From Trypanosoma brucei (Eukaryota), in contig CP000070.1 of NCBI GenBank assembly GCA_000002445.1, forward strand, positions 384,001-448,000: a stretch of DNA of 64,000 nucleotides, written 5' to 3'. Positions 1 to 64,000 of this stretch are shown here, piece after piece. A program made the translations under genes and the position numbers. A model generated the notes under the pieces. It had not been told where the DNA came from. It saw nothing but the letters and a program-made list of their open reading frames with translations, and ran no database searches. Within the stretch, counting starts at the first letter, position 1. Every line of letters starts with the position of its first letter.

Positions 1-704
1 TGGCGGTTAGTGAAATACCGGGACTGTATATTGTATCTGATTTCATTACACACTCGGAACACAATGCAATTTGGAATGAGTTGAATGGAGACGCCGCTTC
101 TCATTTTGAAGTGGAGCACCTTGCACGTCGTGATGTGGCGCACTTTAATAGGCGGTTCTATTATGGCATTAACCGTGTGGGCGCGGAGGGTGTGCAAGTA
201 AATTCTAGGCCAGCATTTTATGACTGGATGGCGCAGCGACTATGCAACACAGACTCGGAAGTGAAGATTCATAATTACCCAATGAAGCAGCATCCAGAGT
301 ATTTTGATCAGTTGACCGTAAATTACTACAACTACGATGATCCGAAATCTAAGTTGGTTCCGGGGATCGCTCGTCACGTGGACAGCCACGATGCCTTCGG
401 AGATTACATAGCAATTGTTTCTCTAGGCTCACACACGGTGATTGAGTTTAGCCGCTACAACAGGCCTCCAGATGTCTTTGCTCCACTTGGGGTACTGGTG
501 AAACCATGCAGTCTGCTGTTGCTAACTGGCGAGGCACGGTACTGCTGGACGCATTGCATCGTAGAAAAAAGGGAAGATGTGTTAAATGACCAGTTGCCTC
601 CGCTGCAGCGCGGTAACAGGTTAAGCCTAACGTGGCGCTGCGGACGCGACACTCCTCACGCGCGTGAGTCTTGTCTGTGTCCCAGCTTATGTGATGGTAC
701 TTAA
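1..704 (+). CDS. AlkB-like Fe(II)/2-oxoglutarate-dependent dioxygenase, 5' end outside window
   Basis: The frame is open from nt 1 (..AVSEIPGLYIVSDFITHSEHNAIWNELNGD..), so the gene starts upstream. An HxD...H triad is present (HVDSHD ... later WTHCI). The N-terminal GLY(Y)IPDFIT..EE pattern is typical of AlkB homologues. The ORF-track start at 81 is a TTG. Confidence 0.55.
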   Translation, partial: AVSEIPGLYIVSDFITHSEHNAIWNELNGDAASHFEVEHLARRDVAHFNRRFYYGINRVGAEGVQVNSRPAFYDWMAQRLCNTDSEVKIHNYPMKQHPEYFDQLTVNYYNYDDPKSKLVPGIARHVDSHDAFGDYIAIVSLGSHTVIEFSRYNRPPDVFAPLGVLVKPCSLLLLTGEARYCWTHCIVEKREDVLNDQLPPLQRGNRLSLTWRCGRDTPHARESCLCPSLCDGT

Positions 705-861
705 GCTAACAATACGTGACACGACGAGATGGCTGAGGGATGCGCTTGTGTTTCTTCATACTTTTCAGTGCTCTTTATCACTGACATTCCTCTCTGCGTT
801 TGTTGGTCGTGTTGCACATGGGGCCGTTGTCTGATAGCGGTGGGTATGTACTGTGGGGGTG

Positions 862-924
862 TCCTTTTTTTTTTGACACTTCGTTTTTTTTTTAAATCCT
901 TTGAACGTTTTTTTTTTCTTCTAG
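862..924 (+). promoter_or_regulatory. polypyrimidine (U-rich) tract plus AG: candidate trans-splice acceptor region for the SNase-like gene
   Basis: cctttttttttttgacacttcgtttttttttttaaatcctttgaacgtttttttttttcttctag about 180 nt upstream of ATG 1104. Confidence 0.4.
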
Positions 925-1103
925 CACTGGCGATTGGTGATAGCGATCGACGCGTAGATTCGTGTAAGCAGTACTCCTGTTGGTTGTGTTGGCACCCTTA
1001 TGCTCTTCACTCACGCGCACTAGTTCATATGTTCTCAGTCTGACAGGCGCTTGTGCGCACAGAACATATATATAAACAAGGGACAAGGTACCGCCTACAT
1101 GTA

Positions 1104-1898
1104 ATGCACGAGAAAGGATATGCCGATGTGGATGTGTCTCCATCAGACAAGGGGGAATCTGCGGACTGTAAAGTCGCTGTGGTCTCCTTGGCAGAAAAAA
1201 TAGCTTCCAAAGCATGGTTGTTTGCTGGATGCTTTGTTGTACTCGCGATGGCGACTTCTTTTCTCTGGGAGATTAGCGACAGTGACCAAACCATTGGATA
1301 TCACCTTTTTGTGTCCCCAAAGTTTGTGACTGATGGAACCACATTCTACGGCACAACAGCGGAGGGGAAACTCGTTCGCGTACGCCTGCGTTCGGTGGAG
1401 GTGCCAACTTTGAGACAGCCGTATGGTCGAGAGGCCAGAGATCATTTGAAGAGTATACTTTTGCTCTCAGTGGGTCAGTCTACCGGAGTATCATGTTTTG
1501 TTGCTTCAGTAGATGACGTGGGAGGCGTTATTGCAGAAGTGTTTTTTAACAATGTACGAGCTTTTGCATCATGTGGCAGGGAGATAGACTCTTGTGCTGC
1601 GTCATCGTTGCCATCTTATTTCACCCCCTTGTCCGGTGGGTTTACTGCTGATTCCATTGTCAACGTAGGTGACGAAATGGTTCGCAGCGGCTGGGCTTGG
1701 GTAATAGATAACGGCTGGACTCGAAATACAAAACTACAAGCTGCTATGGATGAGGCAAAGGTAGCGAAGCGGGGTTTGTGGGGAGGAAACGTCAGTAAAT
1801 TTCCGTACCGCCGTTCACCGCATTCACGGAAGATCGGAAAGAAACTTACGGAGCAGAGGCAGCCCATTAGTCGTCGCAGGTTGTTTGCTAGCAGATAG
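1104..1898 (+). CDS. staphylococcal-nuclease (SNase/thermonuclease)-like domain protein with an N-terminal hydrophobic segment
   Basis: VRVRLRSVEVPTLRQPYGREARDHLKS and the C-terminal EMVRSGWAWV...EAKVAKRGLW match the SNase fold signature. The tracked ORF starts at a GTG; the first in-frame ATG is 1104. A polyU tract with AG lies at about 862-924 upstream. Confidence 0.5.
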   Translation: MHEKGYADVDVSPSDKGESADCKVAVVSLAEKIASKAWLFAGCFVVLAMATSFLWEISDSDQTIGYHLFVSPKFVTDGTTFYGTTAEGKLVRVRLRSVEVPTLRQPYGREARDHLKSILLLSVGQSTGVSCFVASVDDVGGVIAEVFFNNVRAFASCGREIDSCAASSLPSYFTPLSGGFTADSIVNVGDEMVRSGWAWVIDNGWTRNTKLQAAMDEAKVAKRGLWGGNVSKFPYRRSPHSRKIGKKLTEQRQPISRRRLFASR

Positions 1899-2283
1899 TG
1901 AATGGGAGTAACTTTTGTTGTTGTTGTGGTTGGGCAATTCGGACTGCAACAGTTTCTTGGTTCCCGCTTGTGGCACCGAAGTGTTTCATTTGCATATTGC
2001 TGTTGGGCAACAGTAACTCACGTTGCGTAATCAGATTTTTTTTTGTGGAGTCATTGTTGGGCCGGCCCTTTTTCTTCTGTCTTACGTCTCCTTTTTGGCT
2101 ACGCTATGCCATACTAAGTTCCCGTTCTGGTGTGGTTCATCACCTTTTTAGTCGGGATGTTCTCGTGCACTGAAGGGCGCTGCTAGTGCTCACCATTCAT
2201 TACCCTCCCCTTTCCTTTTTCATATAGCGCGAGAAGTATCTTTCTCCTTCCGTTTTGGATTTTTGGTTCCCCCTCCCTTTTGA

Positions 2284-3855
<1,572 letters not shown>

Positions 3856-4531
3856 AATGACAAGGAAACGAATGTGAATAGGGAGCATGGGCGGAGGGCA
3901 AAAAGCGCAAACAATAAGGTTAATGTTCAGGGACGAAGCGGCTCATATGGGTGGGGAGAACGTATCCTCTCCTCTTCCCCTCATCATGCTATTGCTTTAC
4001 TGTTTCACATAGTTGTCGCTCGACTCGGTCCCATCTGTATTTTCGTTGTTGCACTCGAGGCTTGGGATGGGAGGTTTCGATACTTTTAGGGGAAGCTGAT
4101 TACCTGAAGTCTGATGGTTTCATAATTTGCCTTGTGGTTGTGCAACGGCGCTGTTTCTCACATCATCACATGGGTAAATGTTTGGTTTCTCCTCGTGGAG
4201 AGTAAGTTTTTTTTTTTTGCTTTACATCTATGCGGCTACTCGTCCAATACCGAGCCCTGCATTCCAAATTCTAGTTTTTGCTGTTATCTGTTGTTCCATT
4301 CTTTTGTTACATCTCATGAAAGAACATATAGAGTGGATATCTGGTGGACAACTAGGTAGGGAAAGGAAAAGATAAAAACCCATTAATTTATTTTTTTGTG
4401 AGGCAGTGGGTGGTTGACAACCCAGGGGATTTGTCCTGCTTCATAGTGCGCCTGTTTGGAAGTTGCGTTTGAGGTTGCCGTGCTCGCTAATACTTTTAGT
4501 CGCACGAGTTCCGTGACAGACGCGTGGAGCT

Positions 4532-6553
4532 ATGACTCTGGGCGCTGCTATCATGTCGGATGAGTCTCGTGAGCGCCTTGCACGAGAGCACATGGAAAAG
4601 GCAAGAGCGATGAAAACAGACACTCAGGAGCAAATAGAGGAAGTTATGAAACATCTATCATTGGCTATTGAGGTGAAGCCACTCTCAGTTGCTGTGCTTC
4701 TCCAGCGCGCACACCTTGCCACCCGAATAGGTCGTTATCACGTCGCCATAGCCGATCTAACGTTTACTATTCAGCTGGAGGAACACGGTATAGATCGTCG
4801 GCGTTTAGCAGCGGCATACGGGAGTCGTGCGGCTGTATATCGCAAACTTAATAAACATAAAGAGAGTATCGTAGACTACGTGCGAGCGGCAGATGTAGAG
4901 CCAGATAATGGTACGTGGCTATATGAGTTAGGACTTGTGTATGCAGCTCAGGGCATGAAGGCGCTCGCCCATCACTTTGTTGCGGCTTCCTTATCCGAGA
5001 AGGTAACAGGAAGGATGTCTGAGATCACTCGCTTCCGTGCACTTACTTCCCTTGGCACCTGCAAATTAGCATCCGGAGATATCACTGGTGCGGTAGCCGT
5101 GCTGACAAAAGGACTCGAGTTCCAAGAAACGGCTGCTCTACACAATCTTCTTGGTATAGCGCACTTCTTACGCGGGGAATACGAACCTGCTCGCTCGCGG
5201 TTTGAAAGAGCTGTGGAGATGGATCATTTATCTAGCGAGTACCACACCAACTGTGCTCTTTGCCTCTTTCAACTTGGCATACACTCGGAGGCATTCAAGC
5301 AGATGGAATACGCTGTGATAAAAAGCGTTGAGAACGCGCGTTACCACTTCTACCGTGGAAACATAGCGTTGCTACTTGGTCTCCACGCACCTGCAATGAC
5401 TGATGTAGTGAAGGCAATAGAACTGGACCCCCAGTGCGCGTCACATTACTACTCAAAAGCATTGATACTGGTCGCTACGCAGGATTACGAGGAGGCAATG
5501 GCGATTCTTAACAAAGCTATTGAGTTAAATCCTACTTTTCGTGCTGCCTGGGTGCATTCTGGGTTACTGCACTTTTTGCGGAAAAATTTGTTTGAAGCTC
5601 TCCAGTGTTTTTCTCGGGCGCTGGAGCTGGAAGAAGAGGATGCCACTGTGCACGAATGCGTTGGTTTGGTCTACTTTGACATTAAGTACTATGACCTTTC
5701 GGCTGCATCGTTCACGCGATGCATTGATCTTATTCCAGACGATCCCGTGCTGTACTTTAGACGCGGAACGGCTCTGCTACTTTGCGGTGATCTCCAAGGA
5801 GCATATGATGACCTGCAGAAGACAGTGTGCAAATACAAGTTCCGCAACCCGGAGGTGTTAAATAGCCTTTCCGTTGTGGTGAGCAAGTTGGGGAGGCATC
5901 TGGAAGCGCTAGAATTAGCTAAAGAGGCGGTCGCACTCAACAGCAAGAACCATCGGTATCTTCTCCAACAGGCCGAGTGTCATTTTGCTGTGAGGGACTA
6001 CGACGCCGTTCTGGAGGACTTGGCCAATATTGTGAGTCTTGGGTACGCGACTGCAGAGTTGTATTACCTACGCGGTCGATCAAAGTATGCCTTACGGGAC
6101 TTCTGTGGCGCTGCCGATGATTTACTTCAGGCGGCTACTTGCCAACCGCTATTGAATGAGTGCTCAAATTATTGCTACGCGCTGGGAGTCGCATACCTAT
6201 GTTCAGGGAAGAATATAAATGATGCGGAAAAGGCCCTTACGCGAGCTATTACCTCTCACAGTGACCCGCCGTCATTCTTTTACGATGAACGGGCGAAGGC
6301 ACGACAAAAGTTGGGGGACACAAAAGGTATGCTGGAAGACCTCAACTTCATGCTTCAGCGAGACCAAAGTGATCCTACTGTTCTTCTTAGGCGCTCACTC
6401 GGGTACAAGGCATTGGGTCTATATGACAAAGCGGCACGAGACTTTGAAAAGGCGAAAACCTTAAATGGTGCGAGGGAAGTGTTAGATTGTGTCCCATATG
6501 AGAAATTCTTTGAAATTGAAGAAGTGCTATGGGGTAATGAGCAGGTGGAGTGA
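4532..6553 (+). CDS. tetratricopeptide (TPR) repeat protein
   Basis: 673 aa with many 34-residue repeats carrying the A..Y..G....A...F..A..L(D/E)P pattern (for example YHFYRGNIALLLGLHAPAMTDVVKAIELDP). ATG start. Confidence 0.6.
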   Translation: MTLGAAIMSDESRERLAREHMEKARAMKTDTQEQIEEVMKHLSLAIEVKPLSVAVLLQRAHLATRIGRYHVAIADLTFTIQLEEHGIDRRRLAAAYGSRAAVYRKLNKHKESIVDYVRAADVEPDNGTWLYELGLVYAAQGMKALAHHFVAASLSEKVTGRMSEITRFRALTSLGTCKLASGDITGAVAVLTKGLEFQETAALHNLLGIAHFLRGEYEPARSRFERAVEMDHLSSEYHTNCALCLFQLGIHSEAFKQMEYAVIKSVENARYHFYRGNIALLLGLHAPAMTDVVKAIELDPQCASHYYSKALILVATQDYEEAMAILNKAIELNPTFRAAWVHSGLLHFLRKNLFEALQCFSRALELEEEDATVHECVGLVYFDIKYYDLSAASFTRCIDLIPDDPVLYFRRGTALLLCGDLQGAYDDLQKTVCKYKFRNPEVLNSLSVVVSKLGRHLEALELAKEAVALNSKNHRYLLQQAECHFAVRDYDAVLEDLANIVSLGYATAELYYLRGRSKYALRDFCGAADDLLQAATCQPLLNECSNYCYALGVAYLCSGKNINDAEKALTRAITSHSDPPSFFYDERAKARQKLGDTKGMLEDLNFMLQRDQSDPTVLLRRSLGYKALGLYDKAARDFEKAKTLNGAREVLDCVPYEKFFEIEEVLWGNEQVE

Positions 6554-7102
6554 GAATACTCACCAATCTGTTATTAGTTATTTTCCCTTATCTGGGGAAG
6601 CGTTACACCTCTGCATACTATTCACTATACTGTATTTATATAACGAAGGAAACATATACAATGTAGCTACTGTTCCCCCATGGGATTCTGTTTCACTTGG
6701 TGTATTATTTTTTATATTCACTGTGAACATGGGAAAGTTGTTACCCCTGCCTTTCGAGAGCTCCACCCTTCCTTTTTTTTTTTGCACGGTGTGCGCATTT
6801 GTATTCCTATTGTTGTTTTTATTTTCTTTTTTGCACTTTGTGTTTTCTGATTTATATTTATTCTTCCCTGTATTTTACCTTTGTTTTCTTGGGAAACTTG
6901 ACGGAACTCGTCGCATGTTTTCTTTCTTCCTTAACGGCACCCACGCTTGCTCTACAGGGAGAGGAATCGGAGGAGGAGCCGAAGGGCCAAATAACAGTGA
7001 AGGGGGCTCTCCTCTCACTCATATATTTTTACGCTACAAGTCGACGTAGGTAGCTCCAAACGTCTGGAAGGAAGAAGGTAGAGGGACTAAGGTCCCACTC
7101 AT

Positions 7103-7131
7103 CACACACACACGCACACACACACACACAC

Positions 7132-7163
<32 letters not shown>
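7103..7163. repeat. compound (CA)n-(TA)n microsatellite
   Basis: cacacacacacgcacacacacacacacacacaaatatatatatatatatatatatatatat, directly upstream of the 1399-aa gene. Confidence 0.9.
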
Positions 7164-7252
7164 CGGGCACTATACATATATATTGCAGTTGAGCAAGGGT
7201 TAGAAATCATCACACAATATAGAACGAAAAGAGGAGTTGGTTGCGTATATGA

Positions 7253-10200
7253 ATGTTTCGTGTCTCCTTCCCATTGTTTTGCACAATGCCATCCGTGGAG
7301 ACAGCTTTCCGTCGAGCCCTCGGTGCACAGAGCATTGTACTCGACCTCGTTCCAGTGAAAAAGCCACTCATTGATGGATCCCTCAGTTGGTTCGTCGACA
7401 AGAACGTTGAAATCGTTCTTGTTTCTGGCGTGTGCGGAACATCCCCTGATCTGGTTGCCGAACGCGTGAAGTCGCAGGCGGTACAGCTTCTTCAGATTTG
7501 CGGAGAGGGCGATGCACAGAAAGGGTGCCACGCCATTAAGCACTGGGTGGAAAAGGCAGCAGGTACACGAAGTCTTCTCTGCAGCATGGACCTTCAGGTG
7601 CGGCTCCTCTTTTCTCGCCAGGTAGTCACTGATGGAGGGAAATTATCAGCAACTTCGTCCAGTGGCAATCAAGCGCTAGACAAAGTGGGGAACCGAATTC
7701 ACTGTTCCATTTACGAAACAGATGCTTGGGAGCCGTACTCCCGGGAGCGGCATCTTGGGGATGTGACCGCTGACGCGTTACTTGAAGAGGTACTGCACAA
7801 GGCGCTACAGATAGTGCAGCGAGATGCAGAAGTAAAGGAACAGCATCTTGTTAGCGAATCAGAACGGGAACTCAACTTGGTACTTTCGTGCGGAAAGGAA
7901 CCAGGAGTATGGAGTCCCGATGTCAACGCATATCACTTGGAGTTCAGCCACATGAAGTGCAAAGATAGGGAGCTTTGCACCGACTTGGGTGCTATCGCGG
8001 TCTCGTGGGGCGTGCATGACCGTTCAGAGAACGTCGAGATGTTTAACGTACCTCTCGTTAGGTTAAAGGACAGTAGTGGTTTAGTTTATGGTGACTGCCT
8101 TGACGACCCCCAACAAAGTCTAATTGATGAGGAAACTGTTTCGCTCCTCGAGGCGAAGGGAGCCATTGACACCATAACAGGGTTGGTGGATGCAACATGC
8201 GTGCGGAAGGTTGCCAACTCAGTTTGGTCAATACCCCTCCTTCACGCACAGCTCCTACAGGCGGGCCTTGAGTTTCTGTGTGGCTATTGGTCTCCTACTC
8301 GTGTGGAGGATTATATGAGGAGTTGTGGCCGGCTTGACATTGATGTGTGGCTGAGTGAAAGAGGTCGACCGGCTACCATTCCAATGCTTCCCCGCTGCGC
8401 GTCATTGCTTGGTCACATGTGCTATCTTCAAGAGTCCTTACCCCTCGAATATGTGCGGAGCCCAATGATGCTGCTTACTTCTGCGGGGAGAATGGATTTC
8501 AAGTTTTATATGGCGACTACGACAGGTGGCCATGTAGTGACTGCAACAAGTTGTTTTAGTTCCGCTGAAGCTGCGTGCTCGCTGTTGTTTCCGTGCCACT
8601 CAGCAATGGTCCAATCAGCCGGTGTCGGCGATTCTCACCGCTACACCGATATTGATCACCAGCGAAACGAACACGTGTGTACCCTTACTGAGGTGAACTC
8701 CAGTACAAATCGCAACAAGAAATCTGGGGGTAGCGGGGATAACGATCAGCGTCCTTCAGTAACTGTACGGGTTATCGATGTAGAAGCCTCTTTGAGGAAA
8801 TTGGGTGTGGTACGAGGCAGCTTCGCCAATGCGACCGTTCAGTACTTCGACGATACTGGCCAAGTTGTGCTGCAGTTCAACGAAATGGATTCGATTCGAG
8901 GTATTGCTAGGATGATAAAGCGTGTGCGGTGGAGCAAGGGGGCCACTTTCACCTCAGTTGATCTGCAAAATGGTCCACGCGCACCAGTCGTCATCGCCTC
9001 ACGTGCATTGGGCAGCACTTCGTTACCGAAACCGCCTCCCTATTCAAAAAAGTTTCGATTACCCATCCCCCTAGTTCCTGGCGGGTACTCCCAGCTGCGG
9101 TTCACGAGTGCTTTGGAGATGAATGTCATTGAGTGCAAAATACTCGAAATGTTCAAGAATTCAGCTGAGGATCCGTTAAAGTGGCATCTTCACTATTTCG
9201 CACCATGTTACTTTAACAAGTGGCGGATGACCCGCGGGATTGTTTCAACTCTCATGCACTATGACCCCCAATTCCACTATATGGTGGAACGCTGCCGCTC
9301 CTCCTCATTATCGGGTGGCAGCGGAACTGGTGGTGGTTCCAACGGACGTGACGACACGAGCGGTAACGATAACGGGGGAGCGTTGGTGTTGCGCCTCTAC
9401 TCCGGCGAGAGATTGATGGAGGAGGTAAAGTTGCAGGAGTCTACGCTGCTGTTCCAGGTACGAGAAAATCTGATACGTTACGCCAGCCGTTGGTCGATGG
9501 AGGTCCCTTCCCTTGAGGAGGCGGCCTTTCCGCTTAAGGAATTCAAGAAAGGTGGTGCGTGCACATTTAGGAATTTTGTATCGTGGTTCCTACAGAACAG
9601 CGAGGTTTTCACAACTCATGGGGAAAATGTTTCCCTGGAACTTGAGATCACCACTAATGTGAGGATCCAGCTTGCTTCCTGTCGTGACTGGAGTGGACCA
9701 AGCCCAACACGTGATGAGTTGTGCAGGTTGTTTCTCGAGAGTCAGTTTCCCTTATTGGTGCCAATCGTCGAAATTCAAAAACGACTTTATTATTTTTTTG
9801 ACAATTGTACTATTCCTGGCGAGCTCACAATCCGTTGCGTTGGCAGCGACGCATGTGTCGAGGGAGATAGGGTGATTAGGTGCAATTACCGCTGGGAATT
9901 ATTACAGGTAGACTCAGGGACGGGTGTCGAATGCCTGTTAGCGTCGTTGGAGGCTACAGAGGGTGATTCGAGGCGAGCGGCACTTGAGAAACTCTTAACG
10001 AAAGTGTGGACAAGTTGCTGTGCAGCACCTAGACCTACGACGCAGGCGAAGCGGGGCTCAAAGTTGGAAGGTTCGGGCCACCCATCTCACCATTGTCCAA
10101 AAAGCACTATCGCATGGTATCAACATCTACTTGCTCAACAACGGGGCTTACATAAAGTTGTGCATGAGTATGATGCAAAGAACAATGTATTAACTGTTAA

Positions 10201-11452
10201 GGGCATCAGCGCAGACACAAACAAGGGGGTTAATGTGTCCGGTACAGTTATCCGGGTTGTACCACTAAGGAGTGAGTATCCACTTATCTTTCTTCTGCAT
10301 CGGTACTACCGGATGGAACTGGGTCTCCCTGACCCCCCGCAGCCGAGGGGAGAGGATGAATTACGTGTAGTGAGCCTTTTAACGCTTTATCAAGATTGTA
10401 ACCAGCATTTCCCAGCATCCTTCCCGCCAATCAGTGAGGCCATCACAACCATTAGCGGGAAGAATCACTGGCGGGTGATTCTACGGCTGCCTTCAAACCT
10501 TTTTGCACTTGAAACACCTAGTCACCTGGAGTACGTCTACCTCGGAAAAGGTAAACACGAAGGAAAGAGGGCAGTGGTATGCGATTTCTACAGATCCCTA
10601 CATGGCAAAGCACCCGCGTCGTTGCAGGAATATCTATCGAAGGTAACTAGTTTGAGTCCTCCGACAGTTGGTGAGGAAAAGTGCTCTAGTTGTGTTCTCG
10701 ATGGTATAAAACCTGTGGTTGTGGCAAAACCTCGTCGTGGCGGTCACAATAGCATGTATGACGAGTTGCGGCGGCTGATTGGGGAGGCCCTTCTTCAACA
10801 TGTAGGCTACGAGGGTCTGGTGGAGTGCCGACTTAGCTACATTACCGGCATCTCTGCCAGCTATGTTGGCCAGTCTTCGTCTAATGATGATTGTGTTGAC
10901 CTCTTTCGCGTAGTAATTAACACCGAGGAGTGGCTGCCATTTCAGCTACTGAGGGCTCTCGCGTCGTGCGCACGTCGTCTTTTATCCATAGTTGATCTTG
11001 AGGCTTCTCTATTTCGCCTCCGCTCCAGGTGGCCGTCGTTATTTTTGGAAGCTTCGTCTAATGAACGACTATTCTGCACGACTTTCCTGAGGCGTTATTG
11101 GGGCCTCCGCGTCTACGAAGGAGACGACGTGGACGAGTTTACAAAGGTTCCAGGTTCCATCTATCTTGTTGAACGCGTACGTCCTGTTAGCAGTGGTCGC
11201 GATTCCGGCCATTACGAGGCCTCATTACTGCTTTTGCAAGCACCGTTTCCTCCCAGCACCACAGCATTTACGAAAGTTTTGGCGTTGCATCGTAACGTCT
11301 CTGCGGCGCGCGCACGGTTCGGTTTGTGGGCACAAGTATCACGGAAACTTGTACGCCCACAGGAATCGGACGCACCTCTGGAAGCATTTGACCGAGCGGT
11401 TATCTCCACTTCCGGTGCCACTTCCTCTGGCACGGAGGTAAGGGGAGAATAA
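7253..11452 (+). CDS. large hypothetical protein (1399 aa), no recognisable domain
   Basis: Uninterrupted 4.2-kb + strand ORF with an ATG start and coding-like composition, flanked by a microsatellite/polyY intergenic region. An alternative start at Met12 (7286) is possible. Confidence 0.5.
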   Translation: MFRVSFPLFCTMPSVETAFRRALGAQSIVLDLVPVKKPLIDGSLSWFVDKNVEIVLVSGVCGTSPDLVAERVKSQAVQLLQICGEGDAQKGCHAIKHWVEKAAGTRSLLCSMDLQVRLLFSRQVVTDGGKLSATSSSGNQALDKVGNRIHCSIYETDAWEPYSRERHLGDVTADALLEEVLHKALQIVQRDAEVKEQHLVSESERELNLVLSCGKEPGVWSPDVNAYHLEFSHMKCKDRELCTDLGAIAVSWGVHDRSENVEMFNVPLVRLKDSSGLVYGDCLDDPQQSLIDEETVSLLEAKGAIDTITGLVDATCVRKVANSVWSIPLLHAQLLQAGLEFLCGYWSPTRVEDYMRSCGRLDIDVWLSERGRPATIPMLPRCASLLGHMCYLQESLPLEYVRSPMMLLTSAGRMDFKFYMATTTGGHVVTATSCFSSAEAACSLLFPCHSAMVQSAGVGDSHRYTDIDHQRNEHVCTLTEVNSSTNRNKKSGGSGDNDQRPSVTVRVIDVEASLRKLGVVRGSFANATVQYFDDTGQVVLQFNEMDSIRGIARMIKRVRWSKGATFTSVDLQNGPRAPVVIASRALGSTSLPKPPPYSKKFRLPIPLVPGGYSQLRFTSALEMNVIECKILEMFKNSAEDPLKWHLHYFAPCYFNKWRMTRGIVSTLMHYDPQFHYMVERCRSSSLSGGSGTGGGSNGRDDTSGNDNGGALVLRLYSGERLMEEVKLQESTLLFQVRENLIRYASRWSMEVPSLEEAAFPLKEFKKGGACTFRNFVSWFLQNSEVFTTHGENVSLELEITTNVRIQLASCRDWSGPSPTRDELCRLFLESQFPLLVPIVEIQKRLYYFFDNCTIPGELTIRCVGSDACVEGDRVIRCNYRWELLQVDSGTGVECLLASLEATEGDSRRAALEKLLTKVWTSCCAAPRPTTQAKRGSKLEGSGHPSHHCPKSTIAWYQHLLAQQRGLHKVVHEYDAKNNVLTVKGISADTNKGVNVSGTVIRVVPLRSEYPLIFLLHRYYRMELGLPDPPQPRGEDELRVVSLLTLYQDCNQHFPASFPPISEAITTISGKNHWRVILRLPSNLFALETPSHLEYVYLGKGKHEGKRAVVCDFYRSLHGKAPASLQEYLSKVTSLSPPTVGEEKCSSCVLDGIKPVVVAKPRRGGHNSMYDELRRLIGEALLQHVGYEGLVECRLSYITGISASYVGQSSSNDDCVDLFRVVINTEEWLPFQLLRALASCARRLLSIVDLEASLFRLRSRWPSLFLEASSNERLFCTTFLRRYWGLRVYEGDDVDEFTKVPGSIYLVERVRPVSSGRDSGHYEASLLLLQAPFPPSTTAFTKVLALHRNVSAARARFGLWAQVSRKLVRPQESDAPLEAFDRAVISTSGATSSGTEVRGE

Positions 11453-11944
11453 AAGGCCTCCAACATCTTAAAAGTTACGACAGTGTGAGAAGGAATGTTT
11501 GATGGAAAAAGAGAACGGATGAAGTCTGAATCTACGTGTTCGCGCGGAACTGGAATGCAGCATTTTGCACTTCACATTGCCTGGCATCGTTGCCAATTTT
11601 TATTTGATTATTTTCCTGTTCCTGTTTCAGTGAATTATTCTGGATAGTTTCATTTCCCACAGTTAGAGTGTCTGATGCTGCAACATCCCGAATGTTTCCT
11701 CTGTTCTCTCTCCGAAGTTTACCACACAACCCAAAAGGACGAATATACCCTCCCATTACGCAGTCTTTGGCAGACGCGAATTCTGACGCATCTTATAGCC
11801 ACATCAGAAGGAATTAGGTGTTCGTGCGGAGGTGGGCGTCTCTCTAGTCAGCGATACCAGACGGGGACCAAAGGAGAAGAAGTAGAAAAGGAAGCAGAGC
11901 GAGCTCGTACTTCAGGGTTGGGCAAGTGAAGTGTGTACGAATAG

Positions 11945-14620
11945 ATGATTGCTGATGCGGAATGGAGTGAATTCGCTTCTGTGGAACTTGACGATGCCTT
12001 CATTGAGTCCTACATTAGGAACGGAGGGACCGCACGCGCCAGCAGCGGTGACGATGCAAGTCGAGACGAATCTCTTCGCAGTGGGAGTGCCAGCATGGAA
12101 GAAATTTGGGGGGAATGCTCTATGCAGAGCGTATGTGACGGCTTTGTGCGTAACTTTCTTACCGACGACACGATGGGCACGCTACATTACCTGCTGAAGG
12201 ACTGCGATAGCTCGTTGAAAGATATCGCCGATATTTTGCACCGCTTCATTAGTAGTCTTGACACCACCAGGCAGGGTATTGAGGACGTGCGTCAGCAACT
12301 CCATCGAGTGATGCTTCAGCATGGCAACGCGACTTCAGCAGGTCGTGCTGTGCGGACTGTTTTGCAGCGTTTGCTTGTGTCTCCTCAGGTGGTGCGAATC
12401 ATTACCCAGGGGGGTGAGGAGGAGCTAGGTCCACAATTCAAACACAGCGTGCAGGAATTGTTGTGTATTCTCAGAAAAAGCAGAAGGTACACCAATATTC
12501 TCCTTGTAAAGGAAGACAGTGGTTGCTACACTGCCGTTCCTGCTGGTGCCAGTGCCATCCCTGTTTTGGCGGACGCTGGTAACAGAGAAACTGTGCAGGT
12601 ACCGTTGCTCGAATTCAAAATGTACCATGAGCAGATTGAACTGCTTAATCGCCTGACGGTGCTTGCATGTACGAAAGCGAAGCGGTTCCTCGCGAAGAAA
12701 ATTGCCCTGCTAAGCGTGAAGAACACCAATGTGTCCATTCAACAGGAACACATCTTGAAACCAACAACCTTTTACTCCCGTTTGATAGACGAGGCGGTCA
12801 CACTTCTCTGTCCCTCTAATGTGGGCGACATGAGTAATCAAACGAACCCGGAGTCTCCGGCATCGTTGCCTTACTGTATCGTTAAGGCTCTGCATAGCGA
12901 ACTGCGTCGCGACTACTACGACATTATGTCCAAACTCTATCTGGAGCGCATTTGTCATTATGTGATGACGCTTAATTTGATGGAGAATACGGCTTCGACA
13001 GCGAACAAAACCGCACCTCACAAAGTGTCTGCGGTTCCGTGGGTCAATGAACTACCGTTAATTACAGACGACGAGGCTCCCAGTTCACAATCGGCCTTTG
13101 AGCTGGGTGAGCGTGCCGTAATCCTCCAGAATGTCTTTGCTCCGCCGCTTGTGCCGACTGTTGAGCAGGCGAAGTGGCGCTTACACTCGTACGAGGAGAC
13201 ATTTCGCTCACTGAACATACTGCTGTGCGACGCTGTCACCCACGAGTTCATATTCACCTTCACTTTTTTTTCGGGAGACATGTCTGTATTCGTGGATGTG
13301 TTCAAGCCAACTATACAGTTTATCGTGGATTATGTAGCCGAGGTGTTGTTAGCACAGAACACCAATAATGGTGTTTGGCGTGGTTTGCATGAACAATACC
13401 CCCAGACCGCCGTCAACACGGTATGCGGCAATGATTGCTATGGATTGCTTATTTTGATACGGTTATGCCATGATTTCAATTCGCTCATGAAGGATGTGCG
13501 GAGGTTATGCTGTTTGGAGGGGTTTTACGACTCGCTGCTGCTGCAGTTGTGGCCTTCATTCCAGCAAACTTTCGAACGCCAAGTACGAGCACTTCGCCTG
13601 GCTGACGTTCCCACCCTAGCGGACTCCTTTCTTAGGGCAGAGGATAAGCAAGGAGTAAGTGACTGGGTGGCACGCATTCATCCATTAATAAAGCATTACG
13701 CGGCATTTACCAAAGCACTTGTCACCATTACCAGCGGATGCGGCTTCAACGGTAGTGATACAGAGGAGGGGTACGCGAAGGCAACGGCGCTGGCTAATCA
13801 ATCAGTGCAAAAAGATAACGCTGATGGCAACGGTGCGACCGCAAGTGGTACCACTGGCGTGGGCGGCGATGGAAACAAAAACATTTCTTCTGAGGATGAC
13901 GTGGGTTTCGAAGAGCTGCAACAGATTGCTTGGCGAATCATTGAAGAGGAACGAGCTAGTGACATGGCGGACAGTTCATCACGCTTTGCCGTCCTAGCAG
14001 GCAATCTTTCCTTTCTTCGCGTTGAAGTTGAACGTTTGCTCTGTAGTGTCACCGCACAGCTATTGGAAACCAGTCGTTGTGATCCCGATCAGCGGGAGCA
14101 CCGGAACCTCGCTTTCCTACAGAATAATGTGCGCTATATTCTCAATGAGTGGCAAGAAGCTATCCGGAACGGTGGTGCACCAATGCTTGGCCCAGACTAT
14201 TCCGCATTGGAAGAACTTGAGAAGACCTTGCGTAGCGGATTGGTACTTTCAATTATGAAACACCATTTCCCGCTCATTAATCGTGTCCTACAAAACGATG
14301 AACACATCGACGTGCTAGCCGTAGCAGAGGTCTTTCACCATAAGTGGAGGATCGAGCTTGAGGAATTGTGCAGAAACGTTCGGTCGCTGCTGCGTGACGA
14401 GAAGTGTAAAGAGGAGTTGCTGGCTCAGGTTTGCACAGAAGTGTTGCTGTGGAATACACGTTTTATTGCTTGCCTTTCAAAGGCAACTGATGATGCTGCA
14501 GCTAGTGGTGTCTCTACTCCATCATCTTCATGTTTTACTGTAACTAACCAGCAGATGATACAGCATATACGCACTCTCGCGGCGATAGCGGAAAGCAAAG
14601 ATGATGATGAGGAGGGATAG
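11945..14620 (+). CDS. hypothetical protein (891 aa), acidic C-terminus
   Basis: Long ATG-initiated ORF in the same orientation as its neighbours. No motif recognised by eye. Confidence 0.5.
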   Translation: MIADAEWSEFASVELDDAFIESYIRNGGTARASSGDDASRDESLRSGSASMEEIWGECSMQSVCDGFVRNFLTDDTMGTLHYLLKDCDSSLKDIADILHRFISSLDTTRQGIEDVRQQLHRVMLQHGNATSAGRAVRTVLQRLLVSPQVVRIITQGGEEELGPQFKHSVQELLCILRKSRRYTNILLVKEDSGCYTAVPAGASAIPVLADAGNRETVQVPLLEFKMYHEQIELLNRLTVLACTKAKRFLAKKIALLSVKNTNVSIQQEHILKPTTFYSRLIDEAVTLLCPSNVGDMSNQTNPESPASLPYCIVKALHSELRRDYYDIMSKLYLERICHYVMTLNLMENTASTANKTAPHKVSAVPWVNELPLITDDEAPSSQSAFELGERAVILQNVFAPPLVPTVEQAKWRLHSYEETFRSLNILLCDAVTHEFIFTFTFFSGDMSVFVDVFKPTIQFIVDYVAEVLLAQNTNNGVWRGLHEQYPQTAVNTVCGNDCYGLLILIRLCHDFNSLMKDVRRLCCLEGFYDSLLLQLWPSFQQTFERQVRALRLADVPTLADSFLRAEDKQGVSDWVARIHPLIKHYAAFTKALVTITSGCGFNGSDTEEGYAKATALANQSVQKDNADGNGATASGTTGVGGDGNKNISSEDDVGFEELQQIAWRIIEEERASDMADSSSRFAVLAGNLSFLRVEVERLLCSVTAQLLETSRCDPDQREHRNLAFLQNNVRYILNEWQEAIRNGGAPMLGPDYSALEELEKTLRSGLVLSIMKHHFPLINRVLQNDEHIDVLAVAEVFHHKWRIELEELCRNVRSLLRDEKCKEELLAQVCTEVLLWNTRFIACLSKATDDAAASGVSTPSSSCFTVTNQQMIQHIRTLAAIAESKDDDEEG

Positions 14621-15790
14621 TTAAAGGGAGCAAGGGGTTGCTGGCTGACTTCTCCATTTAGGGAGGAGGGGGAACATTTGCTTTTTTTTTCTTTTTTCGA
14701 TGAAGACATCGCCGGTTATCCGATGGACCTCATTGGCATTTGTCCCTCTCTTTTGCACTCGCGCGGTGTATTGCTTTTGTTGCCTTGTCTGCTCCCCCTT
14801 TTTTTGTGGAGACAAACAAAAGGGAATTGAGGGATATCCTCCTCTACTTTTCTCTAATATACTGTTCTTTCTTCTGAACTTCTTTCTCATTTTCTCTTTT
14901 CTGTTCTTTTCTTCTTTTCACTGTTTTGGAGGCTTAGCAAGTGGCCGGCAGGGCATTATCAAGACAGAAGAAAGGAATATAAATGGGCCGTATAGCAAAC
15001 CTACGAGGGAAAACACCATTGCCATAACTCAATCGAACGGCCGTTGAGTCGCCGGAATTTTTGGAGCAAAAGTTTCTCAATGTTTAGAACTTGAATTGTT
15101 ACCACTGTCATTTTTTTTCTTTCATATCATCCTCCGCATCTCTTTGTATTGTTGAGGTGCTGCAGCGTGGCAAGGGAGAAAGAGGATAGTGAATAGTGTT
15201 ATCAAGCTTATTTATGAAGGGTTGCAGTTAACTACAAAGAGGAGGGAGAGAAACGTGAAAGGTGAAAAGTTGGGGTAGATGGAAAGTGTCAGTTAATACA
15301 TGTCTCGCCGCTCTGCTTTTGTAAGTCATTTCCCTTTTCTATTTTTTTGTGTTTTATTGTTTACTTTAAAACAGGGCATATTAACAAAGGGGGAAAGATT
15401 AAAACGCAAAAAAAAAAAGAAACAAAAAAGATAAAAAGAAACTAGGTAGGTGATAAATATTATTTTGGCTACGTCTATTTTCCCTTAGCGTTTGTTTTCC
15501 CGTTTTTTTTTAAATAGCATTTGTTTAGATTTACACGCAAAAAAAAAAACTTTCCCACATTTCATACACCCAAACTGCAACAGACAGGTGTGGTGTGACG
15601 TATAGAACAAATAGAATTTTGGAGCGAAAGGGGGCCTTTTAGTAATTAACTTGTCAACTGAGGTAAGTGCAGTACTGCACAGGAACAGGAAAGTAACAAG
15701 TGGCAGAAGGATCCGTTTTTGTACTGAGGAGTCCATCATCTGACGGAATTTCAGCAAGGGTTTGTTAAGCGAAGGTGACTGGTACGGATA

Positions 15791-15819
15791 CATTTTTTTT
15801 TTGTGTGTGTGTGTGCCAG
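15791..15819 (+). promoter_or_regulatory. polypyrimidine tract plus AG acceptor upstream of the cyclin-like gene
   Basis: catttttttttttgtgtgtgtgtgtgccag 20 nt before ATG 15839. Confidence 0.4.
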
Positions 15820-15838
15820 AAAGTGATTCGTGGGGAAG

Positions 15839-17248
15839 ATGAGTTACAATACCAGTAGCAGCAGCGATAGTTTACTCTGTGAAATAGACGTCAACATTCA
15901 GCAGCAGTTGGATAACAGTAACTTTTTCCTTCCCGTACCGAAGCATCTTTGGAATGTACAATCGAAAAAAGGCAAGCAGCGATGTCAGGGGGGAGGGACG
16001 TCGCCTAAAAACACTGCACAATCCAATCAACCGAGTACTGAAATGACATGCGTCATGCTGCAGAAGAGTATGCGAAATGCTCTCTGCAACCTAGAGCTTA
16101 TGTACACGAACGACACTGAGCGATTGAAACAGCGACTGTCTGAGGAATTTCACCGCCTCCGCGAAAGCGCCGCGGAGCGGACGCGACAGCTAATTGATTT
16201 ATCAACGAAAGCACAACCTTTGAGTTACCGCGTTTTGTTTGTGCTGAACCTCCGCCGGTGGATGCTCTGCAGGGGGTTCGAATTTGCTCTGCAGGACCTT
16301 AAGGACTGGCTCCGACTGGCGCTTCTACTGCGAGAAACCGATACACTACATTTTCTAAGGGAATGCACGAAGAAGTTAGGTCCGTATGCGCGGCAGCGCG
16401 TAGAAGACGCTCTAATCCTGCACGGCTCAGATATCGATTCTGTCTGCCAAGTTGTGATGGACATTCCCGTTCCCACCGATGAAACGACAACGTTTGGGGG
16501 TCCTTATTATAATTTGACTCTTAACGATCTAATAGCAATGGGTGACGAGGATACACACAGCGTGCATGTGGTTAATGCGCAGCATACGATGCCGTCGCAC
16601 GTGCGAGAAGGGCTCGTTGAGTGGATGTTGCTTGTCAATGTGGAGTTGAATCTGCAGTTGGAGACATTCTTCCTCGCAGTTTCTATACTTGACCGCTATT
16701 TACTCCGTGCAACCATCCAACCCGATCGCGAATACCTCACGGCCTACGCTATTCTATTGCTAGCGTCGAAGGTGGAGGAAAAGTGCCTTTTCCCGTTGCG
16801 TGACTCCGTTAGACTTTGTGGGAAAACATACAAGGTGGGTGTCCTGATTGCGACAACTAACCGTATATTTGAAGTACTGGACTGCAATGTCGTGTACGCT
16901 ACGCTTAGCAACGTGGGATTCGGTTTTTTGTGGCAGCAGGAACCTGTAGCATGTGAAAAGCAGTACTCGTTTCTCACATACATCCTTACAACACTTGCCA
17001 TTCGCACGCAATACAGGCAGTATAGACTCTCTGCACTAGCAGCCGCAGCTGTCTATGTGAGCCGACTGCGGTTTAATATCCCAACGGGTCGACCCTGTGA
17101 TGAGGTGGTTGTGCTTCTGCCAGTTATTAAGGATGCAATCAGTTGCAATATATCAGCGAGATCGGGAGGTGTGTACGACCTCTTCAAGAGAAGCTGCTTC
17201 CATGAGGCCAGTCGTTTCCCGCTGCCAGACCTTCTGTACGGTCTTTGA
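15839..17248 (+). CDS. cyclin-domain protein
   Basis: Cyclin-box-like segment MLLVNVELNLQLETFFLAVSILDRYLL...LTAYAILLLASKVEE. The tracked start at 15830 is GTG; the first ATG is 15839, immediately after the polyY tract cattttttttttgtgtgtgtgtgtgccag. Confidence 0.55.
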   Translation: MSYNTSSSSDSLLCEIDVNIQQQLDNSNFFLPVPKHLWNVQSKKGKQRCQGGGTSPKNTAQSNQPSTEMTCVMLQKSMRNALCNLELMYTNDTERLKQRLSEEFHRLRESAAERTRQLIDLSTKAQPLSYRVLFVLNLRRWMLCRGFEFALQDLKDWLRLALLLRETDTLHFLRECTKKLGPYARQRVEDALILHGSDIDSVCQVVMDIPVPTDETTTFGGPYYNLTLNDLIAMGDEDTHSVHVVNAQHTMPSHVREGLVEWMLLVNVELNLQLETFFLAVSILDRYLLRATIQPDREYLTAYAILLLASKVEEKCLFPLRDSVRLCGKTYKVGVLIATTNRIFEVLDCNVVYATLSNVGFGFLWQQEPVACEKQYSFLTYILTTLAIRTQYRQYRLSALAAAAVYVSRLRFNIPTGRPCDEVVVLLPVIKDAISCNISARSGGVYDLFKRSCFHEASRFPLPDLLYGL

Positions 17249-18995
17249 TACCAAAGCGGTGTTGAGGTGAGCCCTGCTCTATAATTATCACTCTTCATAT
17301 ACAGCAAGCATGTTGCGTCATGTTGTTTGCTTCATGATTTTATTTATTTTACTGCTTCCTTCCCCTCACTATTATTCTTTATTTCTCTATTGCTGGGCTT
17401 GCATGCACTGCAGAATACATAGAAGTGACTAACGGTCCGCCGTCGCCAGAAAAAAAAATGAGGCTAAGTCGTATGGTTATGTTAGTAGAAGCTATTCGTT
17501 TCCTTTTTTGTGCTTTCAATATATATATGCCTATTTCCACCCGCTCTTAATTACTTTCCTTGCTTTAGATAAGATTTTAAAGTTTTCCATAGATTGACTG
17601 GTGTGTGAGACCAGTCGCTGATCGAATCTTCGAAGGTGAACTTCTCTCTTGATCGTTTTATTTACCTTATTTGTTGTCTTTTTTTTTTTGCTTCTTCCCT
17701 CTTTTTTATAAAGTTGTCCTTTCTTTTTTAATTTTGAATGGGGGTTCCACGGCTGGAACAAAATCTGAAGGGATTCTGGGTGTGAATACGACAAAAAATA
17801 ATCACATAAATACAAAATAAATAGGAAAAATTTGGGTACGAGTGTCTTCCCTCCTTTAGTATTTACCCTTCGACCGTGCGTATTTATGTGGCAACGCAAG
17901 GATTGAGGCAATGTTTGATGGATACAACAATCGAATTAAATGCAATGGCGTGAATATTTACTCTTTACAACGGTCACATGTGTTCATGTGCTTGCTATAT
18001 GTGTTTGTGTTTGCGTTTTTTTTTTGTGTGTGTGTGTGACGTGAAGGTGAGTGCGGCCTGCAACCCTCTTCTGCTATGCTAATGCACGCTTTCGCATAGA
18101 TTTACACATTTTTTGTTTTTGTTTTCCTTTCTTGTGACGGGCTCACGTATGCCTGTGGGTGCTTATCTTATAGATCTTACGTTCGTACATGCAGAGAGAT
18201 ATATACATGCACTTATTTGTCGCAGGTGCAGTGCCATTGTTATTTCCGTTTTATCTCTAATTCTCTCTTTCTTTACGCAGCGTAGCGCAGATGCACTGAG
18301 TCATAAGTATCTTACATTTTTTTCTTTTTTTCTTTCTTTCTTTTACTTTTCTTTTTATGATATAATTTTTTTGTTTTCACAAATGCGTTTTTAATGAAAC
18401 GTCGCTCTTTTGCGGCCGACATCATTACCGCGTGGTCCCTACGCTCTGTGTCTTCCTTACGAGGACAATTTGTTACCTGAAGTGATCCATAAATTTAAGT
18501 ATGATACCGCGTTGCGGTTCCTCTCCTTCTGTTTGTGGGACTTACGTTTCCATTCCGTTTATGCTTTGTGAATGGTGGTGGAGGTAAAACCATGTTTTAT
18601 TTTTTCTCATCCCTTTTTTGATATTTCGTTTGTATTAGCGTTCCGTTAAGTGGAACGGGGCGGCTTCTTAAGCTGAGGTACAAGCAGTTGTATTACCCAA
18701 CCACACGTATCACATTAAATAAAGCAGAAGGGAGTTTTAGTGCACCATTTAGCACCTTCAGACAAGAGATTTAGCATTTTCTCACAGGTATTTGTTCTTT
18801 TAAAAAATTTTTATAGTGTATTTTGTTTTTTGTTCTTTCTTGACACGAGACGTCCCTTTCGTTTGTTTGCTTTGTCACCCTTTCCCTTCTTTGAGCGACA
18901 TTGCCTTTATTTTTTCATTCTGTTCCCTCTTGAGGCGCTTTACTGGGGGTCACCTCTTTCCAACTCGTTTCATTCGGCTTCATCCCGCACGAGTA

Positions 18996-19892
18996 ATGCC
19001 TGAGGCGGTTGTAATTGACGGCAGAGCGGTGGCGAAGGCCATTCAAAAGGAACTGACTGAAGAGGTCGCATTGTTGGAACGCCGTTACAAAGGAAGACGT
19101 CCGGGGCTCTCCACCATCATTTGCGGTAAGCGTAAGGACTCTCAAACGTATGTCCGCTTGAAACGTAAGGCCGCTGCCGCTTGCGGGTTTCGCAACTTTA
19201 GTGTGGAACTCCCTGCAAATGTTACGCAGGAAACTTTGGAACGGGAGGTGATTAGGTTAAACGAGGAGGAAGCATGCCATAGCATCGTTGTGCAGTTACC
19301 GCTTCCGCCGCACATCGACAAGGTGGCAGCGTTATCGAAGATTAAGCCGGAGAAGGATGCAGACTGTTTACTTCCAGTCAATGTGGGTCAGCTCCACATT
19401 AGGGAACGCAATCCTGCCATTGTTCCGTGCACCGCATCTGCCGTGATGGAGTTGCTTAGGTGCAGTGGCGTGGAAATATGTGGAAAGCGGGTAGTGGTGC
19501 TTGGACGGGGTGACATCGCTGGTCTGCCCGTTGCCACTTTGCTGGCAAATGAAGATGCCACGGTTACTGTAGTGCACTCCGCGACGCCACTATGTGACAT
19601 TGCGGACATTGTTCGAGCGTCCGATATAGTTGTGTCTGCTGCAGGTCAGCCGGGCCTTGTTCGCGGGGAGTGGATCAAGCTTGGTGCTGCAGTTATTGAC
19701 GTGGGCACCACACCCGTCGCCGATCCATCGAAGGTGCCGGGATATCGTCTTGTGGGTGACGTTTGCTTTGATGTGGCGCGTAAGCGAGCCGCTTATATCA
19801 CACCTGTGCCTGGCGGTGTTGGTCCTGTGACTGTCAGCATGCTGCTGAAGAACACTCTTACGATGTTTAAAAGAAGCGTTCGTGCCTTGTGA
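18996..19892 (+). CDS. bifunctional methylenetetrahydrofolate dehydrogenase/methenyl-THF cyclohydrolase (FolD/DHCH family)
   Basis: MPEAVVIDGRAVAKAIQKEL...GRRPGLSTIICGKRKDSQTYVRLKRKAAAACGF and ...VVVLGRGDIAGLPVATLL...PVPGGVGPVTVSMLL are diagnostic of FolD. The upstream part of tracked ORF 18816 is a T-rich UTR; the first in-frame ATG after the polyY tract is 18996. Confidence 0.8.
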   Translation: MPEAVVIDGRAVAKAIQKELTEEVALLERRYKGRRPGLSTIICGKRKDSQTYVRLKRKAAAACGFRNFSVELPANVTQETLEREVIRLNEEEACHSIVVQLPLPPHIDKVAALSKIKPEKDADCLLPVNVGQLHIRERNPAIVPCTASAVMELLRCSGVEICGKRVVVLGRGDIAGLPVATLLANEDATVTVVHSATPLCDIADIVRASDIVVSAAGQPGLVRGEWIKLGAAVIDVGTTPVADPSKVPGYRLVGDVCFDVARKRAAYITPVPGGVGPVTVSMLLKNTLTMFKRSVRAL

Positions 19893-20167
19893 GTTACAGT
19901 ACGGACGGATGGGGGCCTCATATGTCGGATCCCAATGGTAGTTGATACTTTACTTTTTCGTTGTTCCGTCCTTTTAGAGGGTGTGGTGACATATGCTGGC
20001 GGATGTAAGCACATAGCGCAACAACAACACTACTACTATCACTACTCGGTGCGTATTGTTGTGGTGGTAATGTATTGAATTATGCGGGTTCAAACGCCAC
20101 GTGATGGCAGCGCGTTTGACAGAGAAGAGAAGATATACCTTCAGTACCCCACCCGTTACCTTAAACT

Positions 20168-20187
20168 TGTGTGTGTGTGTGTGTGTG
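20168..20187. repeat. (GT)n microsatellite
   Basis: tgtgtgtgtgtgtgtgtgtg between FolD and PFK-2. Confidence 0.85.
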
Positions 20188-20546
20188 AAGTATTTAAACG
20201 TCGCATTTCCACCTTTGTATTTCCGTAATTTGTTCGTATTCGCACTTGAGTTGAGTTTCATATCCATTAGGTTCATAGTGGTTTTGACTGCGGTGGGTAA
20301 ACATCACATATTCGTTTGCTATGTAGTAAATGGAAAGTAAAGTGACTTCCCCTCCTGCTTGTCCTTTACCACCCTGTTCCTCTTTGTTCCCGTACCATTC
20401 ATTCTTACATTTACTCTTTTGTTTCTTTACGGTACCCGAGTTGTGTTATTTTCCCTTTGTTTTCTTCCCTTATTTTGTTGTTATTACTCCCTTTGTAATG
20501 TTCCACCTTGTTTGCGCCCCACGCGCTCTCTCTTCCAGCCACGACT

Positions 20547-22508
20547 ATGCGCCCAGCTCCGATGGACTGCCTGGTGTGCTCAGGGCGCCTGCCCGTGCAG
20601 ACTGCTTTTAATCGCATGGCTGCTATACAGGAGGAAATTGCGCGAATTGATGACCAACTTGCTACACTTTATTTGACTGAGAATATGGCGGCGACGTCCC
20701 CAAAGGAGGCACCCACCGACGAATCGATTGATCAAACGATAGCCCACATGCTTGCAGTCGAACTGTGCCAACTCTCCGCGTCAGGTGACACGGTTGGCAT
20801 ACGCGTTCTGCTTAGTGGTGGGGCGGATTGCAATTGTGTTGATTATCACGGGCGCACACCTCTGCATCTTGCCTGTCTTATGGGACACGTCACGGTGGCT
20901 AGGGTTCTTCTTGAGTTCGGCGCCGACGTGACGGCAACAGACAAAGAGGGCAAAACTCCGATGGATCTTGCGGTTAGAAGCGACACGCGAGAAATAGTGG
21001 AGCTCCTAATGAGTCACTGCATCTGTGATTCCTCTGGTGGTGCTCGCAGCCCCCCGCAGGAACTCGATGGTGTACTGGGTGAGGGTTTGCAAGAAGATTC
21101 TCCTCTGACAGCAACACATCCAGACTTTTCCAGTCTTCCACGACCCATGATGGGGAGCCTTATTGTAATAATGGTGGGACTTCCAGCGCGTGGGAAAATG
21201 TACACTGCGCGGCAGATTCAGCGCTACTTTCAGTGGAACGGATTGCAAAGTTCTATTTTCACCTACGACAATTATGTGCATCAACTAGCGCCAAGACAAC
21301 CCGCTTCTTGTGACATAACACAGGACGTAGATATGGAATTGCGGGTAGCAAAGGCCATTGCGCACGACATGACACATTTCATTCACCAGGAAGACGGCGT
21401 TGCTGTACTTGCTGGAAGCAATGTTACTTCGGTCCGTCGCATGGCCTTATTTAACGCAGTGATGGAAACGGGGCACATCCGACAGGGACGCGTCGTGTTT
21501 GTTGAAGTTATTAACACAGTGTCTGAACGTATACGGAACAACGTTCTTCTTGCGAAGGAAATGGTCACTGGCGCCTCCGACAGGTTTGTCGAAGAGTATT
21601 ATGAAAAAATGGAGCAGTTGGAGGCCGTGTACACCTCACTTGACCCCGTTGTAGACAAGGACCTTACATACATTCGCGTTGAAAATGGAGAGGTTTTTTC
21701 ACTCAACAATATATCCGGGTGGATGCCTTCACGCTTGGCGTATATGCTGCACAACTTGAACCCATGCTCTCACAATATTTACCTCACACGCTCTGGAGAG
21801 TACATCGATCTCGTTGACCAGCGTATCGGCGGAAACTCACCACTCACGGAGCGGGGTAGAGCATATGGTAGGGCGATATTTGAGTACTTTCGCCGGGAAC
21901 ATGGAGCAGAGCGGTTTGTTGTGATGAGTAGTTGCGCCGTTCGCTGTACGGAAACTGTACATTACTTTGATAAACGCAACGAGCTGTCGCAAGATCCATA
22001 TTTTGCATCTGGTTCAACCAGCCCAGCCGTGAATTGTCGTGTGTCGTACCTCCCTACACTCGACGACATCAACCGTGGGGATTGTGAGGGAATGCTTTTA
22101 TCCGATGTGCGACGTACGATGCCTGGGACGCTTAGGAATATTTTGGATGACCCCTACCTGACCGCGTGGCCTAACGGCGAGTGTACACACCAAGTGTTTA
22201 ATGCGCGACTTGAGCCGCTCATTCACGACATTCAGGCAAGTGACCACTCTGTTCTCGTAGTTTCACATCTCCATCTTCTTCAAGGCCTTTACTCCTACTT
22301 TGTCTGCAAGGACGGCAACGTGATCGCCCCGCAAAATGCGTACACAATTGATATACCGCTGGAATGTGTGGTGAAGATTCGACGTGTGGGTGACAACCGT
22401 GTGGCAGAGATAATTGATCTTTCCCATGAGGTTGACCGCATTGCGCAGCTCTACCATGGGGGCGCTCAACGGCACTGCCGCCGCACAGAGGACTTCAACA
22501 AACTTTGA
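20547..22508 (+). CDS. 6-phosphofructo-2-kinase/fructose-2,6-bisphosphatase-like protein with N-terminal ankyrin repeats
   Basis: Two ankyrin repeats are present (GRTPLHLACLMGHVTVARVLLEFGADV; GKTPMDLAVRSDTREIVELL). A PFK-2 P-loop follows as IMVGLPARGKMY. The histidine-phosphatase/FBPase-2 region (IYLTRSGEY...RIGGNSPLTERGRAY) has RSGE where RHGE is expected. The tracked start at 20508 is TTG; the first ATG is 20547, directly after ...ctctctcttccag. An alternative later Met is possible. Confidence 0.65.
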   Translation: MRPAPMDCLVCSGRLPVQTAFNRMAAIQEEIARIDDQLATLYLTENMAATSPKEAPTDESIDQTIAHMLAVELCQLSASGDTVGIRVLLSGGADCNCVDYHGRTPLHLACLMGHVTVARVLLEFGADVTATDKEGKTPMDLAVRSDTREIVELLMSHCICDSSGGARSPPQELDGVLGEGLQEDSPLTATHPDFSSLPRPMMGSLIVIMVGLPARGKMYTARQIQRYFQWNGLQSSIFTYDNYVHQLAPRQPASCDITQDVDMELRVAKAIAHDMTHFIHQEDGVAVLAGSNVTSVRRMALFNAVMETGHIRQGRVVFVEVINTVSERIRNNVLLAKEMVTGASDRFVEEYYEKMEQLEAVYTSLDPVVDKDLTYIRVENGEVFSLNNISGWMPSRLAYMLHNLNPCSHNIYLTRSGEYIDLVDQRIGGNSPLTERGRAYGRAIFEYFRREHGAERFVVMSSCAVRCTETVHYFDKRNELSQDPYFASGSTSPAVNCRVSYLPTLDDINRGDCEGMLLSDVRRTMPGTLRNILDDPYLTAWPNGECTHQVFNARLEPLIHDIQASDHSVLVVSHLHLLQGLYSYFVCKDGNVIAPQNAYTIDIPLECVVKIRRVGDNRVAEIIDLSHEVDRIAQLYHGGAQRHCRRTEDFNKL

Positions 22509-22920
22509 GGGAAGCGGGAAGGGAATTTGTAGAAGTAGAAACAAGCTCGATGCCGTTTTGTTTATGGGTTTGAGGTATTTGCCTATTAAATTCATAACTC
22601 TGTGCGCCTTTATATATACGTATATGTTAATGGTCACGTGATATGTTTGAGTTTACGCCTCTCCCTCCCCCTCCCCACAGTCAAAGGAATATAGGGAGAG
22701 AAGTGCCGGAATGACTGCCTTATGGGAGTCATGTTGCCACCGTCGGTTCTCCTCTTGCCAGACACCTTAAAGTTGATCCACATTATCTTATACTTATTTC
22801 AGCGTACGTTTAACAGCACGGTCTGCGTTGGTGTGGTGTGCTGTCTTGCAGTGAAATTATCTCTCTCTGATCGCTAGTCAACGCACATGGCTTTCCTTTT
22901 ATTTTTTAATTAAAACTTTT

Positions 22921-22988
22921 TGTTTCTCTCTAATTGTTTTTTTTTCTTTCGCTTGCCATGTTTTTTTTTTCCCCTCTCTTCCTGTCTG
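22921..22988 (+). promoter_or_regulatory. long polypyrimidine tract upstream of the CFIm25-like gene
   Basis: tgtttctctctaattgtttttttttctttcgcttgccatgtttttttttttcccctctcttcctgtct, followed by an A-rich stretch. Typical kinetoplastid inter-CDS processing signal. Confidence 0.35.
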
Positions 22989-23231
22989 ACTATCAACTTA
23001 CAATTGACTCACTTAAAAAAAAAAAAGGAGGCGGGAAAAAAAAGGCACGTGAAGAGAAGACACACTGAGACGCAAACATTAAGTTTAGACAAGTTCATTT
23101 TAAAGGGGTTTCAGTGAGAAACAACTGTTAGAAAAAGCAACCCTTGGACGGCGGGCGGCCGGCTTCCCAAAGCGGATTGGCTTCCTAAAGTCGTATAAAT
23201 ATATCCAGTAGAATATTTACTGCTTGGGGGG

Positions 23232-24134
23232 ATGTCACTTAAAGCGAAGATCGACGTCTTCCCCTTTGACGGTTATCTGCTGCAGGATCCTTCGGTGGTC
23301 AGTGTTATGCAGGCAGTTGTGCGGGGAAACAAGACAGGAGGCACCGGTGTTGGAAACAGCGGCGGCGCGAGTGGCAACGAAACCGGCAGTGGTGGTGTGG
23401 GAGGTGGTAACGCAAACAAACGACGTGAGGCGGGCGGCGGGACAACAAATTCTGAACGGCGCATAAAAACACCATTGGAGAAGCTCATGAGCCTCAGGGC
23501 ACGGTGCCGAGAGCAGCAGCGCGTCCAGTCAGTTGAAGGCGTACTACTTGTGCATGCGCACGACCATCCTCACGTGTTACTTCTAAGACACAACGTTAAA
23601 ACAACGAATCGCTCGCGCGTATTACCTGCGACGAACACAAACAGTACCGCCGTGTATCGGCTTCCCGGTGGACGGTGCAGGAATGGGGAACCGGAGGAGC
23701 TGTGCCTTCTCCGCAAACTAGGAAGGGATCTTCTCAACGAATCAAAACGTTTGACTTCGTCCTCTACAGCGGAGGAGGAACGGAGTGAAGTGGTGGTTGA
23801 TGTCGGTAGCGCACATCCCAATGGCACCGCTGTTACTGCTTCATCATCTTCATTTCGAGTGGGTGAAGTGTTGGCGCGGTGGTATAGACCACACTTTGAT
23901 CCCTTGATGTATCCGTACGTTCCGGCTCACGTTGCGGAGAATGATGTAAGGGAAGTACGCACCATTTTTCTCGTTCACATGCCACCCCGCATGCTGCTGA
24001 CGGGAACGTACGGAGATGAGGAACTTGTGGCCGCTCCATTGTTCGATCTCTACGACAATACGGCGAAGTATGGCGTGTTAATTGCCTCTATTCCAACACT
24101 TCTTTCTCGTGTAAACATAAACTATTGCAGGTAA
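23232..24134 (+). CDS. CFIm25/CPSF5 (NUDT21)-like cleavage-factor subunit, Nudix fold
   Basis: VEGVLLVHAHDHPHVLLLRH...YRLPGGRCRNGEPEELCLLRKLGRDL aligns with the human CFIm25 core [21 protein letters not shown]...[21 protein letters not shown]. The N-terminus carries a Gly/Asn-rich low-complexity insertion. Confidence 0.6.
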   Translation: MSLKAKIDVFPFDGYLLQDPSVVSVMQAVVRGNKTGGTGVGNSGGASGNETGSGGVGGGNANKRREAGGGTTNSERRIKTPLEKLMSLRARCREQQRVQSVEGVLLVHAHDHPHVLLLRHNVKTTNRSRVLPATNTNSTAVYRLPGGRCRNGEPEELCLLRKLGRDLLNESKRLTSSSTAEEERSEVVVDVGSAHPNGTAVTASSSSFRVGEVLARWYRPHFDPLMYPYVPAHVAENDVREVRTIFLVHMPPRMLLTGTYGDEELVAAPLFDLYDNTAKYGVLIASIPTLLSRVNINYCR

Positions 24135-24580
24135 CGTTGGCGCGAATGGGCCATTTTTGTGTAATTTGTCTAATAGCTGCAATGGTGAGGTTTTCTTATG
24201 CGCACGCGAGCTCGAAGTGGGAAGCTACAGTCATTTGTTGCGGCGGGCGGTCCGTTTCACCATCGCGTGGTTTATATCCTCCTATCACTCCCCTCCTTTC
24301 TTTCTTTTTACTACCTCGTTCCTTATACCTGAATGAATTTAGTGAGCTTTCCCGTAGTGATACATAACAAAATTATTCGCTCCTGCTTCAGTCATATATT
24401 TGTACTTAAGAAAACAAATAACCAAGAGGGAAAGGGGAGATAAAGCAGGCGCGGGTGAAAGTGTTGGCCACCGTTATTTGTTGTTGTTGAGTAGTGTTGT
24501 CCAAAATATAGTTCACCCGGCTGCGATTCCCTTTAAGGTTTCCATCGCGCGAACTGGCGTGTGCCAGGTGTTAATATTGA

Positions 24581-25177
24581 ATGGGTCAGAAGCCGTCCAT
24601 CACAACTTTGCTCCGTCAGTGTATATATAATCAGGACACCGACGGTTTTCGAGCACTTATCGGTGAGCACGAGAACGAATTAATACCCGGCTGTCTTGAG
24701 GACAATATTTTTGTTGAGGTAATAACGAAGAAATGTGAACCGGAGATTGTTGACACTGTAGTGAAATTGGCAAACGAGAATCAGCTTGCATCGTTGGTTG
24801 CTACGGCCGTTCTCTATGATCATTCGCTACCACTGGGGCCTCTCTTCGGCATGATGAAGGAACGTGAGCGCACAATAGAGGAACACCAACTGAAGTATCT
24901 TTTCCTTACACTCTGCGAGCGAGGTCGGACGGAGGCAGTTCGTGTATTTGTAGAGAACAAGTGTTATGACCCTTCTGATCCACGCCCCCTCCGGGCTGTG
25001 GTACGCGGGCAACTGAAGAATCCCAACGTGGATACCGACTTACTTATGTTAGTTCTCTCCAGTCATGCACCACAGCCGGATGACGTTAAGTGTCTCATCG
25101 AAACCTATCTTGCCGAAGCAGAAAACGGTGATGTGCGCAAAGTCGTTGAAAAGTGCTTGGTAGGTTTCCACCAATAG
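24581..25177 (+). CDS. hypothetical protein (198 aa) with an N-terminal MGxxxS myristoylation-type motif
   Basis: ATG-initiated ORF beginning MGQKPSIT (Gly2, Ser6). No domain recognised. Confidence 0.4.
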   Translation: MGQKPSITTLLRQCIYNQDTDGFRALIGEHENELIPGCLEDNIFVEVITKKCEPEIVDTVVKLANENQLASLVATAVLYDHSLPLGPLFGMMKERERTIEEHQLKYLFLTLCERGRTEAVRVFVENKCYDPSDPRPLRAVVRGQLKNPNVDTDLLMLVLSSHAPQPDDVKCLIETYLAEAENGDVRKVVEKCLVGFHQ

Positions 25178-25617
25178 CGTTATATTTATTTATTTTTTTC
25201 GCTCAATTTAACCGAGTGAAACACAGGGCGTTTCCTACCTTTTCTCTCATCGTGTTGGGTTTGCCACCACTTTTCACGTGTTTGCCCACGCGACGATACT
25301 AAAACATAAAATTTTCACCTCGCGCATTTAGTGAATACGCGCGGATTCGTAGTCTTTTCTCTGACAACCCATGCCAAGGTAATGTTGGCCCCAACTTTTT
25401 GGTATGCCATCATTTCTTTCTTTTTTTTTTGTATAAAAAAAACCTTTTCCTACGACGTGATAATCATGCATCACGCTGTATCATCCATTTCCCTACATGT
25501 GTTGTTGCTTTTATTGTTGTTGATAACTCTGTAATTTCTTTTTCCGTGCGTTCCTTTTTTTTTTTGCGCCTGCTCACGACAGGCCGGACTACTGTGATAG
25601 GACGCCATTGATATCGC

Positions 25618-27348
25618 ATGAGACGCTGCATCCCTGCATCTGTGCTTCGTCGAGTTCTGCTGCTGCAAACGCGACTTGTGTCTACGAATACGCAAACGCC
25701 ACCATCAGGTTGTGCAACAAAAATACAGAATGAATCACCGATGAACGGTTCATTTAATTTGCCGCGTGAGCGACAGATCCTCGGCGGGCTTCATGCGGAC
25801 TGGCGCACTCAAATGAAACGCTCCGGTTCTATTCTCAACGACATCACACCGGCACTCCCTGATACTAAGCGAACCGAGGAGCAGCGTCGTCGAGTTGCAG
25901 GGTGGAGGCCGGTGGTGAAACTACTGGGGGATCAGCGTTTGCGCATTGCCATTGTGGGGCGCATGAACAGCGGTAAGTCCTCGTTATTCAACCTGCTCCG
26001 CCTGGAACCCACCGTGCCTGGTCGTAGTAATGTTGTGCGTGACTTCGATGGCATAACTCGTGACTCGGTTGAGGGTCAGGCACAACTGGAAGGGATGCAT
26101 TTCACTATTATTGACACACCAGGAATGGTGCAGGGACGAATGGTTGAGGAGGCGTTTCGCACGGTGGAAACCGCCGATGCAGCAATCTTTGTGACCGCTG
26201 TTGATGAGGACATTATGCCTGAAGAATTAAGCCTTATGCAATATCTTCATCTCAAACATATGCCGGTGGTGTTGTTGGCTAACAAGATGGATCTCATACA
26301 GGAGGAAGAGGAAGAGGCGGTGCTCGACCGCTACAACTCGCTTGGATTTGGAAATGCCATCCCTTTCTCTGCAAGGCGTAAGTCGGGGCTGGAGATGCTT
26401 GCTGCTGTGCTAGAGCCGTTATATCATATCCACGCCATGCATAAGGTGGAAAATGATTGGGACATTGAAGATCTGGCAATGCAGGGTGATGAGAGTGCGA
26501 TGGAGGAGATTCGGGAACGAAATTGCAGCGATCGTTTTATCCGCATCGCCATCGTTGGAAGGACAAATAGTGGTAAGTCGAGTTTAGTAAACAGACTGGT
26601 GGGGTTTGAACGGAATCGAGCCGTAGATGAGAAAAATTCCACGCGCGATCCCGTGGAGCTGCCATGCAGTTACAAAGGTCGTAAGCTCAAGTTAATTGAC
26701 ACTGCTGGACTGGCACGCCATCGCTACCGTGCCGATCGTGATTTTATCGGACGTATTCACGGATTGTCTGTCAATGAGATTCGTTTTGCCCACGTTGTTA
26801 TTGTGGTGTTTGATGCAACGGAGGGTCATCCTAATAAGTACGACATGGCCGTCCTTCACTCCGTAGCCGCTGAGGGGAGACCTTTTCTATTGTGCGCAAA
26901 CAAATGGGACGCTGTACTGGATCAAAGCGCTACTGCGGAAGCCATTGACTTTAAGATTAAGCGACAAGTGCGGGAGGTAAAATATAGCAATGCGGTTGTG
27001 GTGTCCGCGCACACTGGGCTGAACCTTACTCTGCTGATGGACCAAGCACTCGAGTTATATGATAAATGGAATAAACGTGTTCGACGAGCGGAGCTGACTC
27101 GCCTTTGGAGGAAAATGGAAAAATCTGTTATCATTCCTTATCACGTGGCGCGGATTGGTCGAATAACGCAGGTAAATACGAGACCTCCAACGTTTCTCTT
27201 GCAGTTACAAACAAAAAATGATTCCAACACGTTACCAAAGGCTCTTCAGGAAATGATGAAGAACACACTTGTCGAGGAGTTTGACTTCCGCGGGGTACCG
27301 ATTCGACTAATACAGGAGGTAAAGGATTCCAACCCTGACTACATCTAA
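25618..27348 (+). CDS. double-GTPase EngA/Der-family protein, probably mitochondrial
   Basis: Two complete G-domains: IAIVGRMNSGKSSLFN / IIDTPGM / LANKMD, and IAIVGRTNSGKSSLVN / IDTAGL / CANKWD. A KH-like C-terminus follows. The N-terminus MRRCIPASVLRRVLLLQTRLVS looks like a mitochondrial presequence. Confidence 0.75.
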   Translation: MRRCIPASVLRRVLLLQTRLVSTNTQTPPSGCATKIQNESPMNGSFNLPRERQILGGLHADWRTQMKRSGSILNDITPALPDTKRTEEQRRRVAGWRPVVKLLGDQRLRIAIVGRMNSGKSSLFNLLRLEPTVPGRSNVVRDFDGITRDSVEGQAQLEGMHFTIIDTPGMVQGRMVEEAFRTVETADAAIFVTAVDEDIMPEELSLMQYLHLKHMPVVLLANKMDLIQEEEEEAVLDRYNSLGFGNAIPFSARRKSGLEMLAAVLEPLYHIHAMHKVENDWDIEDLAMQGDESAMEEIRERNCSDRFIRIAIVGRTNSGKSSLVNRLVGFERNRAVDEKNSTRDPVELPCSYKGRKLKLIDTAGLARHRYRADRDFIGRIHGLSVNEIRFAHVVIVVFDATEGHPNKYDMAVLHSVAAEGRPFLLCANKWDAVLDQSATAEAIDFKIKRQVREVKYSNAVVVSAHTGLNLTLLMDQALELYDKWNKRVRRAELTRLWRKMEKSVIIPYHVARIGRITQVNTRPPTFLLQLQTKNDSNTLPKALQEMMKNTLVEEFDFRGVPIRLIQEVKDSNPDYI

Positions 27349-28009
27349 TGCTTACAGGGAAGTCAACACTATAAAATGATAAGGAAGACGTTGGATGAAA
27401 TCGATATGTGATAAGTGCATCGAGGTCCTGCGTTGAATAAGTGGTGTTGCGGTATTTTTTGCGGCGGTTGGTGTGCGAAGCACACCGTGTTATGGAAAGT
27501 TGAAACTATATGGATACAGGTTCCTGGTTGTTTGCCAGCTACTTTATGCGTCGATTAACTCGACTTATGGGGAAGGAGTGCACGACGCTTTACGCGTTGT
27601 TGTGAATGCTCTCTTCTCTAGTCACAGTGCAGCCATCACGAATCGTTCGAAGCCCCCCCCGCCTTGGGTTTACGTGCGTGGCGTTTATCAACTGAGTGAG
27701 AAGAATTTTTTCTTTTACTTATCCTTATTTTGGAGAGGTCTTGGGAACTCTGGTACATATGTATAGATGCATGTATTTTTGTCTTCTGTGGATGACTTCC
27801 CTTTTTCCTCCTCCATTGTCTACGTTTGTTTTTTTGCGGTGAAATGTATTCATACGAGTGGTGTAGTTCCTCAACTAATCCCACCACGTCTCCGTGGGGC
27901 TTGGAAAAGAAAAACAACTAAGAGAGGGAGGGAGAGGGAAGAGATACAATTTTTTTTTCTTCGGGAAGAAGGAGGGGAAGAGGGGTGACACCGCTTAGAC
28001 ATTAGTTTC

Positions 28010-30250
28010 ATGGGCAAAAGACGGAGGTCCATCGGAGAATTGCCGGATGAAACGGGCTTCAACGGTGACAATAGAGGAGATATCGATGATGTGGAAGCGG
28101 GCGATGTGATGGAGCACATACTTGAAGAGGGGGAGGAAGAGATGGATGATGATTGTGAAGATGATGACGACGAACCAACTGGGACGGGATCATCTCCTCC
28201 GTCGTTAGGTGCGTATATTTGGGGTGAGGTGAGCATGGCTCTTTACGTATCCATGCTGAAACAACTCCACCATATTTGTGGTTGCATCGCAATACAACCT
28301 TCGTCGGAAGAACGACGGAAGCTGATTGCCAAGGCACGAACGCAAACGAAAGCATTATGGGACTTGGAAATGTTGAGCAGTGACTCGTCTGAACAGGAGG
28401 ATTTAGCTGAGTATTTTCATTCGCAGATAAGTAGCCTACTAGACAACGTTACCTCGCTTGCCGAGTCAGACATGAAGGCTGGTGAGCTGTGTCAAGCGTT
28501 CCTTCAAACACTAAACATGTTTGGATTCCCCGAAGAGGAGAATTTGGATGAGGTGCAGTTACAAGCTAACATTAGAAAAAGCGCCGAACTGCAGTGCTAT
28601 TCATACCAGCAGCGCACTTCTAATCAACTGAATGTATTGCGGAGATATGAGGGAGACCGACGTAGTGAGGATCAGTATTTGCAGCCGCGTGTTGGCCGTA
28701 TTGTACGCTTTCCCATTCCTCACCCCCATGAAGAGGTGAATACAAGAATTCAACTTATTGAACCAAAGCGACGGCGACCACCACTCGAGGAAAACCGCAT
28801 CTGCTCCCACCCAAAACGTGCAACAGCGTTTGGTATGGAGGACGTGCTTGTGGATGAGGAACTGCAGTTTCGCGCGCTTGTTATGCTCGGCCGCCACCTT
28901 GACACGTTCTGTTCCATCCAACATATCTCACCATATCTGCGCTTAACGGTATGGAACCTACTAGACCGCGACGAGGAGATTTTTGAGCGACTTTGTGAGG
29001 TCCCTAAAGGTGATGATGATACGGCTGTGCATCTCCAGCTTCTGACGGAATTGCGGCAGAGGGTAGCAAGGAAACGTATGGCGTTTGAATCCACCCGGGT
29101 TGGGGCCCGAGAGTGCGTGGCCCGTCTCACTTGGAGTGCAGTGAGTGCGCGATGGAGAGATCAGGTACTCTGTGCAGTGGAGGAAGTGGAGGATGCGGAT
29201 TGGTGTTTACTGCGTGACTCCGCCAAGGTGGGGACACGTGCCATCTTCCCCAACTATGCGGTCTGTTCGGCTGTAAGGGATATTGCGCTGAAAGCTCTGC
29301 GTCGTGTGCGAGACGGGACAATTGACTGTGGCGGCATTGACGACGCGGCAGACTGTTATGAGGTGATTGCCCGTGTGTTGGTGCCAATACTCGAGGGAGG
29401 ACAGCCGATGTTTCCCATGGACGACACATCCGATAGTGACGGGGAACGGGAGAGAGAAGCATGTAGGAAGAAGGAACCGAGGGGGAAAGCACAACGGCCA
29501 TTCCATTATGGTGAGCTGTGCCAACGTTTCGCCACACTCATGTCGAGAGGCGAGGATGCGGAACTGACTGACACGAAAGTTGCACGTAGCGTACGGTGGA
29601 ATCTTAACTGCGAGACATTGCTGGCGGAAGAGGGCGTCGTTTGTACCTTTCTTACCGGTATGTTCGTTTGGCCCCTTCAATGCTTGGCGTCATTTCTGGA
29701 GTTGGTTGCTGCGGGGCGCCACTCTGTTGATGGGTTGCGGAAGTTCTCGGCCGCATTTATTCCATCTAACTGGAGTGACGAGAGGGGGGTATTGGAATAC
29801 CTTTTGAGGCGCGAACCCACAAACTTACCGCTGACAGCCTTTGTTGCCTTCCCTCGTCTCATCAGGGACGTATATATCTCTGCTCGCTGGCTCCTTAACG
29901 ACAAGTGCTTTGCGGCTGTAGTGGCTTGCCGGCGTGAAGCGTGTAAATTACCCTCTAATAAACCTGCAATCAACTTTATACAGTGGAAGGCTCTCTCCAG
30001 TGTACTTGCTGAGGTCGGCTATAAGGATGAACTATTAGCACTAACTGTACGCGGTGCTCTACCTTCTGATGCAGACGAGGGGAAACTGTGGAGTGTGGCG
30101 GAGTTGCAACACACTGTGAGGGCATGGATCGACGGTGTCGAACTGATGTTGCTAGCCGAAAAAAGTGCCATGGTCAGCGGAGCTACCTCGGCAACAGGGA
30201 CGGCGTTTGTGGTTGGTAGGAGTGACAGCAAGAGTGACGGCGAAGGATAG
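28010..30250 (+). CDS. hypothetical protein (746 aa) with a highly acidic N-terminal region
   Basis: ATG-initiated long ORF. N-terminal EEGEEEMDDDCEDDDDE. No recognisable domain. Confidence 0.5.
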   Translation: MGKRRRSIGELPDETGFNGDNRGDIDDVEAGDVMEHILEEGEEEMDDDCEDDDDEPTGTGSSPPSLGAYIWGEVSMALYVSMLKQLHHICGCIAIQPSSEERRKLIAKARTQTKALWDLEMLSSDSSEQEDLAEYFHSQISSLLDNVTSLAESDMKAGELCQAFLQTLNMFGFPEEENLDEVQLQANIRKSAELQCYSYQQRTSNQLNVLRRYEGDRRSEDQYLQPRVGRIVRFPIPHPHEEVNTRIQLIEPKRRRPPLEENRICSHPKRATAFGMEDVLVDEELQFRALVMLGRHLDTFCSIQHISPYLRLTVWNLLDRDEEIFERLCEVPKGDDDTAVHLQLLTELRQRVARKRMAFESTRVGARECVARLTWSAVSARWRDQVLCAVEEVEDADWCLLRDSAKVGTRAIFPNYAVCSAVRDIALKALRRVRDGTIDCGGIDDAADCYEVIARVLVPILEGGQPMFPMDDTSDSDGEREREACRKKEPRGKAQRPFHYGELCQRFATLMSRGEDAELTDTKVARSVRWNLNCETLLAEEGVVCTFLTGMFVWPLQCLASFLELVAAGRHSVDGLRKFSAAFIPSNWSDERGVLEYLLRREPTNLPLTAFVAFPRLIRDVYISARWLLNDKCFAAVVACRREACKLPSNKPAINFIQWKALSSVLAEVGYKDELLALTVRGALPSDADEGKLWSVAELQHTVRAWIDGVELMLLAEKSAMVSGATSATGTAFVVGRSDSKSDGEG

Positions 30251-30452
30251 CTGATCCGCCGTACGATTCTTTGGGTTTGTCCATTCCTTACTGTCATTTA
30301 CTAAACTTGTGTCGGCATGCCTTCCAGAGCATTTCATTTCTGTCCCAACTGGTCATCTTTCCCCCATTCGCTCCTTTTCTTTTTCTGTTCATCGTCATTT
30401 TGATACCATTTTACCGCCCCCTTTCATTTCTGCTTCGTGCTCCGTAGATCAT

Positions 30453-33400
30453 ATGGGGGGTAGAAACACGGGGGATGTTTCACTCTCGCAACTTAGTGAA
30501 GTAAGTGCAAAGGCAGAGGCATTAAGGGAGAATCTACGGAAGGCTCTGATCGACCACGCGCCAAGGTTTGAGGTGTGCGTCTTTGAATCCCTCATGTGTC
30601 TTCTTGACAACTTCTTGCAACCTCCTGCTTCTGATAACTTTTCTCACTCAGTTCGAGAGGATACAAACTATCTCATCGAACGGTATTACTTGCAAGAGGT
30701 CTTTGCAGCACTGTTACTACTTGTTGGTGAAGATGACTTGGATGGTGTGGAGGTGGCTGTTGGGAGTGCCCCCCATCGAGTGGCATCGGAAGTACCACAG
30801 TCTGCATTCTACGTTGACATTCACACAAGACGCTACTGTCGTGAACTGCTGCTTTACCTCTGCTTCTCGCGTGTGCATAAAAAGCGGCGCGTCGTACGTG
30901 CACTTTACCCGCTTCTTCTTAATGGCAGTACGAAGCAGAGTGGAGAAGTATCGCAAAATCACATTAGTGAAGGACTCTTTGCTTCCTCCAGGTTTAAATC
31001 GAGGAAGAAACTGGTTTCCGGCATACTTAACGGCATTGTACTCTCATTCCCCGATGGGATTAGGTCTGTAATTGACGTGTTACTACTCGATGACCGCGTG
31101 GACGACTCCATGAGCGTACATGCAGCTAAGCATATCGCGAGCCTCTTCACCATCAAACTGGACCATGCGTGGTTGTGTGGAGACCATTGGAAATCTGAGA
31201 AAGAGGAACAACAGGAAAATGAGCAGATTGTTACTGTTAGGTATTGCAAGAATATTTCACTGGAGGAGCAGATTCGCGCTCTTTCGTCGCAGTTGGTGGC
31301 GATTGCCGTCTGCCACGCTGCTGCGCCTTTGTTGGCTAAGGAAAAGGTGGCTCTCCCTGCTTTTTTACAGGGAAAGCAAAAACTGGAGAGGAACCTACTG
31401 GTGAAGCCCGAAACCCTGGAGGAACGTCTCCACATTTGCCTTGCGACAATACTGAACACCGTGTCGCAGTTACCGCTTCGCAGCGAGGACGAAACCTATT
31501 TTAAGCGTTGCTACAAGCGTTTTTATCTTTATAACAAGTATTTCTTTACCCCGGCTTTTCGCGCTCTCACTCTGCGCACCTCCGTGAATGCACCAAATAT
31601 TCCCGCCGCAAACACATCTGCGGTGGTCACTTGCGAGGGAACTTCTGGTAGTGGTGGCATTCCATCGAATGGTGCTGATGAGGTCGTAAAGGCTCTTAGT
31701 CGTTTTTGTGCGCTTGCTAAGGGCTCCACCCTCGGGCCTTCGTCTCTTGCGTTGCTTCTTGCCCTCCCTCCCGTTGCTCCCGGGCTGTTGGAGCTCGTGT
31801 TCGTTCAAGATTCGCTGCCGCCGCCGCATCGGTTCGCTCTGCAGCAGCTGCTGTCGGCTCTGTGGAAGGTTGAGGGGAAGTATGAAGAGATGGCACACAT
31901 ATTCGTGCGTGGTGCTCTGAGCCCTGTTCGTGGCTCCGTAACTATCGATCGAGTGTCCGGGTTTGTTGGTGTGGATCTGCGTACCGCTTCCCCCACTGTG
32001 AGACGCATACGTGGGCTACAAGAATTGGTAATGAGTGAGTCAACGCCGAGCGGGTTGTGTCGCGGCGTACTGCTTGCCGCCGCGGAGGAATGTCAGCAGC
32101 GTGCCGCGAAAGGTAATACATCCCCTGACGACTCATCTAACAGTAGGTGTGGTGGCACCGGTGGTTCAGACGTCGGTTTAAGACCTCAGCGCAGGGTCGT
32201 TAACTTCCTGTACTCCAACACAATTCACGACCAGGGAGAGGAGGAAGTGGGCAAGGAAATCTGTGATCGCACAGAAGAAATTACGTTGGTGCGCATGGTT
32301 GAGTGTATATGTTTAGGTACAAGCGCCGATGCTGTGTTCGGCGCCGAGATCACACTGGGTTGTGTGTGTGATGTTTTAGCCGTTGTAGCAACCATATCCT
32401 TTGTTTGCTGGCGTTGGACTGTGTTACTTATACCAAAAGTCTTTTGCAAAGATGTCGTCACTGCCGTGTTTGCGCAGCACGCAACAATTGCAGATCGCCG
32501 GAAGGCCGCTGAAGACTTACTGTTGCGCGGGGAGAGGCTCTTTTCAGTGTTAACGGCACTTCACGCGGCCGTAGATTCATCTTCAGATGACGTTTCCGCG
32601 GCTGCTGAGGGCTCTCTTGCAGCTGCTATGGAAGCATCACGGCAGTACAGTAGTAATGTCGGATGCGAGGGTCGTTGTGTGGATGACGATCACGACGCCA
32701 CTGGCAATACCGTTTCTTACAGTAGTGAGGACGAAGTACGTTCCACTTACCGTCGTCTGGCAGTGGAGGCGGAAAAGTGTCTTGAAACTCGGTCAACTGG
32801 CTCCCTCGTAGTACATTTACTCGCGCTCTCCCGTATGGCGGAGGACGAAGCTAGCAAAAGGCGGAATGCACCGTCTCACTACAGTGACAAGTTAGTGGGT
32901 GCTGTACAACCCGCATTACACGTACTCAGTCGTGTGTTAGCAGAGGTGGATGACGCATGCGCCGCCGTTGCCGCCATTAAAACCATGGTGTGGTGGGCCC
33001 TTGCACGGGCTGACTCGCCGGATTCGTCGTTTATTGGAAACCTCCTTATTTATCAATTGTCTCGTGACGTGCGCGGTAGGTCGTCGAAGTTCCCCTTGCA
33101 AGCATCAGTTGCTGCAACACCGGTCCAACTAGATCGAATGAAGGTTCGACTGCTTGATGTTTTGCTGGGTTTATGTGACTACGATACGGAGGGCCGCACA
33201 CTTCGAAACATCGATGACTACAGCCGGCAGATGTACGGTTACTCTCTGTACGATCTGTTGAGGGAGTTGTGTGGGCCAAGACACTCTGTGGCAGTGCAGG
33301 TGGCAGCATTGCACCTCGTTGGGCATTTTGTTATCGCGGTTGCGCCTCGTGTCTCTGTTGAATTGGCATGTGTACTCTGCAAAGACGTGTTTAGGCACAC

Positions 33401-33647
33401 GCCGCACGCTATGGCAAAAGCAGCTGCAGCCGCGATGTTAGTGTGTATTTCCTCTTCTCTGGAGGTATTTGGGGAGGGTAGTGTTGAACCGTTACTGCGT
33501 ATGGCTGATGCAATGCGAAATTATCGAGATGCCGCCGTGGAAAATACGGTGCATGAAGATGTGATTCGGAGGCACGGTGAGCGCATAAAGGGTCTGCTAG
33601 AAGAAAAACAATTCATGTTGCCAGTGCAGGAAATACGAGAGAGTTGA
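30453..33647 (+). CDS. hypothetical protein (about 1064 aa)
   Basis: Tracked ORF 30309 begins at GTG inside a polypyrimidine tract. The first in-frame ATG is 30453 (MGGRNTGDVSLSQLSEV), just after ...ctgcttcgtgctccgtag. No domain recognised. Confidence 0.5.
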   Translation: MGGRNTGDVSLSQLSEVSAKAEALRENLRKALIDHAPRFEVCVFESLMCLLDNFLQPPASDNFSHSVREDTNYLIERYYLQEVFAALLLLVGEDDLDGVEVAVGSAPHRVASEVPQSAFYVDIHTRRYCRELLLYLCFSRVHKKRRVVRALYPLLLNGSTKQSGEVSQNHISEGLFASSRFKSRKKLVSGILNGIVLSFPDGIRSVIDVLLLDDRVDDSMSVHAAKHIASLFTIKLDHAWLCGDHWKSEKEEQQENEQIVTVRYCKNISLEEQIRALSSQLVAIAVCHAAAPLLAKEKVALPAFLQGKQKLERNLLVKPETLEERLHICLATILNTVSQLPLRSEDETYFKRCYKRFYLYNKYFFTPAFRALTLRTSVNAPNIPAANTSAVVTCEGTSGSGGIPSNGADEVVKALSRFCALAKGSTLGPSSLALLLALPPVAPGLLELVFVQDSLPPPHRFALQQLLSALWKVEGKYEEMAHIFVRGALSPVRGSVTIDRVSGFVGVDLRTASPTVRRIRGLQELVMSESTPSGLCRGVLLAAAEECQQRAAKGNTSPDDSSNSRCGGTGGSDVGLRPQRRVVNFLYSNTIHDQGEEEVGKEICDRTEEITLVRMVECICLGTSADAVFGAEITLGCVCDVLAVVATISFVCWRWTVLLIPKVFCKDVVTAVFAQHATIADRRKAAEDLLLRGERLFSVLTALHAAVDSSSDDVSAAAEGSLAAAMEASRQYSSNVGCEGRCVDDDHDATGNTVSYSSEDEVRSTYRRLAVEAEKCLETRSTGSLVVHLLALSRMAEDEASKRRNAPSHYSDKLVGAVQPALHVLSRVLAEVDDACAAVAAIKTMVWWALARADSPDSSFIGNLLIYQLSRDVRGRSSKFPLQASVAATPVQLDRMKVRLLDVLLGLCDYDTEGRTLRNIDDYSRQMYGYSLYDLLRELCGPRHSVAVQVAALHLVGHFVIAVAPRVSVELACVLCKDVFRHTPHAMAKAAAAAMLVCISSSLEVFGEGSVEPLLRMADAMRNYRDAAVENTVHEDVIRRHGERIKGLLEEKQFMLPVQEIRES

Positions 33648-33871
33648 AGTGGGAGGATTATACCTCAGGACTTTCTGTCGGGGGAGTTGGAAATGGAATA
33701 ACGTATAAAGGGGTACCAAAATGGTGACCATGCATATTTTCGGCAATATTGTTGCATGTAATGGTTGTTGCGCGAAGTCTGGGACTCATAGGTGCCTCCC
33801 AGTACACCAAACGGCTGTTAATTCTCAATATCACATACACGTTGTTCACCCCTTACTTACAACCGGTAACC

Positions 33872-33898
<27 letters not shown>
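33872..33898. repeat. (TA)n microsatellite
   Basis: ctatatatatatatatatatatatatatat in the intergenic region before EIF4E6. Confidence 0.9.
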
Positions 33899-33902
<4 letters not shown>

Positions 33903-34175
33903 GTTTGTTTGTTTGTTTATTTGTTTTTTGAAATTCTTCTCTGGTGTCCTGTGTACTTTTTTTTTCGATTCTTTTAACTTTTTTCCCTTGGATGTTCCTG
34001 GCGCACATCAGTAAAACATTAACTACTGCAGTTGGTATAATATTGTAAGCGGGGATAAAGAACCGGGAATCAAAAGAAGGTATAGGAATAATAACAACGT
34101 TGAAAATAAGGTTAACAGTAAAGAAGAAGGGTTATTTAACAGAAAGGAGATAAAAAGGAAGAAAAAGAACGTAGG

Positions 34176-34736
34176 ATGGCCGCTGAGGCTACTGAAAAAC
34201 CGCACCCACTGAAGGACCGTTGGTTCGTGTCTTACTTTCCTGTTGTTAAGCAGAAAAAGTTCAGCAAAGATTCGGAGGAGCAGAAAGGTGTAGAGTTGGA
34301 CTGGGTCTCGACAGCAGAGGAGCTGCACGCTACAATAAATGCTTTTTCCCCACTCACATTGCTGCCTCCTGATGATAATCTTGTCTTTGCACGCGAGAAG
34401 GTGGAACCATTCTTCGAAAACTTCCCCAATGGCATGCGTGTCAGCGTCTTCACTCGCACGAAAGTTCAAGCTACTCAGGCTGTACCGCTCGTGTTAGCGG
34501 CTGTCATGGGCGAGCACCTTCGCACGGTGACGGATGGCCCTTCCCACGCGGATGTGGTTCGCATTGCCCATAAGCCCGGCACGGTGTATCCCGAATCCCT
34601 GCGTGTGGAGGTATGGTTACGGGACCGTAGCAAAGTAGATGCGGTAACAAAATACTTCAGCGAGATGCTCGCACCGCACCCAGGTATTCGTGTGGCCGGT
34701 CGTCCCATAAATGCGGAAGGGGAGGAGGCGAAGTAG
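34176..34736 (+). CDS. EIF4E6: small divergent eIF4E-family cap-binding protein (EIF4E6-like)
   Basis: 186 aa. [12 protein letters not shown] aligns with HPLQNRWALWFF; ELHATINAF with EDFWALYNHI; [19 protein letters not shown] with GIEPMWEDEKNKRGGRWLI; and [11 protein letters not shown] with LLCLIGESF. The stacking Trp positions are substituted (W56 to S/Y, W102 to F). The size and the neighbouring SIR2rp1 fit T. brucei EIF4E6. Confidence 0.55.
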
Positions 34737-35489
34737 AAGTTTATTGGGTGAAGCACACCATACACACAACATGTAATGCTGTATCATATGTGACACTCAT
34801 ATGCAGGAAGTGAATCGTGTATGTGTGCACATGGATTCAGTGAAGGTATTACGGTGAGCTGCGATGGTGATGGCGATGTGGCGGGGCGGAAAAAAAGGGA
34901 AGGATCAATGAAGTGTGTTAGAAAGTGATGGAAACTGTATTCTGGACACAACAGACGAATTTCTGTTCGTCACATGAAAGGTGTGACCGATGTTGTTGGT
35001 GACGATCGTCTTCTTTCCAAAAAAAAAAAACAAACTCGCATGCGGCGTGAAAACGCCGCATAGCATTGGTGAAGATGGGGAGGGACTGTCAAAAGGAGTA
35101 GCCCAAGGGGACGCCCTCAGCCACTAGAAACAATGGTTGAGTTAACTTTTTATTCTTTGTTTCCCTTTCCTTCGCCGCATAAACCTTATGAGTTTGCTGC
35201 TTATAGGCGTTTAAAAGGAAACGAGTGGAGGACACGCAGAATCGGACTCGTAAACGGGGAGGCAGAACATGAATATGCTTTAGTCACTGCGATGATGCGA
35301 AGGACATTTGGGGCCGCAACGTTTGTAGTTCCACTGTTTACCCGGCTACCTGTAGTTCGTTGTAATAATTGTGACTGTGAGGAAACATCTGTCCTTCCTT
35401 TTATTTGAAGAATTGCTTAACCGTACCACTTTTTTTTTTGTTTAACCATCTAGTGTACTCTTTCATAGTTTCAGAAGGAAAGCTGTCAT

Positions 35490-36455
35490 ATGGAAGAGGA
35501 GGTAAACACAACGTCCTCCAACCTCATTGTGACGTGGAGAAGCAGACGCTGTGTGGCTCCCGTTGTAGAGGTATTGCAGAGTCGTCCACATCTACTTGAT
35601 TGCTTAACTATGTTTCCTAATGGCACGAAGGCACTGCATTCTCCCACTACATGCAAGAAAATGTTCGTCCTCTTTCCGGGGAATCCGGGCATTGTTAACT
35701 TTTATGAGCAGTTTGTAGAGCTTTTGTCCCTCAAAGATGTTGATGTGCTTGTGATGGGCTACTCTGGCCACAGTATTTGTGATCGAAATAACGGCAAGGT
35801 GTATGGCCTGCGGGACCAGATAGACAATGCAAGGGATTTTTTCGATAGTATTCAAGAGCGAGCCTTGAGTTACTATGGGAATGATATATACATTGGAGGT
35901 CATAGCATTGGAGCGTTTATTGCGGCGAAGATATTAGTTGTCTTCCCGTGTATTCGCCGCTGCTTCTCCCTCTGCGGGGTTTTGTCGAGAATACAGGAGA
36001 CACCTAATGGCCGACATATGTTTTTCGTTGGTGGCAATGTAATATTTTACTATGTTTTCGTCTATCTGGTAGTGGCGGTGCTCGTGCTACTGCCGAGGTT
36101 TGTTTCTTCTTGGTTTATTCGACGCCAAGCTCCAACGCTTAGCCCGGTGTTGGTATCGCAGTTTATTGAACACTATAACACGGGGGCCCTTAGGAATTGT
36201 TTTAGCATGTGTCGGGAAGAGTTTCAGGTTGTGAGAGAGCCGGACCAACAGTTTCTTGGGTTAGTGGGGAAGCGCATGGTGTTTTACTGCGTTCAGGATG
36301 ATGGATGGGCACCACTATCGCATGTGCAGGAAGCGAAGGAGTTGTGCGGGGATTGTGCCGGGTTTGTTGTGGAAAGTGATCCGAGTGTCATTCACGCCTG
36401 GTGTCTTTCAAACAACGAAACTGTCATAGAGAAAGGTATTTTACCGTTCATGTGA
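35490..36455 (+). CDS. alpha/beta-hydrolase of the lipid-droplet-associated hydrolase (LDAH/UPF0554) family
   Basis: LFPGNPGIVNFYEQFVELLS near the N-terminus and the GHSIG nucleophile elbow (IGGHSIGAFIAAK). A C-terminal HAW histidine is present. ATG start. Confidence 0.55.
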   Translation: MEEEVNTTSSNLIVTWRSRRCVAPVVEVLQSRPHLLDCLTMFPNGTKALHSPTTCKKMFVLFPGNPGIVNFYEQFVELLSLKDVDVLVMGYSGHSICDRNNGKVYGLRDQIDNARDFFDSIQERALSYYGNDIYIGGHSIGAFIAAKILVVFPCIRRCFSLCGVLSRIQETPNGRHMFFVGGNVIFYYVFVYLVVAVLVLLPRFVSSWFIRRQAPTLSPVLVSQFIEHYNTGALRNCFSMCREEFQVVREPDQQFLGLVGKRMVFYCVQDDGWAPLSHVQEAKELCGDCAGFVVESDPSVIHAWCLSNNETVIEKGILPFM

Positions 36456-37538
36456 GGTACTGTTGGCATCGGTGTAATGTTTACAGTTAGTTAGTTAGAT
36501 GAGCCTAAAATCTGCTTAGACGACCATTTAAATGCGGTTGACTGAAAAATCAGAGGGATAAGCATCTTTGCGATGCGTTGAGTGCCGTTCACTTTTCACT
36601 ATTTCAAGTAACGAAAGGGTTTGAAGGGTACCACTGATGCTCAGAAAGCTTCGCTTTCCCTCCCTTCTCTCGTGTTTCTTCAGGACGGATATTTATTTTG
36701 ATATTTGTTGCGACCGCGATGTGAGAACCACTTGTTGGTTAGTACTTTCGTTAAATACTTCTCAGTATATATTTTTCTAGTCTATAGGACCTTTTGTTGT
36801 TGTTGATTGTTTCTTCTTTGCGTTGGCTGATGAAGCAATAAAAGAAGGAAGAAGAGAAGGTATTCATGATATTCATCTTTATATTGTCCATTCGTTCACC
36901 CTCTTTGCTTTCTGGTCTGGTTTTGTTTCCCTCCTTTCTTCATTTCACTCAATAGTTTCACGCAGTCCGCTGCTTATAATGTGTTCATGGATTCACGTAA
37001 GTGACCAAACGAGCAGGCATGCCTTTCGAGTGCGGAGTTTAGCAGCCTGTTAGAATAAATTAATGAAAACTCAACGGCTGGGTGACATCAAAGCTGAAGA
37101 GGTGCCTACGTTTGTGCTTGTGCGAGTGGCGAATTAGTAGTTTTGACGTTACCACCACCACACCTCTATTTTACTGGCACGCTTTCTTCCTTTCGACGGA
37201 TGCAAGAAAAGTATATGCGTGTGCACAGCTCCATGTATATACGTCTCGTGAATCATTCTGTTGGTTGCACCAGTCCCCCAAGCTTCGTCAATTTTCTACC
37301 CGCTTACACCCTCATTCATTGCTCTGTTCCATGTTTTACGCAGCATTTTACCGGCAAGCTGGGTGGCTTTTTGAAACTAGTAAAATCACAGTGGAGAGGC
37401 AGAGAGGAGAGGGTATTTTCTCTGTGTTTCAGGAGCACAAAAGCGGAAGGCAGGAGGAGGAGGGTTTGGAGAAAGGGTGGAAGACACTTGAAGAAAATAT
37501 ATATATATATATAACCAACTAGTATAGGGAAACGTGAA

Positions 37539-38594
37539 ATGACAGAACCGAAGTTAGCAACCACGCACGTAGTGGGTGAACCCACCTTCGAAGGACTGGC
37601 ACGTTTCATTGAGCGAAACAACATCACCAAAATATTTGTTATGGTGGGCGCAGGGATAAGCGTTGCAGCTGGAATCCCCGACTTCCGCTCTCCCCACACC
37701 GGCTTGTACGCTAAACTCAGTCGCTACAATCTCAACTCACCGGAGGACGCCTTCTCACTCCCTCTCTTGCGTCAACAACCAAGTGTGTTTTACAACATTC
37801 TGATGGATATGGACCTCTGGCCCGGGAAGTATTGTCCTACGACGGTTCACCACTTTATCAGTCTACTCGCCAAGAAGGGCATGTTATTATGCTGTTGTAC
37901 GCAGAACATAGACGGGTTGGAACGCGCCTGCGGAATTCCAGAGTCTTTACTAGTTGAAGCCCATGGTTCCTTCTCTTCCGCATCATGTGTTGACTGTCAC
38001 GCGAAATATGACATCAACATGGCGAGGGCGGAGACAAGGGCTGGAAAAGTGCCTCATTGCAATCAATGTGGTGGTATAGTGAAACCCGACGTGGTTTTCT
38101 TTGGCGAGAATCTCCCGGAGGCGTTTTTTAACGTAGCGGGACTCATTGAGGAAACGGAATTGCTGCTTATTTTGGGAACCTCACTTCAAGTCCACCCATT
38201 TGCCGACCTTGCGCTCATGGTGCCCTCTGACGTGCCACGAGTGTTGTTTAACTTGGAGCGCGTGGGCGGGAGGATGTTCCGCTTTCCTACGGACCGAACA
38301 CCCAATTTCCGCGCCAGTTCCTATCGTCTCAGCACTGGAAATGGCAATGGCAGTAAAATTAGCAGTGGGGACAGCAGCAACAGCAGCAGCGTCGACGGGT
38401 ATGACCAGTTTACGCTCGCAGAGAATGACGAGACGGGCGTGTTGCGTGACATTTTCTTTCCTGGTGACTGTCAGGTGTCTGTTCGTTCCTTTGCCCAGGC
38501 GTTGGGCTTCGGAGAGCAGCTTGACGCCTCTGTACGTGAGGGAAGGGAAATATTTGAGCGCACTCGGCGTAGGGAAAAAGTCGTTGAGGGTTAA
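37539..38594 (+). CDS. SIR2rp1: NAD-dependent protein deacetylase/ADP-ribosyltransferase, sirtuin family (SIR2-related protein 1)
   Basis: GAGISVAAGIPDFRSPHTGLYAKL, QNIDGLE, HGSF, and the Zn ribbon CVDCH...CNQCGG. 351 aa, matching the size recalled for TbSIR2rp1. Confidence 0.8.
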   Translation: MTEPKLATTHVVGEPTFEGLARFIERNNITKIFVMVGAGISVAAGIPDFRSPHTGLYAKLSRYNLNSPEDAFSLPLLRQQPSVFYNILMDMDLWPGKYCPTTVHHFISLLAKKGMLLCCCTQNIDGLERACGIPESLLVEAHGSFSSASCVDCHAKYDINMARAETRAGKVPHCNQCGGIVKPDVVFFGENLPEAFFNVAGLIEETELLLILGTSLQVHPFADLALMVPSDVPRVLFNLERVGGRMFRFPTDRTPNFRASSYRLSTGNGNGSKISSGDSSNSSSVDGYDQFTLAENDETGVLRDIFFPGDCQVSVRSFAQALGFGEQLDASVREGREIFERTRRREKVVEG

Positions 38595-38844
38595 CACGCT
38601 TGTAGACACTTGAAAACTGTATGAGTGGGGCCGTGTTTTCATACGTTTTCGTCTGTGGTGCGTGTGGTTACAGCACAATGTGATTCATGTATATGTGCGC
38701 GTGTCCGTTGAAACTGCCTGTAATGCTTAAATTTTATTTTCTTTCCTACATTTGCTGGAAAGTGGTTGCGTTTATTTTCAGTTCTTTTATGGCACCGGAT
38801 GCTTTGGGGTAATGTACGTCGCCCCGCGTTCATGTTTCACATCA

Positions 38845-38880
38845 TTCTCTCTCTCTCTCTCTTTGCTTCGTTGGGTGCAG
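38845..38880 (+). promoter_or_regulatory. (TC)n polypyrimidine tract plus AG acceptor upstream of the FAM20-like gene
   Basis: ttctctctctctctctctttgcttcgttgggtgcag followed 15 nt later by ATG 38896. Confidence 0.4.
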
Positions 38881-38895
38881 CCGTCGTTAGCTGTC

Positions 38896-40746
38896 ATGTG
38901 CCTTTGGCAACTTGCATTGCTGCCGTTTTGTATTGCGTTGCGTACTTCTCTTTTCCTTTTTGGGACTTCTGAGGCAAGCATTGCGCACATTGAAAGGGCG
39001 GAAAACAGTTCAAGTACTAGAAACATATCTATTCCAGGAACAACCTCCCCCCTCTTTTTCAGAAGGAGTGGAAAGGAAAGACAGTACATGAGGTACAGTG
39101 TTGTCAGAACGCGGCCGTCTCGCAGCCGCAGGCTGCGTCACTGTGTGCTAATTTCATTTCTAGCATTATTACTGATGATGCTTTCTTTGTCTATATCGTT
39201 CTACAACACCCGGAGAAGTGTCGACAGTCTAAAGATGAAACTGCGAGAAGATGCGGCAGGGAACCCACTACTGCGGGAGGGTGCCGCACAAACCGCTTGG
39301 AGCTTGTTGAACACAGAAAATGGTTCTTTATGGGGTTACGTTGGCGGTATTGACAGCCTTATAGAAAAAAGAGTTGACCGGGCGTACTGGGGACCAACCA
39401 TGTTCCGGAGCAACGAAGGAACCGTGAATGAATCCACGGTTACAAATGTTGTGTCTGAGCGGTTCCGCAACTTAAACATGAGCGAGGCTGAGATGAAGCG
39501 TAGGTACAAACGACATCAGCTGGTGAAGGAGGTCACAGGCTGTGATTCACTATCCGTACCGTTTAACCCTCTGCATGACAGCCGCTGTATTAACTTCATG
39601 ACCAACTCTTCTAATTGGTTGGATGTAGTTCCTATTGGACAAAATGTTGATCAACGTACCATCAAATTCAGGCTATTATTTAAGCCGCTACGTATAAATG
39701 CAAGCTATAGTGTCGAGTATCCCCTCGAAACTTTTGTTAAGGTACCACAGAAATACTTCGTGCTTGAGGCAGCAAGCGAGGTGGTTGCGTTCAATGTTGA
39801 CCGTCTTCTTCTTGTCAATCGCGTGCCGCCTACGGGGCTGGGTTGTCTCCCGCTTAACACGCTAAGAGGGTCTGTCAACAAGTATAAACATAATACGTCA
39901 ACGTTTAAAAAGTTTCTCCAGGATTCGAAAGCCGAAAATTACGAGCAGTGGATCGAAAAGGACCTCTTTCATTTCCTACGGCGGGCGAAGCATCATCTTC
40001 GCAAAAACGGTAACAACCAAACGTGTGTTCTGGTCTCCATCCAACTGAAGATTGCTGATGTGGTGCACTTTCTCGAAACGCCGATGCGAATCCCCTACCG
40101 TGTTTTTAGCGACACGTGGTTCGACTATTTCGACCTTAGGGCTAATGTAGGCGAGTTGGAGGATGGTTTGCCAACATTTGCACATGAACGTCACTACCCG
40201 GGTGTCCTTCACCTCGCAGCACTTGCGATGTTTGACTATGTCATAGGCAATATGGACCGATCACCTTTCAAGAATAACTTTGTGGTGGGCGGAGTGGCCA
40301 ACCAACTGGTTTCGGATAATACGACTCTTCTTCACCCAAACCACCCAACGTTTGTATATTTGGATCATGGTTCCTCATTTCGACTGCGACGACCCGAGCG
40401 AAACCCTATAGCGAAGTCTCATATTGGCTTTGAAAATGGAAAAGAGGACACTTTTTGTCTTTTCCGCGGTCCATTGCTGCGGCGTATTCAAGAACTTACC
40501 GGACCATCGGGAGAAGTTACACACGGAAATAAAGCGAAGGAAGAAGCCTATGGTGCCGCACACAATCATAGAAGTACGGAGACTTTGTTCACCCATATGT
40601 TAAGGGAGAGAGTTCCACCGGAGGTGTATTCCGTTATTGATAGCAGTAACTTGGATTTGGTTGTGGTTCGTATGAAAGAGCTGCTTGCCATGGCAGGGCG
40701 CTGTCTTTCCGATGAGCGTATACGCCGAACTGTACTATTTCCGTAA
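38896..40746 (+). CDS. FAM20-like secretory-pathway (Golgi) kinase candidate with an N-terminal signal/anchor
   Basis: ERHYPGVLHLAALAMFDYVIGNMDRSPFKNNF resembles the FAM20 D(F/L)LIGNMDRHHYE catalytic segment, and FVYLDHGSSF resembles the FAM20 LDNGRGF (DFG-equivalent). Hydrophobic N-terminal segments are present. The tracked ORF start 38752 is TTG. ATG 38896 follows a (TC)n tract and AG; ATG 39088 (MRYSVV..., type-II anchor) is an alternative. Confidence 0.5.
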   Translation: MCLWQLALLPFCIALRTSLFLFGTSEASIAHIERAENSSSTRNISIPGTTSPLFFRRSGKERQYMRYSVVRTRPSRSRRLRHCVLISFLALLLMMLSLSISFYNTRRSVDSLKMKLREDAAGNPLLREGAAQTAWSLLNTENGSLWGYVGGIDSLIEKRVDRAYWGPTMFRSNEGTVNESTVTNVVSERFRNLNMSEAEMKRRYKRHQLVKEVTGCDSLSVPFNPLHDSRCINFMTNSSNWLDVVPIGQNVDQRTIKFRLLFKPLRINASYSVEYPLETFVKVPQKYFVLEAASEVVAFNVDRLLLVNRVPPTGLGCLPLNTLRGSVNKYKHNTSTFKKFLQDSKAENYEQWIEKDLFHFLRRAKHHLRKNGNNQTCVLVSIQLKIADVVHFLETPMRIPYRVFSDTWFDYFDLRANVGELEDGLPTFAHERHYPGVLHLAALAMFDYVIGNMDRSPFKNNFVVGGVANQLVSDNTTLLHPNHPTFVYLDHGSSFRLRRPERNPIAKSHIGFENGKEDTFCLFRGPLLRRIQELTGPSGEVTHGNKAKEEAYGAAHNHRSTETLFTHMLRERVPPEVYSVIDSSNLDLVVVRMKELLAMAGRCLSDERIRRTVLFP

Positions 40747-40750
40747 ATTT

Positions 40751-40794
40751 TATTATTATTATTGTTGTTGTTGCTGTTGTTGTTTTAGTATATT
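40751..40794. repeat. (TTA)n/(TTG)n trinucleotide microsatellite
   Basis: ttattattattattgttgttgttgctgttgttgtttt immediately after the stop of the FAM20-like gene. Confidence 0.8.
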
Positions 40795-41260
40795 CACTCG
40801 CACGCTGCTATTTTTTATTACTTATTCCATCTCTGGCTTTTTCCAAGTGTACATGTGTTTTTCCATTGTAATGGCACGTCGCGTGTTACTCACATATGCT
40901 CTGAAAACCAATTTAAAGTTGAGTTTCTTTTATTTTTTATTTTTTAAATTGTTCTGCCTACTAGCGTCATTCCCTCCATACATGTGTGTGTATATGTATT
41001 TCGTTTTTCCCACGTTGTTTCCCACTCTTGCGTTTGAGAGAACCACTGGTAACTTCAAATATGTAACGGATTACGTTTCCCCCCTCCAAAAAAAAAAAAT
41101 AATAATAATAATAATCGCGTACGTTAGTTCCTGCAATTGTTTACATGTGTTTACTTAATGAAGTACCACTGTACATGCGTGGGATTCTCTATATACTTTC
41201 CTGCGCGTGTGCGCAAATTTATACTGACGAACTCGATAACGTTTTCTCTTAGAAGTTTAA

Positions 41261-41292
41261 GTGAGTGTGAGTGTGTGTGTGTGTGTGTGTGT
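41261..41292. repeat. (GT)n / (GTGA) microsatellite
   Basis: gtgagtgtgagtgtgtgtgtgtgtgtgtgtgtgtc. Confidence 0.85.
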
Positions 41293-41708
41293 CTGCAAGG
41301 ATAAAAGAAGGTGTAGGGTGGAAACAAAAAGGAACAGCTAAAAAAAGAAAAGGTGAATAATGCATAGAGTGAGACGAGGGGTGTCGGAGGAATCGCTAAG
41401 CTGGGTCCCTGCCACACGTTTCCTATATAACATTTATTTCACTGATACCGACTTTCCCCCTTACTCAGACTACATATGTCTGTTTTTTGTGTGCGTTTTC
41501 TATTTATTTATTTCCCCCTCTCTTTCCATTACAGCTTTACGGGTGAAGCACAAAAGAATAAGACGGGGATTTGCGTCACCGTCCAATTTTATTTATTTAT
41601 TTTTTTTGCCTTTCCGGTGATGCACCTCTAACGTATTTACCTTTTTTTTTCTTTTACTTTGTTTTGCTTCTTCCACTATTTCTCGTTAAAATCATCTCTT
41701 TCAGGGAG

Positions 41709-42926
41709 ATGCGCTTGTTGAAAAAGTCGGTGACAGCAGAAGGTGCTGTGGAGGTAAAGTTGCAAGTAAGTACCAGTGAAGATTTGTGGCATTTATATAA
41801 TTTGGTGCTTCCAGGAGACCAGGTACGCACGAACACAAGACGAAAGGTTGTGAAGGAAACTTCTATAGGATCACAGGCTGCGGAGGTGCGAACAATTACA
41901 TTACAGTTACAGGTACGCAACACAGAGTTCTCTCCTGATGAGCTACGCGTTCAGGGAGTTAACGTTAAGGAGAATGAATGCGTAAAGTTGGGTGCACATC
42001 ACACACTTTCAGTACACGCATTTCCACCGCAGGATGTTGTGATTTTGAAGGATGAGTGGAATGATGTATTCGCTGCACGTCTGAAGGAAGCGTGCGATAA
42101 TGAGTCGCGAGCAGACACAGTGGCAGTTTTGATGGACAGTGGTACTGCATCCGTTCTCCTGGTAACTCCTTCCTTCATGTACACAAAAGCAAAGATTGAG
42201 GTGTCCATAGCCAAGAAACATAAGAACGATGGAACCGCACGGGATAGGAGCATTCAGCGGTTCTTCAAACAAGTGTTGGACGCCCTCTGCATGCACGTAG
42301 ACTTTGATAAGGCTAAGTTGATCCTTATTTGCTCTCCGGCGCATGTGCGGGAGGAATTCAAAGCGTATGTAGAAGCCGCAATGGCTCATTCTGAGGCTAT
42401 GGCTATGCGCAACCTCCGCAAAAACTTTTCTAAGATAGTGTTAATAAAGGTGAGAGACAATACGAACGACGCCCTTCGTGAGGCGTTCGCGGATCCTAAC
42501 ATTGCAAATCAGATGGAATCTACACGATGCCGTGACGAGATAAAAGTGTGGCAGGACTTTCAGAAGACGATGGATGAGGATCCAGACCGCTGCGTATATA
42601 CGCCACAAATGGTTTACAGAGCGGCGATGTTAGGGGCTGTGGGAAAACTTATGGTGAGTGACGTTGTGTTTCGCTCTGAAGACCCCACAGTGCGTCGCTT
42701 TTACCTTTCACTCATTCGTTTTGTGCGGCAGGGCGGTGGTGGTGTTAGTGTTTTTTCTAGTAACCACGTCACTGGCGAGCAGTTAACGCAGTTGGGGTTT
42801 GTTGCAGCTATTCTTCATTTCCCCTGTGATGAACTTGATGATCTGGAGGTGGTGGAAAATTTTATCGACAGCGAGGAAGCCGCAACCTTCATTCGGGAAA
42901 ATGCTGCGGCAAGTGTAGTTGTGTAA
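41709..42926 (+). CDS. Pelota/Dom34 ribosome-rescue factor (eRF1-like)
   Basis: MRLLKKSVTAEGAVEVKLQVSTSEDLWHLYNLVLPGDQVRTNTRRKV aligns with the Pelota N-terminus MKLVRKDIEKDNAGQVTLVPEEPEDMWHTYNLVQVGDSLRASTIRKV. About 405 aa. The upstream part of tracked ORF 41571 is a T-rich UTR. Confidence 0.8.
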   Translation: MRLLKKSVTAEGAVEVKLQVSTSEDLWHLYNLVLPGDQVRTNTRRKVVKETSIGSQAAEVRTITLQLQVRNTEFSPDELRVQGVNVKENECVKLGAHHTLSVHAFPPQDVVILKDEWNDVFAARLKEACDNESRADTVAVLMDSGTASVLLVTPSFMYTKAKIEVSIAKKHKNDGTARDRSIQRFFKQVLDALCMHVDFDKAKLILICSPAHVREEFKAYVEAAMAHSEAMAMRNLRKNFSKIVLIKVRDNTNDALREAFADPNIANQMESTRCRDEIKVWQDFQKTMDEDPDRCVYTPQMVYRAAMLGAVGKLMVSDVVFRSEDPTVRRFYLSLIRFVRQGGGGVSVFSSNHVTGEQLTQLGFVAAILHFPCDELDDLEVVENFIDSEEAATFIRENAAASVVV

Positions 42927-43229
42927 CTGTGGGTTTTGCCCCTTTCCGATATGCGTGACGATAAAACCGATAATCTGGGGATGTACCCTCGCCAACCATT
43001 TTGTGCGTTGGGGCGTGCGGGGGGAGAGGGCCCGCAGTGCGGGTGTTTCATCAAAGGTGTTACTAATTTGAAGGTGCCGCTACTTCCTTCGGTGACGCAC
43101 TATTATTCCGTACTCTGCTCTATCTTTCGCTTTTTTAAAAAAATCTTTTGTAGCTTTGCTGCTCCCTCCTCCCCCCTCTCTGTAGCTCTTACTGCTTAAT
43201 TCTCTTCCTTTGTTGTTTCGCCAAAGGAG

Positions 43230-44072
43230 ATGATAAAGTTCACTCTGCGGTACTTCGCAGTAAGTAGCTCGACATTTTATCGGCTTCCTCGTCGAATGAG
43301 TACGCCAACTACGCGTTGGGCGGCGTTCTGCGCGTTGTATTCCCATCGTGAACTTCTGCTTTGTACGATCTGTCGAGGTGTTTGCTCCGGGAAATCAAGC
43401 CAGCGCTCTATTGTGGTTGAGAAGAATGAAACTCCTAACCCTGATTGCCTTCGGTTCTACTCGATGGAGCTGTCATTCCTTCCTCCTGGTCGGTCTTTAG
43501 ACCTTCCAGATGCTCAGCACGCCGGCAAATCGCCATTAGCTGAGTTGCTGTTCAGCATCAGCGGAGTACAGTCGGTTTTCCTTGCGGATGAATATATCAC
43601 TGTAGGCAAAGTTCCCCATGTGGATTGGGGTTCCCTCGTACCGCAGATACAAGAGTGTATCGTTGAGTTTGCCGAGAGCGGCGTGGGTGTTCTCTCCGAG
43701 GAGGGAGAGGCATGTTTTGTCGACAACAATAACGATACTGATCCAGAGGATGATGATGATGAGGTAGTGCTTGCAGTGAAGGAGTTGCTCTCTGCTCGTA
43801 TACGGCCGCTTCTTCGAGCAGACGGGGGTAATGTTCGTTACATTAGCATGGATGACGGAACAGTTTTCGTGCTGCTGGAGGGCGCATGCAAGTCCTGTCC
43901 ATCATCTGGAGTTACGCTCAAGAATGGAATTGAGCGCATGCTCATGCACTGGATACCTGAGGTAGTTGAGGTGCAAGAGTGCACAGATGAGATGGCGAGT
44001 GATTTACTGGCGGAAAAGGAACTTCGAAGGAAATTGAAGAAGGATGAGGTGAGCGCCTCACAATCAAACTAG
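43230..44072 (+). CDS. NFU-type iron-sulfur cluster scaffold protein (HIRIP5/Nfu1-like), mitochondrial
   Basis: The C-terminal NifU domain has the CxxC motif (LLEGACKSCPSSGVTLKNGIERML). An N-terminal Nfu_N-like region is present (LFSISGVQSVFLADEYITV). The N-terminus is presequence-like. Confidence 0.7.
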   Translation: MIKFTLRYFAVSSSTFYRLPRRMSTPTTRWAAFCALYSHRELLLCTICRGVCSGKSSQRSIVVEKNETPNPDCLRFYSMELSFLPPGRSLDLPDAQHAGKSPLAELLFSISGVQSVFLADEYITVGKVPHVDWGSLVPQIQECIVEFAESGVGVLSEEGEACFVDNNNDTDPEDDDDEVVLAVKELLSARIRPLLRADGGNVRYISMDDGTVFVLLEGACKSCPSSGVTLKNGIERMLMHWIPEVVEVQECTDEMASDLLAEKELRRKLKKDEVSASQSN

Positions 44073-44095
44073 GACGCATCCCATTCCCCGTGTTT

Positions 44096-44110
44096 GGGGG
44101 GGGGGGGGGG
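44096..44110. repeat. poly(G) homopolymer, about 15-16 nt, followed by cggcggcg
   Basis: tttggggggggggggggggggggcggcggcgct in the 3' flank of the NFU gene. Confidence 0.85.
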
Positions 44111-45044
44111 CGGCGGCGCTGACGACGGTGCGTGTCTGTTTGTTGGTGTTGTTGTTGTTTGACGTATGCGACAAACGAATAACTGCAATAATCGTTTGTT
44201 TGTCAAGGATTCTGTCTGGTTCAAAATTACAAGGTCTTGGGCAACACGGTATATCAGTGGCTGATCAGCTGCGGCGCGGGGGTCCTCGTCATGTTGTTGT
44301 ATCCCCTGTTTCCTAGTTAACAGCCATCGTTGCTCACTTCACGTATCGTTTGCTGTAATTTCCAACCGGGGAGGAGTGTGTGGTGTTCCGTTAGTGGTGG
44401 TGGTCGATTTACCGGTGACTTTACCCAAACCGCTTCACATTTCGGCGTTTAGTCGGTTACGGGAAAACGTTACAGGATTTAGTGCTGTAAGATGAAGCAT
44501 CAGGGTCCTCAAGGATCCTGTAGGCACAGTCGTGATGGGCTTGCTGACCGTGTCTGTTTCGACACTGCTAAACGGCTGCCCTTACTGGGTCATTACCATG
44601 ACGTATTCCTTTTACTTGTTACAGATATATATCGTCTCAGTGAGGCTGTCACGGGGTTGTTAGTTGTAATGAGCAAGGCTTTGCGTTGGTTGATTTTTTT
44701 AGTGAGGAGTACGTGGCTTTATATATATATCTTTCATTCAGGTGATGCTTTGTCATCCTGCTTTCATCGCCAACGTTCGGTTCCTCTTTCTTTCCTTCAC
44801 TATTTTTACGCCTTGTTTCACCAGTCATACCACTTACGCATAGTTGTATTTCTCCCCAACATTATTCCCTTTCCCCCTGCTGTTACCTGTTCATCGACGA
44901 AACAGATTTCCTCCGTCTTTTTTTCCCCCTTACATGGAGGCTTTTACCGCTTTCAAGGCTGTTTTGGATCGTATTTGTTATTTGTACTGCTTTTTCCCTA
45001 TTCAATTTACTCCACTGTAGCACAGCGCGGTCCATTGATCACAT

Positions 45045-45773
45045 ATGCCCGCTAAAGCTGTTCCCGCCCCGGAGTCTGCGATCAAGCGCGCTGCCTTCAA
45101 GCAGCAGCAGACGGAGAACTTCAAGAAGGCGATCGCTGCGAACAAAGTGGCGGCGGCTGCCCTGAAGAAACTTGCGTACAGTCGTGGTCTCAAGTACTCT
45201 CGTGAGTACCGCTCCACCGAGAAGAAGCTTGCTGGCTTGCGTCGGAACGCGAGGCAGCACGGTAACTACTACCTTGAGGCAAAACCAAAGGTAGCTGTTG
45301 TCACCCGTATTCGCGGTATTGCGAAGGTGCCACCAAAGCAGCGCAAGATCCTGCAGCTTCTGAGGCTCCGTCAGATCTTCAATACTGTGTTCGTGCGGTT
45401 GAATAAACCAATGGAGAATATGCTCCGCGCAGTGGAGCCGTACATTGCGTATGGCTATCCGTCATTGAGTACGGTACGCGCGATGGTGTACAAGCGTGGG
45501 CACTTGAAGATCAACGGTCAGCGTGTGAAGATCACCGATAACCAGATGATTAAGGACAAGTACCACAACGATGATATCGTCTGTGCCGAAGACATTGTTA
45601 ACCAGATCTACGCCTGCGGTAAGCACTTCCGGACTGTGACGAATGGTTTGTGGCCCTTCAAGCTTGCGCCCCCTGCTGGTGGCATGCGGCAAAAGCGCCG
45701 TCACTTCGTCGAGGGTGGTGATTACGGCAACCGTGACACATTGATCAACCGCTTCCTCGCGCGTATGATCTAA
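45045..45773 (+). CDS. RPL7: 60S ribosomal protein L7 (uL30), copy 1 of 3
   Basis: 242 aa. The C-terminus ...FVEGGDYGNRDTLINRFLARMI and VAVVTRIRGIAKVPPKQRKILQLLRLRQIFNTVFVRLNK match eukaryotic L7/uL30. Identical to copies 2 and 3. Confidence 0.85.
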   Translation: MPAKAVPAPESAIKRAAFKQQQTENFKKAIAANKVAAAALKKLAYSRGLKYSREYRSTEKKLAGLRRNARQHGNYYLEAKPKVAVVTRIRGIAKVPPKQRKILQLLRLRQIFNTVFVRLNKPMENMLRAVEPYIAYGYPSLSTVRAMVYKRGHLKINGQRVKITDNQMIKDKYHNDDIVCAEDIVNQIYACGKHFRTVTNGLWPFKLAPPAGGMRQKRRHFVEGGDYGNRDTLINRFLARMI

Positions 45774-46057
45774 ACTCAGCGGCGACGGTGGAGCACTGTG
45801 CATTATTACTTTGAAATAGTATTTTGTTTTTCGTTTGATGTGGGTGTGTTGTGTGTACTATTTTTCCACGGCTACCTATTCATCTTTCTCGGTTCTACTT
45901 AGGTGGAGCTTTAAATTTCACTTCAATAAAAAATCTCTCCTGCGTACTTTACGAAAGTTTTGTTACCAACAGAACACGAGTATCTAATTTTCTCCGTTCT
46001 GCCTTTACTTTAATGTTTATGACGGGACTCATACTGTTAGGAAAAGGTAGAGAAGTT

Positions 46058-46786
46058 ATGCCCGCTAAAGCTGTTCCCGCCCCGGAGTCTGCGATCAAGC
46101 GCGCTGCCTTCAAGCAGCAGCAGACGGAGAACTTCAAGAAGGCGATCGCTGCGAACAAAGTGGCGGCGGCTGCCCTGAAGAAACTTGCGTACAGTCGTGG
46201 TCTCAAGTACTCTCGTGAGTACCGCTCCACCGAGAAGAAGCTTGCTGGCTTGCGTCGGAACGCGAGGCAGCACGGTAACTACTACCTTGAGGCAAAACCA
46301 AAGGTAGCTGTTGTCACCCGTATTCGCGGTATTGCGAAGGTGCCACCAAAGCAGCGCAAGATCCTGCAGCTTCTGAGGCTCCGTCAGATCTTCAATACTG
46401 TGTTCGTGCGGTTGAATAAACCAATGGAGAATATGCTCCGCGCAGTGGAGCCGTACATTGCGTATGGCTATCCGTCATTGAGTACGGTACGCGCGATGGT
46501 GTACAAGCGTGGGCACTTGAAGATCAACGGTCAGCGTGTGAAGATCACCGATAACCAGATGATTAAGGACAAGTACCACAACGATGATATCGTCTGTGCC
46601 GAAGACATTGTTAACCAGATCTACGCCTGCGGTAAGCACTTCCGGACTGTGACGAATGGTTTGTGGCCCTTCAAGCTTGCGCCCCCTGCTGGTGGCATGC
46701 GGCAAAAGCGCCGTCACTTCGTCGAGGGTGGTGATTACGGCAACCGTGACACATTGATCAACCGCTTCCTCGCGCGTATGATCTAA
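46058..46786 (+). CDS. RPL7: 60S ribosomal protein L7 (uL30), copy 2 of 3
   Basis: Identical CDS 1013 bp downstream of copy 1. The tracked ORF 45851 extends upstream from a non-ATG start through the intergenic sequence. Confidence 0.85.
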   Translation: MPAKAVPAPESAIKRAAFKQQQTENFKKAIAANKVAAAALKKLAYSRGLKYSREYRSTEKKLAGLRRNARQHGNYYLEAKPKVAVVTRIRGIAKVPPKQRKILQLLRLRQIFNTVFVRLNKPMENMLRAVEPYIAYGYPSLSTVRAMVYKRGHLKINGQRVKITDNQMIKDKYHNDDIVCAEDIVNQIYACGKHFRTVTNGLWPFKLAPPAGGMRQKRRHFVEGGDYGNRDTLINRFLARMI

Positions 46787-47070
46787 ACTCAGCGGCGACG
46801 GTGGAGCACTGTGCATTATTACTTTGAAATAGTATTTTGTTTTTCGTTTGATGTGGGTGTGTTGTGTGTACTATTTTTCCACGGCTACCTATTCATCTTT
46901 CTCGGTTCTACTTAGGTGGAGCTTTAAATTTCACTTCAATAAAAAATCTCTCCTGCGTACTTTACGAAAGTTTTGTTACCAACAGAACACGAGTATCTAA
47001 TTTTCTCCGTTCTGCCTTTACTTTAATGTTTATGACGGGACTCATACTGTTAGGAAAAGGTAGAGAAGTT

Positions 47071-47799
47071 ATGCCCGCTAAAGCTGTTCCCGCCCCGGAG
47101 TCTGCGATCAAGCGCGCTGCCTTCAAGCAGCAGCAGACGGAGAACTTCAAGAAGGCGATCGCTGCGAACAAAGTGGCGGCGGCTGCCCTGAAGAAACTTG
47201 CGTACAGTCGTGGTCTCAAGTACTCTCGTGAGTACCGCTCCACCGAGAAGAAGCTTGCTGGCTTGCGTCGGAACGCGAGGCAGCACGGTAACTACTACCT
47301 TGAGGCAAAACCAAAGGTAGCTGTTGTCACCCGTATTCGCGGTATTGCGAAGGTGCCACCAAAGCAGCGCAAGATCCTGCAGCTTCTGAGGCTCCGTCAG
47401 ATCTTCAATACTGTGTTCGTGCGGTTGAATAAACCAATGGAGAATATGCTCCGCGCAGTGGAGCCGTACATTGCGTATGGCTATCCGTCATTGAGTACGG
47501 TACGCGCGATGGTGTACAAGCGTGGGCACTTGAAGATCAACGGTCAGCGTGTGAAGATCACCGATAACCAGATGATTAAGGACAAGTACCACAACGATGA
47601 TATCGTCTGTGCCGAAGACATTGTTAACCAGATCTACGCCTGCGGTAAGCACTTCCGGACTGTGACGAATGGTTTGTGGCCCTTCAAGCTTGCGCCCCCT
47701 GCTGGTGGCATGCGGCAAAAGCGCCGTCACTTCGTCGAGGGTGGTGATTACGGCAACCGTGACACATTGATCAACCGCTTCCTCGCGCGTATGATCTAA
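47071..47799 (+). CDS. RPL7: 60S ribosomal protein L7 (uL30), copy 3 of 3
   Basis: Identical CDS a further 1013 bp downstream. The 3' flank diverges immediately after the stop codon. Confidence 0.85.
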   Translation: MPAKAVPAPESAIKRAAFKQQQTENFKKAIAANKVAAAALKKLAYSRGLKYSREYRSTEKKLAGLRRNARQHGNYYLEAKPKVAVVTRIRGIAKVPPKQRKILQLLRLRQIFNTVFVRLNKPMENMLRAVEPYIAYGYPSLSTVRAMVYKRGHLKINGQRVKITDNQMIKDKYHNDDIVCAEDIVNQIYACGKHFRTVTNGLWPFKLAPPAGGMRQKRRHFVEGGDYGNRDTLINRFLARMI

Positions 47800-48874
47800 A
47801 CTCTGTGGCGACAACTTCTTGAGGAAAACCTTTCCATCCTATTTAGTTTTCCTTTCTGATTTTTTGTGTTTGTTGATTTTACTATTTTTTACTGCCTGTT
47901 GAGGCTGCTTGCGTTCACTGTTTCCCAACCACTGCTGGCAGTTTGCTTTGTCATGTGGTGGTGGGGGGAAGGTGCTAGTTACTCGTCTCATCGGGTGATA
48001 TTTGTTTTGCCTATGATATTTGTATCTATGCTCTTTTCCCTAATTGTTCTTTTTTTTTTTTTGTATTCTAAAATGGGTCTTAGTTGTGTTTACCAGGTTG
48101 TCCATATCGTTTAGTACAAGTGGGTGCGGAGGTACTGTGTTTACTTATTAGCGGGACATTTCATGAAACGGAAAGAAGGCAATTGGAGGGTGAATGTCGT
48201 TGGGTTCTACGTGAGGGCACGGGCAGTCGTGGTTTAAACATTTTTTGTGGTCGCTGTGCAATCCCGATTCACGACATTCCTCACCACTATGATTAACTTG
48301 TAATGAAGTACTTCGTTGCAATGAGGGGGTGAAGGGTAGGTGAAGGGTATGTACTTTCACTAAGTTTCTAGCGGGGCAAACGGAAGGCGGTGTCTGCGAT
48401 CAGCCAACGGGATCTTGCGTGTGTTACAACTGAAAGTGCGCCATCCTGTGTATCTTGCGATAGGGCGGTGACGGTTATTGGTTCCCTTTGATTTTCAGTT
48501 CAAGCCATCACCAGTCACGCCTTGCGCCACAGTGCCTACGGCATTTGGTGTGTTGTTAAATTACAGGATTATTGGTTCCCCGCTCGTTATATCAGCAATG
48601 AATGCAGGAGAATGGGAGAAAGGGTCGAAGACAATGTTTTTTGTTTTCAACACAAGGGAGGAGACTCAGTATTAGGTGGTATACTTTCTTCATACGCCAA
48701 ATCTGTTCTAGACGTACGAGAGTGAGTTTGTCTCTCTTTCATTTACTTCATCGCTTCCCCACCCATTCAACTTCCTCCCCCGTTTTACCTACAACCGGGT
48801 GAGGAAGAAAAAATTGTAAAAGGTCTCCATTGTCATATAGCAGGAACTAAAACGTTTCCATTTCAGCAAAGGTG

Positions 48875-50089
48875 ATGGAGCATCTAATCGCTGCGAGGCC
48901 GCTGCCACCTGCCATAGGAAGGGGCGATAAAATCGAAGGAGCAAAAGCACCTGAAAGAATGAAAACGTCCATAAGAGACAAATTAGCTGCCGTGCAAAGC
49001 ATGCGTACCAACGAGCTGCAGGAGGCCCTTGCACGAGAAAAGCAACTGTCATACGTTATATGTGAGTTGAAGAAACGCTCGGGGGAAATGGAGGTATCGC
49101 GGGAAACGGAGCGAGAAATAAACGCGCAGAAGTCCTTTTATATTATTAAGGAAAACGAGTGCCTGAAGAAGCAGGTTCAGTTGCTGGAGAGGGAACTTGC
49201 TGACGCAAGGCGGAGGTACGAGAGGGAACTCTTGCGGCTGCAAACAGCGCTGAATAATACGCAGGAGATGCTTGTAACGGATAGGCAGATATCGAAGAAG
49301 CGAGAAGGTGAGAGGGAGGAAGCCGTTCAACGTTTAGTGACGAACCTTCGCCTCATGCAAGCAGAGATTGTGCATTACGAATCGGAGAATAAACGGTTGG
49401 AGGCCACGAAGCAGGCGCTGAGTGAGTCGAAAGCCGAATGTGAATCGGTGAGAGCGGAGTGCTCCCTATGGAAAGAAATCTGTCAGCATCAGCAGTGGTT
49501 TCTTTTGAATGAGCGGGAGGAATTTGTAGATGCTCTTCGTGTTCATGAATTGGAGGAGAAACAACTGTGGGAAGGTACCACTTGCGCAGCGGCTAAGGTG
49601 ATGGCCGGATATGCGAAGTCTGTAACTGAGCGTATGGAAAGCGAAGTTGACATCTGTTTTAAGTTAAAAATGCTTATGCTGAAGGATGTGGTGTCCACCA
49701 TGAAAGCAGAGCAACTCGAGGAGCAGCGAAAGTTGGCGGCTGAGGAACTGAAAGAGCTGAGGGAGAAGCGTATGGCACTGATGAAGCTATTTGACAACTA
49801 CCAGCTGCAAATAGAACAAAATCAGAGGGAGAACTGCGAGAGTTTAGCACTGCTGAAGTCAGTTGATGATGCCACAATGGCGTATGTCTTGAAGCAAAGG
49901 GATCAAGAGGTGGTAGATAAAATATGTCTATGGAAGGGTGCATATTTAGAGGGTGATAAACTTTTACGGGCACTACTCAAGCGCTATCAACCGTTCCAGC
50001 GGGGAGACGAGAAGTTTGTCTCCCATGTCATTGGATACTTGAACAAAGGGCCGCATGTGCAAGAACCACTTGATATATGGCTTGATTAG
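48875..50089 (+). CDS. coiled-coil protein (hypothetical)
   Basis: 404 aa, rich in heptad-like E/K/L/Q segments (LKKQVQLLERELADARRRYERELLRLQTAL...). The tracked start 48872 is GTG; ATG at 48875. Confidence 0.45.
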   Translation: MEHLIAARPLPPAIGRGDKIEGAKAPERMKTSIRDKLAAVQSMRTNELQEALAREKQLSYVICELKKRSGEMEVSRETEREINAQKSFYIIKENECLKKQVQLLERELADARRRYERELLRLQTALNNTQEMLVTDRQISKKREGEREEAVQRLVTNLRLMQAEIVHYESENKRLEATKQALSESKAECESVRAECSLWKEICQHQQWFLLNEREEFVDALRVHELEEKQLWEGTTCAAAKVMAGYAKSVTERMESEVDICFKLKMLMLKDVVSTMKAEQLEEQRKLAAEELKELREKRMALMKLFDNYQLQIEQNQRENCESLALLKSVDDATMAYVLKQRDQEVVDKICLWKGAYLEGDKLLRALLKRYQPFQRGDEKFVSHVIGYLNKGPHVQEPLDIWLD

Positions 50090-50533
50090 TGATGTCTGTT
50101 GTTGTTGTATTCAGGTGGCAATCTCCACCTCAAATGTAGTTAGACATCATCAGTGCCGCCTTTATTTATTTATTTTTGTATTTTTGCTTCCCTACCCTCT
50201 ACATTTGATACATGCGCACTTTTCATGTGGGGAACACTTCGCTACCTGTGATTTTATGTACGTTGCAACTGTCTTCTTTTTTTTTTTTTTTGTGGAAATA
50301 GTAGTATACTTGCGTGCCCCCCTTTTTTTTCACAGTTCTACTACTGGAAAGATGAGAGGATTTGGCGAAGCTCTTTTTCTTTTTTCATTTACTTTCTGAA
50401 GAAGTGCAGAAGCTTCTCTCACTGATGCTGTTGTCCTTGTTTCCAATTACCGGTCCTTCTGTTTCTGCAACTTAAATTATTAAACCACTTTTTACGTTCT
50501 CCAATCATCTTCTACACAAACATCAACAATCAT

Positions 50534-52363
50534 ATGCGAAGAGTAATGGATCGTATATACAGCCAGCCGGGGATAAACGCGATTATCCGTGAGAAGGCTG
50601 CTGAGCTCGGTAGCGCTGCTGCGGCTCTGTCATACGTCCATAGACACCTCCGTGAGGCGCTTTCCAGTGCAGAAGTGGCTACGGCAGTTCACGATGTCTT
50701 TCCAATCGGTGCTTCGCAGGATTCCGTAGGGAAATTATGTCGGTGCCGCGGGATGATTCAGGAAGTGGACCCAAGTGTTGCGTTATACCGTGCTTCCCCC
50801 AATAATTTTTTGGGTGCAGAAACCACGGATGATGCTGTAATGCTGGAGGCCCTTCAGGTGTACGTTATTCCTGTCCCCGGTAACGCACACTTTTATGGCA
50901 TCCAAGATCAACAACAAACGGGATATCAGCAAGCTCAGGGTGCCGCAACGTGCACTGAAGGTGGTGGCTTCCTTCCAGCGGATACTTCGGATTTAGGCCG
51001 CAACTCCGGTCTTGACCGTAAGCGACGCGAACGGACACCAATGGGAGATCAGACGCATCAGGGGGAGTGGAATAGTGAAGATCCCGACGTCGAGCGCGAC
51101 CCAAAGCAAAGCCGTTATGAAGGGGATAAGTTGTTGGGTACACTACCAGCGCATTCAGCAGCGAATGTACCACTTCACCACCAGCTGAACCTTCCACATC
51201 CACCACTCTGCTGGACGCTTCATACAGCCTGTGTTGTAACCGTGATTTATGGCGGTAGTGCGGAGGAGGAGCCGCTGCGACTCAACGACGTGGTTGACTT
51301 CTTCGGTTTTATTGACGAACCATCCATTGTTGAGCATTCATGTGGTCCATATGCCGAGGTAGAGGACTTCGAAAACTTTGATGCATGGCACACCGAACAA
51401 CTCCCTCCTGGTGTCCTCCCGCGAATGACATGTTTGTCGTGGCAGCGCGTCTACTGTCAACCTGACCGCCCACTGTGTCACTTCTACTTTGAGTCAAAAC
51501 GCCCCCTTGTCTTACAGCATTTAAAAAACACTGTATGTAAGGGAGACTCCTTACTGGCCGAATACATCTTGCTACACCTCTGTGCGCGCGTTATCACTCA
51601 GGAGGGTGGAATGCCCGTTGGAGACTTACCACTCCGGGTTGAGGGCGACATTGTGAATCTTGATATGTGGTCAGCATACATGAGGGAAGTTGCACCTGTG
51701 GGCGAGGTCCTGTTGGATTTATCGAAACTGACTAGTTCGTCTCTGCGTGTCACATCGAGCCTGGACGAGAAAAGCAACATATTACGCGCTGGTGTTCTCC
51801 AGTTAGCGAATGGGACACATGTCACACTTGACAGTCGTGCTGTTGCCATTGCCAGCAGCGGTGTCCAGGATGCTATTTTCTCTGCAGTCCACAAGCAGGT
51901 GCTGCAGCTGGAATACCCTTATCAGAAACTTGAACTGCCGATTGATCTTAGTTTCCTCGTTCTTTCGACCACAAAGTTGACTGATGAGATTGGTTTTTTG
52001 CAATTGGCTGTTTCTGTGCGGTGGTTACCAGAGCTCACAACGGAGGCTGCAATTTCTAACGATATTAGCGTAGACGAAGTGAGAGACTACTTTGCGCAGG
52101 TGCGGCGGTTGCCCCGCAGATTCGAAAGGGAGGATGACATTTCGACAACTCAACTATCTGACAAGTTGTTGGCTTTCTCCCAGTCTGAGCCGCGTTGGAA
52201 TAACCACGACTCATTCATACACAATAACTCTTTCGCTATGGCTGCTTCAATGATGCGTGCGTATGCAGCAAGTGTAGGACGCGAGGTAATTACCAACGAA
52301 AGCGTCGGTTTTGTTCTGGCTCTCGAAGGCCAGCGTGTAGCACGTTGTTATGATGAAACATAG
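50534..52363 (+). CDS. hypothetical protein (609 aa)
   Basis: ATG-initiated long + strand ORF. No motif recognised. Confidence 0.5.
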   Translation: MRRVMDRIYSQPGINAIIREKAAELGSAAAALSYVHRHLREALSSAEVATAVHDVFPIGASQDSVGKLCRCRGMIQEVDPSVALYRASPNNFLGAETTDDAVMLEALQVYVIPVPGNAHFYGIQDQQQTGYQQAQGAATCTEGGGFLPADTSDLGRNSGLDRKRRERTPMGDQTHQGEWNSEDPDVERDPKQSRYEGDKLLGTLPAHSAANVPLHHQLNLPHPPLCWTLHTACVVTVIYGGSAEEEPLRLNDVVDFFGFIDEPSIVEHSCGPYAEVEDFENFDAWHTEQLPPGVLPRMTCLSWQRVYCQPDRPLCHFYFESKRPLVLQHLKNTVCKGDSLLAEYILLHLCARVITQEGGMPVGDLPLRVEGDIVNLDMWSAYMREVAPVGEVLLDLSKLTSSSLRVTSSLDEKSNILRAGVLQLANGTHVTLDSRAVAIASSGVQDAIFSAVHKQVLQLEYPYQKLELPIDLSFLVLSTTKLTDEIGFLQLAVSVRWLPELTTEAAISNDISVDEVRDYFAQVRRLPRRFEREDDISTTQLSDKLLAFSQSEPRWNNHDSFIHNNSFAMAASMMRAYAASVGREVITNESVGFVLALEGQRVARCYDET

Positions 52364-52818
52364 TGGCTGCGGTGCTGGGTGGATCACAAAGCAAGTGTGT
52401 GCAGCATACCCAACATCCTTCTTCCCACCCGTTGGTTCTTCGTTTACCTACTCTGTTATAGTAGTAATAGATGCCGCTGTCTTGGTTAAGCACTTAACCT
52501 GTGACTCTCCCTGCTGGTTAGTGCTGTACTTCCTACACAAACATACCCGCCTCTAACTTGAATCGTTCTCTTTCAACTCGTTTTGCATTCTTTTCTCTTT
52601 CTCTCACTCTCTCTCACATTCATTTGCTGCATGCGCATATTATCCTGACTACTGATGCATACAATTTATATTGAAGAAGGTAAATAGAGCATATCAACAG
52701 TTTAAAAAAAAGGCCAAATAACGTAAAGTAACATATTACATTTTTTTTTTTTGAAAGTGTCGTTGGATCTCGTGACAACAGAATAACACAGAAGGAAAAA
52801 GCACTTAACATTTTGGAC

Positions 52819-53526
52819 ATGTCACTTGTGGAGGTTTTGCCGAACTACTTCACTCTTTCGAAGGACTCACCCCTTCGGAAGAAGTTCGAAAAGGTGTACA
52901 AATGGTATTCACCAGCCTTTTCGCCTCACGATGTTCCGCGCTTTGCTGAGGTGGGGAATATCACCGAAAATCCTGAAGTGATGCGCGGCATTCGAGACTT
53001 CTTCGTTGACCGCTATAAAAATCTTCAGCAGCCCATCACCCACATTTTGGGGTTTGACTCTCGTGGTTTTCTGCTTGGACCAATGATTGCAGTGGAGCTG
53101 AACGTGCCTTTTGTACTGATAAGGAAGGCGAACAAAATCGCTGGTGTTATCATTAAGAGTGAACCTTACACGAAGGAATACGCCGCAGAATCAGAGGAGT
53201 GCATGACCGTTCGCTTCGGGAGCTTTGACAAGAATTCTCGCGTTGTTCTCATCGATGATGTGATTGCCACTGGTGGTACCATGCTTGCGGGAGTGCAACT
53301 TGTTGATGCATGTGGTGCCACTCTTGTGGAAGTGGCGGGTATTCTCGGCCTCACTTTCCTCAAAGGAACGCAACCCGCCCATACATTTGCGGGAGGTCGG
53401 TACAGTAATGTTCCATTTGTCACTCTTGTGGATGAAACTGTCCTTTCTGATGAAAACTGTGGCGATCCTCTTCATCACAAGGGATCCCGCATAATAAGCT
53501 GCGCCGAGGCAAAAAAATTGATTTAA
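52819..53526 (+). CDS. APRT1: adenine phosphoribosyltransferase (type I PRTase), cytosolic-type paralog
   Basis: PRPP-binding motif VVLIDDVIATGGTMLAG and the APRT-like GFDSRGFLLGPMIAVELNVPFVLIRK. The C-terminus -KKLI has no PTS1. The tracked start 52813 is TTG; ATG at 52819. Confidence 0.75.
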   Translation: MSLVEVLPNYFTLSKDSPLRKKFEKVYKWYSPAFSPHDVPRFAEVGNITENPEVMRGIRDFFVDRYKNLQQPITHILGFDSRGFLLGPMIAVELNVPFVLIRKANKIAGVIIKSEPYTKEYAAESEECMTVRFGSFDKNSRVVLIDDVIATGGTMLAGVQLVDACGATLVEVAGILGLTFLKGTQPAHTFAGGRYSNVPFVTLVDETVLSDENCGDPLHHKGSRIISCAEAKKLI

Positions 53527-54273
53527 GGAATATATTGGGCAGGTAACGCCCGTAACGGATCCTTAATGATGTTACAGGTATTATTTTTAATTTGGGTAAC
53601 AGAAGAATATATATATATATATAAAAGAGAGATAATCGAGGCAGTGACATTATTTATATGTGTGATATCCAACAGCGTTGGTGGTCCACACGGAAAAAGA
53701 CAGCGGAGAAGAATCAGTGAAAGGAAGAGACATGGCGTTGAGTGCTTTTTTTTTTTCCTTCTTACGGGATGGGTATTTAAAAGGTGGTGCCTCATTTTTT
53801 GCGAGCAGTAGGCCTTGTTTTGTGTCAAGTGCAGCATTTAGCATATTAGTTTACACATGACTACGGGGCGTTCTGGGAATAAGAATTCTCCTCGGGTTGG
53901 CACACCTGTAAATTTATATGTCGTACCTCCCCTCTATTGGCGTATCAATTTTTTTTCTCATTGCCTCCTGCATCCCTTCCCGCGTGTTCTTTTTTTTTTT
54001 TGCTGCTTTTCGGTATTTCAAACCTCTCTAAATTATGGGGGAGGGGGGCTGTTGCTTGTTTCACCCCCACGTGTGCAACGCTTTCCGTGTGTTACTCATC
54101 GCCACTTCAACAATTACTATCCACCTCCGTTTCGTTTTGCCCTGCTACTTCATTTCGCTTACCACAATTTATTCAATTAAGTTTCTTACTAATAGTAGTA
54201 GTAGTTGAGCACCCGCTTGTTTTGTTGCCGTTTTTCAAGGTTAATCACAAGTCTTTATCTGTTATCCATAACT

Positions 54274-54966
54274 ATGTCACAGTATGATGCGATTCTGACT
54301 GAGCGTCACCCACATCACTTCACGCTGGCAGATACCCATCCGCTAGCCAAGGAACTGCATGCCAATATCTTTGGAGAATCGGATTTAACACATGCCAATT
54401 GTGCTCACGTATACGACATCAGCAGTCTTACCGAAAAGCCGGCGCTCTTTCGAAAGGTCATCGAGTTCCTCAAATGCCGCTATGAAACGATGGGTGACAC
54501 CGGTCCAACACACATCATTGGAGTGGAATCACGCGGTTACATCATTGGGGCCCCTCTGGCAGTGGCGCTTGGTATTCCATTCGTAACCGCCCGTGTGACG
54601 AAACGGTTTCCCTCTTCATTTGTACCTGAAGGTGACGATTTGAAGTATTTGCCGATGTCACGCTCTATCCGAAATGACAGCATTCCTCCGCGTGCGCGTG
54701 TGTTGATTGTTGACGATTTCATTGGTACGGGAAGCACAATGCTTGCCGCACTGCGACTTGCAGATATTGTGGCTGCTCAAGTAGTAGAAGTTCTTACCGT
54801 CTGTGATGTGGCCTCGTTGGGGGGTATCAAAATTATACGTGAATCCGATGATGAAATGTTCAAAGAGACGCCTATCTTTACTTTGATTCACTTCAAACTC
54901 TCCCCGCGGGAGGCTGAAGAGCAACTTGAATTCGTTAACTCATACATTACCAGGTCACGACTGTGA
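54274..54966 (+). CDS. APRT2: adenine phosphoribosyltransferase paralog with a C-terminal PTS1-like -SRL (glycosomal-type)
   Basis: VLIVDDFIGTGSTMLAAL PRTase motif and IGVESRGYIIGAPLAVALGIPFVTAR. It ends ...YITRSRL. It is strongly diverged from the upstream paralog. The tracked start 54205 is TTG; the first ATG is 54274 (MSQYDAILTE...). Confidence 0.7.
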   Translation: MSQYDAILTERHPHHFTLADTHPLAKELHANIFGESDLTHANCAHVYDISSLTEKPALFRKVIEFLKCRYETMGDTGPTHIIGVESRGYIIGAPLAVALGIPFVTARVTKRFPSSFVPEGDDLKYLPMSRSIRNDSIPPRARVLIVDDFIGTGSTMLAALRLADIVAAQVVEVLTVCDVASLGGIKIIRESDDEMFKETPIFTLIHFKLSPREAEEQLEFVNSYITRSRL

Positions 54967-56282
54967 GATATTTCCCCTCCCCTTTTTATACCTCAGTTGT
55001 GGCATGATATCTTCATGTGAGTGTTCATCTGCTCTATGTGGAATTGAGAGAGAGTCACTGGAATAAGAGCAGCTGCGGAAAACAATTTTTTTTTTTTTGA
55101 AAAACAGTTAAAGTAAGGAAACAAGCGGCAGTGACGTGGAGGAGCCTAAAGTGCGCATGTTCCCTCATGCGGTCGGCACCTCTCATAATTGCTACCAATG
55201 GTGTGTTCTCCTTCGTATCGGTGTTATTTCAGATAGCGGGATAATCACATGGAATAAAACTGAACAGCAAGCAGTGAAGTGAAGGGGAGGGGAGGCGTTG
55301 GTAAAGAAACGTGTTTTAATGACAGGTGCGGGTAGGGAAGTGACAATTTTCCAAACATAAATGCTGATTGCAATATATTCCTCATTTTCCCCATACACGA
55401 AAAAGGTTACTAAGGGAAAACGAAAAAAGAAAAAGAAGGATGAAGCACAATCTTACGGGAAGTAGTTACTCATCTTCTGCGTGTCCGCGTATTTGGAAAG
55501 CATATTAAAACAACAGGTATGTGTGAGGGTGTTTGTTTTTTTTTTTTCGTATGTTCGTGAAGCGAATGGAAACGTGATGATGTTCACCTTATCTTCAGTT
55601 CGTTAGCAAGAGAGGGGAAGGGAAGCATCCGCTTCTATTTTCTGCTCCTCTTTTTCCCTTTTCATATATATATATATTATTATTATTATTATTATCATTT
55701 TTATTATCGTTATCTTCTTTCTGTGTTTGTCTGTTGTTGTGACCATTCCGAAGGCTGGCGGTGCAACCTCGTCCTTTTTCCCCCTCCCCCCCCTCACGTC
55801 ATACCTCTGGATACATAACGTTTTCCAATTTAGAAAAGAATTATTGTGTGGACGCCACGTCATCCTCCAGCTTTTTCTTTTTTCCTCCTCTACAGACTCT
55901 TCTTTCGGACCATATGACTGTTACCGGCAACTACCAACTTAAAAAAATATGTGCGGACGACTACGTTAGTTCTTTCGTAGTTTGACGAGTTTTTCTTTTT
56001 CCTTTTTTTTTTGTTGTTGCGGTGGATGTTTATCTCACTCTGACCATGTGTAGTACTTTTGAGTTAAGCGGAGGACTTCAGACAGCGACATAATACCGCT
56101 GCGCTTGTGTCTGTATGTTTGATTAAGAAAATACAAGTAAAAGGTTGTTTGTATTTTTGTCTTCGTGCGCATGCGTTATGCACTGTTCTTTTATTCTTTC
56201 CTTCTGTCCTCTTTGCTTTGTATGCTTCTTTTTTTATTTTCTGCTGATCGCCATTGGGAGCCCACGCGCTTTAACGAGGGGA

Positions 56283-56287
<5 letters not shown>

Positions 56288-56326
<39 letters not shown>
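56288..56326. repeat. (TA)n microsatellite, about 19 units
   Basis: aatatatatatat...atatattt in the long intergenic region 54967-56541. Confidence 0.9.
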
Positions 56327-56329
<3 letters not shown>

Positions 56330-56541
56330 GTGGGGAGTAAAGGGAGCTCAAAAGGGAAGTGACCGCATCGCCACCCGCTTTGTATTTCTTTTTGTTGGTC
56401 AGACTCCAGTAAAAGGGAAGGAACCGATAAAAGTAACAGACCTAACTGCTATAACATTTACTCAGTTAAGCAAGGGGGGGGAAGCATTAGAAAGGTGTTT
56501 TATCTCACACGTCCAACGCCTCGCTGCACGGCGGTTCGAAT

Positions 56542-57252
56542 ATGTCGTCTTTAATGTCGGCAAATAATAGTGGTCTCGTCTTCGCTATGGCACTGACCAC
56601 CAACCAAACCTTCTTTCTAACGTACCACATGGGCAGCTACGCTAATAACGCCGTCATGCTTAGCAGCCGGAAACCTATGTTGATGAGAGACGTATTCTTG
56701 ACGAAATCTTCAAGTTTCTTCCCTAACCCCCTTTCGTGCGTTTATGTTCACAGTCCGTTGGATGCTGTGTTAAACAGTTTATTAGCATGGTTTTTAGTGA
56801 GACCAATTATCGAAATCATTGGTTGGAGGTCCGGAGTGGCGATATACTTCGGTTCAGGTTTCTTCAGCAGTTTCGCTTACATATTCAGTAGCCAACTCGG
56901 TACAGGGAGGACGAACACACCGTTTGATTGTGCAGACACGTCAAATGGTGCCTTTTCGGGTTTTGCGACCCTCAGCCTCGTATTGCCAAAATGTTATATA
57001 CCAACAAGCAAGCGCATCCCTACAAGCTACCTTGGTGTCCCATACCTCATCAAATGCTTCTACGACGAATACGTTGCTCCCCATTACGTTGACAAAAGAG
57101 AAAAGGGTGCTATCGAGCTGCGAAACTGGGGATTTGTTGGGGGAGTATTCTTCGTAATGATCTATACATCATTGGTACTTCGAACTAAACATGATATGAC
57201 AACAATGAGGACATTTTGGCGCAACATGGGCATTACTACGCGAAAAAAATAA
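56542..57252 (+). CDS. hypothetical small membrane protein (236 aa)
   Basis: ATG-initiated ORF with several hydrophobic segments. A WR...GSGFF stretch is weakly reminiscent of the rhomboid/derlin GxSG motif, but there is no supporting His. Low confidence. Confidence 0.35.
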   Translation: MSSLMSANNSGLVFAMALTTNQTFFLTYHMGSYANNAVMLSSRKPMLMRDVFLTKSSSFFPNPLSCVYVHSPLDAVLNSLLAWFLVRPIIEIIGWRSGVAIYFGSGFFSSFAYIFSSQLGTGRTNTPFDCADTSNGAFSGFATLSLVLPKCYIPTSKRIPTSYLGVPYLIKCFYDEYVAPHYVDKREKGAIELRNWGFVGGVFFVMIYTSLVLRTKHDMTTMRTFWRNMGITTRKK

Positions 57253-57390
57253 TGCAGAACACACATACTGTGTAACAACAACTTTTATTTTACTTACAAA
57301 AAAAACTCACATTCCCTACTCTGCAAGGAACGAAAAAAAATACCATAATTTTCAACGACAATTAAACGTCACCGTCAAACTGTTTTACCA

Positions 57391-58439
57391 AACCGCAATG
57401 CACTCTTGTAAACGAACACACAGGTAGGCTAGGCGAGGTTTTTCACAAAAGGAATATATATATATATATATAAGGCTACGCCTAAATCCCTTTGACCTCA
57501 TGGGTTGCCAACGTATGGGGACCTATCCCATTGCGGGTGTGGAAGATGTGCGCCGTGCTGTCGTTTTGGAGGTGAACGATTTTTGTATTTCCGTGAAGCT
57601 GCCTCCTGCAAGTGAATTAAGGAAAGATTCCCGGTATGGCATTAACCTTGATGCCCAGGTTGTCGGTTTCAATGCAAGGCGCGTTCGCGACGAATATGAG
57701 CTTGCCTTTCGTATGTATCTTACTGGAAACGATCTTGAGAAGTACGCCCGGAGGTGCACGGTTGGGTACCTTTTTCTTCCATCCGGGGAGGAGCATTACC
57801 TCGGCCCGCTGATATTTGGTAGTGACTCGGTGTGCTCGGCCATGCTTGTGGGGGAAGTGCCATCAAATGTAGAGGTGTGCTTTGAGTGCCTTTCTCTTCC
57901 CAGAGGTATGACGGCTCTGATGCCTGCCTGCTTTCGCCTTGCAGAGATCATGGCGACCATTCTTGATGCTGACGTGCACAATGCATCAGTGGCCTCCTCG
58001 CATATGCAAAACTTGGTGAAACTGTTCCCTTCTTATGGTGACTGCATGATGCAGTTTGATAACTGGACCAAATTTGTGGAGTGCGCGGAAGCTCAACTGG
58101 GACTGTGGTGCACAAGAAGATACACCGAAGACGAAATCAAAAAATATGGATTTCGTAATGTTGCACATTATGAGGAGCCACGTCTTGTCTCAAAACGATT
58201 TATTTACGACTATGTTGATGGGGATGTTGGGAAAGATGCGTTGCATCATGAAAAGTTTGAGGAGTTGAAGAAGCTTGTTGCCGCTGCATTGAACTCTTGC
58301 ACTGACTGCCGGCGTCCTTCTCATCTGTGTAAGAAACACCTCACGGAGATATCAAGCATGCCTTGCGTTCTCCAGCTGAATCCCCCAAACTACTTGGCAC
58401 CCGTGACTGCTGAGGGAATCGTCTGGAGGATTGTTCTCC
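57391..58439 (+). repeat. segmental direct repeat, copy A (at least 1049 bp)
   Basis: Begins at aaccgcaatgcactcttgtaaacgaacacacaggtaggctaggcgagg.... It is identical to 62952-64000 at offset 5561, to the window edge. Confidence 0.9.
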
Positions 58440-58507
58440 AAGACCCCCTCCATCCCCTCCGTGTTGTCTGGGAACGCAAAGTCACGCGGGTTCCAGATTT
58501 TCGCTAA
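57500..58507 (+). CDS. hypothetical protein (335 aa), gene lying in segmental duplication copy A
   Basis: ATG-initiated ORF beginning MGCQRMG. Its first 313 codons are duplicated exactly at 63061-64000. Confidence 0.5.
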   Translation: MGCQRMGTYPIAGVEDVRRAVVLEVNDFCISVKLPPASELRKDSRYGINLDAQVVGFNARRVRDEYELAFRMYLTGNDLEKYARRCTVGYLFLPSGEEHYLGPLIFGSDSVCSAMLVGEVPSNVEVCFECLSLPRGMTALMPACFRLAEIMATILDADVHNASVASSHMQNLVKLFPSYGDCMMQFDNWTKFVECAEAQLGLWCTRRYTEDEIKKYGFRNVAHYEEPRLVSKRFIYDYVDGDVGKDALHHEKFEELKKLVAAALNSCTDCRRPSHLCKKHLTEISSMPCVLQLNPPNYLAPVTAEGIVWRIVLQDPLHPLRVVWERKVTRVPDFR

Positions 58508-59288
58508 TCCCAAATGCTTCCGTACGGCATTCATTATTTTACACCATCATGTAAGCTGTCAGGCAGCAATAGGGTCCTTAACACAATACATTTCCCTCCT
58601 CTTTCGCGTTTGACTTTCAATTCCTCAATGTTTTTGGTTGTCGCTGTTCTGTTTTTAACATTTTGCATGACTAATGTCTTTTGTTCATGTTTGTTCGTTT
58701 CCCTCTACGTCTGCTTTTGATGTTCCGTTATTTTACTTTTACGTTTGCTTTTTTTTCTTTACTGTTTGCTCCACCCCGTACTCCTTACGATTGGTAACAT
58801 CCTGATTCAAATGTCGGCTGCAGGTGATAGGGGAGCGAGCTTATGAAGACGTGGAAGTACTGCTTCTCCGTCATTTTCCCATCTTTTGTGTTTCAGCTCT
58901 TGTATGCGCCACCGAAGCACATTGTTAGATGCTACACATGTGCATGTAGAAGGACTTCCTTTTACGCACCTTTCTTTTTCTTTTCCATAATTATACTTTT
59001 GTGCTGTCTCCTACTGCTTTTCTTACCTTATGTATTTTTTTTACTCTTTGGTTACACACTCGTTACTTATCTTTTCCTTATATCCTTCCTAACATTATGG
59101 TGCTCCCATGGTTTTCCTCTTCTTTCCTGTGCGGTGGGCCCAGTTGCTGCGTCTATCCACTGCATTGCTGACCACTATCCACTCTCCCGTGCACTTATTA
59201 TGTTGTTTTCTCTTTTTTACTTTACTGAGCGCAACCGAATTGTGGGGGACATAGTAGAAGGCAAGACCACTTGACCGCCCTAAGTGCG

Positions 59289-59576
59289 ATGCCTGGGCGA
59301 AGAGGGAAGCAGCGTGTGAAGCGGAAGAAGTCGAAACGTCAGAGGCCTTCCGGGATGGAGCGTGTGCTTATTGAAAGCATACACGTGCGGAAGCATAAGG
59401 AGCGTGACATTCTGAAGCATCACATCCCCCCTTCAGTAAAACCGAGAGTGAAGAAAGTGTCGTTGGATGCGACATTGCCCATGTTTAATGCCATCTCTAA
59501 AAACGCCAACCGGAGTACCTCTTCAGTGACCATGGCGAAGGGAACCAAATCGAACGGTACTGTGGTAGGATGCTGA
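59289..59576 (+). CDS. small highly basic protein (95 aa), hypothetical
   Basis: MPGRRGKQRVKRKKSKRQRPSGMERVLIESIHVRKHKERDILKHH.... The tracked start is TTG; the first ATG is 59289. The coding status is uncertain. Confidence 0.25.
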   Translation: MPGRRGKQRVKRKKSKRQRPSGMERVLIESIHVRKHKERDILKHHIPPSVKPRVKKVSLDATLPMFNAISKNANRSTSSVTMAKGTKSNGTVVGC

Positions 59577-60220
59577 AGTTCCAACTGTTAGTGCACATGC
59601 GCGCTGTGTGGTAAACCCCTGCAAACTATTATACGCGGTTGCGTTGGGAGTACGACTCGTGCATGCGTGTGTGTAATTATTGGGGCTAGTGCTTTGAGAC
59701 GTACTATTGACAGGGCACCTTTACTGTGGAGATGTGCGAGGTGGACGTAATGTAGGTAAGGGTTATCGAGGTGTACCTCATCACTGTGATGCCTCTGTCA
59801 ACAGGTCCCTGCGTTCGTGGCCGCGTGGTGTATGAGTTGCTTCCTACTGTGTCGTGGGGAACTGTGAGCCACACCCTCTGAATTCTCAGCGTGTCCTCTG
59901 CACCTTTATTACGCCTGGGTGGGCCAGCTCTCTCTTCCCCCCGGGTCATGCATGGTGATATCTCTCCTGGCTCCGCATCCACTGTTAGTAGATGGTGGCG
60001 CCTTTAACGTTTGTATACTTCAGTGGTTCTCCTGTTTCAGCGCTTGGTACCGTCCTCCAGTTTCCCAGGAGTGAAGCCCACTATGGGTGTGCCACTGATT
60101 CGTGTCTTTTCTCTCTTTTCTGTCTCGCAACACTTTTGTGTAGTTAGCCCGCCACACTTGACCTTTGTTGAGGAAGGGGAGTGGGGGAACGAACCCACAG
60201 CGGATTAGACGAGACAACGG

Positions 60221-61321
60221 ATGAGTAGAGATGCGACACCCTACGAGGGCGAGGGTGATGATGACGATTATGACGGGGCAATGAGGTGTATTCTCGTGGA
60301 AAAGATACGGCGACACCGTGCTCTCGAGCGTGAGGGAAGCGTTAGGGTTATAACACGGAAAGGTGTACCACCCCCGACACTAGGGGAGCTGCGCGCGATA
60401 GCTGACAGGCGGTCGAGACATGAAGACCTGTTGAGGTTGCAGCGGCGTCTGGATGGGGTAGAGAGACGGATGGGGTTGTGGCGTGACTATCTTTCCTACG
60501 AGCCCCCACCCTTTATGTCCTCCAGCGTTCCTGCTAACGCTTCTGAGACTGGAATCCTTGAGGGACGCGCAGCACTTCTTTCACCACTTTCCACACTGTT
60601 TCGCATTTTGCTCCGCGAGAATCGCGCGCGCGAAAGGCTACGGTTGCTGCGAGCGCGGCCCCCCCTCCCCAAGTCGCAAACGCCATCGCTAGCTAGTGCT
60701 CGACGGATGTCATTGGAGGTGGCTCGTTTTGTGGGAGACGATATATTTGTTCCCCCTGGGGATGGGTGCCGTTCTGCAATAACTTCCGAGCAGTTGCTTG
60801 TAACACCCGCGTATGAGGTCGAACGCCTTCGAAACCCGCTGGTGTTCTTGGCTCGCGAGTACCGTATGGAGCGACTCCCTGAATTCTCACTAAACCCAGC
60901 AAAGTCTCCGGATACTGGTCACAGCTCTGTGGTGAGGAAGGATTGCGGTGCCTCGTCTGCAGTCACATTATCAGACTTCCGCCAGCCACCTGTGATGTTA
61001 GAGGCATTTAATATACCTTGCGGCATTTACGATGTGGGTCGTAGAGTCCACCTCATTCAGGGGTATGAGCCGCTGTACAGCAGTGATGGGCTTGGGTCTC
61101 TTGACTCTCTTAGTAAGGCCGTGAAGTGTAGGCGGGATGGACCGCAACGGGGCGATACTGCCTTCATTGACGGGCGGCTGTCTCAAAGTTTGTGGTGTTC
61201 TGGGACTCCAGCGAAACTACGAGGGCCGCTCCAGGAGGACTCGCTAAGCGGAAGCGACGACGACGAGGTCTCCCCAGCCTTCTGCGCGGATGTCTCATGG
61301 CTTCCCAAGTTCCCCGAGTAA
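60221..61321 (+). CDS. hypothetical protein (366 aa)
   Basis: ATG-initiated ORF with an acidic N-terminus (EGEGDDDDYDG) and an Arg-rich middle. No domain recognised. Confidence 0.45.
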   Translation: MSRDATPYEGEGDDDDYDGAMRCILVEKIRRHRALEREGSVRVITRKGVPPPTLGELRAIADRRSRHEDLLRLQRRLDGVERRMGLWRDYLSYEPPPFMSSSVPANASETGILEGRAALLSPLSTLFRILLRENRARERLRLLRARPPLPKSQTPSLASARRMSLEVARFVGDDIFVPPGDGCRSAITSEQLLVTPAYEVERLRNPLVFLAREYRMERLPEFSLNPAKSPDTGHSSVVRKDCGASSAVTLSDFRQPPVMLEAFNIPCGIYDVGRRVHLIQGYEPLYSSDGLGSLDSLSKAVKCRRDGPQRGDTAFIDGRLSQSLWCSGTPAKLRGPLQEDSLSGSDDDEVSPAFCADVSWLPKFPE

Positions 61322-61616
61322 CAAGATTGCGATAGTGAGGGAATAGTAGAGGATATTCTCTTACTGTGCACTGGGTGTATCATTCTGTCACCCGATGTAA
61401 TGTAATATATGGCGCAAAAGAATGTGCTTTTTGGTGAAGTGGATGCCTCCGGCACTGTTTCATTCGAATGGCTGCGTTTATTTTCTGTGTTGTCACTGCT
61501 CCGCCAACCTCTTGCACGCATCTGAGAACCCACTTGTTGATGCCTCTTTTCCCTTTACTTTTGTGTGCTCCCACCCTACGACCCCGTGTCACGTGACGCA
61601 GTTTTCACCGCCGACG

Positions 61617-62498
61617 ATGGTTGGCGAGAGGACCGTCTCTGGTGGTTGGAAACCTGATAGTTCGGCACCTGTGTGTGACAGCTGCGATGTCACGTTCACT
61701 GTTTACAGGAGACGCCACCACTGCCGTTGTTGCGGCGGCGTGTTTTGCAACTCATGCTCGAATACGTATGTGAGCATCCCAGCATTGCATGAAATGAAAC
61801 CACAGCGCGTGTGCCGCGCCTGTGCAACCGCGTTGTCTGGTGCCACAGATGCCTCTGCCACTGCCGGTTCGGCGGCAACCGACCCCGTGTCCGGCGGTTC
61901 CTTTCCCTCGATTGCGGAAGAGGAGGAGGAGGGAGGTGATGGCATTGTGTCTTCAGGCAGTAGTCGCCTCGACGACGATAGCGGTGATGTTGACGACAGT
62001 TCGTCTCATAGTGGGGACGTTTCGTCTGCCGTCGCGGCTGTGTATTCTTCCGTTGAGGAGGGACCACGCACCAGTAGCATGACCTTCATTGCGGCTTTGC
62101 AAGAGAATCTCAGACACTCGGATGATCCGGGTGTCGTGACAATCCTTATGTATGCTTCGGCGACGAGGCAGCAACTAATTCTTGTTACTGTGAGTGATGG
62201 AGAAACAATGTCGATGCTTGCAGAGCGACTAGCTGACACCTACCTCCGACTGGAGAACGGACCGTTCAAGGCCGCAAGTCTTACCGACCGGGAGAATGCG
62301 CTGAAGAGGTTGCGCTTCTTTAGTGAATCAGCTGCTGTGGATAACGGCGCTCAGGCAGTGTCCGTGGCGCTGCAGCATCGGCGCCTGGTTTTGACCGGTT
62401 GCTCGCTTTCCGAACTGCAGTGTCAGAGCGCGAAACCCCTCGTCCATGATTTTTTCTGCAGTAACATCAGTGCAGGGGAGTGTGGGGAGTGGGAATGA
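61617..62498 (+). CDS. FYVE zinc-finger domain protein
   Basis: WKPDSSAPVCDSCDVTFTVYRRRHHCRCCGGVFCNSCS...RVCRAC matches the FYVE consensus (WxxD, RRHHCR, CxxC pairs). The 5' part of tracked ORF 61422 is a pyrimidine-rich UTR; the first ATG after the polyY tract and acgcag is 61617. Confidence 0.6.
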   Translation: MVGERTVSGGWKPDSSAPVCDSCDVTFTVYRRRHHCRCCGGVFCNSCSNTYVSIPALHEMKPQRVCRACATALSGATDASATAGSAATDPVSGGSFPSIAEEEEEGGDGIVSSGSSRLDDDSGDVDDSSSHSGDVSSAVAAVYSSVEEGPRTSSMTFIAALQENLRHSDDPGVVTILMYASATRQQLILVTVSDGETMSMLAERLADTYLRLENGPFKAASLTDRENALKRLRFFSESAAVDNGAQAVSVALQHRRLVLTGCSLSELQCQSAKPLVHDFFCSNISAGECGEWE

Positions 62499-62951
62499 AG
62501 AAAGTGACTTTGTGCAATTATCGTTGCTGCAAATCACCCTTTTTAAGGTCTGCGTATGGACTATGCGTATTCCCAGGTTGGGTATGTAGTTACTTGAAGG
62601 AGGATAACCCCGTCTTCTAACCTAACCGGTGCCTTCCTTGCCGCATTCCGGCTTCTGGCGCCATCAGTCGCTGCTTGGTTTCATTTCCAACCACTCAATG
62701 ACTCATGGGGGATCTCTTTTACTTCACCTTTTTCCCCTTCTCACACTGTCGATGTGACAGTGTCTTTTCAGTGTTCTGCGTAATCCCTTGTTCATTTTCC
62801 TTTTCCCTCTTTGCTGCTAGAAGTTGCGCATTATGTGCGTTGTTGTGGTGCCAGTAGCACGTGTGTACTGATACACGCTCCTTTATGTGCGTGTGTGCGA
62901 ATCCGAGTAGGTACTGTGTTCTCTCCTCCTTTCTCGTACAACAAATTGTAT

Positions 62952-64000
62952 AACCGCAATGCACTCTTGTAAACGAACACACAGGTAGGCTAGGCGAGGT
63001 TTTTCACAAAAGGAATATATATATATATATATAAGGCTACGCCTAAATCCCTTTGACCTCATGGGTTGCCAACGTATGGGGACCTATCCCATTGCGGGTG
63101 TGGAAGATGTGCGCCGTGCTGTCGTTTTGGAGGTGAACGATTTTTGTATTTCCGTGAAGCTGCCTCCTGCAAGTGAATTAAGGAAAGATTCCCGGTATGG
63201 CATTAACCTTGATGCCCAGGTTGTCGGTTTCAATGCAAGGCGCGTTCGCGACGAATATGAGCTTGCCTTTCGTATGTATCTTACTGGAAACGATCTTGAG
63301 AAGTACGCCCGGAGGTGCACGGTTGGGTACCTTTTTCTTCCATCCGGGGAGGAGCATTACCTCGGCCCGCTGATATTTGGTAGTGACTCGGTGTGCTCGG
63401 CCATGCTTGTGGGGGAAGTGCCATCAAATGTAGAGGTGTGCTTTGAGTGCCTTTCTCTTCCCAGAGGTATGACGGCTCTGATGCCTGCCTGCTTTCGCCT
63501 TGCAGAGATCATGGCGACCATTCTTGATGCTGACGTGCACAATGCATCAGTGGCCTCCTCGCATATGCAAAACTTGGTGAAACTGTTCCCTTCTTATGGT
63601 GACTGCATGATGCAGTTTGATAACTGGACCAAATTTGTGGAGTGCGCGGAAGCTCAACTGGGACTGTGGTGCACAAGAAGATACACCGAAGACGAAATCA
63701 AAAAATATGGATTTCGTAATGTTGCACATTATGAGGAGCCACGTCTTGTCTCAAAACGATTTATTTACGACTATGTTGATGGGGATGTTGGGAAAGATGC
63801 GTTGCATCATGAAAAGTTTGAGGAGTTGAAGAAGCTTGTTGCCGCTGCATTGAACTCTTGCACTGACTGCCGGCGTCCTTCTCATCTGTGTAAGAAACAC
63901 CTCACGGAGATATCAAGCATGCCTTGCGTTCTCCAGCTGAATCCCCCAAACTACTTGGCACCCGTGACTGCTGAGGGAATCGTCTGGAGGATTGTTCTCC
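62952..64000 (+). repeat. segmental direct repeat, copy B (runs to window end)
   Basis: Identical to 57391-58439, including the (TA)n microsatellite and the start of the 335-aa gene. Confidence 0.9.
63061..64000 (+). CDS. second copy of the 57500-58507 gene (3' end beyond window)
   Basis: Sequence identical to 57500-58439. The frame is open to the window edge. Confidence 0.5.
   Translation, partial: MGCQRMGTYPIAGVEDVRRAVVLEVNDFCISVKLPPASELRKDSRYGINLDAQVVGFNARRVRDEYELAFRMYLTGNDLEKYARRCTVGYLFLPSGEEHYLGPLIFGSDSVCSAMLVGEVPSNVEVCFECLSLPRGMTALMPACFRLAEIMATILDADVHNASVASSHMQNLVKLFPSYGDCMMQFDNWTKFVECAEAQLGLWCTRRYTEDEIKKYGFRNVAHYEEPRLVSKRFIYDYVDGDVGKDALHHEKFEELKKLVAAALNSCTDCRRPSHLCKKHLTEISSMPCVLQLNPPNYLAPVTAEGIVWRIVL

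What the first reader, a model, noticed from the sequence alone, without database searches (positions are those of the whole stretch)
38896..40746. FAM20/Golgi-casein-kinase-like secretory kinase candidate in a kinetoplastid
The GNMDR catalytic-loop segment (FDYVIGNMDRSPFKNNF) and a DHG DFG-equivalent (YLDHGSSF) match the atypical FAM20/Fjx1 secretory-pathway kinase family. They occur in a protein with N-terminal signal or anchor hydrophobic segments. Secretory-pathway kinases are sparsely characterised outside metazoa. The start codon is ambiguous: 38896 or 39088.
Basis: partly seen in the sequence, partly recalled or inferred. Interest (0 to 1): 0.5.

Follow-up and report, generated by a model that had tools for sequence, protein, structure and literature searches.

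The report
Trypanosome FAM20-like secretory-pathway kinase
This unnamed Trypanosoma brucei gene encodes a membrane-anchored enzyme distantly but clearly related to the animal Golgi kinases of the FAM20 family, which the reviews I read describe only in animals; all its catalytic residues are intact, but what it phosphorylates is unknown.

Summary
The window is T. brucei TREU927 chromosome 7. The ORF lies between SIR2rp1 and DOM34 and is annotated only as "hypothetical protein, conserved".

Alone, the protein gets no Pfam hit and only E=0.09 against FAM20A. With profiles the link is firm:
- A 65-sequence family profile hits only FAM20A/B/C in the PDB at E≈1e-18. PI4K type II comes next at 1e-5.
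- hhalign against animal FAM20 gives 99.4% probability, E=2e-21.

The residues matching FAM20C E311, D451, D458 (catalytic) and D478 (DFG-like) are invariant in 65/65 relatives, as are two lysines and one FAM20 disulfide.

ATG 39088 is the best-supported start. It gives an arginine-rich tail followed by one transmembrane helix, a type II anchor that would place the kinase in the ER/Golgi lumen.

The named relatives are all Euglenozoa: trypanosomes, Bodo, diplonemids and euglenids. Some paralogues are fused to GT8-like glycosyltransferases.

The Tb protein itself fails Pfam's Fam20C threshold, and its catalytic loop differs after "DR". Substrate (glycan or protein) and localisation are untested.

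The parts
39088..40746 (+). Best-supported coding sequence (552 aa plus stop) of the FAM20-like kinase. By gene order it is probably Tb927.7.1700.
   Evidence: All 8 orthologues begin at the position equivalent to ATG 39088. The encoded protein is 100% identical to the T. brucei TREU927 'hypothetical protein, conserved'. It is flanked by SIR2rp1 (Tb927.7.1690) and DOM34 (Tb927.7.1710).
38812..39087 (+). Probably 5' UTR or intergenic, not translated.
   Evidence: It has no counterpart in any orthologue. Codon-usage score is -0.025 bits/codon, against a coding mean of 0.257 and a 5th percentile of 0.112. It contains a (TC)8.5 tract at 38846-38862. A cleaved signal peptide here would put the Arg-rich stretch and the kinase domain on the wrong side of the membrane (inference).
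39044..39062 (+). 17-nt polypyrimidine tract followed by AG, 25 nt upstream of ATG 39088. Candidate spliced-leader acceptor site.
   Evidence: Read directly from the sequence. Not mapped experimentally here.
39097..39141 (+). Arginine-rich stretch (SVVRTRPSRSRRLRH, aa 4-18), predicted to face the cytosol.
   Evidence: Orthologues also have a basic stretch before the hydrophobic segment. Orientation follows the positive-inside rule (inference).
39142..39204 (+). Single transmembrane helix or signal anchor (CVLISFLALLLMMLSLSISFY, aa 19-39), giving type II topology.
   Evidence: Kyte-Doolittle 19-mer mean up to 2.52. It is helical in both models. 89 of 108 full-length family members have an N-terminal hydrophobic 19-mer.
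39538..40743 (+). FAM20-like atypical kinase domain (aa about 151-552).
39541..39588 (+). Family-specific invariant cysteine pair C152 and C167 (GCDSLSVPFNPLHDSRC), N-terminal to the kinase N-lobe. A disulfide is likely.
   Evidence: Both are 65/65 invariant. No aligned counterpart in FAM20. The disulfide itself is an inference.
39652..39669 (+). QRTIKF strand carrying invariant K193. Proposed equivalent of FAM20C K271 (TQLKL).
   Evidence: K193 is 65/65. It sits at the start of strand 193-198. The equivalence rests on motif pattern and spacing relative to the FAM20 consensus and on PMC5413348. This is an inference.
39733..39750 (+). FVKVPQ strand carrying invariant K218. Proposed equivalent of the second FAM20C phosphate-binding lysine in the FKPM motif (numbered K285 from my own recollection, not from a paper read here).
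   Evidence: K218 is 65/65. It sits at the end of strand 214-218, just before helix 227-240. Inference, as for K193.
39763..39837 (+). αC-like helix and the following loop (LEAASEVVAFNVDRLLLVNRVPPTG). E231 equals FAM20C E311 (ceFam20 E218). E227 approximately equals E306 (ceFam20 E213).
   Evidence: It aligns to [20 protein letters not shown]. E231 is 65/65; position 227 is 63 Glu plus 2 Asp. The roles of these residues are described in PMC5865150.
40231..40293 (+). Catalytic segment FDYVIGNMDRSPFKNNFVVGG. D383 equals FAM20C D451. D390 equals D458, the catalytic base. N396 is the probable metal-binding Asn.
   Evidence: It aligns to FDFLMGNMDRHH. D383, N388, D390, R391 and N396 are all 65/65. 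The role of N396 is an inference.
40357..40380 (+). YLDHGSSF, the DFG-equivalent. D426 equals FAM20C D478, the metal-binding Asp.
   Evidence: It aligns to HLDNGRGF. D426 and G428 are 65/65. PMC5413348 states that D478 aligns with the DFG Asp.
40456..40704 (+). C457 and C539, a cysteine pair aligned with the FAM20 disulfide Cys341-Cys400 (hydra numbering).
   Evidence: Both are 65/65 invariant. C457 aligns to the second Cys of the QCC motif and C539 to the VRDC Cys. The disulfide map is in PMC5865150.

Best explanation
The gene encodes a type II membrane protein of 552 aa, starting at ATG 39088. It has a short Arg-rich cytosolic tail, one signal-anchor helix (aa 19-39) and a luminal catalytic domain with the FAM20 (Golgi casein kinase / xylosylkinase) atypical kinase fold.

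**Shown**
- Homology to FAM20, by sequence profiles and by fold.
- Strict conservation of the residues that FAM20C uses for catalysis, across the family.
- N-terminal hydrophobic anchors throughout the family.

**Inferred mechanism**
- The anchor inserts the protein into the ER, and it resides in the ER/Golgi with the kinase domain in the lumen.
- ATP with Mn2+ or Mg2+ is held by K193 and K218, with K218 positioned by E231/E227, and by D426 and N396.
- D390 acts as the catalytic base that deprotonates a substrate hydroxyl.
- The C152-C167 and C457-C539 disulfides stabilise the luminal fold.

**Substrate**
It is unknown. I slightly favour a sugar hydroxyl on a glycoconjugate (about 50%) over Ser/Thr of secretory or surface proteins (about 40%). 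Paralogues in Bodo, T. grayi and uncultured relatives are fused to GT8-like glycosyltransferase domains, and the ancestral animal Fam20 activity is a glycan kinase.

**Family**
The protein is the single-copy, syntenic trypanosome representative of a divergent clade of the FAM20 superfamily. All named members of that clade are Euglenozoa.
For: **Identity and neighbours**
- 100% identical to a T. brucei TREU927 hypothetical protein.
- Neighbours are SIR2 and pelota/DOM34.

**Homology**
- The 9-sequence profile hits only FAM20 chains in the PDB, best E=1.2e-5.
- The 65-sequence profile hits them at 1.9e-18 to 2.1e-16, with PI4KII at 1e-5.
- hhalign against 20 animal FAM20C/A sequences: 99.4% probability, E=2.1e-21, 250 columns.
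- 34 of 65 relatives hit Pfam Fam20C at E below 0.01, best 1.6e-9.

**Fold**
- Template-free AlphaFold model, pLDDT 88.2, pTM 0.84.
- The top 28 Foldseek PDB hits are all Fam20, E about 1e-8.

**Catalytic residues**
- K193, K218, E231, D383, N388, D390, R391, N396, D426 and G428 are invariant in 65/65. Position 227 is 63 Glu plus 2 Asp.
- Their FAM20 counterparts and roles are given in PMC5413348, PMC5865150 and PMC7948968.

**Topology**
- Arg-rich stretch plus transmembrane helix, shared by orthologues.
- 89 of 108 family members have an N-terminal hydrophobic segment.
- Four cysteines are invariant (65/65), and the T. brucei luminal part carries 8 N-glycosylation sequon positions.

**Start codon**.

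**Distribution and synteny**.

**GT fusions**.
Against: - The T. brucei protein alone gives no Pfam hit even at E≤1 and only E=0.088 to FAM20A.
- Identity to Fam20 structures is 12-18%.
- The N-lobe strands, including both lysines, are not alignable to FAM20 by sequence. hhalign starts at aa 230.
- After GNxDR the catalytic loop reads SPxKNNFVVGG with a six-residue insertion, instead of FAM20's HHYE. This gives weak PI3_PI4_kinase hits.
- Only one of FAM20's four disulfides is matched.
- I could not inspect model coordinates, so active-site geometry is unverified.
- There is no experimental evidence here for localisation, topology, activity or substrate.
- The GT fusions are in paralogues, not in this orthologue group, and most of their GT hits are below Pfam thresholds. 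The exception is P0151.
Confidence: 0.72

Rival explanations
1. It is a PI4K type II-like lipid or small-molecule kinase acting on the cytosolic face of a membrane, not a luminal FAM20-type enzyme.
For: - Weak Pfam PI3_PI4_kinase hits occur in 6 of 9 orthologues and 6 of 65 relatives.
- The family profile hits PI4KIIα/β at 1e-5 to 2e-4.
- The DRxxxKN catalytic loop resembles the DRxxxN loop of lipid kinases (my own knowledge).
Against: - The PI4KII match covers only the catalytic-loop region, profile positions 324-414. FAM20 aligns from αC to the C-terminus, including a shared disulfide pair.
- The N-terminal Arg-rich stretch plus anchor, the invariant cysteine pairs and the sequons point to a luminal domain.
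Confidence: 0.05
2. It has the FAM20 fold but is not a phosphotransferase acting on its own substrates. It could be a pseudokinase or allosteric partner like FAM20A, or an enzyme with different nucleotide chemistry such as AMPylation.
For: - FAM20A shows that this fold can lose catalysis yet be retained as an activator (PMC5413348).
- The catalytic loop after DR is unlike any characterised FAM20.
- No activity data exist.
Against: - Every residue whose loss defines FAM20A-type pseudokinases is kept. Position 227, the E306-equivalent, is Glu or Asp in 65/65, and K193, K218, D390 and D426 are invariant.
- Such strict conservation across kinetoplastids, diplonemids and euglenids indicates selection on catalysis.
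- Trypanosoma has one stand-alone copy, so an obligate catalytic partner of the same type is missing, apart from the GT-fused paralogue.
Confidence: 0.12
3. It is specifically a FAM20C-type protein kinase acting on secreted or surface proteins. In T. brucei it could be the unidentified membrane-associated kinase that phosphorylates Thr in the GPEET procyclin repeats.
For: - The catalytic machinery is FAM20-like.
- The predicted topology is luminal or ecto-facing.
- GPEET repeats are acidic, like FAM20C targets (my own knowledge).
Against: - Orthologues exist in T. cruzi, T. vivax, T. theileri and other species. As far as I know these species lack GPEET, so the conserved function must be something else.
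- The ancestral animal Fam20 is a glycan kinase.
- Paralogues are fused to glycosyltransferase-like domains.
- The GPEET kinase activity is stage-restricted, and nothing here bears on expression.
- The FAM20C dimer interface and S-x-E recognition were not testable.
Confidence: 0.3
4. The motif match is a coincidence in a non-coding or mis-annotated ORF.
For: - The single sequence gives no Pfam hit.
- The annotated N-terminus looks non-coding.
Against: - Orthologues at 47-51% identity occur in at least seven other Trypanosoma species, and 158 representative homologues were found.
- Synteny is conserved.
- The downstream 1.1 kb of the ORF has coding-like codon usage.
- The model is high-confidence.
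Confidence: 0.01

Closest known systems
FAM20 family (FAM20C Golgi casein kinase, FAM20B glycosaminoglycan xylosylkinase, FAM20A pseudokinase; Pfam PF06702)
   Same: - Alignable from αC to the C-terminus at 99.4% hhalign probability.
- Shared motifs: (S/A)E(V/I)AAFxxDRxLxxxRVPP, FDxxxGNxDR and LD(H/Q/N)G.
- Counterparts of E311, E306, D451, D458 and D478 are all present.
- The C-terminal disulfide (hydra Cys341-Cys400) is conserved.
- N-terminal membrane anchor or signal with a luminal catalytic domain.
   Different: - The T. brucei protein is below Pfam's Fam20C threshold (no hit).
- Identity is 12-18%.
- The Kβ3-Kα3 loop is about 12 residues shorter.
- The catalytic loop continues SPxKNNFVVGG with a six-residue insertion, instead of HHYE.
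- Three of the four FAM20 disulfides are not matched, and a different N-terminal Cys pair (C152/C167) is invariant.
- The named members of this clade are Euglenozoa, whereas the FAM20 reviews and the structure-evolution paper I read describe and searched for the family only in animals.
- Some paralogues are fused to GT8-like domains, which I have not seen reported for animal FAM20 (my own knowledge).
- Substrate, dimerisation and secretion are unknown.
Phosphatidylinositol 4-kinase type II (PI4KIIα/β)
   Same: - Similar catalytic-loop logic, an Asp followed a few residues later by an Asn (my own knowledge).
   Different: - The match is limited to the catalytic-loop region.
- PI4KII enzymes are cytosolic and palmitoylated (my own knowledge). 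They lack an N-terminal signal anchor and luminal disulfides.
- Scores are far weaker than for FAM20.
Other atypical kinases of the same structural neighbourhood (H. pylori CtkA, HipA, actin-fragmin kinase, CotH)
   Different: Scores are much lower. These are bacterial or cytosolic proteins without the αC-to-C-terminus collinearity, the shared disulfide or the type II anchor.

Membership tests
FAM20 / Pfam PF06702 (Fam20C domain) | Scores above Pfam's gathering threshold (26.8 bits) for PF06702 | tested here: not met
   The T. brucei protein has no Pfam hit at E≤1 or at E≤10. Of 65 relatives, 34 hit at E below 0.01. At least one, P0151, passes the threshold at 28.9 bits.
FAM20 / Pfam PF06702 (Fam20C domain) | Homology to FAM20 detectable by profile methods, with FAM20 as the best-matching family | tested here: met
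   Family profiles against the PDB hit only FAM20A/B/C and ceFam20, at 1.2e-5 and 1.9e-18. hhalign gives 99.4% probability, E=2.1e-21.
FAM20 / Pfam PF06702 (Fam20C domain) | FAM20-type atypical kinase fold | tested here: met
   [not shown]
FAM20 / Pfam PF06702 (Fam20C domain) | Catalytic Asp (hs D458), DFG-like metal-binding Asp (hs D478), catalytic-segment Asp (hs D451) and αC Glu residues (hs E311 and E306) | tested here: met
   D390, D426, D383 and E231 align to these residues and are 65/65 invariant. Position 227 is 63 Glu plus 2 Asp, offset by one residue relative to E306.
FAM20 / Pfam PF06702 (Fam20C domain) | Two phosphate-binding lysines in the N-lobe (hs K271, and a second Lys in the FKPM motif) | tested here: inconclusive
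   K193 (RTIKF) and K218 (KVPQ) are invariant. They sit on strands before αC with a spacing like FAM20's TQLKL...FKPM. No sequence alignment covers them, and model coordinates could not be superposed.
FAM20 / Pfam PF06702 (Fam20C domain) | Four conserved disulfides of Fam20B/C | tested here: not met
   Only C457-C539 aligns with a FAM20 pair (hydra Cys341-Cys400). The other FAM20 cysteines have no invariant counterpart. C152 and C167 are family-specific.
FAM20 / Pfam PF06702 (Fam20C domain) | Catalytic loop GNMDRHHYE | tested here: not met
   GNMDR is identical, but it is followed by SPFKNNFVVGG, with a six-residue insertion relative to FAM20C.
FAM20 / Pfam PF06702 (Fam20C domain) | Entry into the secretory pathway, with a luminal catalytic domain | tested here: inconclusive
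   Hydropathy and charge predict a type II anchor, and this is family-wide in 89 of 108 members. Cysteine pairs and sequons fit a luminal domain. No dedicated signal-peptide or topology predictor was available, and there are no experimental data.
FAM20C (Golgi casein kinase) specifically | S-x-E/pS protein substrate specificity and a dimer-dependent active form | not testable with these tools
   Needs biochemistry. The dimer-interface residues lie in regions that are not reliably alignable.
FAM20B (xylosylkinase) specifically | Gal-Xyl binding pocket residues (hydra T114, Q115, Y148-Y151, Y214, Y253, H301, K321) | tested here: inconclusive
   Hydra H301 in DRH corresponds to S392, which varies in the family (36 S, 11 G, 7 W). 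That argues against the FAM20B pocket. The N-lobe pocket residues cannot be aligned. One diplonemid relative carries an automated KEGG FAM20B tag, which is not evidence of function.
Four-jointed / Fjx1 | Closer to Fjx1 than to FAM20A-C | not tested
PI4K type II | Best match to the PI3_PI4_kinase profile or PI4KII structures | tested here: not met
   [not shown]

The most novel reading that the evidence does not exclude
FAM20-type kinases of the secretory pathway are not an animal invention. A catalytically intact clade exists across Euglenozoa, stand-alone or fused to GT8-like glycosyltransferases. Trypanosoma brucei keeps one stand-alone copy, which would be its first recognised luminal kinase. 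The boldest reading is that this enzyme is the long-unidentified membrane-associated kinase that phosphorylates GPEET procyclin, or that it phosphorylates another surface protein or glycan of the parasite coat.
Probability: 0.07. Interest if true: 0.8.

Novelty: new member of a known kind. Interest (0 to 1): 0.45.

Why it matters
**What it changes**
- It gives a concrete, testable function to a conserved trypanosome "hypothetical protein". As far as I know, the published kinome catalogues do not list it.
- It adds a predicted luminal kinase to an organism whose surface coat biology is central to disease.

**Questions it makes testable**
- Identity of the GPEET procyclin kinase.
- Whether phosphorylated glycans or proteins are made inside the trypanosome secretory pathway.

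**Evolution**
- The reviews and the structure-evolution paper I read trace Fam20 only within animals, "from sponge to mammals". This is an ancient, catalytically intact sister clade in a distant eukaryotic supergroup.
- The glycosyltransferase-kinase fusions suggest an ancestral link between this fold and glycan modification.

**Limit**
It remains a remote-homology annotation with no experimental support, so the surprise is moderate.

Tried and rejected
**Searches that gave nothing or could not be run**
- Single-sequence Pfam scan: no hit.
- Single-sequence PDB phmmer: only marginal, E=0.088.
- Word-indexed homologue search with the 9-sequence profile: no new sequences. The exhaustive search was needed.
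- First AlphaFold run with 9 sequences: poor (pLDDT 62, catalytic loop disordered). It still ranked Fam20 first and was superseded by the 65-sequence model.
- The afdb50 fold library was unavailable, so Fjx1, GASK1 and other non-PDB relatives were not compared structurally.
- Model coordinates are not exposed to scripts, so I could not measure active-site or Cys-Cys distances.

**Literature**
- No paper links FAM20 to kinetoplastids, diplonemids or euglenids.
- Tb927.7.1700 is not mentioned in any searchable text.
- It is not in the held supplements of TrypTag or of the 2025 structure-based kinetoplastid annotation paper. Those files may be truncated.

**Interpretations rejected**
- The phmmer pairing of Tb "LLFKPLRIN" with FAM20A "AMFKPMRQQ". 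That Lys (K199) is not conserved (22 of 65). K193 and K218 are the invariant lysines.
- Start at 38896 with a cleavable signal peptide. It is not conserved and is topologically inconsistent with the Arg-rich stretch before the anchor.

**Left open**
- Whether Leishmania lacks the gene. No Leishmania-named protein appeared, but an unnamed 60%-GC contig carries a 35%-identical homologue.
- There is no second copy in this window.
Full report
**1. What is in the sequence**

The + strand carries an ORF at 38752..40746.
- Its product is 100% identical to a Trypanosoma brucei brucei TREU927 protein named only "hypothetical protein, conserved" (644 aa, which implies a start at ATG 38812).
- Upstream is a SIR2-family gene at 37539-38594. 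Downstream is a pelota/eRF1-like gene at about 41706-42926.
- The literature gives SIR2rp1 as Tb927.7.1690 and DOM34 as Tb927.7.1710. By gene order the gene is therefore presumably Tb927.7.1700, which is an inference. No searchable paper mentions that ID.
FDYVIGNMDRSPFKNNF is at nt 40231 onward, and YLDHGSSF is at nt 40357-40380.

**2. Start codon and topology**

There are three in-frame ATGs: 38812, 38896 and 39088. The evidence favours 39088.
- Orthologues from T. cruzi, T. rangeli, T. theileri, T. melophagium, T. conorhini and T. grayi (47-51% identity), T. vivax, and unnamed kinetoplastid contigs all begin at the position equivalent to 39088. Nothing upstream is conserved.
- The 38812-39087 stretch has non-coding-like codon usage: -0.025 bits/codon, against 0.257±0.082 for in-frame windows of 15 long ORFs in the window, with a 5th percentile of 0.112. 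The first 92 codons after 39088 are also lowish at 0.079, so this test is only supportive.
- That stretch contains a (TC)8.5 tract.
- A 17-nt polypyrimidine tract followed by AG (39044-39062) lies 25 nt before ATG 39088. This is the usual look of a trans-splice acceptor. It is read from the sequence and has not been mapped.

From 39088 the protein begins MRYSVVRTRPSRSRRLRH, followed by CVLISFLALLLMMLSLSISFY (Kyte-Doolittle up to 2.5).
- A basic stretch followed by one hydrophobic helix indicates a type II signal anchor with the rest of the protein in the lumen, by the positive-inside rule (inference).
- A signal peptide starting at 38896 would invert this arrangement, so I reject that start.
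- Among family members that look full-length, 89 of 108 have a strongly hydrophobic 19-mer near the N-terminus, with a median start at residue 13.
- The luminal part has 8 N-glycosylation sequon positions and seven cysteines. Four of those cysteines are invariant across the whole family.

**3. Is the FAM20 resemblance real?**

With the single sequence it is marginal.
- There is no Pfam hit even at E≤1.
- phmmer finds FAM20A at E=0.088, through two short collinear segments.

With evolutionary information it becomes firm.
- A profile of nine orthologues hits six PDB sequences. All of them are FAM20A, FAM20C, zebrafish Fam20C1, C. elegans Fam20 or hydra Fam20, with a best E of 1.2e-5.
- An exhaustive HMM search of 1.84 billion representative proteins found 158 relatives, 82 of them below 1e-30.
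- A 65-sequence alignment of diverse full-length relatives hits the same FAM20 chains at 1.9e-18 to 2.1e-16. The next family, PI4K type II, is at 1e-5.
- 34 of the 65 relatives individually hit Pfam Fam20C at E below 0.01 (best 1.6e-9), and at least one exceeds the gathering threshold.
- I retrieved animal FAM20C and FAM20A sequences and aligned 20 of them. hhalign of the two families gave 99.4% probability, E=2.1e-21, over 250 columns running from the αC helix to the C-terminus.

**4. Fold**
- AlphaFold2 without templates, using the 65-sequence alignment, gave pLDDT 88.2 and pTM 0.84. The 9-sequence run was poor at 61.9.
- In Foldseek against the PDB, the first 28 hits are all Fam20 structures (E 1.4e-8 to 1.2e-5, TM-score 0.5-0.59 normalised by target). 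PI4KII follows.
- FAM20 is therefore the nearest solved fold, within the broader PI4KII/HipA/CotH-like group of atypical kinases.

**5. Catalytic residues**

Numbering is from ATG 39088. Invariant in 65/65 sequences are C152, C167, K193, K218, E231, D383, N388, D390, R391, N396, D426, G428, C457 and C539. Position 227 is 63 Glu plus 2 Asp.

The alignments give the following equivalences. Offsets were checked against the printed chain numbering.
- E231 equals human FAM20C E311 (ceFam20 E218). PMC5865150 says this residue aligns with the canonical ion-pair Glu.
- E227 approximately equals E306 (ceFam20 E213), the residue that is Gln in the pseudokinase FAM20A. It is one residue closer to E231 than in FAM20.
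- D383 equals D451, where the Raine-syndrome D451N mutation disrupts a salt bridge in the catalytic segment.
- D390 equals D458, the HRD-like catalytic base.
- D426 equals D478, the DFG-like metal-binding Asp.
- C457 and C539 align with the second Cys of "QCC" and with the last Cys. In hydra Fam20 these form the Cys341-Cys400 disulfide.

The two phosphate-binding lysines cannot be aligned by sequence, but three points suggest that K193 and K218 are their equivalents (inference).
- K193 (RTIKF) and K218 (KVPQ) lie on β-strands just before the αC helix in the model.
- They resemble FAM20's TQLKL and FKPM motifs.
- In the family consensus they are about 15 residues apart. I recall about 14 for FAM20, a figure I did not check here.

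The protein therefore has everything FAM20C needs for catalysis and lacks the FAM20A-type lesion.

**6. Differences from FAM20**
- The T. brucei protein fails Pfam's threshold for Fam20C.
- Identity to Fam20 structures is 12-18%.
- The loop between the second Lys and αC is about 12 residues shorter.
- After GNMDR the catalytic loop reads SPFKNNFVVGG. The family consensus is SPNKNNFVVGG, and T. brucei alone among the aligned trypanosomes has F394. This is a six-residue insertion relative to FAM20's HHYE, and it probably explains the weak PI3_PI4_kinase hits.
- Three of FAM20's four disulfides have no counterpart, and a different invariant pair (C152/C167) precedes the N-lobe.
- T. brucei also has an 18-residue insertion (EVTHGNKAKEEAYGAAHN, nt 40513-40566) that the other trypanosomes lack. 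It is modelled with low confidence.

**7. Distribution and context**
- Named relatives come from T. vivax, the diplonemids Namystynia, Artemidia, Rhynchopus and Flectonema, the euglenids Euglena gracilis and Entosiphon, and Bodo saltans. The remainder are unnamed metagenomic or SRA assemblies.
- Synteny is kept in unnamed kinetoplastid contigs, with SIR2 upstream in L002 and pelota downstream in the P0011 contig.
- No Leishmania-named protein appeared. A 60%-GC unnamed contig carries a 35%-identical homologue. Absence from Leishmaniinae is therefore not established.
[quoted passage not shown] I found no paper linking FAM20 to Euglenozoa.
- One diplonemid transcript carries an automated KEGG tag "FAM20B". 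Pipelines can therefore already detect the resemblance for some members.

**8. Glycosyltransferase fusions**

A more distant subgroup has an N-terminal GT8-like region and a short MGAT5-C-terminal-like region before the kinase domain.
- Members include Bodo saltans P0073 (annotated "glycogenin glucosyltransferase, putative"), P0084, P0100, P0105 and P0117.
- P0151 passes Pfam thresholds for both GT8 (28.4 bits against a cut-off of 24.3) and Fam20C (28.9 against 26.8).
- T. grayi P0155, annotated "putative glycogenin glucosyltransferase", has a C-terminal domain matching this family at 99.8% hhalign probability. It keeps the K, K, E, D...NxDR...N and DHG residues.
- Trypanosomes thus have a second, fused paralogue. 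None lies in this window.

**9. Mechanism and rivals**

*Best explanation (confidence about 0.7).* This is a type II-anchored, luminal, catalytically competent FAM20-like kinase.
- Homology, fold and residue conservation are shown.
- Luminal location, metal/ATP binding and D390 acting as the base are inferred.

*Protein-kinase reading.* This remains plausible. It includes the speculative candidate of the unidentified membrane-associated GPEET procyclin kinase. The orthologues in species without GPEET mean this cannot be the conserved function.

*Other rivals.* A PI4KII-like cytosolic lipid kinase is disfavoured by every score and by the predicted topology. A pseudokinase or alternative chemistry is disfavoured by the invariant catalytic set. 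A chance match is refuted.

**10. Verdict**

Three corrections apply:
- the start is 39088;
- the protein belongs to a divergent Euglenozoan clade of the FAM20 superfamily, not to FAM20 proper;
- "casein-kinase-like" describes fold and chemistry only.

It is a new, uncharacterised member of a known kind of enzyme. It is moderately interesting for trypanosome secretory and surface biology and for the origin of FAM20-type kinases.

Noticed in passing
P0155 (T. grayi, aa 377-714), P0073 (Bodo saltans), P0151, P0084, P0100, P0105, P0117; not in the window: Proteins annotated "glycogenin glucosyltransferase, putative" in kinetoplastids carry a C-terminal FAM20-like kinase domain with all catalytic residues, behind a GT8-like domain. 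P0151 passes Pfam thresholds for both GT8 and Fam20C. This looks like an undescribed bifunctional glycosyltransferase-kinase architecture.
   Followed up: partly
window 38812-39087: The 644-aa length of the identical GenBank protein implies a start 92 codons upstream of the conserved one. That extension is not conserved, has non-coding-like codon usage and contains a (TC)8.5 tract at 38846-38862. A polypyrimidine tract plus AG at 39044-39062 precedes ATG 39088. The gene model probably needs trimming.
   Followed up: partly
window 40513-40566: T. brucei has an 18-residue insertion (EVTHGNKAKEEAYGAAHN) in a C-lobe loop that all other aligned trypanosome orthologues lack. It is modelled with low confidence.
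   Followed up: no
window 40267-40269 (F394): In the otherwise near-invariant catalytic-loop motif DRSPNKNNF, T. brucei has Phe where the other eight sequences of the nine-sequence orthologue alignment have Asn. Across the wider family the position is N in 38 of 65 and G in 12 of 65.
   Followed up: no
window 40762-40784, 41098-41115, 41261-41292: The 3' intergenic region before DOM34 contains microsatellites: (TTG)7.7 right after the stop codon, (AAT)6 preceded by an A-run, and (GT)16. These create spurious low-complexity ORFs in the mechanical ORF list, such as poly-Cys and His-Thr runs.
   Followed up: no
window 37539-42926; L002; contig of P0011: The gene order SIR2rp1, FAM20-like kinase, DOM34/pelota is conserved in unnamed kinetoplastid contigs. 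In one of them a pyridine-nucleotide disulfide oxidoreductase gene is inserted before pelota.
   Followed up: partly
L001 (Logan SRR28423917, 59.7% GC): An unnamed high-GC contig carries a 35%-identical homologue (P0009). It could come from a Leishmaniinae-like or other kinetoplastid genome. No Leishmania-named orthologue was returned, so presence or absence in Leishmania remains open.
   Followed up: no

What the first reader, a model, noticed from the sequence alone, without database searches (positions are those of the whole stretch)
57391..64000. Exact segmental duplication of at least 1049 bp in direct orientation, separated by 5561 bp and bracketing four genes
Sequence 57391-58439 is identical, as far as the window extends, to 62952-64000. 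It includes a (TA)n tract, the 5' UTR and the first 313 codons of the MGC-initiated 335-aa gene. Between the copies lie the small basic ORF, a 366-aa orphan and the FYVE protein. Perfect identity indicates a very recent duplication, active gene conversion, or an assembly artefact. Direct repeats of this size are substrates for unequal crossing-over that would delete or amplify the intervening block. Whether copy B is a full gene copy cannot be seen, because the window ends.
Basis: seen in the sequence. Interest (0 to 1): 0.55.

Follow-up and report, generated by a model that had tools for sequence, protein, structure and literature searches.

The report
Known tandem four-gene duplication, Trypanosoma brucei
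The exact 1,049-base repeat is the start of the second copy of a 5,561-base, four-gene block that lies twice head to tail on chromosome 7 of Trypanosoma brucei; the duplication is real but ordinary, and it is already annotated and catalogued.

Summary
Window 57391-58439 equals 62952-64000 with no mismatch, and the left edge is abrupt. The window matches T. b. brucei TREU927 chromosome 7, 384,001-448,000, to the base against three published tandem-array coordinates.

The repeat is not a pair of 1-kb elements bracketing unique genes. It is the beginning of unit 2 of a head-to-tail duplication of a 5,561-bp unit. The unit holds a 335-aa conserved hypothetical protein, a 95-aa basic protein, a 366-aa conserved protein and a 293-aa FYVE zinc-finger protein.

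GenBank holds each of the four proteins as two identical TREU927 entries in consecutive order (AAZ12246-49 and AAZ12250-53). Jackson 2007 lists the locus as tandem array 54 with two repeats. The independent T. b. gambiense assembly has the same two units and the same junction.

Each unit starts with a 64-nt motif plus (TA)n, which I call R, and one further R follows the last unit. Copies within a genome differ by 0-0.08%, whereas the two haplotype groups differ by 0.8%. This points to concerted evolution, or to loss and re-duplication, by unequal crossing-over.

Verdict: already known, low interest.

The parts
57391..62951 (+). Unit 1 of the tandem duplication (5,561 bp, four genes)
   Evidence: The whole unit is repeated in T. 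b. gambiense (L001 4309-9883 and 9884-15208). The coordinates of Jackson 2007 array 54 fit unit 1 plus one period exactly.
62952..64000 (+). First 1,049 bp of unit 2, cut off by the end of the window
   Evidence: 100% identical to 57391-58439. The rest of unit 2 is inferred from identical GenBank protein pairs and from the published array end, 452059, which equals window-equivalent 68059, that is 62498 + 5561.
57391..57472 (+). R1: the 64-nt boundary motif AACCGCAATG...AAAAGGAA (57391-57454) plus (TA)9 (57455-57472)
   Evidence: R occurs in the window only at the two unit starts. In relatives it is also found once more after the last unit, directly before the ATG of the downstream 288-aa gene.
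62952..63033 (+). R2: the junction copy of the boundary motif (64 nt plus (TA)9)
   Evidence: Identical to R1. Its left flank is the region downstream of the FYVE gene, which contains a polypyrimidine tract.
62919..62984 (+). A 17-nt polypyrimidine tract (62919-62935), with the first downstream AG at 62983-62984 inside R2; this AG is the predicted trans-splice acceptor for copy 2 of the 335-aa gene
   Evidence: Read from the sequence. That it acts as a splice acceptor is inferred from the general rule for trypanosome trans-splicing signals and was not tested. Upstream of copy 1 (57253-57390) there is no comparable tract.
57500..58507 (+). 335-aa conserved kinetoplastid hypothetical protein, copy 1 (Tb927.7.1810 by inference from the gene numbering)
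63061..64000 (+). 335-aa gene, copy 2, codons 1-313 (Tb927.7.1850 by inference)
   Evidence: Identical to copy 1. AAZ12246 and AAZ12250 have the same sequence.
59289..59576 (+). 95-aa basic protein (288-nt CDS)
   Evidence: ORF. Orthologues in T. vivax (60% identity) and T. grayi (75% identity). The 288-nt size and the start at 443289 match Jackson 2007 Table S3. AAZ12247 and AAZ12251 are identical.
60221..61321 (+). 366-aa conserved hypothetical protein (1101-nt CDS)
   Evidence: ORF. Orthologues of about 40% identity in T. vivax and T. grayi, in the same gene order. AAZ12248 and AAZ12252 are identical.
61617..62498 (+). FYVE zinc-finger protein, 293 aa (the ORF is open from 61422); Tb927.7.1840, with its twin Tb927.7.1880
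   Evidence: Pfam FYVE, E = 1.4e-21. Orthologues align from residue 66 of the 358-aa ORF. The 882-nt size is in Jackson's table. Tb927.7.1840 and Tb927.7.1880 are both named 'zinc finger protein'. AAZ12249 and AAZ12253 are identical.

Best explanation
The repeat is the head of the second unit of a two-copy, head-to-tail duplication of a 5,561-bp four-gene unit. The duplication lies inside one + strand gene cluster on T. brucei chromosome 7, between the rhomboid-like gene Tb927.7.1800 and the 288-aa gene that precedes a protein kinase and glycine dehydrogenase.

Each unit begins with a 64-nt motif plus a (TA)n tract (R). One more R follows the last unit, so the layout is R-unit-R-unit-R. This layout is what unequal crossing-over between two R copies flanking a single unit would produce. 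Once two 5.5-kb units exist, mis-paired recombination between them can add a unit, remove a unit or copy one unit over the other. That would keep the copies within one genome almost identical while lineages drift apart.

Because trypanosome genes have no promoters of their own, the immediate effect is a doubled dose of the four genes.

Shown here: the exact repeat, the full two-unit structure, the R layout, and the much higher identity within a genome than between haplotype groups. Inferred: that R was the original crossover site, that homogenisation is ongoing, and that R carries the splice acceptor.
For: Exact repeat with an abrupt left edge.

Identity of the source:
- The RPL7 array (45045-47799), the APRT pair (52819-54966) and the 95-aa CDS start (59289) equal Jackson 2007 Table S3 coordinates minus 384,000.
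- The published end of array 54 (452059) equals the FYVE stop plus 5561.
- Support.

Two complete units:
- Four identical protein pairs with consecutive accessions, AAZ12246-53.
- Tb927.7.1840 and Tb927.7.1880 are both zinc-finger proteins.
- Exactly eight gene IDs lie between Tb927.7.1800 (rhomboid-like) and Tb927.7.1890. This rests on gene order in the related loci and on Tb927.7.1910 being GCC-P.

Independent assembly:
- In DAL972, L001 1-12792 is gap-free and spans unit 1, the junction and 2.9 kb of unit 2.
- Three R copies lie at 4309, 9884 and 15209, with (TA)15, (TA)13 and (TA)8.
- Support.

Concerted pattern:
- Over 4,746 shared columns, 34 sites have both DAL972 copies sharing one state against TREU927 and OVI. 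Only 4 sites distinguish the two DAL972 copies.
- Pairwise differences are 0.08% within the genome and 0.8% between groups.
- The TREU927 copies show 0 differences in 1049 nt, where TREU927 and DAL972 differ at 5 sites.

Distal R as a separate locus:
- The A57G change is shared by DAL972 R3 and the distal R of IVM-t1.
- The junction R carries the proximal state at that position.
- Support.

Outgroups: T. vivax and T. grayi carry the same gene order with the block once, as assembled.

Literature: unequal crossing-over and gene conversion are the documented homogenising forces in T. brucei tandem arrays (PMC1855330).
Against: - Unit 2 of the source genome lies mostly outside the window, so its nucleotide identity beyond 1049 nt is inferred from protein identity and coordinates.
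- A state with a single unit flanked by R is seen only in the two T. equiperdum assemblies. Both are unreliable for repeat counts. OVI has one RPL7 copy where TREU927 has three. IVM-t1 rests on MiSeq data plus 7,508 PacBio reads and was built into chromosomes against TREU927.
- The single-copy state in the outgroups carries the same caveat.
- DAL972 contigs were ordered against TREU927, and that paper itself says assembled repeat numbers can be arbitrary. Unit 2 of DAL972 also contains 100 N and 455 nt of unrelated sequence.
- Near-identity of assembled paralogues can be inflated when an assembler merges reads from both copies.
- The role of R as the original crossover site is an inference from the layout, not an observed event.
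Confidence: 0.88

Rival explanations
1. The duplication arose separately and recently in the TREU927-like and the DAL972-like lineages, each time by crossing-over between the same flanking R copies. This contrasts with one old duplication kept uniform by gene conversion.
For: Recombination through R would recreate the same junction each time, so a shared junction does not prove shared ancestry. In DAL972 the two copies and the IVM-t1 unit form a star, each with about 2 private changes. That fits a duplication or re-duplication about as young as that split. One-unit assemblies exist in both haplotype groups.
Against: The one-unit assemblies are unreliable. A cycle of loss and re-duplication and full-length gene conversion leave the same pattern, so the data here cannot separate them. 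This is a variant of the best explanation rather than a contradiction of it.
Confidence: 0.3
2. The first duplication came from a break or template switch at the (TA)n tracts, such as microsatellite-mediated or replication-based joining. Under this view the 64-nt part of R upstream of unit 1 was copied there later, as spill-over of a conversion tract.
For: The right edge of the R homology falls exactly at the (TA)n tract in every copy. The tract length varies freely, from 6 to 15 repeats. That fits a fragile, slippage-prone site.
Against: It needs an additional step to explain R1, and conversion into non-homologous sequence on the left. The distal R carries its own substitution shared across genomes, which fits an older independent R copy. 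There is no direct evidence for a template switch.
Confidence: 0.12
3. The second copy is an assembly artefact: the region was expanded or mis-joined in the reference.
For: The copies are perfectly identical, including microsatellite length, in TREU927. Two T. equiperdum assemblies show one unit.
Against: A gap-free DAL972 shotgun contig crosses the same junction. Its copies differ at 4 sites and in (TA)n length, so they are two loci and not one read set placed twice. Assemblers usually collapse exact repeats rather than invent them, as the RPL7 control shows. The duplication has stood in the curated reference annotation.
Confidence: 0.04
4. Only about 1 kb, the 335-aa gene region, is duplicated, as two dispersed direct repeats that bracket unique genes. 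This is the literal reading of the finding's title.
For: Within the window, only 1049 nt of the second copy can be seen.
Against: All four genes have identical twins in the TREU927 records. There are two zinc-finger gene IDs. The published end of the array is one period after the first FYVE stop. DAL972 shows the complete second unit.
Confidence: 0.01

Closest known systems
Tandem array 54 ('Tb07.43M14.240-330') in Jackson 2007, BMC Evol Biol 7:54, Table S3 (PMC1855330)
   Same: This is the same locus: chromosome 7, repeat number 2, CDS sizes 288/1101/882 nt, and positions 443289-452059. Those positions equal window 59289 to the FYVE stop plus one period.
   Different: The table lists three CDS sizes and omits the 1008-nt (335-aa) gene that forms the visible part of the repeat here. 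Arrays with three or fewer copies were catalogued but not analysed there, so the R boundary motif and the comparison of variable sites are not described in that paper.
Multi-gene tandem segmental duplications of T. brucei, for example the three-gene, five-repeat segment on chromosome 9 described with the T. b. gambiense genome (PMC2854126)
   Same: Repeat units made of several unrelated neighbouring genes in one polycistron; copy number differs between assemblies; copies within a genome are alike.
   Different: The chromosome 9 case contains strongly diverged paralogues of surface proteins and is subspecies-specific. This block has two near-identical copies in both subspecies and encodes conserved proteins with no evident surface function.
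The neighbouring RPL7 array (window 45044-47812) and other invariant dosage arrays of T. brucei
   Same: Exact head-to-tail copies in the same gene cluster that are collapsed by short-read assemblies.
   Different: The RPL7 array is a single-gene unit of 1,013 bp with three copies, and a highly expressed ribosomal protein gives an obvious reason for higher dosage. The four-gene unit has no evident dosage rationale.
Duplication and deletion by non-allelic homologous recombination between short flanking repeats, such as Alu- or low-copy-repeat-mediated rearrangements in mammals (from general knowledge)
   Same: There is one more boundary repeat than there are units. The junction repeat has the left flank of the distal copy and the body and right flank of the proximal copy.
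   Different: R is only 64 nt plus a microsatellite and is not a known mobile element. The reciprocal single-unit allele is not verified.

Membership tests
Tandem segmental duplication / tandem gene array of T. brucei | Copies lie head to tail in direct orientation, with no unique sequence between units | tested here: met
   Unit 2 starts at 62952, directly after the last base of unit 1, with a period of 5561. The same holds in DAL972.
Tandem segmental duplication / tandem gene array of T. brucei | At least two complete units are present | tested here: met
   This cannot be seen in the window itself. It is shown by four identical protein pairs, AAZ12246-49 and AAZ12250-53, by Jackson's coordinates and repeat number of 2, and by two units in DAL972.
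Tandem segmental duplication / tandem gene array of T. brucei | The units lie within one directional (polycistronic) gene cluster | tested here: met
   All 28 ORFs of at least 220 aa in the window are on the + strand. Cumulative GC skew rises across nearly the whole window.
Concerted evolution of tandem copies | Paralogues within a genome are more alike than orthologues between lineages | tested here: met
   34 shared fixed differences against 4 differences between paralogues over 4,746 columns. Pairwise, 0.08% against 0.8%. The TREU927 copies show 0 differences in 1049 nt.
Duplication by unequal crossing-over between short flanking repeats (NAHR) | The boundary repeat is present once more than the number of units (R-unit-R-unit-R) | tested here: met
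   DAL972 has three R copies for two units. The third abuts the ATG of the 288-aa gene. The distal R is also present in OVI and IVM-t1. The third R of TREU927 lies outside the window.
Duplication by unequal crossing-over between short flanking repeats (NAHR) | The junction repeat is a hybrid of the proximal and distal repeats | tested here: inconclusive
   The DAL972 junction R has the distal left flank and the proximal state at position 57, where the distal R has G. Only one informative site exists, and later conversion could give the same result.
Duplication by unequal crossing-over between short flanking repeats (NAHR) | A single-unit allele flanked by the repeat exists (the ancestral or reciprocal product) | tested here: inconclusive
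   It is seen in the T. equiperdum OVI and IVM-t1 assemblies. Both are prone to collapsing repeats.
Transposon- or retroposon-mediated duplication (ingi/RIME/SIDER-type) | Mobile-element sequence or element-encoded ORFs at the unit boundaries; the boundary motif dispersed elsewhere | tested here: not met
   R occurs only at the unit starts in the 64-kb window and only at unit boundaries in the related loci. No further ORF families, RNA families or tRNAs were found in 55000-64000. The whole genome was not searched for R.
Assembly artefact | No support for the junction from an independent assembly or data set | tested here: not met
   The junction lies in a gap-free contig of the separate DAL972 shotgun assembly, with copy-specific differences. 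Read-level validation of TREU927 is not possible with these tools.

The most novel reading that the evidence does not exclude
R may be a small portable cassette combining a 5' UTR and a splice acceptor, shared by two unrelated genes: the 335-aa gene and the downstream 288-aa gene. It would then act as a recombination hotspot, making the four-gene block variable in copy number (one, two or more) among T. brucei strains. The two coding-identical copies of the 335-aa gene would also be processed differently. Copy 2 sits behind the strong polypyrimidine tract of the intergenic region between the FYVE gene and the 288-aa gene. Copy 1 sits behind a weak tract. The duplication would then rewire expression rather than simply double the dose.
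Probability: 0.25. Interest if true: 0.2.

Novelty: already known. Interest (0 to 1): 0.1.

Why it matters
The main value is practical.
- Tb927.7.1810-1840 and Tb927.7.1850-1880 are indistinguishable by short reads, RNAi, qPCR or proteomics. Expression values for the twins are therefore not independent. For example, Tb927.7.1840 and Tb927.7.1880 carry near-identical values in a ribosome-profiling table.
- A knockout has to remove four alleles.
- Tb927.7.1830 has been used as a non-regulated qPCR reference gene. Under the numbering inferred here, it has an identical twin.
- Short-read assemblies collapse this region, so copy number should not be read from them.

Biologically, the locus is one more example of how trypanosomes change gene dosage by tandem duplication and keep the copies uniform. 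The R layout gives a tidy, testable model for how such a block first doubled.

Tried and rejected
- The word-indexed homologue search for the 335-aa protein returned only the DAL972 copy. The exhaustive search then found 19 homologues, so the gene is not specific to T. brucei.
- Logan short-read contigs (L004-L010) stop before R, so they say nothing about the junction or copy number.
- The T. congolense FYVE orthologue could not be located on any contig, so the closest outgroup is missing.
- I first took the single unit in T. equiperdum OVI as a true one-copy state. I rejected this after the RPL7 control showed that OVI collapses exact repeats.
- I then took the gap-free IVM-t1 locus as long-read evidence. 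I rejected this after reading that the assembly used only 7,508 PacBio reads plus MiSeq data and was scaffolded on the reference.
- No repeat flanking the block and no R-like sequence exist in T. vivax or T. grayi.
- There are no RNA families or tRNAs in 55000-64000.
- The 143-aa ORF at 58843-59274, which is called as a gene in DAL972, has no homologue in the outgroups and is probably spurious.
- Jackson 2007 did not analyse this array for gene conversion, because only arrays with more than 3 copies were analysed.


Full report
**Observation**

Window 57391-58439 and 62952-64000 are identical at all 1,049 positions. Identity ends abruptly to the left of 57391/62952. The repeat finder and a blastn of the window against itself agree. 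They show only one other long repeat in the window, a 1,013-bp-period array at 45044-47812.

**Source**

The 335-aa protein encoded in the repeat is 99% identical to a hypothetical protein of Trypanosoma brucei gambiense DAL972. All 28 ORFs of at least 220 aa lie on the + strand. Jackson 2007 (PMC1855330), Table S3, lists three consecutive tandem arrays on chromosome 7 of T. b. brucei TREU927:
- Array 52, ribosomal protein L7: 3 repeats, 729-nt CDS, 429045-431799.
- Array 53, adenine phosphoribosyltransferase: 2 repeats, 436819-438966.
- Array 54, 'Tb07.43M14.240-330': 2 repeats, CDS sizes 288/1101/882 nt, 443289-452059, with an FYVE zinc finger.

Subtracting 384,000 from these coordinates gives window features to the base:
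- The first RPL7 ATG at 45045 and the last RPL7 stop at 47799.
- The second APRT stop at 54966.
- The ATG of the 95-aa CDS at 59289.

The window therefore corresponds to TREU927 chromosome 7, 384,001-448,000.

**What the repeat is**

The published end of array 54, 452059, corresponds to window-equivalent 68059. That is the FYVE stop (62498) plus exactly one period of 5,561. The second copy is therefore complete and of the same length, at least through the last gene. Three further lines agree:
- An exact-sequence look-up shows that each of the four proteins of the unit exists as two identical TREU927 GenBank entries with consecutive numbering. These are AAZ12246/12250 (335 aa), AAZ12247/12251 (95 aa), AAZ12248/12252 (366 aa) and AAZ12249/12253 (FYVE, 293 aa).
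- Papers name Tb927.7.1840 and Tb927.7.1880 as 'zinc finger protein', Tb927.7.1780 and 1790 as APRT, Tb927.7.1800 as a rhomboid-like protein and Tb927.7.1910 as the glycine cleavage P protein.
- With the gene order seen in related loci, exactly eight gene IDs remain for two four-gene units.

The 1,049 nt are thus the head of unit 2 of a head-to-tail duplication. They are not a separate 1-kb repeat bracketing unique genes.

**Independent support**

In the DAL972 chromosome 7 record (L001), the block is present twice: 4309-9883 and 9884-15208. L001 1-12792 has no N and spans unit 1, the junction and 2.9 kb of unit 2. The two DAL972 copies differ at four substitution sites. They also differ in microsatellite length, (TA)15 against (TA)13. 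They are therefore two loci, not one read set placed twice. DAL972 was assembled from its own whole-genome shotgun, but its contigs were ordered on the TREU927 reference. Its authors warn that assembled repeat numbers can be arbitrary. Unit 2 of DAL972 also contains 100 N and 455 nt of unrelated sequence in place of about 800 nt of the 366-aa gene.

**Boundary anatomy**

Each unit starts with a 64-nt motif, AACCGCAATGCACTCTTGTAAACGAACACACAGGTAGGCTAGGCGAGGTTTTTCACAAAAGGAA, followed by (TA)n. I call this R.
- In the window, R occurs only at 57391 and 62952.
- In DAL972 a third R follows unit 2 and runs straight into the ATG of the downstream 288-aa gene.
- The same distal R is present in T. equiperdum OVI and IVM-t1.
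- The layout is therefore R-unit-R-unit-R. This is what unequal crossing-over between two R copies flanking a single unit would produce.
- The distal R carries an A-to-G change at position 57 in both DAL972 and IVM-t1. The junction R has the proximal state there but the distal left flank. This is compatible with a crossover inside R, but it rests on one informative site.
- A 17-nt polypyrimidine tract (62919-62935) lies just upstream of the junction R, and the first AG after it lies inside R (62983). The region upstream of unit 1 has no comparable tract. R probably carries the trans-splice acceptor for copy 2 of the 335-aa gene and for the 288-aa gene. This is inferred from the general rule for trypanosome splice signals and was not tested.

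**Concerted pattern**

I aligned unit 1 of the window, both DAL972 copies and the OVI unit over 4,746 gap-free columns:

| Site pattern | Sites |
|---|---|
| Both DAL972 copies share a state that differs from TREU927 and OVI | 34 |
| The two DAL972 copies differ from each other | 4 |

With IVM-t1 added, two haplotype groups appear: TREU927 with OVI, and DAL972 copies 1 and 2 with IVM-t1. The groups differ by about 0.8%, and members within a group differ by 0.11% or less. In the window the two copies show no difference in 1,049 nt, a stretch in which TREU927 and DAL972 differ at five sites. If the duplication predated the split of the groups and the copies had evolved independently, the paralogues should differ at least as much as the groups do. 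Either the units are homogenised by gene conversion or by cycles of unequal crossing-over, or the block doubled separately in each lineage through the same R copies. The data here do not separate these two readings. Both are forms of the process described for T. brucei arrays in Jackson 2007.

**Copy number elsewhere**

T. equiperdum OVI (L002) and IVM-t1 (L020) show one unit flanked by R. Neither is reliable evidence for a true single copy:
- OVI has one RPL7 gene where TREU927 has three and DAL972 two.
- IVM-t1 was built from MiSeq contigs plus only 7,508 PacBio reads, and its chromosomes were constructed against TREU927.

T. vivax (L011) and T. grayi (L013) have the gene order APRT, APRT, rhomboid-like, [335-like, 95-like, 366-like, FYVE], 288-like, kinase. 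The block occurs once, with no flanking repeat. The same caveat about collapsed assemblies applies to them. T. congolense could not be retrieved.

**Gene content**

All four genes have syntenic orthologues. Identities are 31-34% for the 335-aa protein, 60-75% for the 95-aa protein, about 40% for the 366-aa protein and 42-47% for FYVE. The 366-aa gene is therefore not an orphan.
- FYVE orthologues begin at residue 66 of the 358-aa ORF. This matches the annotated 293-aa product.
- The 143-aa ORF at 58843-59274 has no homologue and is probably spurious.
- The 335-aa protein has 19 detectable homologues, the identified ones being trypanosome proteins. Its MGC N-terminus is not conserved and it has no Pfam match.
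- No RNA families or tRNAs lie in 55000-64000.

**Verdict**

The feature is a standard trypanosome tandem segmental duplication that is already annotated and catalogued. The only additions here are the R boundary layout, the comparison of variable sites across four assemblies, and the warning that short-read assemblies collapse this locus. Interest is low.

Noticed in passing
window 45044-47812: A tandem array of three ribosomal protein L7 genes with a period of 1,013 bp. Identity at one-period offset is exact from 45044 for 1,747 nt (through 46790 / 47803), with 2 mismatches near the 3' end of the last copy. This is array 52 of Jackson 2007. The T. equiperdum OVI assembly and the Logan short-read contigs show it as a single copy, and DAL972 shows two.
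   Followed up: yes
window 52819-54966: A diverged tandem pair of adenine phosphoribosyltransferase genes (Tb927.7.1780 and Tb927.7.1790; array 53 of Jackson 2007). No nucleotide-level repeat is detectable between them, in contrast to the two exact arrays nearby.
   Followed up: partly
L001 12793-13347 (T. b. gambiense DAL972 chromosome 7): Unit 2 of the DAL972 assembly has a 100-N gap followed by 455 nt that match nothing in the window or elsewhere in the locus. This stretch replaces about 800 nt of the 366-aa gene, which is therefore not called in copy 2. It is probably a flaw at a contig end in the draft assembly.
   Followed up: partly
window 61422-61616: The FYVE ORF is open for 65 codons upstream of the start used in the TREU927 and T. 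equiperdum annotations. Orthologues in T. vivax and T. grayi align only from residue 66. DAL972 annotates the long 358-aa form.
   Followed up: yes
window 58843-59274: A hydrophobic, low-complexity 143-aa ORF lies between the 335-aa and 95-aa genes. It is called as a gene in DAL972 but has no homologue in T. vivax or T. grayi, so it is probably not a gene.
   Followed up: partly
window 56542-57252: The gene just upstream of the duplication is a 236-aa protein with a weak Pfam Rhomboid match. It is Tb927.7.1800, which a 2026 preprint reports as a rhomboid-like partner of the mitochondrial Oxa1 insertases.
   Followed up: partly
window 7099-7180, 33857-33931, 56279-56362: Long (CA)n, (TA)n and (GTTT)n microsatellites lie in intergenic regions. 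Together with the (TA)n tract at the R boundary, they show that TA tracts are common between genes here. The tract at the R boundary varies from 6 to 15 repeats among assemblies.
   Followed up: no
L002, L020, L001 versus window 57391-62951: Across the unit, T. equiperdum OVI groups with TREU927 (0.1% different) and T. equiperdum IVM-t1 groups with T. b. gambiense DAL972 (0.07-0.08%). The two groups differ by 0.8%. The two 'T. equiperdum' strains therefore carry different haplotypes at this locus.
   Followed up: partly
[not shown]
   Followed up: partly
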